Below are positions 1 through 60,794 of a stretch of 60,794 bases of DNA, in pieces (within the stretch, counting starts at the first letter, position 1; each line of letters opens with the position of its first letter). The stretch spans positions 1-60,794 of the forward strand of contig NIVC01004096.1 of NCBI GenBank assembly GCA_002269645.1, in the 5' to 3' direction. Source of the stretch: Macrostomum lignano. Taxonomy: Eukaryota. The notes beneath the pieces were generated by a model. The model worked only from the letters and a program-made list of their open reading frames with translations. It did not search any database and was not told the origin of the DNA. The position numbers and the translations under genes were made by a program.

Positions 1-1140
1 TGAGTCATCGAGTCTACTTTATCCGGCCCTACTACCCATACTTACTATTTAAGAAGCAATACAATTATTTTTAGCAACACAAACTAGCAGTCCTAGTGCC
101 TGCGGCGACAACTGCCTGCGGCGACAACTGCCTGCGGCGACAACTGCTTTTAAGTTAATAACTATGTGAACCAATGTACTGTAGTAGTTGCAAATATAAG
201 CTTCTGTCTATGCAGAATTTCGCATGTGCTGTTAAATAGAAAATATATAATAACATACTTTTGAATTCATTACATCATCGATCAGTTTACCAAGCAATAT
301 TTAGTACTATACAGATCCTTCGTTGGATTAGTTCTCTTCGCGCAAAAGGTAACAGAGCAGGTTAAGGCCTAACTTGTACTATGCTGTACCAACTCTCCCC
401 TGAGCGTGCGATTCTCGGTCGATACAGGCAGAAGAAGCCATGCGGACCATCAATCAGCCAGTAGGGTCCCAAATGTTGTTGGCTTTTAACAAAATGAGCT
501 TGAAACCATTAGCTAGCTACAGAGTTGAAGAAAAGCTAAACTTTGACTGACTGATTTTGACTTGTTCACCAGGCTCAACAAGGATTCACTCGCTGACAGT
601 CAGTGAACTGAAGGCGATCGTGGCGTCTGAGGTAATTGGGTATGCAAAATTGATTACCCCAGATAGATGCCTCGGGAGGGCCTGTGTGTGGCTAGCAGAG
701 ACAGAAAAGTGAAAACGCAATGAAGACGGAGTTAATTTCCTAAAAGAAAATGCGAATTCGAGCATATGCAGGCTTCTGTGAGCAGCCATTAGCTGCTGCT
801 GGCTCAGCTCGCCGTCTCTATGTTGCACTTTTTCTTATTCAGTATGCATGTAACACTCAATTTAATGCTCATAAAAGTTAAATGTGAGCTTTAAACTTTT
901 CGAGAGAATTTGCTTTAGCGATTATTTATTAATATCGTTGAAACATTAGCTAGAATAAACAAGCGGCAATTAAATTAGGAAAATTGGGCTATGAATAAAA
1001 AATAATATTTTACTCTCCAAGCATGAGAAAATAGCGACGAAAAAGCTGTTTAGAGTATTTTTAGTAAAGTATAGTTTATGAAAAATCTAAGTGCATGAAA
1101 TTGTTAATAAGTGGTGTTAATTCCTTGATGTCAGCATAAT

Positions 1141-1860
1141 CCAGCCAATCAAAATGCAAGCAATAAGAATTCAGCCAACTTCAACCAATCAAAATCCATC
1201 AAAATTCAACCAATCAGAACCCAGCCAATCAAAATGCAACCAGTCAGAATCCAGGCAATCAAAATGCAACCAATCAGAATCTAGCTAATCAAAATGCAAC
1301 CAATCAGAATCTAGCTAATCAAAATGCAACCAATCAGAATCTAGCTAATCAAAATGCAACCAATCAGGATCTAGCTAATCAAAATGCAACCAATCAGAAT
1401 CTAGCTAATCAAAATGCAACCAATCAGAATCTAGCTAATCAAAATGCAACCAATCAGAATCTAGCTAATCAAAATGCAACCAATCAGAATCTAGCTAATC
1501 AAAATGCAACCAATCAGAATCCAGGCAATCAAAATGCAACCAATCAGAATCTAGCTAATCAAAATGCAACCAATCAGAATCTAGCTAATCAAAATGCAAC
1601 CAATCAGAATCCAGGCAATCAAAATGCAACCAATCAGAATCCAGGCAATCAAAATGCAACCAATCAGAATTCAGCCAATCAAAATGCAACCAATCAGAAT
1701 CCAGGCAATCAAAATGCAACCAATCAGAATTCAGCCAATCAAAATGCAACCAATCAGAATCTAGCCAATCAAAATGCAACCAATCAGAATCTAGCCAATC
1801 AAAATGCAACCAATCAGAGTTCAGCCAATCAAAATGCAACAAATCAGAATCCAGACAATC
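1141..1860. repeat. 30-bp minisatellite (AAAATGCAACCAATCAGAATCTAGCTAATC and variants)
   Basis: Tandem units with 30-nt period visible directly; the DWLHFDWLDS ORF is its translation. Confidence 0.95.
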
Positions 1861-2064
1861 AATATTCAGCAACTTTCTTGCTAGAGACACAACAATTTAA
1901 AAGAATAGCATTGGTGCAGCTAAACATCTATTGACAATAAGTCATGTAATTAATACAGTAAATAATCTACTCATGTTAGGAAAGTGCATAAAATGTGACG
2001 TCATTGTAGAGTTGTTAACAGTTTTTTAATCACTGTCTCTGATCAGACTGAGACTCTGAGAACT

Positions 2065-8167
<6,103 letters not shown>

Positions 8168-9228
8168 GTCGGCAGTTGAAGTTGTTTCTTGGAAATCTTT
8201 TTTGTCGTTTTTCTTCTCTTCTTCCTCTTCTTTTTCTTCCACAGAGGCTTCTATTCTTATTTTTATTTGCCAGTCGGCTCTGATTGGCTGGGCAGAACTA
8301 ATGGGATACTCGTATGGGTGAGGAACTGGGGATTTTGGTGAGATCTAAGTGAAAAAGAAAACTTCAGTGGCGTGATTTGGGAATGGGGGAATGGATCAGG
8401 GATTTGATTCAGGGGGAATTCTAGTGAGATAATGCGAAGATAAGGGGGAATTCTATTGGGATCCTGGCAAGGATCAGGGGGGATTTTAGTGAAATACTGG
8501 CGAGGATCAGAAGGAATTCTACTGGGATCATGGCTAAAATCAAGGAGGATTCTAATGGGATCATGGCGAGAATCAGGGGGATTCTAGCGGGATCATTGTC
8601 AGGGTCAGAGGGTATCTATTCGGGAATGTGAAAGAGCAGAGCTACAAACCGAAGCATTCGCTGGTGCTCCAGCCGTTTTTAATTAAGAAAACTTTCTTTT
8701 TCCTGACTCCACTCCGGCCCCAAAAGAAACTGATGATAATAAAAAGGTGAGCCGCCCCACCTAGATCGAGCGCAGCGGGCTGGGAGGAAGCGAATGAAAT
8801 GACCGAGCAGTGAGGAGGAGCTGTCCCAAACTAATTATATTGGACTCAGGAGGTGCAGCGGAGCTGCTCAGCGGGAGAGCAGATGCTGACAGAGAAAAAG
8901 AAAAATTTTCCCAACCAGCTGAGCCATTATTTATTGTGAGAAGTTCTCTTTCAGCTCGCTGGGTCCATACCGCCCGCTGCAGACAAGGCCGGTTGGGGTC
9001 TCAAAAGAGAATCTGCTTTTGAATAATTTACCTGGCCAGAGCCATCATCGGGGGGGGGGCGCCTCGAGATTCGGAATTCTGAGCAAGCTGCTTGGGTCAA
9101 ATAGGAAATCTTTCCCCCAACATTTATGCCGAGCCCAAGGACTTTCGCAATGCCTGAGGTATCAGGAGGATCTGAGTGGGATTTGTAAGGATCTGGCGTT
9201 GGGATGAGGGATAAGATCTGGTTTGGGA

Positions 9229-9655
9229 TCTAGGGTTGGGATGTAATTTGGGATCTAATTTGGGGTCTGGGTTGGGATCTAGGGTTGGGATTTAGTTTGG
9301 GAAATAAGTTGGGATCTGGGTTGGGTGGGAAGAGGGCTGGGATCTGGGTTGGGGGCTGGGATCTGGGTTGGGATCTGGGATCTGGGTTTAGATCTGGGTT
9401 GGGGGCTGGGATCTGGGTTGGGATCTGGGATCTGGGTTTAGATCTGGGTTGGGGGCTGGGATCTGGGTTGAGATCTGGGATCTGGGTTGAGATCTGGGTT
9501 GGGGGCTGGGATCTGGGTTGAGATCTGGGTTGGGGGGCTGGGATCTGTGTTGGGATCCGGGATCTGGGTTGGGATCTGGGTTGGGATCTGGGATCTGGGT
9601 TGAGATCTGGGTTGGGGGCTGGGATCTGGGTTGGGATCTGGGTTGGGATTGGGAT
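9229..9655. repeat. Degenerate GGGATCTGGGTT-type array
   Basis: Direct tandem periodicity. Confidence 0.88.
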
Positions 9656-10252
9656 GGAGTTATCAAGGCAATCTTGAACCGGCACTGTTTCAAGTAGACT
9701 AGTACCTCAAGTAGATGTGAAATTGATATAAAAGCAAAGCGAACGTTGTTTAGGATGCTTTCTATCTTGGCGAAAAGTTGTCTTGTTTCTACAAACATTT
9801 CACACACAAAACTTTCCTAGCCTTCTCTAGTAGAAATTGGCCCCTTCCTTTCCCTGGCGAGTTACAGTTCCAAACTCTGTCCGACTTCCTATTTGCAAAG
9901 TTTCACTTCCTAATCAAGAGGCTCCCTCTCGCCCGGCCGACCCTCTGCATTGCGTCTTGGGACCTCAGTGAGGTCGGAAAGCATACGGTAATTTTATTTA
10001 AGTCTTCAACTTCTTCTTTTCCTGAATTTTATTTGGAAGAAATTTTATGTGGCTGTACGGTAGATCCGATGTTAAAAGAAGTGTGCTAATGCACTTTTGA
10101 GATTATTGTGTGTTTATGCTCAATGAAGTATTGAAATTGGCACTTAAGTTGCTGGCGTGAACGTTGCTATCTGTAGTCAGATTTTCAATGTTTGAATGAG
10201 ATTTAACCTTCAAGAGGTGGATTGATATTCCTATTATAAGAGTTGCTATTAT

Positions 10253-10430
10253 TGGAGTGAGATTTGAAATCTAGAGATGAGATTTGTAATCTGGAGGTGA
10301 GATTTGCAATCCGGAGGTGCTATTTGCAATTTGGAGCTGAGATTTGCAACCTGAAGGCGAGATTTGCATTCTGGAAGTAAGATTCGCGATCTGGAGATGA
10401 GATTTGCAATCTGAAAGTGAGATTTGCAAG
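10253..10430. repeat. Degenerate 20-bp array (GAGATTTGCAATCTGGAGGT)
   Basis: GAGATTTG recurs at 20-nt spacing. Confidence 0.8.
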
Positions 10431-12056
10431 CAAACAAGCGAAAAAGAAATTGGGACCAAAAAAACATGTTGATAAAAGGTTCTATTTTAGCTGCTTCTGT
10501 TTTTGATGAAAAAATTCTTTAGAAAACTTTTGCAATAAAAAATTGCACCTCAATCTATCTGCTGGTTGTTTTTGTCAGATCGAGCAGAAATATCAATTGA
10601 AAATATCAATCAAATTATGGAACTTTCGGAAAATCAGGTTCAGCTCACTATCGCATGACTGAATACCGCTCATGCCGAGTCGGGGTAAAGAACTTTGACG
10701 CAAGGACAAGTCAAAACGGCCATTCTTACACCATTCAGCGTCCCCACTGGCACATTTTTCCAATCTGGCATTACTGCTTTGATTTCATTGAACTAATTAA
10801 AATTTATGACCAAGTTATAGACTCGGCTATTATCCTATATACTAAAAATTCTTATCTGATTGCCAGTTCAACTCCCCTCGCCACGCGTAATCAATGTACA
10901 TCATACTCTCTGCCCAAGTGACCAATCAGTTCACCCACCCTAGCCGCCCAATAGCCGCCCAAAAGTGTGTTAAAATGACCTGAAATGGTGTTAAATTGAT
11001 CGGCGTACTAGGTAAAAATTCTATACAATCTACGTTTGCACCTACTTGTGAACGAATTGCTGATGAAGTACATTGGCCATCAGCACACAACGCTGCGCGT
11101 CAGAGCATGTACGAATGTCCTCAAATTCAAATTTCTGCTGATTCTGCTGAGCGGAATGGTGGAGACTCTCGAGAAATCGGATTTTTCTAGCGCAAATTTG
11201 TCTATGGCCGAAACCCCATTCAGCGCTGTGCGTTCTCTGGAGCATTAGCGATATGGCAAATATAGGTTTCTTAACGGCCTCCAGCTCATTTCTAAGAAAG
11301 TCAAGTGTAGTGTCCTTGTACTTCGGTTGTCAATGGTGCCTACCTTGACTGCATGCTTCCTTAACAACGCCTTCAAAACTATATTGATGTAACCTCAACT
11401 CTCATTCTCGAAACTTGAACTTTACATGAATAAAGCAATACATATCTCAACAATCAACATCCTAGCAGACTACTAATTGGGAAAAATTTGGCTTGAAACA
11501 AAATTCAACTACTTGTTCTATGGTATTACTGTTAGTAGTGAACTTAAAACACAATGTCAAGTATTTTTTCGGCCTGACAGATTTATCTTCTGCAATGTCA
11601 GCCTTGAATTGTCTCGGGCCACCAGATCATGGTATCAGTAGCGTATCAGTAGCCTAATTAGCAGCGATCTAACCTTGGCCCACTCTGCTTAACTTGCAGG
11701 CGCAGCTGCAAACTCGAGACCCTGCTTGCATGTTCTGCGCCGCGCCTTAAAAGAACCTTTTTAACAACCAACAAAATGTTTCAAAATCCCAAGATAGAAT
11801 TAAAAATGAATTGTTTTTTCGCTTCGCCTTTCGCTGGCAAATTGTTGGCAGAATACCGCCAATAAATGGCTCAACCAATCCGGTTTCAGGCAGTGGAAAC
11901 TATTCAACCAGTCCCCAGAACTCAATAAAAGCCAGGGAGTCAGTCCGTTCCCAGCGGCTGCCGCTACTCTCCGAGATTTCAGCTCGACTTAAAAAAAAGA
12001 CTGCCGAAAGCCCTCATTCCAAAGTACAGTTTTGACACCTTTAAGAAGCATCAGCC

Positions 12057-12472
12057 ATGGTCAACCAGACGAAGCTGCTCATCTTTATCATGCTAGTCGT
12101 CGGCCAGCTGGGTAAGTGGATGCTATTGACTTATCATCGCGCTTATAAAATTGATACCTAATTTTTTGTCGAATTGGAATCCTCAGGTCTCAACTCAGCG
12201 GGACCGGTTTCGCGTGAAGGTACGAGTTAATAGCAATTAGCAAAAACTCATAGTCCTTTCAATCGATACCATAATTGATCAATGATGGCGACCTGTTCTC
12301 AAAACCGATGCACACAGTTGCAGACTCTGCTGCTGCTCCGGTAGACGACGTCGACATCGCTTTGTCGGCTGCTGCGGCCAAAATTCGACAACAGTCGCTG
12401 GCTCAGCAGCGGCGCAGAGTCTACGGCAAGCTGATGGAGAGGCTCAGCAAGCGCTTCGTTACGGACTGGTAG
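12057..12472 (+). CDS. Candidate secreted neuropeptide precursor, 78 aa; exons 12057-12111, 12187-12219, 12324-12472
   Basis: GCCATGG Kozak context; hydrophobic signal peptide MVNQTKLLIFIMLVVGQLG; two phase-1 GT-AG introns keep frame; RRR and KR basic sites; AATAAA near 12635. Confidence 0.75.
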
Positions 12473-13229
12473 CAGCACCGATGGGCTGACGATCGAGACA
12501 ATCTAGAATGCAAAAACACGCTGACTTCTGTCCTAACAGCCATGTTTGAGCTTTAGAAATCTACTATCAGCTGTAACTGGTCTGCAGGCTCACCATCGAA
12601 TACTGCTACAGAGTTTTTTGTTCTGTTGTTGAAAAATAAAACAGAGAGTAGTTTACACAGACCATTGTTTGGTCTCCCCCCAACAGCGCAGTGGACGCTT
12701 TTTGGCGCGTGTTCAAACCTGCATTGTCTCGCTTACTTTTTGCTCAACCACCCGTGGCTACGTGTAGGAGTATAGGAACTGCATCTTTGCATTGTATTGC
12801 TGCAGCAATGAGCTACATGTACTGAAAAAATTGAAGAGTTATGCTTTTTCATTCACCCTACTACTGACTAATTCTTAATGAGTACGCGAGCCATCAAATC
12901 TTGGCCAGGACTTCTTTGGTACAAAGTAGCTTGACTATTCGTATTCTTTGGATACAGCTTCTTGACCAACTTTCAACCCGCAATAACCTGCACTCCAGCA
13001 AACCTGGACCACGAATCACTCTTCTCCAGATCCTCATTTTCAGATGCCAGGAGGCGATTGCAGGACGCTGGCCTGCTGCGCGCAGCCTTCACGATCGGCG
13101 GCAAGAGAGTCTGCAATGCGGCACTGCATCACCAAGACGGTTCGGTCTGTCCAAGCGACCTGTTGCGCTGTTAGTGACTCCAGCTGACAGGCCGCACTGC
13201 CCGCAGCCGGTGCAGAACGCGCGGTTGTG

Positions 13230-13565
13230 GACGCTGCAGGCCAGGTTCAGCAGCCTAGGCTCGATTCTTAAATGCAGTCATCACATTAATCTGGGGCTAA
13301 ATTGGAATCTCGGCTTGGCTCTGCTCGTGCAATTAACGCCCTTGAGGGCCAACCCCCAAGGCTCAGTGAAGTGTACATGCCTAACGATAAATAAAGTCAG
13401 GGGCCACTGTACACTCCTGTGTGAGTATATGCCTGCGCGTATGACTGCGTACGTATCCGCGCGCTTGTGTGCCTGCTCAGGGGAGTCGGCGGAATGGGCA
13501 GTAATGCCTCTCGCCGGTTGTGCGACAATGTCGCTTAAAGTGCGACAGGGTGCACACAGTCCCTT
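13230..13565 (+). mobile_element. tRNA-derived SINE, copy 1 (decayed head)
   Basis: About 330 bp aligns by eye to the reverse complement of 42424-42745; GGCTCGATTC B-box-like motif retained. Confidence 0.65.
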
Positions 13566-14691
13566 GACTCTCATAAAAGCCCAACCGAGGCCGAGGACAG
13601 CCGCGGAATCAGCGTTTTGTCAACTGCCTGATGACTGACGCTGGCGTCCCGAATTAGGTGGGCCTGAGAGTGTACATGCGAACAAACTAAATAGTTGGTC
13701 TACATTGAGTGCAAGCGAACGTAAAAATGCAAACGCACAGTCGTAACACTGACTGTCTATATAGTCCGATACTTTATCGAGCAGCCAACTTTTAGTTATG
13801 ACCATATCTACATACCCGGTCTTTCCTCTGGACCTATTAGATTCAAGGATTCCTTAAATAGAGCTGAAAAAGTCTCCGGCCATACAGACAGTCCAAGACT
13901 CCTTCTACTGCATACAGTCGGCAAAAGTAAAGCAATTTTGCCTGTCTAGCTCAGGGAAACACATCGAGCACAGATTTGATTTATCATGCCCCCTTCAAGG
14001 TAATAAAATCAGCCTCCAAGTTGGGCATTACTGACAATCGGACCACTTCTCACAGAGTTTCGTTTGCTTGGGTAAAATCAGCCCCTACCGACTATATTCT
14101 TTTTTAAGGCAAAAAAAATTGCAAAAAAATCGAAAAAAAATATCAGAGTCTCTCATAGCACCATCAAACAAAATTGCTCATTCAATTTATCAACTATTTT
14201 CAGTCCATTTCGATAATTATTTATCATATTTTTCTCCATAGTGGCTGCTTATGGTATTTATTGGAATTTTTTGGTAGATTGGCAATTAAAATTAGCGAAG
14301 CTCAGGAGGACAAAAGATGGCGGCAGTTTTTCGTGCCAAACGCTTTCTGAAATCAATTAAATTTTGAAATCAACGAGCCTTTCAAATAATGAAAAGGCCC
14401 GCCTCAGTTACGCGTAAATTGCGCTTGTTAAAAATGCGCCAGGCGCAACAATTGGAGCTTCCGTAGGGCGTGGCTTGGCCGGCTATTTCTGTCTGTCTCT
14501 CAGGTTAATTGAGCGGGACTAATCTTTTCGGTTAAAATTTATACCTTTTTTGCGATCCAGTTCCCCAAAATTGCAATCCATTTTGCGCGCGGAACTTTCT
14601 GCCTATCCAATATCCCATTATGACCCTGCTTGAGCCATAGACTAATCTCCGAAAACTGCCTCCAAAGTTTGCCCAAGAAGAATTTTCATTT

Positions 14692-14753
14692 AGTGCTTCC
14701 AGCAACAAAGGCAATTAAAACACGAACTTGGCACAGAAACGAAGCAGGCCTCC
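14692..14753 (-). repeat. Terminal repeat B2 (62 bp, identical to B1 at 14986-15047)
   Basis: AGTGCTTCCAGCAAC...GCAGGCCTCC present twice in direct orientation. Confidence 0.95.
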
Positions 14754-14825
14754 GTCAATAAAAAAGTGTTTCGAACTTCAATCTACGAGTATATTTGGCT
14801 TAAAGCAAACTTAACACGAAAAAGA

Positions 14826-15047
14826 AAAAAAATTCACTGCGAGAAGGCAAAGTGAGCCGCCAGTAGAGCGCGACGGGGGTTTAAAAACACCCCTGCCACC
14901 CAAGGGGGGGCAGGCGGCGATGTACAATCAACGCGCTGGGCACTAAAGCCGGTTTGTGCACTTTCGCCGCACAAACCAGTCCATTAGTGCTTCCAGCAAC
15001 AAAGGCAATTAAAACACGAACTTGGCACAGAAACGAAGCAGGCCTCC
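14826..15047 (-). repeat. Internal repeat junction A2 (14826-14985) + B1 (14986-15047)
   Basis: A2 matches A1 apart from homopolymer lengths; B1 matches B2. Confidence 0.95.
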
Positions 15048-15121
15048 AAAGCCAAACACAACGGGGGATAAGAGCAGCAGCTAGGCATTGAGCAAAAAAC
15101 AAATCAGCGGGAAGACCACCG

Positions 15122-16168
15122 TCAAAAATGAGCACTAAGGGCGGAAGAAAAATGCAGAGAGGCCGCAGCAGTGGCAACACCCGAGCGGGGCAAGTAGCGC
15201 TCCACCGCCGAACTCTTCCAGTCGCCGATCCGCTGGATCTCCGCCACCGGCAGGCCCATGCGAGCTGCCCAGGTGGCTCCACCTCGACGCAGGCTGTGAG
15301 CCGAGTAGAGCTTGCCGCCACACCCAGCCCTCTGCAGCTTAGAGTCAAGAAACCGGTCCAAGTCCCGAGCAGCTAGATGGCGCCGCTGTCCATTGCGATC
15401 GATGAAGGACCAGAGTGGCGCCTCGGCCATCGCCAGCTTGTTGACACACAGATGTCGGCGAATCGCCACTACCGGGCAGAGCGCGGGGCAGGCGGGGAAC
15501 TTCGGAAGCAGGACGTGGTGGACTCGATCACGGAACTGAATAGTCTTGCCAAAGTCCACGCTTAAGAGGAGGCCGCAACGGTGAGGTGTCAGATTCTGCA
15601 CCTTCATCCCACTACCCAACTGAGGCGACGATAGAAGGAGTGATGATTTTCGCAGCATTCCCCACCAGGCAGTGATGGTGACCGCCCAGCAGGCCAGTTG
15701 CCGATTGTCGCCCTTGTCAACCAGAGACCAAAGCTTTTGCAGCACCGACGGAGACATTGGTAGCTTCTGGTTGACCTGAAGCCCCAGCGCTCGCTTGCAG
15801 CCCCGCAGCAGATGCTGGGTGAGGGTATGCTTTGTCAGGTCCTGAGCGCCGTTCAGCCGAAACCACAGTGAAAGCGAGCTGACGTGACCGCGAATGCTAC
15901 TGTAGGCTCGCAGGCGCGTGCCCGTGAGGCCAGCCAGGTAGTTTAGCAGCGTGGACACAGTACACCCGGCGGGGTCGAGTCCCTTGGCTGAGCAGTACGC
16001 GCGCCAGGACCGCACGTGTGAGCTGATGGCGCTTTTCGAGCGGGCCGCGTAGGAGGAACCGAGTAGTTCACGGGCTCGGTGGCTGAGGTGGTCTGGCGCA
16101 GTCTGGCGACCTGAAAACGGAGAAAAGCGGATGTGGCAGCAGAAAGCGTGTGCCGGGAAAGCGAGCAA
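15122..16168 (-). CDS. Tyrosine recombinase (YR) ORF of the retrotransposon; probable coding start at splice acceptor 16110
   Basis: GMLRKSSLL (R), FGKT (K), AHSLRRGGAT (HxxR), GDWKS (W), ERYL (Y); N-terminal helical region ARELLGSSYA...WRAYC; overlaps the RH frame; track start is TTG. Confidence 0.93.
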   Translation of the reverse strand: MLAFPAHAFCCHIRFSPFSGRQTAPDHLSHRARELLGSSYAARSKSAISSHVRSWRAYCSAKGLDPAGCTVSTLLNYLAGLTGTRLRAYSSIRGHVSSLSLWFRLNGAQDLTKHTLTQHLLRGCKRALGLQVNQKLPMSPSVLQKLWSLVDKGDNRQLACWAVTITAWWGMLRKSSLLLSSPQLGSGMKVQNLTPHRCGLLLSVDFGKTIQFRDRVHHVLLPKFPACPALCPVVAIRRHLCVNKLAMAEAPLWSFIDRNGQRRHLAARDLDRFLDSKLQRAGCGGKLYSAHSLRRGGATWAARMGLPVAEIQRIGDWKSSAVERYLPRSGVATAAASLHFSSALSAHF

Positions 16169-17761
16169 TTGGTGAGACGCATCAATGAGCCATAAAAGCG
16201 CAGCAAAAAATTCAACAACTGACTGCCCTCGTGCAGCCGAGACGCGGCGTCAGCAAAAATTTGAAACGGCCCTGGCACATGGTAAGCACGCAGCTGAATG
16301 TTCTGACGAATGCAAAGCAGCGCCACCGTCTGCAACAGCCTCAACACCAGAGGGCACTTGGAGACCCCATTGTTGATAATACAGCACGCTGCCATATTAT
16401 CGCAGTAGATGCACAGCCGACAGTTGTGCAGGCGGTCCCGCCACGACAGCAACGCCATCAGAGGTATCGCAGCCTCCTTGTAATTGATAGGCAGATCCCG
16501 AAAACAGCATCCGCGTCGAGATCCCAATTAACGTAGCGCCAGTCACTCACGCCCCCGGCAACCGCAGCACGGCAGCGCCGCCCACCAGGCAGGCGTCCGA
16601 CTCGATCGCGGCATCGAAGTCGCCATTGAACCAGAGAGTCTTCCACCTTTGAGCTAGCAGAGCACACTTCCACCAGCGCAGCTGACTACGCAGGGCCGCA
16701 TCCACCTCATCTTGCTGACCGACGGCCAAATTGTTAGAGCGCGAAATCAGGTCCTGAAGAAAGGGGCGACCGCATTCGATCACCTGCGAAGCCCACACCA
16801 GCCTGCCGATGATCTGCTGTAAACTTTGCTTGCTGATGCGATCCTTGGCAGCAGCATCGTCCAGTTGCTCTAAAAGTTTCTCCACTTTCTCGTCTGAAAG
16901 CCGCTTCAGGCCCTTGACGGTGTCGAGCTCCACACCGAGAAACGTCATCCTTTGCGAAGGCCGCTGACACTTCGTCCAATTCACGGTGAAGCCCAGTCTG
17001 GTCATCAGCGACGTCAACACATTAAAGAAGGCCTCGCACTCGTTTTGCAAACCGCAAAAGGCAAAATCGTCCAGATAGGCCTCAGTATTGACGAAGCCGC
17101 GGTGCACCATCATCAACTTGACCGCCTCGCTGAGATGATAGAAAGCCGTGACGGAAGCAGCAGCACCAAATGGCAGGCGCGTGTCCACCATGTAGGTGTC
17201 GCAAGCATCGCTACCTAGCCGAAACTTCAAACCGGTAAACTTTTGGTCGTCAGGATGGATCCCACATGAACGATAGGCTTCGCTTAGATCGACCTTGCAC
17301 ATAAAGTAATTCTTCTTAAGCCTCTTAGCAAAGTTCTGGACACAGGTGAAACGCAGTCTCTGCTCGCTCTCGTAAGCGGAGTTGACAGACTTCCCTTGCG
17401 GCCGGCTGCAGTCATGGATTAAGCGAACGCCACCGTTGGACTTCGGCAGCGCACCAAGGGCGCTGACTATGCGAGGTTTGTCACCAGCAGCACAGAGACG
17501 ATAACGACCGAGACGAAGCTCATTAGCAATCTGACGCGCAACTCTGTCATGGTGCTTAAAAACCGATGAGTAGTTTGCCACTTCAACCAGCTCGTTGCCA
17601 TGCATCTGACGATTGGTGATGCGAAAGCCACTAGCAACGCCATCAAGGATAAAAGCCATCCGACCGGGCGGGAGATCCAGCTTGGACAACTCCGCCTGCC
17701 ACTGGGCCAGATTGAGATCAGAGGATAAAACAGGAGGAATAAAATTCGCGCTATGATCGAG
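15943..17761 (-). CDS. Reverse transcriptase + RNase H, interrupted by two 1-nt homopolymer shortfalls at 16552-16556 and 16501-16504
   Basis: RLIHDCS, KVDLSEAY, RLPFG, YLDD, TFLGVELDT, ESDAC, PINYKE, YCDN, HVPG...ADAASR. Confidence 0.93.
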
Positions 17762-18823
17762 TCAGTGTTGCGGTTTCTCCTCACCGCTCGATTCGTCGCG
17801 GTGGAAGGCTGCCTCAGAGTGCGCCAGGCCGCATCTTCGGCAGCGATGCAGGAACCGACAGCTCTTGCGTTCGCACCCGCGTATCCTGTTGTAGTCGAAG
17901 CAAACCAGTTGATTGCGCTTCTGGGCACCACCCCCCGATTGCTGCTTCTGGGGAGCCATGAGGTACGCCGCAACCAGACTCAGGTCCGAGCTGTGCGACT
18001 CCCACTTGCCATCAGACGTTTGGCTGAGCCGGCACTCGTCATCAAATCTCATCACACGGCTCTTGTCGAAGCCCAGGTCCAACAACTCGCCAATGCGTGC
18101 GGTGTACCTGAGATAGTCTCTGAGCTCTGCCACATCCAATCGACCATGCTGATCCAGTCTGACTAGACGCCCGTCAGTCAGCATCTGAAGCATCGCCTGC
18201 GCATTGCCCGTCACCCAATCGCCTAACGACAGCGCCTCGACCGCCACTTCTTTAGACTTACTCTGGCCTAGAAGACACTGCTTGCGCTTGCTGACGAAGT
18301 CAACGATTCGGTAGACGCTACTGGTACTTCTCCCTGAGGCTCCCATGTTCTCATGCTGCTGCCCAACTTCATGCTGCACACATCCAGTTAGGCAATTTAG
18401 CAACTCACCCGGTACATCACGTGCCTCAGAACGGCCGACCCGTAGCTGCGCGAACTCGGATTCCAGCTGCGCTTCTTCTTTGCGCAGCTTCAGCAGACGG
18501 ATTCGCTTCTCCGCCTCCAGCAGCTGTTCGTCCAGGCCGCCAGCCGCGCCAGACCCACCGTTCTCGACCTGTCGCCGATTTGGGGGGCTGCCCCCGCTGC
18601 TCGCTACCGCCGAGTTCTGCCCTGTAGCTCGCAGAATGGCCTGAACGTTCGTCAGCTCGTCACTCTCGACAGAGGTCTCCACGTCTTGAATATGGGCGCG
18701 AAGCCTTTGGACTAGTTTTGCTTTGTTGCCAGAGGTTGGCAAACCAAGCTCCTTTAGTTTCCCTCGCAGTGCTGGCACAGTTGTGGGGACGGAATCGGCT
18801 GACTGGCTACGGGTGCGGTTCAT
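17762..18823 (-). CDS. Gag-like ORF1 (353 aa): N-terminal SAP domain, coiled coil, C-terminal CCCH/CxxC zinc finger
   Basis: TVPALRGKLKELGLPTSGNKAKLVQRL fits the SAP consensus; CFDYNRIRGCERKSCRFLHRCRRCGLAH resembles Ngaro-type Gag fingers. Confidence 0.85.
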   Translation of the reverse strand: MNRTRSQSADSVPTTVPALRGKLKELGLPTSGNKAKLVQRLRAHIQDVETSVESDELTNVQAILRATGQNSAVASSGGSPPNRRQVENGGSGAAGGLDEQLLEAEKRIRLLKLRKEEAQLESEFAQLRVGRSEARDVPGELLNCLTGCVQHEVGQQHENMGASGRSTSSVYRIVDFVSKRKQCLLGQSKSKEVAVEALSLGDWVTGNAQAMLQMLTDGRLVRLDQHGRLDVAELRDYLRYTARIGELLDLGFDKSRVMRFDDECRLSQTSDGKWESHSSDLSLVAAYLMAPQKQQSGGGAQKRNQLVCFDYNRIRGCERKSCRFLHRCRRCGLAHSEAAFHRDESSGEEKPQH

Positions 18824-18852
18824 GACTCAGCAAAAGTTTCTATTTCTAAGTC

Positions 18853-19014
18853 AAAAAAATTCACTGCGAGAAGGCAAAGTGAGCCGCCAGTAGAGCGCGA
18901 CGGGGGTTTAAAAACACCCCTGCCACCCAAGGGGGGGGGCAGGCGGCGATGTACAATCAACGCGCTGGGCACTAAAGCCGGTTTGTGCACTTTCGCCGCA
19001 CAAACCAGTCCATT
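18853..19014 (-). repeat. Terminal repeat A1 (about 160 bp)
   Basis: Direct copy of 14826-14985. Confidence 0.95.
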
Positions 19015-19479
19015 TGAATCAATTCAATAGTGGATGTATTGAATAATATCAGTGAGCAACGAACCAAGGACCACTGTAGTATAAGTGGGCATAAAACTTA
19101 ACATGTAACTTTTGGAGGTCAATTTCTTAGAAAAAACACACTTTGGAGATAGCAAAACATCATTTTTAAGCATATAATCAGTGATTGCATTTAATTTGAG
19201 GCAGTTAAAGATTGCGATTCAGATAATCTAGCGAGCACAACATGTTACTCTGTTGTAATTTACATATAGATAGCCGTGTAGTGAAAGTTTCATTTTCATA
19301 TTGTTTTCTTTTTATTTTATAAACCCAAAGTTGTAAATAATCACAACTGGCGTTAGCTGAACTTTTTGTTGTGTTACTTTTTTTAATCAAGTGTATTTAT
19401 TGTTAAAATCGTTGCATGCAGGTACTCAAAAGCCATAATTGTAGGCATAATTCTATTTCAACACTTATTAGTTCCTACA

Positions 19480-20700
19480 TACATTACACATTTCCATTTT
19501 TCATTTCCTCTAGCAAGGACTTCCCCTGGGGTTGAGCAAGACGGGGCTCTTTGCAACACCTGTCGCATGCTTTGACATGATGCTGGTCCTCGCCTCTTAT
19601 CGTCATCTTGGAAACAGGTGGGTCCATGATGTAATCCTGTACAGAGTTGATTTCAAAAGCCACTGTCTCAGATCTCCTTGATGCGCATCGTGACAGTGCA
19701 TCTGGTATTGGGATTTCGTGTGACAGCTTATGAACATGGCTTATCTTTGCAGTCGTGCAGCTGTGATGGTACATGTATAAGATGATTTTTAGATGGATGG
19801 AAAATGTGCATTAGAGGTTTGTTGTCAGTCACCAGCTGAAAATTTCTTCCTCAAATAAATTTATGCAGCTGACATCATCTTGGTAGCTGAGAAAATTGGG
19901 GTAGTCCGATTTAACCATTGGTTGGAAGTTCGCCAACTGTTTTGCTTCGAATGGCAAGCTGTTGTAACGAAAAGTCCAAACAATTGTCGAGAGTGTGTTC
20001 ATTTCAACCCTGAGCCATGCAATTCTTTTACAATATGTGTCTTCAATAAATGGAGTTGTCGACACCATGCTTTGAAATTTAGGGTTAAACTGATATTTAA
20101 TCTTTCATTTTCCTTGCGGATTACCGCTATTAGTGTCGTATAAAACACTTACAATCCACTGAATTCCTTCTTTTACCAAACGATGTATCCCGTCCGTATG
20201 AAATCGTTCGGGGCCTCAGGAAAACTACAAACTTCTGGTATCTTCAGATCCAATTAAGGAGAAAATGGCATTCATCCAGATGCGGCCCATGATCTGTGAC
20301 CCTGCTTCTGCACTGCAGGAGTTGAACTTTAAAGTCTTCTTTGCACACTAGGAACATCCGCCCCAGTATCGAAGGTCATTAAAATCTGGTTTCCCACAAC
20401 AGTAGAGTATCTAGAACAGGACGGCTTGCTTGCAGTAAAAATGTAATGCTCAGAGACTTTTCCTGGGTCTGTGACACCTCCTATAAGAAGATGAACTTTC
20501 AGCTCTGGCCTCTTTTGCCAGGGCATTGCTCAAAATGCTGTTGTGCTTTCTAAACGACTTTTTGCAAAAAATGCTATTTTGCACAATGCTGAATCGCGTT
20601 TGGCCATAGAAAAATTACATCGGGAAATTCGAGCTAGAAATAAAGTTTCCATTGGAGAACAGAATTCAACCGGTACGACGACTCTACAAGAGAAATTATT
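19480..20700 (-). pseudogene. Decayed Ty3/Gypsy pol remnant (protease-RT-RNase H), fragmented by stops, frameshifts and deletions
   Basis: FDTGAD (aspartic protease), IMGRIWM (LLGRDWL-like), FRYNSLPF...FQ and SYQDD (RT), IPDALSR (RNase H end), in PR-RT-RH order. Confidence 0.75.
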
Positions 20701-21972
20701 TGAAGAATATTCAATTGACGCTACTAAGTAAAACCAGTAGAAGATAGTGAACATGACAATATTCATCGAATTAATAACAAGGGAGGGGCTGGCCAGCTTG
20801 CCACGAGGGAGAAAACTGAAACCGGAACGTTCGGACTCGGCTGAGGCTTGACAGAGAGGTGAGGATGAAGGAGCGGAGGCTGGAGGAGGGGGGAGGGCAT
20901 CGCCTCTGAGGCGATCTAGTTCTAACTTGATCTTCTCTCTCCTTCTCTCTCTTCCGTCATCCTCATCACGGCGCCTCCTCTCCGCGGTGCTCAGCAGCCT
21001 CTCTCTCGCAGGTCTTCCCTTCATCCCCGCAGTTCCCCTGCCCACGCAGGTTGCTCTCCTTCCGTCTGGGAAAGCTCCCGTGTGGCATGGCCGGGGCTAC
21101 TCAAAAGTCCGCAGCCCCTGGGGAGCAGTGCTCATTGAATGCGAGGGAGAGATTTCAGATGAGGCGGCGGGGGAAGTCGGACGGCCATCGATCGATCTGC
21201 GCAAGCAGGGAAGAGAGTAGAGGAAGAACGGAGGCAGGAGTACAAACTGTTTCTGTTGCCCTCCCCTCGGGCGCGCTCGCTCCTCTTGCATCTATCTATC
21301 CGTATCTCTCGCTCCCTCGCCTCCCTAATCCAAATATCCCAGTCCCAGCTCCCAATGGGAGAAGGAATAGTAAGGAGGGAGAGAAAACGGGCAAGCGAGC
21401 GGCAAACGTTTGTACCACCTCGAGGCGTTTGCGGCGAGTGAGTGCGAGAGAAAGGCATCGAGACGGAATCCCGTCTACCTCCTGCTGTGGTAGCCCCAGC
21501 TCCAGCCCCCCCCCCACCCAAATAGGAGGCAACGAAGACTCTTTTTGGTAAAGGGTAAGAAACATGAAGGATGCTGAACGGAGAGGAAGAAATGAGGCTT
21601 AGAGCGAGAAAGAGAGGGATGCGGTACGGATTGAGGTCGGGCGAAGTTGCGTGCGCAGGTCGCGGGGGGAAACTATTTCGCGTCCGGCCCCGGTTCTCAT
21701 CGGATCGCATCTCTGCGGCTGGCCCAGCCCTGTTCTCCGCCACTGCACTCCTCGCCCATTCCCCCCTCCCTCGGAGGCTGACCCCTCCTCTTCCTCCGCT
21801 GCCGCCGCCTAGCCTCAAAGCACTGACGCCGCACAGGCCCTCTATAAAGAGTTCAGAAAACAGCACACTTAGACGCTGATAGAGGTGAAAAGTGTCTTTC
21901 AAAGGACGCAAATAATACGCCAAAGAAACATTTTGAGCAGGTAATTTCAGGTGCCTACAAAGCAGCAAAACA

Positions 21973-22645
21973 ATGGCCGGTTTCATCGCCAAACAGCTTG
22001 TTGGCAAGCAGATGGATAGCGTCAAAAAGATGGGCGGCGAGGAAGCCAATCCGGAGGACACCGAGAAGCAGGCCGAGGAGGCGGCCGCCATCGCCGAGGC
22101 TCTGGCTGAAGAGAAACGAAAACGCGACGAGAAGCATCAGAAAATGGAGGCGGAGCGCGAGGAACTGCGGCAGGGAATTCGCGACAAGGTGAGCGGAACA
22201 TCGCGTACCTGTTCAGGTTAATGAGAAATCGGTTAAGGAGTCTGAATCGAAGTACCGGGGTCATATTAGACTGGGAATCTTCATTACGAGCGTAACGCCA
22301 TCACCCCACTGAAGTTTCTGGAGGCTCTGGTAGTAATTAAGCGTGGTAACCCCTTAACCTAGCAAAGTTCGAGCTATTGCGAATAAACGAACGAATGCCT
22401 CATCGTGACTTCAGTACAACATCCAGAAGAAGGAGGAGGAGTTCAACTTCGGCGAAATGGACGACGGCAAAGGGGTCGGCAGGAAACGCAAAACCCCGGA
22501 AGAGCTCGCCGCCGAGCGCGACCTCGAAGAGAAGGAGGATTTTGCCTCCTTCCTGCCCGAGGGCGTCCGGGACACTGTGCGCAACGTCACCGCCGTGCCC
22601 CAGAAGATGATCTCCGACGCGCAGGAGAAGTGCGTCATTCAGTAG
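21973..22645 (+). CDS. cpx: Complexin (synaphin), 148 aa; exons 21973-22188, 22415-22645; C-terminal CAAX (CVIQ)
   Basis: MAGFIAKQLVGKQM N-terminus, EAEREELRQGIRDK|YNIQKK SNARE-binding helix, phase-0 GT-AG intron. Confidence 0.96.
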
Positions 22646-24707
22646 GGAGATACTCTCTGGCTCTCTACTAATTTCTTTTGATAAACTGACGCATTCTGTT
22701 TGCTATTTTTTGACAAGTTTTCCCACCGGGTGAAATAGGGCCAGTGAGGGAATCATTGTTTTGTTCGTTGATAGATTGCACGATCGATATAGTAAAGTAC
22801 ACGGACTTGCACATTGGGGTATGGAATCTATTTTTAGACGAGAACGTTTGGATCGATAAGAATAATATGGGGTGGCGGTTCAGCCGGGGTTAAGAAGAGC
22901 TAACAGTGTACAGGCTCTCTAAACGATGTACAGCTAAGTACATGAGAACGCGAGACCACCGATCGATAAACGCGAGACCACCGGCTTATTCTCACTCTGG
23001 TCCCGCGTCTAGCAGCTAGCTAATTAGATCAGTTTGCCTTGCCCCCGTCAATGCACTACGATGTTTTTCATTTAGTTTAGTAGTTGTTCTATAATTGCAA
23101 TAGCTGCTGTTTGTTGCTTAATGGACACGTTGGTGGCCCCATCTCTGCAGTGGCTTTGCAGCACTCAAGCACTAGCATCAGAACTCCCCAGCTCCCAATA
23201 TTCGGCAAGGATTAATAAATTAGGCACAAATCCATGTGGCAGTATATGCAATAAAACTATTCATATATTTATATACAATGAACTTCTTGTTTTCACTACC
23301 TTAGCTTAGGTAAAAATGAAAGCGAATATTGTATATTTTAATTATGTTTCACTGTTGCATAGTGGATATCAATCATCGTTGCATAATACTAGACTTTTAT
23401 TTCTACATTTTTATTAACCGTTTTTATTCAACTTTGCCCAGTCTATGTAGAATATGGTCAGTACGTGAATATCGCAGTAATTATTTATATTATTAGATGT
23501 TCCTTTTTTACTAGTGTACCTCGTAGTCATTCAAACAAATTGTTTTGATATTTTTTTCTGTACGGTTTTTTTTGCTGGCTAATAGCAGCGGGGCATCCAG
23601 CACTGTCACTCTGCTTACGTCTAACAAAGAATTTATAAGTGAATCCTCATCCGCTTCTTCACAGCGCAGAGCTAGATAGATCCCTTGATCTGTCATTTTA
23701 TGTCGCAGCAATTGTCAGTTTAAGACAGTTTGCAAAGGTGCAATTTGACGTTTTGCCTAATATATATTCCATTCCGTTGTATAAGTCGATGCACTGGCAC
23801 TAATTATGACTTAGAACCTTTAACTCATCTCTGCGCGAGTATCGTTTCGCTTGTTAATTTGAATTGGCGCCAAAATACGCCTTGTCGTTCCTTTTGGCGC
23901 GAATTCAAATTGAAAACAATTGATTGTCGAGCTAAGAAATTAAAAAACATACCGATTTTAGATATATAAGTAACTTTTCCAATTCCGGGTCTTGTTATTT
24001 CTGCTTACATTTTTATCTTCTCTGCAAAATGTTGACTCAGAGCAAGCAATTGCTTCGATATTTTCAACATGACGCTGATTTCTTACAACGAATTTGTTAA
24101 TAACCATATCGGTCTATACACGTAGTTCATTAGTTTCAAGGTAATTTATGCTTGTATTTTTGTTAATTTGTTTACTTAATACTGAACAATATTCCGATTT
24201 CGTTATCGCTATAGTTCGACCACTACTACCCCGTACCAGCCACTCGATGAAGGTGAGGACCGGTTGGGCTCATTATCCAAGCACCATTTATTAGATTAAC
24301 CGAGCACCATAAATTACATAATTAAAAAAGCATATTATATAAATACTTATAAGTAAATAAAACATTAAAATTGCTTTAGCTAGTGATGATGCTTTGCTGT
24401 CATATTCAATGCATTACTATTTTACATTATATCTGTGCACTTATTTATGCTCGTAGTTGTATTATTTAACGAGTGAAGATATAAATTTGTGCAGATGAAG
24501 ACTTAGGAAGCGTTGGAGAGACGAAATGTTATCTCGTTTGTCACAAAAGCATAATAAATAAAATATATGCTATCCACACGAGTACTCAATTCCGACATTT
24601 CGGAATTAAAAGCAAAACTTACGTTTGCTTTTCTTTAATCACCTTCATCTGCTCATTGGCGCTAAAATGCATTGATGACTCCCTTACTTCGCTTGAAGAC
24701 ACCCTGC

Positions 24708-25803
24708 TACCCCGATGACACCCTGCTGCCCCCGATGGTACCCTGCTGCCCCCTGCCCCCGATGGCACCCTGCTGCCCCCGATGGCACCCTGCTGCCCCC
24801 GATGGCACCCTGCTGCCCCCGATGGCACCCTGCTGCCCCGATGACACCCTGCTACCCCGATGACACCCTGCTACCCGATGACACCCTGCTGCCCCCGATG
24901 GCACCCTGCTGCTGCCCCCGATGGCACCCTGCTGCCCCCGATGGCACCCTGCTGCCCCCGATGGCACCCTGCTGCCCCCGATGGCACCCTGCTGCCCCCG
25001 ATGGCACCCTGCTGCCCCCAATGACACCCTGTTACCCCCGATAACACCCTGCTACCCTTGATGACACCCTGCTACCCCCTGATGACACCTTGCTATCCCC
25101 GATGAGACCCTGCTGCCCCCTGCCCCCGATGGCACCCTGCTGCCCCCGATGGCACCCTGCTGCCCCCGATGGCACCCTGCTGCCCCGATGACACCCTGCT
25201 ACTTCCGATGACCCCCTGCTGCCCCCGATGGCACCCTGCTGCCCCCGGTGGCACCCTGCTGCCCCCTGCCACCGATGACACCCTGCTGCCCCCGATGGTA
25301 CCCTGCTGCCCCCTGCCCCCGATGGCACCCTGCTGCCCCCGATGGCACCTTGCTGCCCCCGATGGCACCCTGCTGCCCCCGATGGCACCCTGCTGCCCCC
25401 GATGGCACCCTGCTGCCCCCGATGGCACCCTGCTGCCCCCGATGGCACCCTGCTGCCCCCCCCGATGGCACCCTGCTGCCCCCGATGGCACCCTGCTGCC
25501 CCCGATGGCACCCTGCTGCCCCCAATGACACCCTGTTACCCCCGATAACACCCTGCTACCCTTGATGACACCCTGCTACCCCCTGATGACACCTTGCTAT
25601 CCCCGATGAGACCCTGTTACCCCCGATGACACCCTGCTACCCCGATGACACCCTGCTACCCCTGATGACACCCTGCTACCCCCGATGACACCCTGCTACC
25701 CCCGATGGCACCCTGCTACCCCTAAGACATCCTGCTACCCCTGATGACACCCTGCTACCCCCGATGACACCCTGCTACCTCCGATGACACCCTACTACCC
25801 CTG
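24708..25803. repeat. 20-bp minisatellite (GATGGCACCCTGCTGCCCCC)
   Basis: Direct tandem periodicity. Confidence 0.95.
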
Positions 25804-26469
25804 AAGAAACCCTTCTATTCAGGGAGAAACCTATGTTAAAAATATTACACTTTAGTAGAAGGCATGAGGGGGCTTTTGGGACAAAATTGAAGCTTTAAAA
25901 TCTGATTAATACGAGTACCTTATATTAATTCTTAATCCATCATATATGGCTGCCTATAACGAAACTGCAGTTGAGAAAGCTTTTAAGAAAAACCATTTCC
26001 AACAACATTCTCATTAGACTGTCCACATTTCATCGAATCCTCATTCTTGTACAGAAATTCGGTATTCAATCTCTTCTTGCTCACATTTGTTCACCATGTC
26101 AGCCAAGAGTCTGCAGCCGCCCACGCATCGAACCGGCTTTCTTTAATGTGTCGTTCGAGATTAGCTCACGAGTTTGTTTAGACCCAGAATTACAAGAAAG
26201 AAGTGCAGAGGCCCGCATCTGCTATCTAATAGAAATGAAATTGATCAATTTTTGCCGGAACTGCAACTCGAATTGCACACTGATCTGCTGGCAACGGCTC
26301 ATGATGGCCAGGCTGCACTTTAGTGCCTTTGACCCTCAGTTCATCGCGTCACTTTGACAGAGGAAAGTTTCGATCCTCTAGATTCATCACAGATCTATTA
26401 TTTATGCCTATGGCCCACACATTATTCTCTTAAGGCGTCCTCCGCCTCCCGCTTCGGCACTTTTCACTT

Positions 26470-27150
26470 CGGCACCACATGGACACTACAGACCCACATA
26501 GACACTACTGACGCACTTCAACACTACTGGCCCACATAGACACTACTGACCCACATATACACTACTGACCCATATAGACACTACTGACGCACTTCAACAC
26601 TACTGACCCACATTGACACTACTGACCCACATAGACACTACTGACCCACATAGAAACTACTGACCCACATAGACACTACTGAACCACATAGACACTACTG
26701 ACCCACTTCAACACTACTGACCCACTTCAACCCACTGACCCACATAGACACTACTGACCCACATAGACACTACTGACCCATATAGACACTACTGACACAC
26801 TTCAACACTACTGACCCACATAGACACTACTGACCCACATAGACACTACTGACCCACTTCAACCCTACTGTACCCACATAGACACTACTGACCCACCTCA
26901 ACCCTACTGTACCCACATAGACACTACTGACCCACATAGACACTACTGACCCACCTCAACCCTACTGACCCACATAGACACTACTGACCCACCTCAACCC
27001 TACTGTACCCACATAGACACTACTGACCCACATAGACACTACTGACCCACCTCAACCCTACTGACCCACATAGACACTACTGACCCACATAGACACTACT
27101 GACCCACATAGACACTACTGACCCACTTCAACCCTACTGACCCACTTACT
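26470..27150. repeat. 19-bp minisatellite (CACTACTGACCCACATAGA)
   Basis: Direct tandem periodicity. Confidence 0.95.
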
Positions 27151-27717
27151 GGACTTGCCCTCTGATTCTGCACACAGACATCGGTATTCTCTAGAGCTTA
27201 ATTCTTTATTGTAACGAAAAAAGATGGAAAAATCTTTTAAAACGATTTCAGAAGTTGCTGTGTTGTTGAGGAAGGACAAAATGAAATGAAAAGCCAGTTT
27301 GACTGTACGGCCCCTCCCCTCAAAAGCCGCCCTAAACCCCCTTCGAGCTAAGGGCGAGACAGTCTCTCAATCCCGTTTCTCTCCACTGCTCTCCCTTGCA
27401 CAAATAAGAAAGCAAGGAACTGAAGAGCGATGTGCAGAGCTCTCTCCCTCCCTTTCGCTTCACAAGCCTCTCTTCACAGCATCACGTTCAAGTCTTAACA
27501 AACTGGGATAAAGTTCTAGGTTAATTAGACAGGTTATTAAGGCGGTTAACAACTGCTTGTAAAGCGAATTGTTGGACTGCACAGTACCGGTGGAAGAATG
27601 ATTTATGAATTAGTGATAAAGTCAAAGTCTCTTAAAACATAATGTTATAGAGATAAACCACTATCTTGAATATCATAGAATTGTAGATTCACAGCCTACA
27701 ACAGAATGGTAGAGTTA

Positions 27718-29290
27718 TAGTCACAAGCTCTCACAATAGTTAGTCAGTCAGTCACAAGCTCTCACAATAGTCAGTCAGTCAGTCACAAGCTCTCACAATA
27801 GTCAGTCAGTCACAAGCTCTCACAATAGTCAGTCAGTCAGTCACAAGCTCTCACAATAGTCAGTCAGTCAGTCACAAGCTCTCACAATAGTCAGTCAGTC
27901 ACAAGCTCTCACAATAGTCAGTCAGTCAGTCACAAGCTCTCACAATAGTCAGTCAGTCAGTCACAAGCTCTCACAATAGTCAGTCAGTCAGTCACAAGCT
28001 CTCACAATAGTTAGTCAGTCAGTCACAAGCTCTCACAATAGTCAGTCAGTCAGTCACAAGCTCTCACAATAGTCAGTCAGTCAGTCACAAGCTCTCACAA
28101 TAGTTAGTCAGTCAGTCACAAGCTCTCACAATAGTCAGTCAGTCACAAGCTCTCACAACAGTCAGTCAGTCAGTCACAAGCTCTCACAATAGTCAGTCAG
28201 TCAGTCACAAGCTTTCACAATAGTCAGTCAGTCAGTCACAAGCTCTCACAATAGTCAGTCAGTCAGTCACAAGCTCTCACAATAGTCAGTCAGTCAGTCA
28301 CAAGCTTTCACAATAGTCAGTCAGTCAGTCAGTCACAAGCCTTCACAATAGTCAGTCAGTCAGTCAGTCACAAGCTTTCACAATAGTCAGTCAGTCAGTC
28401 AGTCACAAGCCTTCACAATAGTCAGTCAGTCAGTCAGTCACAAGCCTTCACAATAGTCAGTCAGTCAGTCAGTCACAAGCTTTCATAATAGTCAGTCAGT
28501 CAGTCAGTCACAAGCTTTCACAATAGTCAGTCAGTCAGTCAGTCAGTCACAAGCCTTCACAACAGTCAGTCAGTCAGTCACAAGCTTTCACAATTGTTAG
28601 TCAGTCAGTCACAAGCTTTCACAATAGTTGTGAAGGCTTGTGACTGACTATTGTGAAAGTCAGTCACAAGCCTTCACAACAGCCAGTCAGTCAGTCACAA
28701 GCCTTCACAACAGTCAGTCAGTCAGTCACAAGCCTTCACAACAGTCAGTCAGTCAGTCACAAGCTTTCACAATAGTCAGTCAGTCAGTCACAAGCCTTCA
28801 CAACAGTCAGTCAGTCAGTCAGTCACAAGCCTTCACAACAGTCAGTCAGTCAGTCACAAGCTTTCACAATAGTTGGTCAGTCAGTCACAAGCCTTCACAA
28901 CAGTCAGTCAGTCACAAGCCTTCACAACAGTCAGTCAGTCAGTCACAAGCTTTCACAATAGTTGGTCAGTCAGTCACAAGCCTTCACAACAGTCAGTCAG
29001 TCACAAGCTTTCACAATAGTTAATCAGTCAGTCACAAGCCTTCACAACAGTCAGTCAGTCAGTCACAAGCCTTCACAACAGTCAGTCAGTCAGTCACAAG
29101 CCTTCACAACAGTCAGTCAGTCAGTCACAAGTCTTCACAATAGTCAGGCAGTCAGTCAGTCACATGCCTTCATAATGCAATTAGACTTAGACTCAGTCAC
29201 AAGCCTTCATAATGCAATTAGACTTAGACTCAGTCACAAGCCTTCATAATGCAATTAGACTAAGACTCAGTCACAAGCCTTCACAACAGT
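27718..29290. repeat. Compound satellite CACAAGCTCTCACAATAGT + variable (CAGT)n
   Basis: Direct periodicity; unit length varies in 4-nt steps. Confidence 0.95.
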
Positions 29291-29799
29291 CACAAGACTC
29301 ATGGCTCCCCAGAATTCTGAGTAAATATTCCGTTAAGCAATAAATGTACAGGCCGCGGGTAAGCAAAGCACACCGGCTGAACGCGCAGCACTCGGTGCCC
29401 AGCATGCAATTAGACTTTTATTCAAATTTCGCTAACCCATGGACGACCGGCCCAAAGTCCGCGACCCTGTCCACTCAAAGCCGATCCTATTTTGCATAAT
29501 AATAATTCGAGCTCGCCTCGGCCCAGAGTCAAGGACTCCGATATACGAGAGTCCTGTGTCCCATATCGTGCGAACAACTTCTGGTCGCTGCGAAATAATT
29601 TGCATTGGCTATAATCCACAGAGGACAAAAAAGGTTGCTAATGGGATTGAGTCTAAGTAGAATTTTTAGCAAGATTAAGGGCGTGATATGTGAATTCATT
29701 GCCTGAACAATTGTTCACAATGAACAATACACTTCTCTGAGACATGACAAAACGCGTCGTCTGGATCATTTTAGGAACTTTTATTTATAGGTGATGAAC

Positions 29800-30846
29800 C
29801 TACCAGCTCTATCTACCAGCTCTATCTACCAGCTCTATATCCCTGCTCTAGCTACCAGCTCTAGCTACCAGCTCTATCAGCTCTATATACCTGCTCTAGC
29901 TACCAGCTCTAGCTACCAGCTCTATCTACCAGCTCTATATACCTGCTCTAGCTACCAGCTCTAGCTACCAGCTCTATCTATCAGCTCTATATACATGTAC
30001 CTGCTCTAGCTACCAGCTCTAGCTACCAGCTCTAGATACCAGCTCTAGCTACCAGCTCTATATACCTGCTCTTGCTACCAGCTCTATATACCAGCTCTAG
30101 CTACCAGCTCTATATACCAGCTCTAGCTACCAGCTCTATATACCAGCTCTAGCTACCAGCTCTATCTACCAGCTCTAGCTACCAGCTCTATCTACCAGCC
30201 CTAGCTACCAGCTCTATCTACCAGCTCTATATACCTGCTCTAGCTACCAGCTCTAGCTACCAGCTCTATATACCAGCTCTAGCTACCAGCTCTATATACC
30301 AGCTCTAGCTACCAGCTCTAGCTACCAGCTCTAGATACCAGCTCTAGCTACCAGCTCTATATACCAGCTCTTGCTACCAGCTCTATATACCAGCTCTAGC
30401 TACCAGCTCTAGATACCAGCTCTTGCTACCAGCTCTATATACCAGCTCTAGCTACCAGCTCTAGCTACCAGCTCTAGCTACCAGCTCTATCTACCAGCTC
30501 TAGCTACCAGCTCTAGATACCAGCTCTAGCTACCAGCTCTATATACCAGCTCTAGCTACCAGCTCTAGATACCAGCTCTAGCTACCAGCTCTATATACCA
30601 GCTCTAGCTACCAGCTCTAGCTACCAGCTCTAGCTACCAGCTCTAGATACCAGCTCTAGCTACCAGCTCTATCTACCAGCTCTAGCTACCAGCTCTTGCT
30701 ACCAGCTCTAGCTACCAGCTCTAGCTACCAGCTCTATATACCAGCTCTTGCTACCAGCTCTAGCTACCAGCTCTAGCTACCAGTTCAAGCTACCAGCTCT
30801 AGCTACCAGTTCAAGCTACCAGCTCTAGCTACCAGCTCTAGCTACC
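29800..30846. repeat. 13-bp minisatellite (CTAGCTACCAGCT)
   Basis: Direct tandem periodicity. Confidence 0.95.
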
Positions 30847-31818
30847 CTAAAAGTCTTTACATTCCTTTCTTGCAACGAAAAATAGCTATTAAAAAACGGT
30901 CGGCACTACTCGTAGCATATCACAAATAGTATTTACGTTAGGACAGAGATGTGCTACCATCGGCAAAACAAGACAGCCATGGTTTAGTCATATATTTTCA
31001 AACAAAACAAACAAAGCAAACAAAATCGCGCCGCTTCACTACAAATCGGAGTGCGTTGCAGAGAATCCTGACGACTGCAGAGACATCAATTCTGTCAGCA
31101 GGTGCGACAAGGATAACCAATTTTATATCAATTGCAATGTGGCAACGAATGCTGTTATCAACTGGATTTACTGAGATGTTGAAATTGTGCGTTTTTATCG
31201 AACAGAATAGTAAAATACGAGTATAATATTCACAGATAGGCAAATATTGAGTATAGTGTTAGCAGCATGCAAAGCATTGAAGACAAAATACACTGTAGTA
31301 TAAATAAGGTAACATAGAATAGCAGAGGTGCCAAGTACTTGGGTGAATATGCTTCTGTGTCGTTGTAGATCCGATGTAGATGTAGGGGGGTCGTACCCTA
31401 TACTCACGACTACTGAAAGGTCGGGGGTTCGATTCTCCACCTTTCTCCACCTAAACTCACTTGGAACAATTTGTGTCTTTGAGCTTTTTTAACTCTGCAT
31501 TAACTCTGCATTTAACTCTGCATTGCTTCAGTTCACCCAGCTGTAAAATGGGTGCCAGCATTAGCTGGGGTAATTTAGGGTGTGTGTGGCGACCCCCCCC
31601 CCCAGTCCTTGGACTGAACAGCCGTACGCAGCCGCGCAGTGCGCCGCGCAATAACCTCGGCTGAGCTGTCGGTTGCACATCTGGCCATTAGGGCAGGTGT
31701 AATCAGTTATTAAATTTTTATTATAGATGCGCAATAATCATCTAATTCAACTGTTCAGTTCAGGGTATAAGTAAAACAATTGCAATTTATGCAATAAAAT
31801 TCATTTGCCAAATTTCTG

Positions 31819-34800
31819 CTACCAGACACTACCTAAAGTAGTACGCGTAGTATTGGTGACTGAAGCGGCACCAGGCGCTGGAGAGTTCCCCTTGGCCGCA
31901 GCGCCAGCAACAGTCGCAGCGGCGGAGGACGGCGCCGAGATCAGCAGGCGCTCGTCGCGCGAGATTTCCGCAAAACTCTCCACCCTGCTGCCGTCGTCGG
32001 CGCGATAAAAACTGACCGCTGGCGAGCGCAGTCGCAGCCGCTGGGTGGCCGCCTTCAGCAGCGCCTCCAGCGAGTCGCCCCAGACGGTCACGGCGCCGGT
32101 GTCGCCGCGCCTGGCGCTCACAAGGACACGCTTCGTGTCGAATGTTGGCGGCGGCGGCGGAGGCTGCGCAGAATGGTGCGATGTCGGGCTGAAATTTGGC
32201 AGGTAAACTGGGGATGTACAGCGGCCTTGACTTTGGCTCTCATCAGCTCTCAGTCGGACGACTATTTGTCCTACAATATAAGACGTCAGAGCAGTATCAA
32301 CTCAATATACCCATTGCTCAGATGGGCAAGTGTTCCAGGGCTATTGCTCCAATCACGTGGATAGAAGTGCCTATCTGAGTCTGTGCATGCGTACATATAG
32401 CAGTGCCCAAAGCCTACAGGGACCAACTGAGATTACATTAAAAGGCTAGCCTGTAAAGTGGTAACTTTACAGCGAACAAGTTCTGTAACTCACCGCTTAG
32501 ACGAAGGAGGCGGCTGGAAGGGCTCGCCGGAAGACACGCAGCACAGCAGCTCCGAAGAGGACAGATCCGTCAGCGGGTCGTGCAGCTCGCGGCCCTCAGA
32601 ATCGTAGAGAATCCGACCGGGACGGCGGAGACCCAACCTGGCGGTGGCATTCTCAAGCGCCTGCGGCACCGACTCGGCCCAGATGGTCACCGCCGATGAC
32701 GTTGGATTTTCACCATTCGGGTAGACACGAAGGCGCGCGAGTCGCGGCTCTGGGTTGACGTCACCGACGGTGGCGCTGGCGACTGCTGCGGCCGCGGCCG
32801 CTGCGTCATCGCCCGACCGTCTGGGCGGCGCCTTCTTTGGGTGCACGAAATCTTCACCGATGGAAGCCCAGACCTCGACGATGGCGTCTTCATCCTCAAC
32901 AGAGGCCTCATCCTTCTTGCTGCCCGGCTGCTCTTTGTCTTTGTTTTTTCCGTCTTCTTCTTCATCGTCGTCGTCGTCGTCGACATCGACGTCAATCGAG
33001 ACGGTGATGCTGACCTCCACGTGCATCGAGGCGTGAGTTCTCTCGCCCTTTGGCTTCCTGGCAGACTTCCTGTACCAGGCATAGTCAGCAGCCATCTTGG
33101 TTGAGTTGATGAACTCTTCGTGCTCCTCGCGGATCAGACTGTCGAGCGGCACGTAGCAGGTGGCCAGCACAGACTCCTCCTCCGGCGTCAGCTCGATCAG
33201 GTCCAGTTTCAGCAGGCGAAACTTCTCGCCGAAGTAGCGGCGCAGAATCTGGAGCTCGGATTTGACCAGGATCTCGCGCTTCTCTCCCTCGAACGTCTCC
33301 TCGTTAGAAAATGGATCGGTGCAGAGGGTCTGGCCGAATATGCTGTACCTAACCGCTAACTGTCTGGCTTCATCAGTTTGCTCAGACTCGGGCAGAATCT
33401 CATCCAAGAAGCTCATTGAGTACAGGCTGATGCCCAGGTTGTAAGCCGAGGGAGCCGCGAATTTTGAGCCGATTATGAAATATTTGGACGTCAACCTCGG
33501 CTCGAGGTCGTCCTCCTTGGCTTGTTGAGTCTGATTCTCGTCATCGCTTTGAGAATCGTCCTCGTCATTGCTGGCTTCAGTCTTGGGAGCTGCGCCACGC
33601 TGACGCGCCACCTCCCGCTGACGTCTGCGCACCAGCTTAGCATTGGCGCTTCGCCAGCGACGGAGTTCAGCAATCTCAAGCACCTCCGTGCCGTCTTCAA
33701 GGAACAGCCGCAGCACTGGCTCTTCCGTGTTCAGCTTGAGTGTGCACTGGTCCATCAGGCCGGCAATGCTTGAACCTGTGGCAAGAACTGGCGGCCGCTG
33801 GCGCCCCTCGCCGTTGCGGTAGGCCAGCACTCGAATAGGGCGGGGAGTTCGCGCCTCGGACAGTCGCTCGTTGATCGCCTTCAGTGAAAGGTTTTGCCGT
33901 CTCTCTTCCAGCTCGCTTTCCCATCGCCTCAGAGTTGCTACATCTTCACCCTCTGTGAGATCGAGCTTTCCGCCGAGTAGGCGATAAGCGCCGGTCTCTT
34001 TCAGGCCGAGCGCGCCAGCCTGAGCGAAAGCGCACGCAAAATCGGCGCCGCGCGCTGCCGCACCGATCCTCTGCAGCTTGTAGCGGCCACGAAGCGACTT
34101 GGCGCAGCCGGCGCACACCTCACAGCACTTCATCCGCGCTTCGTCGCGTCGCGAATTCTGCAATCGGTGTTCTACAGGCAAGTACACAGTGTAGCCTGGC
34201 TGATCAATTGCGTAGTCCTTCGGCAGCACTACACTGCTTGTACAGCAGCCGCAGTGAATAGCAACAGTAACTGCAATGTCTAATGGGTTGGAGGCAAAGC
34301 ATCTGACTGTACTGCTGGCTTCATCGACTGCAAACAGTTGATGCGCGCGACCAAACTGATTTGGAACCTGCGGTTGCACAGTCAATACGGCGGCCTCGGT
34401 GTCCACAGGTTGGGAGGCGGACACTTTAGGCAGCTGCAACGTCAGCGCGCTGCCTGATTGGTATTTTAAAACGATGAAGCCGCTGGGGCTGAGCTGCCAA
34501 CGCTGATAGACATTGTCCGGTCGCCGGCGCTGCAGGGTAACTTCCAGGCCGCTTTTGACGCCAGTGTCGACCGCCGTCAGCACGAGGCCGCAGTCCTCCA
34601 ATGAATAGATGTAGCCGTCTTCGTAGCCGAACTGCTTCAGCGCATCGCCATCTCGACTGCCGAAGCGGCGACGCCTGGGAGCGCCATCATCAAACTCGGT
34701 GCTAACTATCCTTTCCCATGGCCAGCGGAGCTTGTTGAGCTTGCCGTCTTCGCTGTCACGAACTCCGTTACCCAATCTGCCGGCAGCAGCATAGTTTGAG

Positions 34801-37800
34801 TCGTCGACAGAAGCGACAGAAGCGTCCTTTACGACACAGATTCGAGCACTAGGGGTCAAGCTCTCGGTGCTTAGAGCCAAATTTTGAGTGCTTTTTCTTA
34901 GGGCAACAAAGCACCTTATCTTGTCGACATCATCGGATAGCTTAGAAAGTAGCGATCGTGCTTCCAGCTGCGACTTTGTAAACTTCGGATCAATCCAATC
35001 CTCGCCGGTCGAGATGTACACTACTTGATCGCTCTCCAGCTGCTTCAGGGACTTGTGCTCAAACCCGTTCCGGTCGAAAAGTCTTTTGGCCTCAGCGTTC
35101 AGTCCGAGCTTCGTAGTGCAGGACTCCAGAAAGATTTGAAATTGCACTTCACTCACTTTCTGCTCGGTTTCGCCAGGCTGAAATTCGTCAGCCGTCACCG
35201 TTGAGGCCGCGTCGCTGAGTAAAGACGAATGTCGGATTCGTCTTGTCTTTGTTGTCTGACGCTTCAGCAGCTGGCGATCCTTTTTCATATTTGTGAGATC
35301 GGGTGCAGTTATGAAAACCCCGACTTCCTCCTTCCGCTCGCCGTTCTTCAGGCAAAACAATCGTTTCCGCTGCTCCGCTTCAGGCTTGTATTTTAATGGC
35401 GGCGCGAATGTCAGAATTTGACCTTCGATTGGCCAGTCGTAATCTTCGATCCAGTGGCCCCGCTGATCGGTAGGCCACACGATGGCCAACTTGCTCCAGG
35501 CTGGGTCCCTGTACCTCGCCGCCTTTCTCAGCTGGCTCAGGTTGCCAAGCTTTTGCAGTCGAATACCGAATCGCTGGTACTTGGCTAGGCGAGATTCCAG
35601 GTGCTCACAGACTGCCAGAAGATTTCGATGTCCAGAATCGCGATCGAGCTCATTCTTCGGACACGAGCTCAACTCGTCAATCGATCCACCCAGATAGGTT
35701 AGCGCCAGCTCGGGAAACTGTTTGGAATAGACGAGCCCGTCTGTGTGGAAAATCCACCGCTGCGACGCGCGCACCTGAAACTCGTCGCGTTCGAACGGAC
35801 AGAACTGCACTAAGCTGCCTCGAATTCGAACTCCATTTAGGTCAGTTTCAATCTCGTAGTCAGTGACGGCAAGAGCAAGGCCGGGAAATCCTTTAACAGA
35901 TATTTGACCTGACTTGTGAATGACCCACGACTGCGCAATACCTGCCTTTGGCCAGACTGGCAGCACAGGGCGAGTCTGTTGATGGTCATCGCTCTTGGCT
36001 ATCGCCGACTCGTGAGGCACTTTCATGACGCCGACAACGGGCTCGACAAAGAGACACAGTTTCCGATTTCGGCTATGCTGCAGGAAGCAGCTCTCTATCG
36101 GCACTGAACCTTCGGGAGGCTTGATGGGTTCTTTTGTTGCACCAGGTGCAGCCGCAGCAATCTCTTCGCCATCTTCATCTTCAAAGTCGCAGACATATTC
36201 TTCCTCCGCTTCTTCTTCTTCATCTTCTTCAAGCGTCAGTTGTTCGACATCGTCTGGAAGCTGCCATTGAGCATCCCAGGCCGAGGGTCGTTCCAGAGAG
36301 TCGTCAATGTGCGGAATGTCCGATCGGACCGCAAAGCGGGCGGCCCCCTTTTTCCACGCCGTTATTCTGCTGACCTCGGCCTGCAGGCAGTAAGTGAACG
36401 GGTCAATCCAGTTTTCACCGTGCGAGATCCAAATCTCATCATCGTATTGCAGCGTGAGAGCGTCGGTTACCTCCTGACCGGACTTAGTAAAGATGCGCTG
36501 AACGAGGGTACCTTTGGACTTGCTGCTCTGGCCAGCCAACTGTGGATTAGCTGACAAGCTGTCCAGGAAACGCTGGAAGACTATTCGCGTCCCGTCCCTG
36601 TCTTTACCAAGGCCTCTGGATGCCTCGCGCATGTTGAAATACACAGTGACTGGATCGGAGTCTCGTCCGTTGTTGTGGACTTTTAGTCGGATGCCACGTC
36701 TATCGGAGACGAGCCTGTGGTTCTCAGGCAACGCAGATATGTGTTTCATTGTGAACTGACTGCCTTCCTCAAGCTCAGATCTCGCTTTGGGCTCGACGGC
36801 TCTTACTTTGGCTTTGAACTCAGTCAGGAAAGCAACATATTCATCATGATTCTCAGTTTCCTTGGCGATCTTCTGCTCTAACTCCTTTTTTGATAATGAC
36901 AGAATTCGCTTGTCTGTCAGTTGGGGATCTCCGGCGAGACTTGATCTGTCGTCACAATAGTAGGCAGCATTCAACTGTGCCAAGTATTTGTTGCACTGCG
37001 ACTTTAGCCTTGCAACAAATTCGATCGAATCTCTTAGGTACTCCTCTACTCCCATTGGACTGATATTTTCTCCCTTACTGAGCCACACGGGGCCTAAAAG
37101 TGGTGCACTGGATGAGTTAAAGAAATGATGAAGCATTGGCACAGTGTGCAAGTTGGTAACTTCTTGGCCGTCTAGGAGAAGTACACGACGGAACGGCTGG
37201 CCGGACTTAAGTTTGAAAGTGCAGCTCTGCAAGAAATCTTCCATGTTGGTCATATCAGCCATTACCTCCACGCCCTTAATGCCCTTACCGTTCGGAAAGG
37301 CTAGAATTCGTCTCTTTGCTGCTCGGTTTCCCTCCAATCTTGTAGAACCAATCAACGGCTTTGTTGTCTCCTTCTCGCGACCACTTGGAAGATTTAGACC
37401 AGTGAGAGTCCACTGCATATCGGCCTTTATACTGAGCTTCTTTTTAAACATCTTTAATGGATCCTTAAAAGGCTCTCCCATAGATGCGAATACATCGATT
37501 CCTCTAGGCAAAATGCTGTCTTTAGGCTCCTGAAGACAGAAACAGCTAGAAGATGGTAAATGCAGACGCTGTGTACACTCCTCAAGCAGCCTCTCAAAGT
37601 TTGGCGCAGAAACTCTGTGGCTTGTGGAAGTGTCTCCATTCTTGAATGCATTAACGACGTAAACTGCTGGCTTCAGTAGATAACTATCTTGACCTGATAG
37701 ACGACTATGACGTCTTTTCGTGGAGTTTAAATCTTGGCTATTTTGTAGCGGAGTCAAGTCAAGTTCGTCTTTTTCTAAGCCTTTAGCCATAAAATGTCCG

Positions 37801-38120
37801 CTGGAACCACTGTTTCGCCTATTAGCAGGTATAGGAGCTTGTCTCAAACTTGCCTCCGATTCCTTTGTTGGAGTGTGCGGTGGTGCTCTTCCAATATCTG
37901 TTGACCGCGACCTTTCACTGACAGGTTTTGTTGAGCGCGTTCTGTGGCTTCTAATCGAGCTGCACGACCCTTGTTGAGTTTTGTACGAAGATAAAATATT
38001 TGAGTGACCGAGAGGAAGCTGGTATGGAGAGCGTTCCACTCTTTTTGACATGGAATGATCAGCACTCAGTTCATTAGCATATCGCTCAAGAATCAAATCT
38101 TCAATACTCTTTCCTTCCAT
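31819..38120 (-). CDS. DCDC1: DCDC1-like protein (several doublecortin-like domains, ricin-B lectin repeats, C2-like insert), about 1998 aa; exons 38120-32494 and 32188-31819
   Basis: Repeated DCX-like units (VNAFKNG...LLEECTQRLHL; LAYRNG...CTLKLN; RVYPNG...ATARLGL); QxW ricin motifs (QSW, QRW, QRWQL); AAG CG|GTGAGT donor and TTTCAG|C acceptor extend the ORF into a further DCX-like unit. First ATG is 38120. Confidence 0.8.
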
Positions 38121-39073
38121 TATAAAGCAATAGTAGTTATTTTGCCGAGAATTGCAGCTCAGCAACTATTTTTTACTAAACCGATCTTTCGAGTGCATTT
38201 GGAATGGAATTAAATAATAGCTGGCATGCGACTTCAAAATGCTGTAATGACACAAACGGAGAAAAAACTTGGGCTTAATGAAATTTTACCAGACAAAATA
38301 AAATAAAAGAAACTTTCATAATAAGTATTTTCGTCAGATATACAATTTTGTGTGATGCATTAAAAGACTTTGTTTGTATTCGTTTTCTTTTTACTTTTTT
38401 GAATTGTACAGGTCCGCACGCGGCTAGCTGCTAGCACTAGCACGAACTTAGCGTTAATCAGAGCTGTGATCAGAACTGTGATCGTGCTAAATCCAGTTTG
38501 TGAAATCGTAATCGTAGTTATGTAATATTTGAATTGCCGTAACAGAAAATATATTAAGTCCTAGCAATACAGCTGCAGATGCCTGTTTCTGTGTCTACGT
38601 CTACATTAAACCCGTATTGCAACTATACATACATTGATAAATATGCCAAACTTCCCGTTCCATCCCACCTATGCCATTTAGTCCTTTATCGGTTGACTGC
38701 AAATCTACAGGTAGTCTATCTAGTCGTTTCGATTCACTATACTCATTTCAAATGAGTACTTATCTATAATAATGACTAGATGGATTATTTGTATTTTTTG
38801 GTCAGTGTTCATCAATACTCATTCAATTCAACATTGGTATTGCTCTTTGTCAGTCTTGGACATACTTTGACTATAATCTATACTATAGGCTAAGGCTATA
38901 ACTATAAGCCTATCTGCTATCTGTTGAATTTGGTAGGATAATTCAATGAGCCTAACAATGCTAATTACTATACCTACTAGTACTAAAGTATCTTTGCTTT
39001 TGATTATCATATTTAATTAATGTACAAAAACCTTTAAAATATCTAAATTGAAGAATATATGTCAGTATGTGCC

Positions 39074-39447
39074 CTGGGTTTTTTAAGGTTGAAAATCCAG
39101 TTGCCAGCTAGCCCCTGGGGCTCAAAATCCAGTTGCCAATGGCTTTTTTTGGTTGCCCATTGGCAACTAGCCTAGCCAAATTCTTGTTGAGGATAGATAT
39201 TTCCAAGGCTACATATATTTGAAAAGCAGAAATTTGTTCTCTTAACTCTAAGATTGCTATCTATGCTGCAAACAATAACAAACTAACAATTCCATCATAT
39301 AGATTTATATGGCACTTTTATTATATTTACAAAATCATTTTTTGAAAATGGCAACTGGCATAGGGGAAATGAAGTTGCCAGGTTGGCCTCTGATGCCAAA
39401 AATCCAGTTGGCAATAATATTTTTAAGGTATGGCCCAAAAAACCCAA
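39074..39447. mobile_element. hAT-like MITE, 374 bp, 11-bp TIR, 8-bp TSD TATGTGCC
   Basis: CTGGGTTTTTT...AAAAAACCCAA (1 mismatch); TSD at 39066-39073 and 39448-39455; subterminal AAAATCCAGTTG repeats. Confidence 0.8.
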
Positions 39448-39546
39448 TATGTGCCCTTTGTACCATCTCTAAATTATATTGTTTTAAATATAGGCTAAGT
39501 TATTTAAAACTCTATAAATGTTGAAATGATACCAGAATGCCCAATT

Positions 39547-39658
39547 GGCTATCCTGTAGTTTTGCACGTTAAATTATTACCCCCACCCCCCACCACCCTT
39601 GAATAGAGGGCGAAATAATTCCGTAAAATAATTTAACGTGCGAAACTACAGGATAGCC
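39547..39658. mobile_element. 112-bp MITE, 31-bp TIR, 8-bp TSD GCCCAATT
   Basis: GGCTATCCTGTAGTTT(T/C)GCACGTTAAATTAT inverted at both ends (1 mismatch); TSD at 39539-39546 and 39659-39666. Confidence 0.88.
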
Positions 39659-39959
39659 GCCCAATTATACATTTAATCAAATATTTTCATTTCATAAATG
39701 CAATTTATAAAATGTACAATAAATAGGCATATAAATTATATAGCATTGTGTCATCTGTTACAAAACTTTCTGAAATTAGTAAGTGAATAGGAAAATTCTG
39801 GGTTTATGAACTTTGCCAGCCAAAAATATGTAGTAAGAATTAAGAAAGAAAGGTATCAGGTAAGAATTTCAGCAGCTGTCTAATTTTAAATTTATAAATA
39901 ATTAATAGCTATTCTAACAACAACAACAAACTATGCAGCCCTGTATGCAAGGTCACAGT

Positions 39960-40620
39960 TAGAGCAGGGCATGCCAGATGGCGACCTGCACAGCCTGAAA
40001 GTGGACAAAGCGTCGCACAGCAAGCAGTCCACATATCGACAGGTTCCCGCCTGAATGAGCCCTGCAGCTTGGCCCGATCGTACAGGTACAGGGCCTCAGT
40101 CCCGACGCTCTCGTCAGCTCGAAAGGCCGCATGGAGCAGCCCTGAGTGCACCGAGTCCAACTGCCGCTCCAGCGTAGCCGTCAGCTTCCACGTCTCGGTG
40201 TTGTAGAGCAGGACGGTTTCGACCACCGCTTGCAGCGCTTTGCACTTGAGGACGACTCGGATCGAACGAAAGGCCGCCCAGGCAAGTCCTCTGCGCCGCC
40301 GGAGGTCCTCCTCCACGTGTGGCACCAGACCGCCGAGGTAGGTGAACCGGTGGCAGCGTGCGAGCGTGGTCGTCTGCCCGTCTGCGCCGCGGCACATCAG
40401 GTCCGCTGGGATGTCGGCCGGCACAGTCAGCACCTCGATCTTCAGCGTGTTGACGATCAGACCGATGCTCGATGCCACCTCGACCAGCCTGTTGATCTGG
40501 CGCTGGGCGCCTTCAACGGACGAGGACAGGAGGGCGCGAGGTCGTCGGCGTAGCCAAGCACGCTCAGGCGCTTTTCGCCGTGGCGGTGACGATGCTTCTG
40601 CGCAGCAGGAAGCCGTCGTC
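39960..40620 (-). pseudogene. 5'-truncated non-LTR retrotransposon (RTE-like) RT C-terminal fragment
   Basis: LGYADDLA (frameshifted near 40540), IGLIVN..K, FTYLGG, RRGLAWAAF, VLLYNTETW. Confidence 0.85.
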
Positions 40621-41045
40621 AGCCAAGGGGAGTGCGTCTTAGAAGTCTTATAAGAGCTAAAGTATACTAATACTTTATTTAATTGATTATGCTGAATAAA
40701 AAATAGCAACTAAATACATGTGGCTAAAAACAAGAGTATGCCTGCATATTTTGTTGCAAAATGACTGGAGCGCCCTTTCGCATTCCACCCAGCCGAAGAT
40801 AAGGGGAGAGGGTCTGAGGGGTTTGTCTAACTGTCCTTTCTTGTCCTTTCTAAATATAGTACGCTCGTAATATGAATTATTATAATTATTAAAAACTAGT
40901 TAAAAACTAAAATTACAATTTTAGGTGCTGAAATTCTGAGCTCCCAAAATTTCTTGAATAAGACTTTAAAAGCCTTTTTGCCTTTTCATTAGCATATTTA
41001 TATTTATAAATATAATATAGAAACCTTACTAGCATCCATGCTTGG

Positions 41046-41176
41046 GCGCAACCTTGGGATTCCCTCGGCCGTTTCTATCGGCAACACACACATGTAAGTC
41101 GCTATTGGACGGATCAGCCAATAGCGACTTACATGTGTGTAGCCAATAGAAACGGCCGGGGAATCCCAAGTTGCGC
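41046..41176. repeat. 131-bp near-perfect inverted repeat (about 60-bp stem)
   Basis: GCGCAACCTTGGGATTCCC...GTCGCTATTGG [ACGGATCAG] CCAATAGCGAC...GGGAATCCCAAGTTGCGC. Confidence 0.9.
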
Positions 41177-41783
41177 ATGTATGTCAAATACAGTATCTGT
41201 TCTGAGGGTAAGTGCAAATCTCGTGAATTTGCCAAAGCTTTTTTTAAACCACAACTTACTGCTTAAGTACACGTATGCAAAGATTTCTCAGGCTGAAACA
41301 TGTATGTAATCAGATCAGTGAATTTTTTTGAAGATTTAGTCTGATCAAACCTTTCTATTACATTAATTAGTTAATTTTCACAAGGAACCTTTTCCACCAA
41401 AAGCAGAAATTCAACATAACAATACAAACTAGAAACGGTAGTGTTTAGTGTGCCATGCAGTCAGTAAGTCAACTTTAACTGAAACTACAATGGCATGTGC
41501 AAGAACAAGATTTACACTGAAGCTTGTCTATTTAGCGTCTATTAAGCATATAGTATTTAAACACTAGTATTATTATCTGATCGCCTCTAGACTATAGATA
41601 CAATATATTGTAGTTAATTGGGAGAAACTACGGAAAAGACTAATAATTATCAGTAACTAAGCAACACACACACTTGTGAGTTCGAGCTAAACTTAAATTG
41701 TTGAATTCTGTCTGGAGGCCACAAAAACTATTTAGATAGGATGGGCAAAGTTTCGAGTCATTCAGTATCTGAGAAGAAAATGT

Positions 41784-42254
41784 CTACACAGTCCACAGGT
41801 CCTTGACAACGCGGATGAAGCCGACGTCAGTGTAGCAAAAGTACACAAAGCCGGCGAATCCGATCAAGGAGATGACCTTCCAGACGGCGTAGAGAATCTT
41901 CTGCAGCTGGGGTCCGTACAGGCGCTCCATGGCGTAGTCCTTGATCACCGCCTCGATGCCCCAGTAGACGTGCATGGTGATAGCCGCGCCGACGGCCAGG
42001 TTCATGGCCAGGCCGTCCATCATCAGCGCTGCGGGGTACAGCGGCAACATGCCGACTGTGAGCACTCGCTCCACTGTCCAGTGCTGCGACTTGCTCATCA
42101 TGCCGCCGTGCGATGCTTCGGGAATTGTCACCCGAGTCGGCTTCTCCTGCAGGCCCAGTACCCCAACTGATGGCGTGGCGTGCAGGCGGCGCTGCTGCTG
42201 CTGCTGCTGGATGGCGGCGGTGGCTGATAGGTGCAGACGACCGCGCAGGAGCAT
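41784..42254 (-). CDS. SDHD: Succinate dehydrogenase cytochrome b small subunit (CybS); coding region intronless from the ATG at 42254; upstream acceptor at 42303
   Basis: HWTVER, MHVYWG...IKDY motifs; Arg-rich N-terminal targeting-like segment. Confidence 0.93.
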   Translation of the reverse strand: MLLRGRLHLSATAAIQQQQQQRRLHATPSVGVLGLQEKPTRVTIPEASHGGMMSKSQHWTVERVLTVGMLPLYPAALMMDGLAMNLAVGAAITMHVYWGIEAVIKDYAMERLYGPQLQKILYAVWKVISLIGFAGFVYFCYTDVGFIRVVKDLWTV

Positions 42255-42423
42255 CAGAGCGCGACCGCTGCTGGCTAGCGAGCCGAGTTTGCCTGTGAGA
42301 GCCTGCAATTGTTGCCATTGTTGATACGTATTAATACGTTTCTCGGGAGATTTTGTGGGATACCTAATGCACTTCAAGATTCTATGGGATTATAAGCTTT
42401 TAAACTTCAGGGCAATACCACTT

Positions 42424-42776
42424 AGGGCTGTGTGCACCCTGGCGCACTTTAAGCGACATAGGCACACAACCAGCGAGAGGCATTACTGCCCATTCCGCCG
42501 ACTCCCCTGAGCAGGCACACAAGCGCGCGGATACGTACGCAGTCATACGCACAGGCACACACTCACACAGGAGTGTACAGCGGCCCTAACTTTATTTATC
42601 GTTAGGCATGTACACTTCACTGTCCTTGGGGTTGGCCCTCAAGGGTGTCAACTACACGAGCAGAGCCAAGCCGAGATTCCAATTCAGCCCCAAATTAATG
42701 TGATGACTGCACTTGGAATCGAGCCTGGGCCGCTGGCACATTCCTGCCGCGCTGGACCACTGGGCTACGTCCAGCC
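42424..42776 (-). mobile_element. tRNA-derived SINE, copy 2 (better-preserved head)
   Basis: Minus strand TAGCCCAGTGG (A box) and GGCTCGATTCC (B-box-like); body shared with 13230-13565. Confidence 0.75.
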
Positions 42777-43528
42777 TTGGCCTAACCATAGTCCTCACTA
42801 ACCATAGATTTATGAAATGCTGTCACGGATATCAAGAAATGCTACTAAAAATAAGTAAGATACGTCATAAGCTCAACAGACAGACGCCTAAAGACAGGAT
42901 AAATTTACAAATAAAATTAACACTTTTTAGACACATCTTAATTAAGGAAACGATATCAAAACTCAGTTTATTATCTTAAGGTTACAAATAGAATGTATAA
43001 ATAAATATAAATATATGCATGAACATATTGCTTCGGTAAAATGAACAGATTAGTACAAGCAGCAGATAGAATATTGAAAAGCTGGAATATGGAAAGCAGT
43101 AGCTGGAATCGTCCTTCTAATGAATGGAATCAATGGATTCGCTTTATTTGGAATAATTCAGTTTCAAAAGATCAAAATTAAAAGAATTCGATTTTTAGTA
43201 ATAAAAATCGTTGGATAATCATTATTAATGAGTGGCCATTCGAAACAGCTGTCTAATTGAGCTGTACTGATTTAAACAAATTCGAATTACAAACGCTAAC
43301 CATGACGCGGAAAAAAATAAATTAAAATTTGGCAACAATAACAAATCGTTTTGGAATTTAATAACAATTCGACATTTCCGTAGTTTACAAGCCTTCCTGA
43401 TTAGCTGTTTAAACTAGAATATGTAGAATATAATAATAATAATTACTGGCAAAAGCGAATAAAGTGTCGTTAGTACTTAGTCAGCAGATTCGGATGGACA
43501 CTCTTCAACGGCTTATTATTAAAACCGA

Positions 43529-46500
43529 TCATTCCGCAGCTTTCTCGGCAGTGTCGCCGCTTTTGATCAAGTCTTTGTTGCCGTTCTGAAAGCAGATCAA
43601 AAGTTCAGAACTGATGCTGAAGTATGATAATACGAGTAACTAATAACACATAATAAACACACAAAAACACTAAAACTTTATTTTTATCACTTCATTGCAC
43701 CCATTGCTATTGCATCATTTCATCGCACCATTGCTATTGCATCATTTCATTGCACCCATTGCTATTGCATCATTTCATTGCACCCATTGCTATTGCATCA
43801 TTTCATTGCACCCATTGCTATTGCATAATTTCATTGCACCCATTGCTATTGCATCATTTCATTGCACCCATTGCTATTGCATCATTTCATTGCACCCATT
43901 GCTATTGCATCATTTCATTGCACCCATTGCTATTGCATCACTTCATTGCACCCATTGCTATTGCATCACTTCATTGCACCCATTGCTATTGAATCATTTC
44001 ATCGCACCATTGCTATTGCATCATTTCATTGCACCATTGTTATTGCATCATTTCATTGCACCCATTGCTATTGCATCATTTCATTGCACCCATTGCTATT
44101 GCATCACTTCATTGCACCCATTGCTATTGCATCACTTCATTGCACCCATTGCTATTGCATCACTTCATTGCACTATTGTTATTGCATCAACTCATAGCAG
44201 TGATAGCACCATCATGCATTACGCACCTCAGCGCCCGCAGCTGATGGCAGCTGTAGAAACGCGCCGACAGTGTCAACCTCGACTGCTTCAGAGAAGTCGT
44301 CCCCATCCTTGGAAAAACAAAAGTACATCTCTGATAAGTGCACGAGTACTTAAAATACTTGTACTAATTAAGTAGATAGAAAAACGAGATTAATCGAGTA
44401 CATAAAACATAAAACATCTTATCAAAAAATGAACTGATTGGAGATAACCAAGAAAGCACATGGACATGGAGGGAGGAAGTGGGGGGTAGAATTGATAATA
44501 TACTCACGCCTAGGTACGCATCATCTCGCATCAGGTGCGGTGGCACCACAGGCTTGCCATGGCTGCGAGCAGCAGTCTGCATCTGAGCTTTGAGCTCTGC
44601 ATTGGCGTCATCTGATATGTCAATCTCTTCATATTGTACATTCAAACTGTCCAGAATTCGCTTCACATATGCTTGACGTTCTTTGATCTAAAATGTGTAT
44701 TTGCATAGCCCTGTTTATGAACTTAAAATTTATATTTGTAGAATGGAATACTTTTTTAAATAAACTACATCTAGCTTCTGACCTCTCAGCTTTGACATCT
44801 CAGTAAGTCCCCCTAAATTAAGTTAAAAGTGTCAATAATGAATAAGTAGTTCCATTCTATTTTTATAATTTTTTGTCTTTCCAAAACAATACTAAATTGG
44901 ATTTTGTGCTATAGTCTGTAACTTTCATAGGTTCCTATTTAGTATAGTTGCCAGAAAATAAAGTATCCTATAGTTATAGCCAATTATTGAATATTAGCAA
45001 GAGTTTCTGCTTTTAGTGCTAAAATGAAAACTTCCTCTCTTTTTAAATGTATTTTATTGATAAAAGTGGCCTCTAAAAATTCTTACTTGCTTTTTTTTCT
45101 ATAAAACAAAACTATATAATACATTATTATCATAGTAGTAGCCAATGTTGGGCACCATTAATGAAAATCTTAACTTCTGTTAATGGCAAACACATTAGCA
45201 TCAAAACAAAAAAATCTTAACTTATTAACTCCTAATTTTGTTAATGTGGTGTCTGGCCTGTTGAGTGCTCTTGCACTTTTTGAGTTGTTTTTGCATGCAC
45301 CCTAGGCGGCCATCCCTAGACCAGTTCTGGCTGGTTGGGGGGGGGGGCACTTGGCCGAGCTTGAGTCTTTCCCTGCGACAGCCAATGATTGGCTGGGCTT
45401 GTGTTTTTGTGTTTTTCTTTTCTGGCCCACAGTCAATCAGATCTGCTTGGCGGGCATTATGATTGGCTGAGGGGTCATCTCTTTTGTTTGGCGTCTCTCT
45501 CGCGCTGTCTGCCCCTCTACCCTATTAATTGGTATATAGTGCTCAAGCCTAGCCCAGCCAGCTCCCTACTCTCCGCTCTGTGCCCCATGCCTAGCTTTTC
45601 AAACTAACCTAGCAATATTCAAATGAGCCATAAAGATGGTCTCTTATAGCAAAGACTCTAAATTTTGCATGCAATACTCAAGTGAGCTGTATCTATATGG
45701 TCTCTTATTGTGAGAACTCAATTGATTAGGAGCAAATAAAGCAGTCAAATGGTGGCAATAGTCAAACGAGCTCCATAGTTTGTGGCACCAATAAGACCCC
45801 AAGTTCATTTGCTTCTTTAGCTTTTCCGAGGCCTTGCTATAGCAGTGATTCCATAGCTAAAGCGTTATCATGCCTGTGACTGTGACCACTGCAGCATAGC
45901 AGTGTTGTATATTGTGTATTATTGTAGTACTATACTGGTTACTTTATATAGTGTGTACAACCTGCAGTATCGAAGCTAGAAGTACTCGAGAGTGTCACCT
46001 CACCAGACTGAGCTGCAGCTTGAACTCTGAATGTCACAACACCAGAGTGATTGAACTATTATTGCAAAGTGTCATCACACCTGCTCATATCCATAAAAGT
46101 ATGAGCGTATAGACAGAGCGTCACTACTCCTGTTATATTATATGTAACATATTTTACTCTAGACTGGGCACCCATACCAACCCGAGTTATGATGTTAAGT
46201 TAACTGAAAATTAACTGATAATCATTAATGTGCAATAATCTAATAAAGTTAACATAGAAAATACAGAAATCGCATTTTTTCCTAAACAAACTTCATAATA
46301 CATTGTCTTTGCTTTTTCATCTTTTTAGCAAAACACAGAGGTCATCCAAGCAATTTATACAAGCTAAAAAGGTAATAAAAATAATCTAAAAACTTATATG
46401 TATATTGTATAATATTATTAAAAGTAAGCATACAATAAATGTAACTTATTTAGCAATAAAGCTCACAACTTTAATTTATTATTAAAGTTCATTATTAAGA

Positions 46501-48626
46501 AGTTGTTATATTTTCATGATCATTGTCATAAACAAAGAGTTTAATTAGGCATTTAGATAAATTTAAATATGTTTGTAATGTTGTAACTTTTTTTAAACAT
46601 ATATTTTGCTGTTTTTTGCATCTTTAGTCATTGACATTGTCATTAATGTTAACAATGAATTTGTTGAAAGGGCAGATTTTAGGTAAGGACCCAAGAGGGT
46701 GGATGGGATGCAGCTCTATATTGTGGCAAAAATTCACTTGGTCTCTCTCTTGATTTTTTCTAGTCACTACCTAAAGGGAGAGCAACTGCTCCCTCCCTAG
46801 TTGCACAAGGGGGTTAGTTTATTTTTTATTTTATTTTTTATTTGTTATTTGCAATCCAGAATGGAATTCATGCACAAAAGTTGTTACGCATTTGTGCGCA
46901 CTTGTCAAATTTGTGCACGCTGAAAAGGAGACTTCTTGCGCACTCTTAAGAAGTGTGTGCGCGCTCCATTGTATGCGCTTGCGCAAGAAGCTTTTTGCCA
47001 CAGAATCACAGACAGGATTTGACTTTTATATGCATTTAACATGGTTATGTGCCATGTAGCATGTGTGCTCAAGTTTTCCTACTTTTCATAGTCTAGGTTG
47101 TTTTTACGCTGGAAAATTTCAAAACAAAAATAAAACAAAGAATAATAGTTTTTAGCAAAAACAGTTACTTTAAAGTTTAGTAAAACTCTTATAATTTTTA
47201 AAGGATAAAATTATAAGAATAAAGAATAAAAAAGAATATTTTTTCTAAAAAAATATAGTGTTCAAGCTACTTTACACTTGAAGTACAATTTTTTAATTTA
47301 CATTGGCATAGAATTCAAAAACTAGAAAAATGAAATTTCTATTTTGGCGCATGGGTCATGATCCGCATTATGCTTATTTTTATAGCTGGCATGCACACTT
47401 GCGCGCTGCTACAAAAATATGTGCGCCCATTTTCCTACCCCCAAGCAAGAATTCCATCCTAGTTTGCAATAAATGTTGTTTTACATGTGGTAAGTGGAAT
47501 ATGCAACCTTTTTAAATGAAATCATGCATTTGTAAGTTTTTTATAGTTGCTGCATTACAAAAATTAGTTGCTAAGTTTGACTTAGTCAAAAAATTATTAT
47601 ACAAATATGCAAGTTGGCTAAAAGGTATGCATATATATCCAAGTTTTTATTAGTATGCATGAAATATATCTAGGATTTTGTAAAAAAGTTCTATTAATTA
47701 TTATAGCAAATAAAAGTATTTAGGCTCTAAAATCCTTCTTTTATAAATGTCTTTTTTGCATATTGCAAAAGTGTATAATTTTTATATTTGTTAGACCCCA
47801 TAGGCCTAGTCTAGATCATGCTAGGTGCATGCTCAAACAAAAATTGAATAATTATAAATGTATGCCAAAAAATTGTGCACACCCATTCTCAAAAATATAC
47901 CACTGTTGCAACAATAAATGAATTTTTTTACATTGTGACAATAAATGACCTTTTTTAAATTGCATAATAGACCCTTATTTGCAATATAAAAATCAACCAA
48001 GTAGATTATTTGGTTGATTTTTATGCTTTTTGGGCAATACTATTCATAGCAAAAATTGATACATACAAAGTCTTGTTTAAATGCTTCTTTATGAATTATG
48101 AGCTTGAAATTTATGCTTACAAATTAACTTTCTTCATTTTTTCTACTTCACAATAACTTTTATGCGTGATTCTATAAAGTGCATGCATACTATTTTCTCA
48201 AGAGTGATACATGCCAATGCAACTGTGCATGCCTAATTTTGGCATGCAAGGCCAATGCACACCTGAATTTTCCGGCATATACTACATGATCTGGAGTGTG
48301 GGTTAGGCCTGCAGGAATAATAAATTTAAGAATGAAAAATGCATACAATTTTTCTATACAAAGTTGAAAACTTTTTTTAGTCCTGGTGTACAAATGTGGT
48401 TCTTTACTTTTTCCCCCACTAGACCTGGCATACACTAATACTAATAGTAATACTAAATCCAAATTATGCCTATGGCATGGGGTTTTAGTTTAGCCACTAG
48501 GGCCTACGTGAAAATTTCAGGCAAGCATTTGTAGCTCCATACAACAATAATATTGATTGGCAGATGAAAAATTAGACTCACCTTCATATTTCCAGAAACT
48601 GAGGAAACAAACAACTTTAATGACAT
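43529..48626 (-). CDS. SH3BGRL: SH3BGR-like thioredoxin-fold protein, 120 aa; exons 48626-48582, 44687-44508, 44307-44227, 43585-43529
   Basis: MSLKLFVSSVSGNMK|IKERQ..V..ILDS....YEEIDIS...PPHL......G|DGDDFSEAVE....AFLQL; all phase-0 GT-AG junctions; the last exon is less certain. Confidence 0.85.
43690..44195. repeat. 28-bp minisatellite (CATTGCTATTGCATCATTTCATTGCACC) filling SH3BGRL intron 3
   Basis: Direct tandem periodicity. Confidence 0.95.
46856..47462. mobile_element. 607-bp MITE, imperfect TIR C(C/T)AG(A/G)ATGGAATTC, 8-bp TSD TTTGCAAT, in SH3BGRL intron 1
   Basis: TSD at 46848-46855 and 47463-47470; TIRs readable at both ends. Confidence 0.75.
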
Positions 48627-49820
48627 AGCTTTGTCTTTGAAGGTGACTTAAATAATAGTGCAATTTATATCAATTGTATGCGGGTGTGCCTTGAGGCGAG
48701 GGGCTTCGCTTAGTAGGGTGGTCTGGGCACGCTCTTGCCTATTGCCTCTTATTACCAAAAATTGCAACAAATTAAACAGCAGTAGCCAATAGTAGAGCGT
48801 ATTTTTTAAACTATAAAAAAGCGCTATTTAAAGTCTACGAAAACGGTATTTGTACTTTAACAATTATTCAATTCCATCCGTGAGTTTAGAAAACGTTTCT
48901 CAGAACGTATTTTATACTTTAAAATCTCAAGAAATAACAAATAGTGGGCCGATAGAATAAAACAGCTGAGTAATAAACACATCTTGATCAGCGCCAATAT
49001 CACTAATTTTATTCTATGTGTTATCACACATATTTAAGGCTCAAAAATTTGATTTTACGTGTATGATACTGCCTGTCCGTGTAACAGTTAATCCGGCGCG
49101 TACGATGTGTCTCAACTGAGTCCAGGGTGCCAGTAGCTTGGCGCCAAGAGCAGAATATGTTTATGTCAACATATAAATATATTGTGAAACTAGTAAAATT
49201 ACAGTAACAGGGGTGCCATGCAGCACCATAGGAGTTGCGCATAGATGGAAGTAGGAGCGAGGCTGCTTCGGCAAACACTTGTGCCAAGAGCATCTCGTGT
49301 CGTTGATTTCCGATGCCTCTGTGTAAGCTGAATACGCCCGAAAAATTTGTTTTAAGTTATTAATAGCCTAAATTGAATTCCGAACTGTAGCGAATTTTAC
49401 TGGTGGGAGGCCAAGGGGTGAAATCTAAAGTTTACCCAAAAGTAATTAGCGAAACTACACTACTGTTCGTAAAAATTAAGTCTTATAAAGTATTGTCCTG
49501 CTCGAAACATTCTTTTAATGATTATGGGGTGTTCAACAGATCTCTCTCCACTCCATTAAACAAGACTCAAATCTCAGCTTCATACATGTAGGAGCAGGTC
49601 AATTAACTTAATTAACAGCATCTCAAGAGGTACATGTAATTCACCTTTATTTGTCCCAAAGTTATCACATATATATGTAAAATACAGTTACATTCTATGC
49701 AAAACCTCTCACTGCTGTATGATATTCTGCTACGAGCGTACAAGCCACAAGTAAGTATTATAGTTCTCTAGACGTTTATTAAAAAAGAGTTCTGTGGAAG
49801 AGTTTCTTCACTAGGGAAAA

Positions 49821-52800
49821 TCAGTCCAAAACAAAGTCGGTCTCCTTCAGCCTCATCATTGTGTCGCCCACCAGTCGAATGTCGTTCATGTCAACGACAA
49901 TGGAGGCGGCGATGCGGATGAACAGCGAGTCCTCGATGTTGAGAATCAGCAGGTCCATTTTGAGCTTGTAGGCCAGGAATTTCCACATGTTGCTCTCGAA
50001 TCTCGTCTCCTCGGCCTGCGATTTCAGGTTGCGGATGGGAAAGTAGAGAAGAAAGAGGAGAGGAGAGGAGAGGAGAGGATAGGAGAGGAGAAGAGAAGAG
50101 AGGAGAGGAGAGGAGAGGAGAGGAGAGGAGAGGAGAGGAGAGGAGAGGAGAGGAGAGGAGAGGAGAGGAGAGGAGAGGAGAGGAGAGGAGAGGAGAGGAG
50201 AGGAGAGAAGAGGAGAGGAGAGAAGAGGAGAGGAGAGGAGAGGAGAGGAGAGGAGAAGAGAGGAGAGGAGAGGAGAGGAGAGGACAGGAGAGGAGAGGAG
50301 AGGAAAAGAGAGGAGAGGAGAGGAGAGGAGAGGAGAGGAGAGGAGAGGAGAGGAGAGGAGAGGAGAGGAGAGGAGAGGAGAGGAGAGGAGAGGAGAGGAG
50401 AGGAGAGGAGAGGAGAAGGAAAGAGAGGAGAGGAGAGGGAAAGAGAGGAGAGGAGAGGAGAGGAGAGGAGAGGAAAGGAGAAGGAAAGAGAGGAGAGGAG
50501 AGGGAAAGAGAGGAGAGGAGAGGAAAGGAGAAGGAAAGAGAGGAGAGGAGAGGAAAAGAGAGGAGAGGAGAAGGAAAGAGAGGAGAGGAGAGGGAAAGAG
50601 AGGAGAGGAGAGGAGAGGAGAGGAGAGGAGAGGAGAGGAGAGGAGAGGAGAGGAGAGGAGAGGAGAGGAGAGGAGAGGAGAGGAGAGGAGAGGAGAGGAC
50701 AGGAGAGAAGAGGAGAGGAGAGGAGAGAAGAGGAGAGGAGAGGAGAGGAGAGAAGAGGAGAGGAGAGGAGAGGAGAGGAGAGGAGAGGAGAGGACAGGAG
50801 AGGAGAGGAGAGGAGAGGAGAAGAGAACTGAGGAGAGGAGAGGAGAGAAGAGGAGAGGAGAGGAGAGGAGAGGAGAGGAGAGGAGAGGAGAGGAGAGGAG
50901 AGGAGAGGAGAAGAGAGAAGAGGAGAGGAGAGGAGAGAAGAGGAGAGGAGAGAGGAATGAAGAGAGGAGGTCACAAACTCGACCTCTCCAAAGAAGAACT
51001 CACAAACTTCTTGATGGCGGGCCTCTGAAGATGCTGGGGTAGGCGGATGAGGCGCATGAACGGCGCCTGCATGTCAGCCGGCAGTCGGTGCCCCAGAATC
51101 AGATAGCTGCTGGCCTCATCAGCAGGCTGCCCGTAATTGGCCAGCAGACACTCACCAGACAGCGCCAGCAAATCTCGTCGATAAACTTCAAAGCTTCCGG
51201 GATGACGTAGAAGCTGCTGGTGTCCCTGGTGCCCAGGTAGGAGTACCTGTGCGGCAGCACCTCGTCATGGAGCAGCCAGGAGACAATGTCGGGTTTCATG
51301 GTGCTCACGTGAGCCTCGCCAATCCACATCAGAGCGACTGATTTCGGCAGGAAGTGCCACTTGTTGAGGTTGCCGAGGTAGAAGTCGGCGCCGATGTCCT
51401 CGATGTCCAGGTTTGGCACCTGGCCGATGGCGTGGGCCCCGTCGATGATCACCTTGATGCCCCGGCTGCGACACAGGGCTGTGAGCTCCTTCACTGGCAT
51501 CAGGCAGGCCGTGGTGCTCGTGATATGGTCTAAATAGGGGATGTCGGATAAGCGTTGCTGGGAGCCCTAGCTGCGCAGTATCTGTCACCCTGCCTGTCAC
51601 CTGTGTCACCCTGCCTGTCACCTGTGTCACCCTGCCTGTCACCTGTGTCACCCTGCCTGTCACATGTGTCACCATACCTGTCACCTGTGTCACCCTGTCT
51701 GTCACCTGTGTCACCCTGCCTGTCACCTGTGTCACCCTACCTGTCACCTGTGTCACCCTGCCTGTCACCTGTGTCACCCTGCCTGTCACCTGTGCCACAC
51801 TACCTGTAACCTGTGTCACCCTGCCTGTCAACTGTGTCACCCTGCCTGTCACCTGTGTCACCCTGCCTGTCACCTGTGTCACCCTGCCTGTCACCTGTGT
51901 CACCCTGCCTGTCACCTGTGCCACACTACCTGTAACCTGTGTCACCCTGCCTGTCAACTGTGTCACCCTGCCTGTCACCTGTGTCACCCTACCTGTCACC
52001 TGTAACCTGTGTCACTCTAACTGTCACCTGTGTCACCCTACCTGTCACCTGTGTCACCCTACCTGTCACCTGTGTCACCCTACCTGTCACCTGTGTCACT
52101 CTACCTATCACCTGTGTCACCCTACCTGTCACCTGTGTCACCCTACCTGTCCCTGTGTCACCTACCTGTCACCTGTGTCACTCTACCTATGTCACCTGTG
52201 TCACCCTACCTGTCACCTGTGTCACCCTACCTGTCACCTGTGTCACTCTACCTGTCACCTGTGTCACCCTAACTGTCACCTGTGTCACCCTACCTGTCAC
52301 CTGTGTCACCTGTGTCACCCTACCTGTCACCTGTGTCACCCTAACTGTCACCTGTGTCACCCTACCTGTCACCTGGGTCACCCACCTCATCGCCTGTCCC
52401 CCAGCTACATTCCTAAATTCTCCAGTGGGGTCGCACCGAACACAGCAATTCGAACTTTCGGCCTCCTGTCCAGCTCCTGCTCGACCGCCCGCAGCACGTC
52501 CTCGCCCGACTTCAGCGGCAGTTGAAGCTTCGCTTCGGGCGCCTCCCCGGCCTCCGTAGCAGCCATCCTGACGGCGATGTAGGTCCAGGAGTTGATGAGC
52601 ACCTGGGAGCCGGGCGGCTCCAGGGCCAACAGCCGGCGCAGAATGTTGGACACTCCGATGGTGACATTCTCCAGAAGGGCGCACTGCTGCGGCCGCACCC
52701 GAAGGCGCCTGGCGATGGCCTCCAGGCTGCTGTAGTTCAGATCCACCTGGCGGAGTCGAACGAACTCGTCGGCGAACGACTCGAACTCTTCGGTGAGTCT

Positions 52801-53953
52801 GCGGGCGGCAGATCAAAGGGAATGCTCAAGTAGGAGGTAGAGCTGTCTTATAAAATATTTGAAGCGGAAGGCTGAAGGCAGTGTCTGAAGGATCCGCTAA
52901 GGGTGTCTGTGCAGGATCCGCTAAGGGTGTCTGTGCAGGATCCGCTAAGGGTGTCTGTGGGATCCGCTAAGGGTGTCTGTGCAGGATCCGCTAAGGGTGT
53001 CTGTGCGATCCGCTAAAGTGTCTGTGCGATCCGCTAAGAGTGTTTGAGGGATCCGCTAAGGGTATTTGAGGGATCCGCTAAGGGTGTCTGTGGAATCCGC
53101 TAAGGGTGTCTGTGGGATCCGCTAAGGGTGTCTGAAGGATCCGCCAAGGCTGTCTGAGGGATCCGCTAAGGGTGTCTGAAGGATCCGCCAAGGCTGTCTG
53201 TGGGATCCGCTAAGGCTGTCTGTGGGATCCGCCAAGGCTGTCTGTGGGATCCGCCAAGGCTGTCTGAGGGATCCGCTAAGGGTGTCTGAAGGATCCGCCA
53301 AGGCTGTCTGTGGGATCCGCTAAGGCTGTCCGTGGGATCCGCTAAGGGTGTCTGTGGGATCCGCTAAGGGTGTCTGAGGGATCCGCTAAGGGTGTCTGAG
53401 GGATCCGCTAAGGGTGTCTGAGGGATCCGCTAAGGGTGTCTGAGGGATCCGCTAAGGGTGTCTGAAGGATCCGCCAAGGCTGTCTGAGGGATCCGCTAAG
53501 GGTGTCTGAGGGATCCGCTAAGGGATGTCAGACGGCCGCCACAAATAATTTTAAGTATTAGAAACGTCCTTAGGACTTTTTAGAATCTCTGAGAACTCTG
53601 AGAATTTGAGAAATCCTATCATTTCATGTATTCATTACTTCAAGGGATCAGGAATCATTTGTACCGCAGTTTGCAATCCAGAACGCTCTTCGGTGCCACC
53701 CCGAACGAGCCATTGTTCAGCATGAGGACGCCACGGCGAGCCACGTGGGGAAAGTGCTGCTCAAGCATCGGCCTGCCGAACTCAGCGGCTTGGAGCTGGC
53801 CGGATGTTTCTAAAAATAGAATTTTGAAGGGTGGATGAGGGGCGCTAATGAGGGGCGCTAATGAGCGGCGCTAATGAAGGGTTGTAATAAGAGGGGCAGT
53901 AATATTTTACTACATTCAAACTTGTTTCTCTTACCAGCTTCAGTTTCATCCAT
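49821..53953 (-). CDS. Class V PLP enzyme, Egt2 / L-cysteine desulfhydrase / isopenicillin N epimerase-like C-S lyase; exons 53953-53935, 53809-53665, 52798-52437, 51529-51004 (one net frame break near 51170), 50015-49821
   Basis: LNNGSFG, ENVT.G, D|HITS, IDGAHAIG, DFYLGNLNKW (PLP lysine), YLGTRD, APFMRLIRLP, FIRIAA. Confidence 0.85.
50040..50970. repeat. (AGGAG)n pure-purine microsatellite filling lyase intron 4
   Basis: About 930 bp of a 5-nt unit. Confidence 0.98.
51572..52385. repeat. 21-bp minisatellite (TGTCACCTGTGTCACCCTGCC) filling lyase intron 3
   Basis: Direct tandem periodicity. Confidence 0.95.
52889..53525. repeat. About 22-bp minisatellite (GGATCCGCTAAGGGTGTCTGTG) filling lyase intron 2
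   Basis: Direct tandem periodicity. Confidence 0.95.
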
Positions 53954-54399
53954 TGCCGTCAGAGTTGAAATAGACTTTGTTAATTTAAACTTAACTTTTT
54001 GAACTTTGAAGGCTAAATCGAAGGCTAAAACTGGCCTTGTGCTGCCGCCTGAAGCAGTGTCGCCTCTTTTAAAAGAAAATTATTCAACAGCTTTGTAACT
54101 TCGAACCAGTGTTAAATTTTGTCCGCAGATAGATAAAACTGGCAAAAAGGCGTTGCTTTTGATCTTATCTACGACTTCGGCACCATAACTGCATAGCGAG
54201 AGACAGCCTGAGCTATCTGTTCACCAAAATCTACTACAAACGCGTGAAAAGCTTCGGCTTCTTGATTTCTCCAAGGTTGGCCTGAATTGCGGGAAAGCGC
54301 AGGTGAAACCTTAACAGCCAAGGCCATTAACTTCTGCGGTGCAAGTCAAGGACATTTTTGCTGCTAAAATGATTAAAATTGCCTACAAAATGACAGACC

Positions 54400-54545
54400 C
54401 CGATCCCAGATCCCCGATCCCAGATCCCCGATCTCAGATCCCCGATCCCAGATCCCCGATCCCAGATCCCCGATCCCAGATCCCCGATCCCAGATCCCAG
54501 ATCCCAAATCCTCGATCCCAGATCCCAGATCCCAAATCCTCGATC
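54400..54545. repeat. 7-bp-based array (GATCCCA/GATCCCC)
   Basis: Direct tandem periodicity. Confidence 0.88.
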
Positions 54546-54835
54546 CTAAATAGCATAATAATATACTCGAATATTTTTGAAAATAGACAAGCAAACTTTA
54601 TTAAAAATAAACAGCAAGGCACTAATTGTGTTAAACAAAAGCCAGGATTCACGATGTACTCTAAGAAAATTGATTGAGCATAGTTTTTCATGCATAATTT
54701 GAATGAGAAAAAGTCAGCAGAAACGTTCTTGTCCACAATAGTAAGGTTGCAGTCGGATTCTGATCAAAACCGCGGTTCGCAAGTGGCGCTCATTGGATGA
54801 AGTCCCGGACAGGACAGAAACGGCAGGCCGTGAAC

Positions 54836-55192
54836 GGCAGTGTCAGGCAGTGTCAGGCAGTGTCAGGCAGTGTCAGGCAGTGTCAGGCAGTGTCAGGCAG
54901 TGTCAGGCAGTGTCAGGCAGTGTCAGGCAGTGTCAGGCAGTGTCAGGCAGTGTCAGGCAGTGTCAGGCAGTGTCAGGCAGTGTCAGGCAGTGTCAGGCAG
55001 TGTCAGGCAGTGTCAGGCAGTGTCAGGCAGTGTCAGGCAGTGTCAGGCAGTGTCAGGCAGTGTCAGGCAGTGTCAGGCAGTGTCAGGCAGTGTCAGGCAG
55101 TGTCAGGCAGTGTCAGGCAGTGTCAGGCAGTGTCAGGCAGTGTCAGGCAGTGTCAGGCAGTGTCAGGCAGTGTCAGGCAGTGTCAGGCAGTG
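54836..55192. repeat. Perfect (TGTCAGGCAG)35 array
   Basis: 35 identical 10-mers from 54841 to 55190. Confidence 0.98.
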
Positions 55193-57198
55193 CTCCATCC
55201 ACGCAGCGCGGACGCTGTCCACATCGGTACAGGTGAAGCACTGCTTGATGACCCCGTTCCAATCAGCAATGCTGGGCAGCCGCCGGCCCATAGCGAAGAT
55301 GCTGAGCGCCATACGCGGGAGGAGTACGCTACCGTAGCAGTCCTTTGGAGTTCGAGCAAAAGTTTTTTTGTTTAGGCAGCAAATGCAGCGGGTGAGCGAT
55401 TTACCAGCGACATCAGTTATTAGGATTGGAGAAGGGTTCAGAAAACAAAATAGGAACAGAGTGGAAGAGAGTGGAAGAGAGTGGGAGAGAGTGGAAGAGA
55501 GTGGGAGAGAGTGGGAGAGAGTGGAACAGGAAAAATAATGGAGGGGCAAGTATATCAGAGCGGAGAAAGTCGAGAACGGGATATAAGTACATACCCTCAT
55601 GCAAGTATTGATCAGTTAATCAAAAGATTACTGATCAGTGATTCAATTTCAATATCTAGCATTTCGCAGCCCTATAATGAGATTTTTACCTGCACCGTGA
55701 ACTTCCTCGGCGACAGGTAAAGCTGCTGCAGTTTGTGCTTGGACTCTGCCAGCCGCTGCCAGCCCGGGGAGTCACTCCAGCACGGGAAGGTGACGAAGAA
55801 CCAGCAAGCGCCGCTGGCATCTCTAGGAATAATCGAGGGGTGAAGGACTGAGATATTGGAACTCATAGTGCTAATAATAGTGCTTGACTGTGGAGTGTGT
55901 ACCTGCAGGCTTCTAGGCAGGAGTACAAAGTTCATGTGATTGAATTACGTGCTCATCGGAGACAAACAGACATATCTTAATACTGATTTACTACTGTATG
56001 TCATCCGGATGTACTAAGCATGTCATCCCGGATGTACTAAAAAAGCATGTCATCCCAGATGTACTAAGCATGTCATCCCGGGATGTACTAAGCATGCCAC
56101 CCCATGATGTACTAAGCATGCCACCCCTGGATGTACTAAGCATGCCACCCCGGGATGTACTAAGCATGTCATCCTGGATGTACTAAGCATGCCACCCCGG
56201 GATGTACTAAGCATGTCATCCTGGATGTACTAAGCATGCCATCCGGATGTATTCAACATTGATACCGGATGCATTCAACATCCGTTCCGGATGTACACAT
56301 AGAGTATACTCAAACACGTTCAAATACCTGTTCAAATAGTCCAACACCTTGTTGGCGACTTGCAACATTAGCTCCTCGATAAAAGGTGGATTAACTGTCC
56401 AGCCTCCTGGATAGTGGCTGAAGTCCACGGCGAAGAAGTCGCCAAGGCTGCCAAACGGAGCGTCCGTGTCCGGGAACAGGCTGCAAAATGCGACGCCCGG
56501 TTTTCCTAGCAGTTTCGAATTCAAAGGCGATGCGAATCCTTCATAGCGCACGCCCATGTGTTCGTACAGTGCGTGGTGCACTGTGACCGGGTCGCCCCAC
56601 TGCAGGCTGCCTGTGCCCAGAGTCTCGTACCGTAACAGCATCCGGGCCGTAGCTTTTAAGCCGAAATTTCTTACCAAAAAGCTGATTCTAGGACAGCATG
56701 GACTGGCGTAGCCATCAGACAAACTTAAAGAGTTTTGGTGACCTGCAGAGAGGTTGAGGTTTGAAAATCAATCAATAAATCAAATCAACTGCCGAACTAA
56801 AACAGTCTCAGAAAATATATTAAGTACACAGTGTGCTTTAACTCACAGCCAATAAGCAGCTGTCCTTCAACCTCCGATTCCTTGCACTCGCTGTCATCTC
56901 CGAGGTCACCATTCTGTTGGCGTCGCCGTTCCAAGAAGACCACACTGACGCCGCCTGCATTGCCTGGCTGCCGATCTGGTGATTGGATCAGCTGGTCGAT
57001 TGTCTGCTCAAACTGAGACACCGCGTCTACCAGGACCCGAGCGATTCGCTGCGCGTTGCTTCGGGACGCGCTGAACTTCTTTTCCACGCACTCATCGATC
57101 TGTCGGGGAAAAAAGTTTTCTTGCTCAATGGAGACAGCCAACTCGGAGAGTAGGCAATTAAGATTGGCCTCTGAGCTGACCTCTAAGCATTCAAACAT
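55163..57198 (-). CDS. PCIF1/CAPAM-like cap adenosine N6-methyltransferase; exons approx. 57198-~56830, ~56742-56328, 55822-55690, 55342-55163 (5' junctions uncertain)
   Basis: MLLRY, LQW, EGFASPLN, FCSLFPDTD.PFGSLGDF and NPPFIEELM catalytic motif; frame-consistent AAC AG|GT...TAG|A GAT and CAG|GT...AAG|GAC junctions. Confidence 0.8.
55996..56290. repeat. 23/24-bp minisatellite (CATGTCATCCCGGATGTACTAAG) in a PCIF1-like intron
   Basis: Direct tandem periodicity. Confidence 0.92.
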
Positions 57199-57879
57199 TT
57201 ACGTATGATACGTACGTATGCTACTAGGCTTCTTCCACAGACAGCGATTGAGAATTGACATTGTAACACGATTTAAATGTGTAAAAGAATGCTTAAAACC
57301 CCAAGACTGCGGATGGCCTGCTCTGCAGGTCATGGTCTCATATCTATGGTCTGCGGCTCAATTTGCTGCTGATATGTTAAAACATTTCTAATGAGTCTTA
57401 GTTTGCGGCTGTGGCCTGCATGGCCATGAAAAATTCGGTTGTTTTAAGTAACTTTTTTGTTCCTTTTGAACATCTGATTTTTTCTATACTATGGCGCAAC
57501 AGGGATACTAAACGAGTTATGAATTGTGAATATATTTTCTCAACAGTCATTGGAACAGTGAATAAAAGTTCAAAGACATAGTGAAAAATTTACGAAAACA
57601 AGTAATACGAACAAGTTTAAAATGATAAGCGAGTAATTCAACAACGACCAACAAACATCGATAACACCAAGTACGAGTAGCAGTCATAGGCATAACAGCA
57701 GGTGAGTCACAATTTAACAAATAGTTATACATGTAATTAATTTTGATTGGCATGCCAATCTCCGAAGCAGGGCACAGCGCAAAGACCTGGATTTCCCTGG
57801 CAGTGATCGCAGCAATAGACAGTTTTCTGTATCGTGCTGCTAATTACGCGTGCACTCGTGGCCTGGACATCTATATAAG

Positions 57880-60101
57880 TGATGTAACCACGCTCTGGTC
57901 GCGGGATAGGGCATGGGAACTTTTTCGTAAGTGCCTCCTATCCCGTGTACCCCCCTGCACAGAGCTGTCGAGACTCGGCCAGGTCTCCGACCAGGCCTGG
58001 AGACTCCCGCTCTGCTGCACCCCCCCTGCTGCCTTGGTTCCGTCTCCCCTGCCGCCACACCTGCCTTTCCGGAGCCCCCTATCCCTCTCTGTACTTCCCC
58101 CTCTACCTTATCTCCCTGTGCTCCACCCTAGTCTTCTTGCACTTTCCCTATCTTCCCTCTTTTTGTCTCCCTCTGCACTCTTTTCCTGCGCTGTCCCCTC
58201 TTTCCCTGTGTCTACTTACAGTATTTTGTGTGCTCACCGCCTCCCCATCCCCTCTCAAACTCCCAAACGGTGACGCAAGTCGTGTGACCCCTTCTCCCCC
58301 TCGGTGACTCATCGATGACTCATCCCCCTCTCTTGCGCAACCTTTTCTCACGCCATTGTTCTTCCCCCCAAATTTCTCATGCGACACCCACCCCACCTCC
58401 GCTTCTATTGTTCTCGTTTTTGATTCTTTTGTTCTCTCGACCCCACCAATTATCACATTTCCTCCGATTTTCTCTTTCTTTTGTTCTCGTTTTCGCACCT
58501 AATTATCACCTTTTCTCCAATGTTTACTTTTCCATTGTTCTCAGTTTTCCCCAATTATCCCCGATTTCCAATTCCTTTGTTCTCGACCCCGGCCCCATTG
58601 TTCTCAATGTTTGCTTGCGCAACACTTTCGCGACCTCCCGCTGCGCCAATTATCCCCCCACCCCGCCTCCGGATTGCGCAATTTCCCTATTTCTCATGTT
58701 GCTATGCCGGTCTCATGCTTCTCATCATGACTCATTCTGACGTCATTCTGCCGGCAGCCAATCAGAGAGAGGGAGTCATGGAAACGACCTTGGAGCGGCG
58801 GCTGGGAAGGCTATAAAAGGAAGCGATTTCGGCATGAGAATCCTCAGCTCTTTGGCCACGGGTGCCCACCTTCGGGCTCCTAGTCTTTCTTTAGACTTGC
58901 CGTCAGACTGAGTTCTGACCCATTCGTCTATAAGACGAATCCCTGCCGGTCCGCGGTCTGTTACCGCCAAGTTATCTTCAGCTCCCCAAGTGAGCTCGCC
59001 TATCGGCCAGCGGTCTGACACCGCCCAGCATCATCAGCTTCGCCTGATCTACACCAGCGCCTCGTCGCTTCAGCGCTTCGCCGCTTCACTGTCTGCCTGA
59101 CTGCAGCCTACAGCCGCCCTCGGTCACTCCGCCTCTCTCTCTCTCTCTGTGCAGCTGCCGGTAAGTTCCTATTACTGATTTGTGCTCTAATTGCCTTTGC
59201 TTATCCGGAGTTTGCCTATTTTTCCATTGTCTGATTAGAGAGCTGAGCCAGTTGTGATACCGTACCTTTTGCTGTATTTTTACTCAATAGTGAAGCCGCC
59301 TAATTGCCTGCTTATTTGCCTAAGGGCCTAATTATTAACTATTAACTAACCTCATCATTATTCACTCTTTCACCATCATTTCACTCATGGCTTGCTAAGC
59401 CTTTCTCCCGGGGTGGCAAAGCATAAGGAAGTTGGGTAAGCTAATGGCCTCTCCCCGTGCAAAGCCCGCCTGTGAGTGCGTGCTGCGGGGCCGCGTGTGC
59501 GTGCAGTAGAGGGATTAGCGAGTCTTGGCACAGAATGGCAGTAGGAAGGTTGCAACCCCATGCTGACGCGTCCCTTCGCCCTGAGCAATCTAAACCATAG
59601 ACAGTACATGTTCGCCTCATACTACTCTTAGTAATCAAAGTCGCAAGTCAGCCTCGCTCACAGCCACAAAGGATCCCCTGCTGAGAAATCCTCCAGATTG
59701 AGCCAGAGTTCCCGATCATGCCCAAGCAGAGTCCCTGTACTCGGCTGCATGTGTCTCCCCTGTTAGCCTAAATCTCCTGGTAACCATCCCAGGCGGGGCT
59801 CTAGCCTCGAGAGGTCTAGTAAAAGATCCAGGTGCGCCAGGTCACATAGAGTGGTGGCAGCCACTCGGTCATACTATGACCGAGTGACCAACTATTGCAC
59901 CTTGGCTACAGGTGGGCTCCATGTGGGTCCTTGGCCCTCTGGTCACGAAGCGCTACCAAAGCTATCAATCATGTGGGGGACAGTTTGGTGCTGGAGGTCC
60001 GTCAGGTCATTGCCCGTCATAGGCAGCCTACGGTCATTGCCCCCTCTAGTCATGCGTTCGTCTCTCTACGGAGCGGACAGGCGACAAGGGCGGTTACATC
60101 A
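57880..60101 (+). mobile_element. Solo LTR, 2222 bp, TG...CA termini, 10-bp terminal inverted repeat, 4-bp TSD TAAG (Gypsy-like)
   Basis: TGATGTAACC at 57880, GGTTACATCA ending at 60101; TAAG at 57876-57879 and 60102-60105; no credible internal ORF. Confidence 0.75.
58758..58818 (+). promoter_or_regulatory. CCAAT box (58758) and TATAAAA box (58812) inside the solo LTR
   Basis: GCCAATCAG and CTATAAAAGG in typical order and spacing. Confidence 0.55.
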
Positions 60102-60794
60102 TAAGCACTAAAACAGACTTTTGAACCCCTCAACGTCAATTGAATAGCGATTTGTCAGTTTTGATAGCTCCTAGTTCAAAATTGAACGCAAAAAGGTGTA
60201 GAACGCTCGTTTTCATCTATTTGCTAAAGGCCGGCTATCTCTGCGGCATTTAGAATGCTCCAGAGAACGCAGCGTTGAATAGACTTTTGCCCAGTCCCAT
60301 TTCTCAAGAGCAAATTACTAAATGGACCAGCGATACAACAGCTACGTTCTTTACCGACCCCAGCTCATTTCTAGGAAAATTCAGTGTGCACGTAGCGTCC
60401 TTTGTACCTTGGGTTCATGAGTCTTGCTTGTATGGAGCACAATATGCAGCTTTAGGAGTCGAGGCTCATTTGGGGACTTGGCTGAAATGCCGTGGCTTAA
60501 GGGGGTCTCAGCTATTTTGCTAATTGCTAGGAAACATACAACAAAGCAAAAATGCCAGTAAAAATACGCATGACTAATACAGACCAACTTTTGGCTAGCG
60601 AACGTTTCAGTGCCCAATAGACCTGGGAAAATTGGTAGTGACAGCGAACGAGCTCCACAACATTCTTCGCTGCGACTCTCCAGTTGAAAGGACAGGAGCC
60701 AGCGATCAAAGATAATTCCTGGCCTCGGCCTGGTCCTGCTGCTCTCGAGTCCGATGCATTGGTCCGTCGCCCACTTGAACAAACACCCGACAAA

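What the first reader, a model, noticed from the sequence alone, without database searches (positions are those of the whole stretch)
15122..18823. Predicted spliced SAP-Gag/tyrosine-recombinase fusion integrase in a Ngaro-like retrotransposon
Seen: the YR frame opens after a TGA at 16252 and has no ATG before its conserved N-terminal helices; its first ATG (QKLPM) lies well inside the protein. Just ahead of those helices is a strong acceptor, CCGCTTTTCTCCGTTTTCAG|GT CGC (exon starts 16110, phase 1). Inside gag, codon 138 is followed by a consensus donor, CCG G|GTGAGT (intron starts 18408, phase 1). Joining them removes the Gag zinc finger and all of RT/RH and gives an uninterrupted 467-aa protein, SAP domain + coiled coil + YR (…ARDVP-G-RQTAPDHL…). 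Known: SAP is a DNA-binding module, and YR integrates the circular DIRS-order intermediate. Inference: the element makes a chromatin-tethered integrase by alternative splicing. I know of no description of this, but cannot check the literature here.
Basis: partly seen in the sequence, partly recalled or inferred. Interest (0 to 1): 0.88.

Follow-up and report, generated by a model that had tools for sequence, protein, structure and literature searches.

The report
Spliced Gag-recombinase fusion in Ngaro retrotransposon
A flatworm jumping gene of the Ngaro type very probably makes its integration enzyme from a spliced message that joins the front of its coat-like protein to the recombinase, and the same splice sites recur in related elements from flatworms to amphioxus, which would explain how this enzyme gets made although its reading frame has no usable start codon.

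Summary
On the minus strand lies a 4.3-kb Ngaro-type tyrosine-recombinase (YR) retrotransposon (19014..14690) in a Macrostomum lignano-like genome. The donor CGG|GTGAGT (18409|18408) scores best of 165 GTs, and the acceptor TTTTCAG|GT (16111|16110) best of 194 AGs. Joining them gives an open 467-aa SAP, coiled-coil and Cre-like YR protein.

Comparison with relatives supports real splicing:
- The best donor in gag is phase 1 in 24 of 25 related gag ORFs, against 19 of 49 in RT controls.
- The encoded residues at the donor vary (G-E, G-K, S-K) while GTRAG is kept.
- The best acceptor before the YR core is phase 1 in 23 of 25 loci.
- The RH-to-YR frame relation varies (-1, +1, 0), which argues against a conserved frameshift.
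- Four RefSeq models (amphioxus twice, a hemichordate, a limpet) and a M. lignano UniProt model show the same two-exon fusion. In the four RefSeq loci the intron holds RT/RH.

No transcript data for this copy could be examined. The chromatin-tethering role of SAP is untested, and SAP is absent from distant relatives. I found no description of this splicing in the papers I could read, but the founding Ngaro papers were not available. Verdict: probably real, and a new variant of a known strategy (retroelement subgenomic splicing).

The parts
14690..19014 (-). Whole Ngaro-type YR retrotransposon (about 4.3 kb)
   Evidence: GC-rich island (0.53-0.60) in AT-richer flanks; split direct repeats at both ends; gag, RT, RH and YR between them.
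18853..19014 (-). Split direct repeat A1 (5' end of the element)
   Evidence: Identical to 14826-14985 except for a 2-nt length difference in a poly-G run.
14984..15047 (-). Split direct repeat B1, abutting A2
   Evidence: 64 nt, 100% identical to B2 at 14690-14753.
14826..14985 (-). Split direct repeat A2
   Evidence: Copy of A1.
14690..14753 (-). Split direct repeat B2 (3' end); a 72-nt unique spacer separates it from A2
17762..18823 (-). gag ORF (353 aa): SAP, coiled coil, conserved core, C-terminal Cys/His zinc-finger-like motif; ends in UGA
   Evidence: 43-52% identical to gag of L002-L005.
18689..18781 (-). SAP domain (aa 15-45)
   Evidence: Pfam PF02037, E 1.8e-11, above the gathering score; helix-loop-helix in the AF2 model.
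18434..18538 (-). Long helix / predicted coiled coil (aa 96-130), the last folded unit of exon 1
   Evidence: AF2 helix H96-130, pLDDT 83-86; conserved in relatives.
18409..18823 (-). Exon 1 coding part: gag ATG to the first base of codon 139
18403..18411 (-). Splice donor CGG|GTGAGT, phase 1
   Evidence: Rank 1 of 165 GTs. A G|GTGAG(T/C) in the same phase and linker position occurs in all 5 close relatives. The top gag donor is phase 1 in 24/25 ORFs.
16111..18408 (-). Predicted 2298-nt intron: gag core and zinc finger, gag stop, RT, and most of the RNase H reading frame (its last ~55 codons, 16110-15946, overlap exon 2)
   Evidence: Intron length is 2203-2369 nt in 10 relatives and 2248-3291 nt in RefSeq models.
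16111..16130 (-). Polypyrimidine tract and acceptor CCGCTTTTCTCCGTTTTCAG|
   Evidence: Rank 1 of 194 AGs. Conserved with the same position and phase in L001 and L002 and in 23/25 loci.
15122..16110 (-). Exon 2 coding part: complete two-domain Cre-like tyrosine recombinase (fusion aa 139-467) plus stop
   Evidence: Foldseek to Cre: E 1e-11, target-normalised TM 0.73-0.77 over about 320 columns. R292, K327, H410 and R413 are invariant; W436 and Y444 nearly so. Phage integrases align from about aa 141-150.
16550..17761 (-). Reverse transcriptase, in frame with gag after the UGA
   Evidence: Pfam RVT_1, E 5.9e-12; 51-56% identical to L002-L004.
15946..16527 (-). RNase H reading frame as far as it is open in this copy; its N-terminus (about 16600-16490) lies in two other frames because of 1-nt breaks at 16556-16552 and 16504-16501
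17762..17764 (-). gag stop UGA (context UGA CUC), followed in frame by RT: candidate readthrough site
   Evidence: The same in-frame arrangement occurs in 11 of 23 relatives.
16204..16210 (-). U UUU UUG heptamer in the RH frame inside the RH/YR overlap (relevant only to the frameshift rival)
   Evidence: Present in L002 but broken in L001.
15755..15757 (-). First ATG of the YR frame (fusion residue 257), downstream of the whole core-binding domain
   Evidence: helices H149-247 precede it in the AF2 model.

Best explanation
The element is a young Ngaro-type tyrosine-recombinase retrotransposon in a Macrostomum lignano-like flatworm genome.

Its full-length transcript has two fates. Unspliced, it encodes Gag (353 aa). 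By inference it also encodes Gag-RT/RH through readthrough of the in-frame UGA, and it serves as the template for reverse transcription. A fraction is cis-spliced from a phase-1 donor in gag codon 139 to a phase-1 acceptor about ten codons before the first helix of the recombinase. This removes the Gag core, the zinc finger, RT and most of RNase H.

The spliced mRNA uses the gag AUG. It yields a 467-aa protein made of a SAP domain, a coiled-coil helix, a flexible linker and a complete Cre-like recombinase. This explains how a YR frame without its own start codon is translated.

The splice is an old, conserved feature of this Ngaro clade in bilaterian animals. The N-terminal module shared by Gag and YR most likely brings the recombinase to the Gag/cDNA complex, working like a Gag-Pol fusion. 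In this family it may also bring it to DNA or chromatin through SAP.

Shown here: the sites, their phase, the open fusion, their conservation, and the agreement with outside gene models. Inferred: actual use of the sites in this copy, the readthrough, and the role of the shared module.
For: (1) The sites exist and are the top-ranked donor and acceptor of the element interior. They match the M. lignano consensus.

(2) Donor conservation acts at the nucleotide level rather than the protein level.
- All 5 close relatives (43-52% aa identity) have G|GTGAG in phase 1 in an otherwise unalignable linker.
- Overall GGT is used for only 26% of Gly codons.
- In more distant relatives the codon pair changes (GGT GAG, GGT AAG, AGT AAG, giving G-E, G-K, S-K) while GTRAG stays.
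- The top gag donor is phase 1 in 24/25 ORFs with median 5.5 bits. In RT controls it is phase 1 in 19/49 with median 3.4 bits.

(3) The acceptor (Y-tract plus CAG|G) sits at the homologous position in phase 1 in 23/25 loci.

(4) In 10 contigs carrying both sites, the donor is rank 1 of 112-170 GTs. The acceptor is rank 1 (once rank 2) of 155-220 AGs. Every fusion is open (437-555 aa where complete).

(5) The RH-to-YR frame relation varies: -1 in 13 loci, +1 in 10, 0 in 2. Muszewska et al. 2013 note the same variability (PMC3783388).

(6) 10 of 25 loci have no ATG between the upstream stop and the YR core.

(7) RefSeq models XP_078682739 and XP_035659582 (amphioxus), XP_077986280 (Glandiceps) and XP_050388701 (Patella) are two-exon genes. 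Exon 1 is the N-terminal part of a longer gag-like ORF, the intron holds RT/RH, and both sites are phase 1.

(8) M. lignano A0A1I8J2F9 reads SAP, coiled coil and YR contiguously, and aligns to the fusion across the junction (query 23-375).

(9) In the AF2 model the junction (residues 138/139) lies in a disordered linker (130-144). The Cre-like fold starts at residue 149. The first internal Met (257) would delete the whole core-binding domain.
Against: - No transcript, junction read or peptide for this element or family was available.
- The exact fusion protein is not in the 15-billion-protein collection. Neither is the plain gag protein, so this absence says nothing either way.
- The splice scores come from a hand-made generic matrix.
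- The related loci are not phylogenetically independent, and most come from metagenome contigs of unknown hosts.
- I could not check whether RNA-seq supports the RefSeq models.
- The M. lignano UniProt models may be ab initio. One of them (A0A1I8G0Z6) uses the same acceptor but an implausible donor inside RT.
- The acceptor lies in the RH/YR overlap, where nucleotide conservation is expected anyway.
- No branch-point-like CTRAY motif was found in the 60 nt before the acceptor, and no AATAAA in the element.
- This copy has two frame breaks in RNase H.
Confidence: 0.75

Rival explanations
1. Programmed -1 ribosomal frameshifting in the RH/YR overlap makes a RT-RH-YR polyprotein. The splice-like motifs are incidental.
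For: RH and YR frames overlap by about 300 nt, and YR is at -1 relative to RH in this family. A U UUU UUG heptamer lies in the RH zero frame at 16210-16204, and L002 keeps it. The literature describes the YR ORF only as 'frameshifted and overlapping' (PMC3783388).
Against: The heptamer is broken in L001. Across relatives the RH-to-YR relation is -1 in 13, +1 in 10 and 0 in 2 loci, and two loci have no overlap at all. The splice phases, by contrast, are constant. YR production would need two successive recoding events (gag UGA readthrough, then a frameshift). Frameshifting explains neither the phase-1 GTRAG kept in gag nor the outside two-exon models.
Confidence: 0.07
2. YR is translated on its own, from an internal promoter or subgenomic RNA, starting at a non-AUG codon or at the internal AUG (15757).
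For: A TTG at 16168 opens a 348-aa ORF. Near-cognate codons exist upstream of the core. Some relatives have ATGs in the overlap region.
Against: No ATG lies before the core-binding domain here or in 10/25 relatives. Where ATGs occur their position is not conserved. Starting at Met257 removes helices 149-247, the whole core-binding domain of a Cre-like enzyme. In many loci the YR frame opens only about 20-60 nt before the acceptor.
Confidence: 0.06
3. The acceptor at 16110 is used for spliced-leader trans-splicing, which is common in M. lignano. This would give an SL-YR mRNA without the gag exon.
For: About 30% of M. lignano genes are SL trans-spliced at [T/C]TNCAG acceptors, and TTTTCAG fits that motif (PMC8629364).
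Against: The published 35-nt SL ends in ...TTGCATG. Joined to 16110, that AUG reads the RH-frame tail, not YR. The YR frame through the SL has no AUG (my reading of the SL sequence quoted). The rule quoted in that paper says trans-splicing prevails when no upstream cis donor exists, and here a strong conserved one does. The same architecture occurs in amphioxus, a hemichordate and a limpet, with cis models.
Confidence: 0.05
4. Nothing functional: chance splice-like motifs in a decaying copy, plus gene-prediction artefacts elsewhere.
For: A single GTGAGT in 1 kb and one good acceptor are not rare by themselves. This copy has two frame breaks in RH. Ab initio predictors do stitch ORFs together (P0016).
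Against: Position, rank and phase are conserved in about 25 diverged loci, against RT controls. The amino acids at the donor change while GTRAG persists. The terminal repeats of this copy are identical apart from a homopolymer length.
Confidence: 0.04

Closest known systems
Ngaro retrotransposons (DIRS order; described by Goodwin & Poulter 2004, cited from memory; summarised in PMC7192593, PMC2632668, PMC3783388, PMC13465315)
   Same: Split direct repeats A1...B1-A2-B2; gag-like ORF1, RT/RH and a tyrosine recombinase in that order; no protease, DDE integrase or methyltransferase; YR ORF overlapping or out of frame with RT/RH.
   Different: The papers I could read describe three separate ORFs and give no route for YR translation. 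Here YR is read as exon 2 of a spliced Gag-N-terminus/YR fusion, and ORF1 carries a SAP domain.
Spliced subgenomic mRNAs of retroviruses and LTR retroelements (from established knowledge: avian leukosis virus env mRNA keeps the gag AUG and its first codons; foamy-virus Pol comes from a spliced mRNA; Drosophila copia and barley BARE splice to set the Gag:Pol ratio)
   Same: One genomic transcript; the unspliced form is both mRNA for Gag and template for reverse transcription; a donor near or inside gag joins to an acceptor before a downstream gene, which borrows the gag start codon.
   Different: Here the downstream gene is the recombinase, not env or pol. The exon borrowed from gag is 108-312 codons long and includes a folded domain plus, in this family, a coiled coil. 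The element has no LTRs and no protease.
Gag-Pol fusions made by frameshift or readthrough
   Same: An enzyme receives the Gag N-terminus, which can bring it into Gag assemblies at a sub-stoichiometric ratio.
   Different: The fusion is made by RNA splicing, and it skips the Gag core and RT/RH instead of extending Gag.
LAP2alpha and ZNF451 isoforms, domesticated DIRS1-like gag joined to host exons by alternative splicing (PMC4495291)
   Same: Alternative splicing combines a gag-derived module of a YR retrotransposon with other protein modules.
   Different: That is a host gene that captured gag. It is not the element's own expression strategy, and no recombinase is involved.

Membership tests
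Ngaro retrotransposons (DIRS order) | Split direct repeats in the order A1 - coding region - B1 - A2 - B2, with A1=A2 and B1=B2 | tested here: met
   A1 18853-19014 = A2 14826-14985; B1 14984-15047 = B2 14690-14753; B1 abuts A2. A 72-nt spacer lies between A2 and B2.
Ngaro retrotransposons (DIRS order) | Encodes RT/RNase H plus a tyrosine recombinase instead of a DDE integrase, in the order gag, RT/RH, YR | tested here: met
   RVT_1 E 5.9e-12. RH is recognised by homology to relatives, with the DEDD-type motifs visible. The YR has a Cre-like fold.
Ngaro retrotransposons (DIRS order) | No methyltransferase domain (unlike DIRS/PAT), no protease, no inverted terminal repeats or internal complementary region | tested here: met
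   Pfam finds no other domain. No inverted repeats in 12000-22000. A 4.3-kb element leaves no room for a further ORF.
Ngaro retrotransposons (DIRS order) | RT and YR group phylogenetically with reference Ngaro elements | not tested
   No reference Ngaro sequences (Repbase) were available. Relatives are unnamed metagenome contigs and RefSeq loci with the same gene order.
Tyrosine recombinase (Cre / XerD / lambda Int superfamily) | Catalytic set R...K...H-x-x-R...H/W...Y | tested here: met
   R292, K327, H410 and R413 are invariant; W436 and Y444 are at least 90% conserved in the alignment with 10 homologues.
Tyrosine recombinase (Cre / XerD / lambda Int superfamily) | Two-domain fold: helical core-binding domain plus catalytic domain | tested here: met
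   AF2 pLDDT is mostly above 80 from residue 149. Foldseek top hits are Cre, E 1e-11, TM 0.73-0.77 normalised to Cre. By sequence alone the Pfam Phage_integrase match is below the gathering score (24.4 vs 27.1 bits).
SAP domain proteins | About 35-residue helix-extended loop-helix motif matching PF02037 | tested here: met
   E 1.8e-11, 43.8 bits against a cut-off of 23.9. DNA or chromatin binding was not tested.
Retroelement genes expressed from a spliced subgenomic mRNA | Consensus donor and acceptor in compatible phase that give an open downstream reading frame | tested here: met
Retroelement genes expressed from a spliced subgenomic mRNA | Splice sites conserved in related elements beyond what coding constraints explain | tested here: met
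Retroelement genes expressed from a spliced subgenomic mRNA | Spliced RNA actually observed (junction reads, cDNA, protein) | not testable with these tools
   No RNA data were available. The only proxies are RefSeq and UniProt gene models with this structure, whose read support could not be inspected.

The most novel reading that the evidence does not exclude
All bilaterian Ngaro-type elements of this clade carry one ancient, phase-conserved intron. Through it the N-terminal module of Gag (SAP plus coiled coil here, other small helical domains elsewhere) is shared between the structural protein and the recombinase. This makes a splicing-generated 'Gag-YR' that co-assembles with Gag on the cDNA and, in the SAP families, docks it on chromatin. 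The splice ratio would then set the Gag:YR stoichiometry. Spliced RNAs that keep both terminal repeats could also be copied in trans into intron-less SAP-YR mini-elements.
Probability: 0.35. Interest if true: 0.75.

Novelty: new variant of a known kind. Interest (0 to 1): 0.66.

Why it matters
How DIRS-order elements express their recombinase has been left open. Papers describe the YR ORF only as overlapping or frameshifted, and it often lacks a start codon.

A conserved splice that fuses the Gag N-terminus to the recombinase would settle this for the Ngaro clade. It would add YR retrotransposons to the retroelements that use subgenomic splicing. It would show an intron kept in phase in a mobile element from flatworms to chordates.

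It would also correct annotation. The multi-copy 'uncharacterized protein' and 'integrase/recombinase xerD homolog' RefSeq genes seen here (one amphioxus model has five identical loci) are the element's own spliced product, not host genes.

It gives a direct handle for experiments in M. lignano, a transgenic model: donor or acceptor mutants, and SAP deletion.

Tried and rejected
- Exact look-up of the gag protein, the 467-aa fusion and the Met257-start YR in the 15-billion-protein collection. None is present, so this says nothing either way.
- The word-indexed protein search with the fusion found only YR-only hits. The exhaustive HMMER search was needed to find the fused models.
- A second copy in the window was sought and not found.
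- Rfam on the whole window found no hits, so no SL RNA or other marker.
- The IMG/VR scan returned only phage integrases, aligning from about residue 141-150.
- Frameshifting was considered and set aside because the RH-to-YR frame relation varies among relatives.
- SL trans-splicing was set aside on reading-frame grounds (one search read).
- 'Conserved Gly-Glu peptide' as the reason for GGTGAG was rejected, because Gly codon usage (26% GGT) and the G-E/G-K/S-K changes at a constant GTRAG argue otherwise.
- Literature: 9 full-text searches and 11 papers read found no description of natural splicing in DIRS or Ngaro elements. Goodwin & Poulter 2004 and Poulter & Butler 2015 are not held, so prior mention cannot be excluded.


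Full report
**1. What is in the sequence**

On the minus strand, 19014..14690 is a GC-rich island of 4.3 kb (GC 0.53-0.60) in AT-richer DNA. It is bounded by split direct repeats:
- A1 18853-19014 equals A2 14826-14985, apart from the length of a poly-G run.
- B1 14984-15047 equals B2 14690-14753, and B1 abuts A2.

Between the repeats lie four coding regions:
- A 353-aa gag ORF (18823..17762) with a Pfam SAP domain at aa 15-45 (E 1.8e-11) and a C-terminal Cys/His motif.
- A reverse transcriptase (RVT_1, E 5.9e-12).
- An RNase H.
- A tyrosine recombinase (YR) frame open from 16249 to 15125.

This is the Ngaro architecture. The near-identical repeats indicate a young insertion.

The host is Macrostomum lignano or something very close to it. 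The neighbouring intron-less doublecortin-domain ORF (32493-38165, minus strand) is 97% identical to BOX15_Mlig027318g1.

**2.

- The joined CDS is open and encodes 467 aa. The intron is 2298 nt.
- The YR frame has no ATG before 15757, which is codon 165.
- With a simple generic weight matrix, the donor is the best of 165 GTs between the gag ATG and the acceptor (6.2 bits; next 4.1). The acceptor is the best of 194 AGs (8.6 bits; next 4.8).
- Both match the motifs published for M. lignano cis-splicing: GT[G/A]AG and CAG (PMC8629364).

In this copy gag, RT and YR share a frame only because the start of RNase H has two 1-nt frame breaks, at a G-run (16556-16552) and a T-run (16504-16501). In the intact relative L002, gag, RT and RH share one frame and YR is at -1. 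The breaks could be mutations or long-read homopolymer errors. They lie inside the proposed intron and do not affect the fusion.

**3. Relatives**

Protein searches found few close relatives. All came from two JGI metagenome samples and share 43-56% identity: L001 (RT-RH-YR), L002 (gag to YR) and L003-L005 (gag).

At the donor, all five gag sequences carry G|GTGAG(T/C) in phase 1, inside a linker that otherwise does not align. GGT makes up only 26% of Gly codons and GAG 76% of Glu codons in these genes. Five out of five GGT-GAG is therefore not expected from a conserved Gly-Glu alone, roughly 0.2^4 given the first.

At the acceptor, window, L001 and L002 all have a pyrimidine tract plus CAG|G at the same column and phase. 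L002 has both sites on one contig, and its fusion is open (...NH-G-RHAKSD...).

**4. Wider comparison**

A metagenome scan with an RT alignment returned 80 more loci (29-44% RT identity). Many carry gag, RT, RH and YR.

- The best acceptor just upstream of the YR core sits at the homologous position, and the exon starts with two bases of a split codon (phase 1), in 23 of 25 scorable loci.
- The best donor anywhere in the gag ORF is phase 1 in 24 of 25 ORFs of at least 250 aa. Median score is 5.5 bits, and in most of them the site lies just before or at the start of the conserved gag core (a few lie elsewhere). In RT coding regions used as a control, the top donor is phase 1 in 19 of 49 with median 3.4 bits.
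- The codon pair at the site changes between lineages (GGT GAG, GGT AAG, AGT AAG, giving Gly-Glu, Gly-Lys, Ser-Lys) while GTRAG is kept. This is the signature of selection on the RNA signal.
- In 10 contigs that hold both sites, the donor is rank 1 of 112-170 GTs. The acceptor is rank 1 (once rank 2) of 155-220 AGs. Introns are 2203-2369 nt. All fusions are open (437-555 aa where the contig is complete).

These loci are not independent samples, and their hosts are unknown. They still span several clearly different sequence lineages.

**5. Independent annotation**

An exhaustive HMMER search of 1.84 billion representative proteins with the fusion returned proteins with N-terminal extensions in front of the YR.

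Two are M. lignano UniProt models:
- A0A1I8J2F9 (344 aa, a fragment) reads SAP, coiled coil and YR contiguously. It aligns to the query from residue 23 to 375, across the junction (...SSQ-G-RSRAPH...). Pfam confirms SAP plus an integrase N-terminal domain.
- A0A1I8G0Z6 joins gag and the start of RT to the YR at the same acceptor. It looks like an ab initio stitch and I give it little weight.

Four are RefSeq Gnomon models: XP_078682739 (amphioxus, with five identical loci), XP_035659582 (Branchiostoma floridae), XP_077986280 (Glandiceps talaboti) and XP_050388701 (Patella vulgata). I fetched their loci (L086-L089).
- Each is a two-exon gene.
- Exon 1 is the first 124-312 codons of a 348-542-codon gag-like ORF.
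- The 2248-3291-nt intron holds the rest of gag, RT and RH.
- Donor and acceptor are both phase 1.
- The acceptor lies about 22-27 residues before the same conserved YR motif as in the window.

I could not inspect the read support of these models. A two-exon model that skips a long RT ORF is not what an ab initio predictor favours, so I infer transcript support.

**6. The protein**

An AlphaFold2 model of the fusion (11-sequence alignment, mean pLDDT 76.8) shows:
- the SAP helix-loop-helix;
- a long helix at 96-130;
- a low-confidence linker at 130-144 that contains the junction (138/139);
- a confident two-domain fold from residue 149.

Foldseek places that fold on Cre recombinase (E 1e-11, TM 0.73-0.77 normalised to Cre, about 320 columns). 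R292, K327, H410 and R413 are invariant, and W436 and Y444 nearly so.

Exon 2 is therefore exactly one complete recombinase. Phage integrases align from residue 141-150 onward. A start at the first internal Met (residue 257) would remove the whole core-binding domain.

**7. Rivals**

- *Frameshifting.* A -1 frameshift from RH is possible on paper. There is a U UUU UUG at 16210-16204 in the RH frame. However, the heptamer is broken in L001. The RH-to-YR frame relation is -1 in 13 loci, +1 in 10 and 0 in 2. [quoted passage not shown] A mechanism tied to one shift direction cannot be the conserved solution, whereas the splice phases are constant.
- *Own start codon.* This is unlikely. 10 of 25 loci have no ATG before the core, and in many loci the YR frame opens only 20-60 nt before the acceptor.
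- *SL trans-splicing.* It is common in M. lignano, but the SL ends in ...GCATG. Joined to 16110, that AUG reads the RH-frame tail, and the YR frame through the SL has no AUG (one search read). The same architecture also exists in animals annotated with cis models.
- *Chance.* This is excluded by the conservation statistics above.

**8. Mechanism proposed**

One promoter in or near A1 gives a genome-length RNA.
- Unspliced, it makes Gag. Through the in-frame UGA (context UGA CUC) it probably also makes Gag-RT/RH. RT follows gag in frame across a single stop in 11 of 23 relatives. This readthrough is inferred, not shown. The unspliced RNA is also the template for cDNA.
- Spliced, it makes the SAP, coiled-coil and YR fusion from the gag AUG.

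The donor is not placed next to the AUG. It sits after a folded N-terminal module and, in most relatives, just before the gag core. The module itself therefore seems to matter.

I consider co-assembly with Gag and the cDNA through the shared coiled coil or N-domain the most likely role. DNA or chromatin docking through SAP is a plausible addition in this family. Distant relatives have a different small helical N-domain that Pfam does not recognise.

**9. Novelty**

Splicing to express downstream genes is standard for retroviruses and several LTR retrotransposons (established knowledge). For DIRS-order or Ngaro elements, the papers I could search and read describe three ORFs and say nothing about splicing. 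The two founding reviews are not in the library. I put about a 20-25% chance on an earlier mention. I therefore rate this a new variant of a known kind.

**10. Limits**

- No RNA or protein data were available.
- The splice scoring is home-made.
- The loci are related and mostly anonymous.
- The evidence behind the gene models was not inspected.
- This particular copy may be defective in RNase H.

None of the steps taken or proposed raises a safety concern. The element's full sequence was never printed, and a temporary working copy of the element region kept in scratch files during searches was deleted.

Noticed in passing
window 17762-17764 (minus strand) and relatives L002, L011-L013, L015, L021, L045, L046, L050, L053, L080: The gag stop (UGA CUC here; UGA CUA or UAG G in relatives) is followed in the same frame by RT with no further stop. 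This suggests Gag-RT/RH is made by stop-codon readthrough in about half of the relatives. The others have RT in another frame.
   Followed up: partly
window 16556-16552 and 16504-16501 (minus strand): Two 1-nt frame breaks in the N-terminus of RNase H, both at homopolymer runs (GGGGG, TTTT). They are either inactivating mutations or long-read assembly errors. The A1/A2 repeats likewise differ only in the length of a poly-G run (18931-18937 vs 14904-14910).
   Followed up: partly
L006, L012, L013, L021, L032, L034, L045 (exon 1 of the predicted fusions); P0056: In more distant relatives the exon-1 module is not SAP. It is another small helical domain of about 60 aa (e.g. ...FEDWAKSVGLNQKTLDLLAKQDL...LKLTMGQSALL...), SAM-like by eye, and unrecognised by Pfam apart from a weak SAM_LFY hit. 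The N-terminal module seems to be swappable between Ngaro families.
   Followed up: partly
window 14754-14825: A 72-nt unique spacer separates repeat A2 from B2. I recall the textbook Ngaro scheme as having them adjacent. No AATAAA or ATTAAA poly(A) signal occurs anywhere in the element.
   Followed up: no
window 32490-38165 (minus strand): An uninterrupted 1891-aa ORF with DCDC1-type doublecortin, ubiquitin-like and Cep120-like domains. It is 97% identical over 60% of its length to a 1175-aa M. lignano protein (BOX15_Mlig027318g1), so the deposited model may be truncated, or this may be a paralogue or homeologue.
   Followed up: partly
window 1048-1830, 2385-3900, 4109-4650, 5051-5980, 6922-7580, 9296-9690, 10239-10450, 24690-25800, 26416-27200, 27599-29240, 29760-30900, 43645-44200, 49904-51000, 51499-52320, 52931-53630, 54370-54565: The window is packed with minisatellite arrays (periods 8-35 nt). 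Most of the other long 'ORFs' (e.g. 2125-4074, 5271-5981, 6922-7578, 50024-50974) are translations of these arrays. Their Pfam hits (extensin-like, PQQAQ repeat) are low-complexity artefacts.
   Followed up: partly
window 13270-13562 and 42425-42714: Two segments of about 290 nt, 92-94% complementary and 29 kb apart, in inverted orientation. These are probably two copies of another repeat family. The first lies in a GC-rich island (12.9-13.6 kb) with a 245-aa ORF without Pfam hits. A similar GC-rich island with a 319-aa ORF lies at 21.0-22.5 kb.
   Followed up: no
P0016 (M. lignano UniProt A0A1I8G0Z6) and RefSeq loci L086-L089: Public annotations list the spliced Ngaro product as host genes ('SAP domain-containing protein', 'integrase/recombinase xerD homolog', 'uncharacterized protein'). 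One amphioxus protein has five identical loci. These are transposon products, not single-copy host genes.
   Followed up: partly

Follow-up and report, generated by a model that had tools for sequence, protein, structure and literature searches.

A retrotransposon on the minus strand of the window, by which we mean the whole 60,794-nucleotide stretch of DNA analysed, has gag and pol in one reading frame with a single UGA between them. This raises the question as to how its reverse transcriptase is made: by ribosomes reading through the stop, from a message from which the stop has been spliced out, from a separate start downstream, or not at all if the UGA is a mutation. The initial annotation favoured readthrough, with splicing as the alternative. 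Comparison with relatives supports readthrough to a Gag-RT/RH protein as the best explanation, and we put its probability at about 0.78. The element has the following parts.

18853–19014, minus strand: A1, split direct repeat at the 5′ end of the element (162 nt, 98.8% identical to A2)
17765–18823, minus strand: gag ORF of 353 codons, starting at ATG 18823, with an N-terminal SAP domain
15943–17761, minus strand: RT/RNase H (RT/RH) ORF of 606 codons, open once N is placed at two break positions
15122–16110, minus strand: tyrosine recombinase (YR) coding region, overlapping the end of RH in the -1 frame
14690–15047, minus strand: whole 3′ repeat block, B1-A2-spacer-B2
15047–14984, minus strand: B1, 3′ repeat (64 nt, 100% identical to B2)
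14985–14826, minus strand: A2, 3′ repeat (98.8% identical to A1)
14753–14690, minus strand: B2, 3′ repeat (64 nt, 100% identical to B1)

The element is a Ngaro-type tyrosine-recombinase retrotransposon of the order DIRS, because it combines the split direct repeats A1-ORFs-B1-A2-B2 with the same-strand order of a gag-like ORF, RT/RH and then YR, and has no methyltransferase match; this layout of split repeats and ORFs is that given for Ngaro in the available parts of PMC8547959 and PMC3266345. Ngaro elements as presented in the accessible portions of PMC8547959, PMC3783388 and PMC9210276 share with the window the repeat arrangement, the gene order, the lack of a recognised methyltransferase and the overlap between YR and the end of RH. 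The window differs in the 72-nt spacer that repeat analysis places between A2 and B2, and in its in-frame UGA, whereas the Ngaro descriptions covered give three, often overlapping ORFs and describe no gag-pol recoding signal.

As regards the coding parts, the SAP domain of gag is recognised by Pfam (E 1.8e-11), CCCH and CxxC-H zinc-finger-like motifs lie at its C-terminus (17819–17902), and gag has four relatives at 43–52% identity. The RT frame contains RVT_1 (Pfam E 5.9e-12). RH gave no Pfam match in the window fragment, PF17917 being present in some homologues, and the C-terminal ORF of RH matched no Pfam family, methyltransferases included, at E 0.1; the whole RT/RH ORF ends after 606 codons. 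YR matches Phage_integrase at E 2.3e-05, under the curated cut-off, and its translation shows H-x-x-R, W and Y motifs. The break in RT/RH near 16550–16500 is likely an assembly error of the window, because all four sequencing runs compared there show two separate one-base insertions relative to the window. Among named proteins the best matches are gene models of Macrostomum lignano, at 73%, 52% and 50% identity, which makes this laboratory flatworm or a relative of it the likely host and the element accessible to assays. Repeat analysis found no further copy of the element in the window, and the element is young. Contigs reading B1-A-gag start were seen in run X8 (window 18932 to 14904), with a loose end at 19014 in run X1; they may represent a circular or tandem junction or, equally, assembly through the A repeat. 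Runs X1 and X8 also lack cover over the flanks, to which we attach no weight.

The gag-pol junction has the following features.

17761–17764, minus strand: in-frame gag stop TGA with C at +4 (CAC TGA CTC), candidate readthrough site
17717–17761, minus strand: short linker after the stop, with predicted disorder in its first 10 residues (pLDDT 41 for residues 1–10)
17702–17704, minus strand: CAG in phase 0, proposed splice acceptor, weak and not conserved
17687–17716, minus strand: L-N-L-x-x-W-x-x-E-L, a conserved motif that precedes the first pol ATG, with a predicted helix at residues 18–25
17657–17659, minus strand: first in-frame pol ATG, 34 codons past the stop

The minus strand at 17770–17756 reads CAA CAC TGA CTC GAT, with TGA at 17764–17762, and gag and RT translate as one frame interrupted by this single stop, as the initial annotation had said. 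The UGA is real and not an assembly error, since contigs bridge it with unchanged letters in all eight runs compared. These are eight of 24 runs listed, from seven studies under one organism label; their RNA labels are guesses, X2 may be the source of the window itself, and the runs may be closely related stocks rather than independent evolutionary samples. The alignment of one diverged contig extends to 17768, its last 31 letters not being itemised. An in-frame stop followed by C has a chance of roughly 1 in 10 in a single element, and the support for readthrough comes from relatives.

The host uses UGA as an ordinary stop. That it is instead read there as a sense codon or as selenocysteine is an idea with next to no probability: a 1891-codon ORF of the window contains no in-frame TGA and itself ends in TGA, as does the YR ORF, and UAG takes the place of UGA in half (12/24) of the in-frame relatives described below.

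The relatives were found through an RT alignment built with 34 of at least 120 homologues listed, and comprise the best 80 of 153 metagenome loci together with eight genome-bin loci. Including the window, 89 sequences were examined, and 59 distinct ones (the window and 58 relatives) were kept after dereplication at 90% RT identity. The 30 that were dropped consist of 18 in which no zinc-finger gag end was found, most of them truncated contigs or damaged copies, five with a broken RT start, one fused element (L061), three near-duplicates and three with inconsistent junctions (L037, L039 and L057). Relatives with DNA are about 40–43% identical to the window in RT. The genome-bin loci (L081–L088) are eukaryotic retrotransposon contigs within bacterial bins, a placement that likely reflects host contamination. 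Among viral contigs, 55 pattern matches yielded no relatives. Thirteen longer homologue proteins were inspected as possible gag-pol fusions and none was accepted; most are gene models with predicted introns, and P0132, a single ORF, loses gag homology near its junction.

The 59 elements fall into three classes by the frame of pol relative to gag. The first, with gag and pol in frame and one stop between them, comprises the window and 24 relatives, of which 12 have UGA, 12 UAG and none UAA. The base that follows the stop is skewed in these relatives: C follows UGA in 9/12 and G follows UAG in 9/12 (for either, p 0.001 when compared with base frequencies in the linker). UGA-C or UAG-G is thus found in 18/24 in-frame relatives vs. 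5/34 with a shifted pol frame (Fisher p 6e-6, kinship ignored), and UAA in 0/24 vs. 10/34 (Fisher p 0.003, kinship ignored). At 60% dereplication the leaky contexts still separate the groups, with 13/16 in-frame vs. 2/23 shifted. In every one of the 25 in-frame elements the stop precedes the W motif by 30–108 nt, no second stop intervenes before W in 27/28 in-frame rows, and the other two frames are open in 18/50. A full RT/RH ORF is present in 16/25.

The second class, with 27 elements (e.g. L001, L005, L017 and L084), has pol overlapping gag in the -1 frame. Of these, 23 have an in-phase A-AAA-AAC in the final 75 nt of gag; it is found there in none of the 32 others and is absent from 26,391 nt of gag body. 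The gags of this class often end K-N-stop. The portion of PMC5009743 covered ranks A-AAA-AAC with the most shifty of the -1 heptamers and gives UCC-UUU-CGU as the +1 cassette of influenza. The third class (L006, L010, L021, L023, L024, L026 and L036; n = 7, one clade) overlaps in the +1 frame, and all seven members have an in-phase TTT-CGT that occurs in none of the other 52, as part of CGT-TTT-CGT (P-P-R-F-R) close to the end of gag. Among the 59 elements, neither A-AAA-AAC nor UUU-CGU occurs outside its own class. Judged by these motifs, the in-frame elements are not decayed frameshifters, because the motifs are absent from all of them. The initial annotation had expected copies with an in-frame gag and pol and a leaky stop, and had counted a different frame relation against readthrough. 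A leaky context is there in most in-frame relatives, but 34/58 relatives have a shifted pol frame; these are distant from the window, and they support recoding nevertheless, since both shifted classes carry a frameshift motif specific to them.

These data bear on a further rival, namely that the UGA is a nonsense mutation in a once-fused gag-pol and the family non-autonomous. One sequence of the 89, L061, is indeed a single gag-pol ORF, and since the runs may be closely related stocks, the constancy of the stop among them says little about selection. However, L061 has a lengthened A-run at its slippery site and looks like an altered -1 element. The stop keeps its place before W in every in-frame element, the RT/RH and YR of the window are otherwise open, and A1 and A2 are still 98.8% identical. 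A nonsense mutation is, in our view, highly unlikely.

How often the family has changed frame was estimated from a quick IQ-TREE run with SH-aLRT support only, in a tree that contains unnamed relatives. The best tree has nine changes among the three frame states, and its well-supported branches force at least five changes for -1, four for UGA and three for UAG. Five independent tree pairs point mostly in the expected direction, without reaching significance (median p of 0.25 and 0.125 in sign tests). The window shares a long branch with its four nearest proteins, which entered the comparison as protein sequences. One close gag ends K-N and one close pol frame has K-K-L upstream, which we read as protein traces of a -1 site, and another close gag ends Q-H as in the window. 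Frame use therefore likely varies even within the nearest subclade, because such traces stand beside a Q-H gag end.

The RNA downstream of the junction gives readthrough no additional support. The folding analysis covered simple stems, as distinct from pseudoknots, within about 200 nt. No stable fold was found in the 202 nt after the window stop (z +1.48; 188/200 shuffles fold as well). The in-frame class shows no structure excess (mean z -0.01; 3/25 below -2), nor is there a clear excess of downstream stems in the -1 class (mean z -0.31), and the +1 class folds better than controls (mean z -0.91, seven related elements). In the part of PMC3159437 available, a stem-loop raises readthrough of UGA-C cassettes up to 10-fold, from 0.2–2% without a stem, and UGA-CUA/CGG and UAG-G are given as the type II and type III readthrough contexts. 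The window has CTC after its UGA, and CTA is present in 2/13 UGA cases. Counting against readthrough are the absence of a 3′ structure in this analysis, a CTC that is off-consensus, the 6/24 in-frame relatives without a leaky +4 base, the distance of the relatives with DNA, the -1-like look of some of the nearest proteins, a pairs test that is not significant and the behaviour of the Tca2 junction described below.

Several known systems resemble this junction in part. Gammaretroviruses such as MuLV, with type III readthrough (available portions of PMC5009743 and PMC3159437), likewise separate an in-frame gag and pol by a single stop, and the MuLV context UAG-G occurs in 9/12 UAG relatives. The window differs in having UGA-C, no pseudoknot or stem found, and neither protease, DDE integrase nor env; it is not a retrovirus. 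With the alphavirus-type II signal (PMC3159437, in part) it shares UGA followed by C, but it has CTC in place of CUA/CGG and no detected extended 3′ stem-loop. Gag and pol are also split by UGA in Tca2 of Candida albicans, whose pol is made from full-length RNA; Tca2 differs in being an LTR element, and its junction, which contains a minor promoter, did not bring about readthrough when placed in a yeast reporter (PMC2194720, in the part available). The +1 site of influenza PA-X, UCC-UUU-CGU (PMC5009743, in part), recurs as in-phase UUU-CGU in 7/7 of the +1 relatives and not in the window; these relatives, which form one clade, have CGU as the codon before it. For elements of the order DIRS, we found neither a readthrough nor a frameshift signal between gag and pol described in the portions covered of PMC8547959, PMC7192593, PMC6681497, PMC3783388, PMC3266345, PMC9210276, PMC13003380, PMC8226300 and two bioRxiv texts, and the portion of PMC5009743 covered mentions neither DIRS nor Ngaro. 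An earlier mention is possible in Goodwin and Poulter 2004, Poulter and Butler 2015, Repbase or paper supplements, and ORF frame relations may be given in Repbase or in the supplements of PMC9210276 and PMC8547959.

The W motif bears on where the pol protein begins. W-x-x-x-L/I was found at the junction position in 59/59 elements (a W up to four residues away from the profile position being accepted). AlphaFold2, run with a 35-row alignment, predicts helices at residues 18–25 and 32–44 (pLDDT 82–97), the first 10 residues being of low confidence. The ATG at 17659 is, as originally annotated, 34 codons downstream of the stop and omits the preceding D-L-N-L-A-Q-W-Q-A-E-L. A separate Pol could in principle be made from this ATG or from a non-AUG codon, through reinitiation, an internal promoter or a trans-spliced short message, and trans-splicing occurs in flatworms. 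ATG 17659 has G at +4, and an ATG is found within 60 codons before W in 4/25 in-frame and 5/7 +1 elements; the minor junction promoter of Tca2 (PMC2194720, in part) is a precedent. A start at 17659 would, however, lose a motif that is kept in 59/59 elements and forms a confidently predicted helix, while no ATG precedes the motif in 21/25 in-frame elements. Moreover, 17 ATGs lie upstream of 17659 counted from A1, making leaky scanning unlikely, and a diverged contig of run X19 lacks this ATG, though that contig looks decayed. A separate start also leaves both the stop-context bias and the frameshift motifs unexplained, and we consider it unlikely.

The alternative raised by the initial annotation was that pol is reached by splicing to the phase-0 CAG at 17704–17702. 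The family likely uses splicing for YR, and two features of the window suggest how.

16111–16128, minus strand: phase-1 CAG acceptor with a strong pyrimidine tract, at the YR start
18402–18408, minus strand: predicted phase-1 donor in gag, G|GTGAGT

On an ad hoc splice-site scale the YR acceptor (16113–16111) scores 12.4, vs. 4.6 for the CAG at the junction. At the YR start the best acceptor is in phase 1 in 28/34 testable elements and scores at least 8 in 29/34, whereas in an equal 121-nt window at the gag-pol junction 7/25 in-frame elements reach 8, in mixed phases. Another phase-1 donor in the window gag starts at 18261; the four donor-like sites of this gag are all in phase 1 or 2 and none is in phase 0. 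Of the 59 elements, 44 have a phase-1 GTRAG donor in gag, 11 a phase-0 one and none a phase-2 one. YR is thus likely made separately, from a predicted gag-to-YR spliced message, because the phase-1 gag donors match the strong and conserved phase-1 acceptor at the YR start. The available part of PMC13003380 quotes Poulter and Butler 2015 to the effect that YR is probably made by frameshifting, whereas the conserved acceptor found here points to splicing. Inside the -1 overlap of RH and YR, at about 16215–16205, the RH frame contains T-TTT-TTG, which encodes an L-N-F-L shared by the nearest proteins and could be a slippery site providing another route to YR.

For the junction itself, a message spliced from gag to the CAG at 17704–17702 would remove the stop. 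The pyrimidine-rich stretch and the phase-0 CAG exist, as annotated, and two gene models of Macrostomum, both of them predictions, bridge the region from gag to RT. The acceptor is nevertheless weak and unconserved, junction acceptors are rare and of mixed phase, the window gag offers no phase-0 donor-like site to match, and splicing at 17701 would remove the L-N-L of the conserved motif. In the eight runs we saw no joint or branch at 17701; contigs cross it unbroken, but since contigs drop rare forms this is a weak point against splicing. One run does branch at the YR acceptor, where a contig of X4 joins foreign sequence, absent from the window, at exactly 16110. No gag-to-YR joint was seen in the four runs compared over the whole element. 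Taken together, we regard splicing at 17701 as quite improbable.

Readthrough of the UGA would work as follows. Most ribosomes would terminate at the UGA and release Gag, and a few, at a low rate, would insert an amino acid there and continue into a Gag-RT/RH protein of about 960 residues. The UGA would be decoded by a near-cognate tRNA, candidates being those for Trp, Cys or Arg. The low rate would set the high Gag:Pol ratio for particle assembly, with Gag-RT/RH packaged together with Gag. The window stop is likely a programmed readthrough site, backed by the family-wide match between frame and signal. A Gag-Pol fusion is likely the product throughout the family, because leaky stops are favoured, an ATG before the motif is mostly absent, and frameshift motifs occur at the same junction. 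The wider family would reach this fusion by three interchangeable routes: readthrough at UGA-C or UAG-G, -1 frameshifting at A-AAA-AAC and +1 frameshifting at UUU-CGU. We lean towards a general scheme for Ngaro-type elements in which these routes have been switched several times or more (nine changes in the best tree) and are combined with a conserved gag-to-YR splice.

How RT and recombinase are expressed in DIRS-order elements is not explained in the portions of the literature covered, and the match between frame and recoding signal provides a testable expression scheme for a widespread group of animal transposons. If the scheme holds, one family uses termination, three recodings and splicing to make three proteins, and an unrecognised stimulator may act at UGA-C sites that lack structure. 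The family would also form a natural series in which readthrough can be set against -1 and +1 frameshifting at a single homologous junction, and would provide a retroelement with a candidate PA-X-like +1 site. The junction carries a warning for annotation, in that gene predictors invent introns there and in-frame stops do not mark dead copies.

Finally, many tandem repeats are present elsewhere in the window. The 1891-codon ORF lies at 32493–38165 on the minus strand, and a short exon-like ORF at 21937–22221 on the plus strand presumably resembles the start of a complexin.
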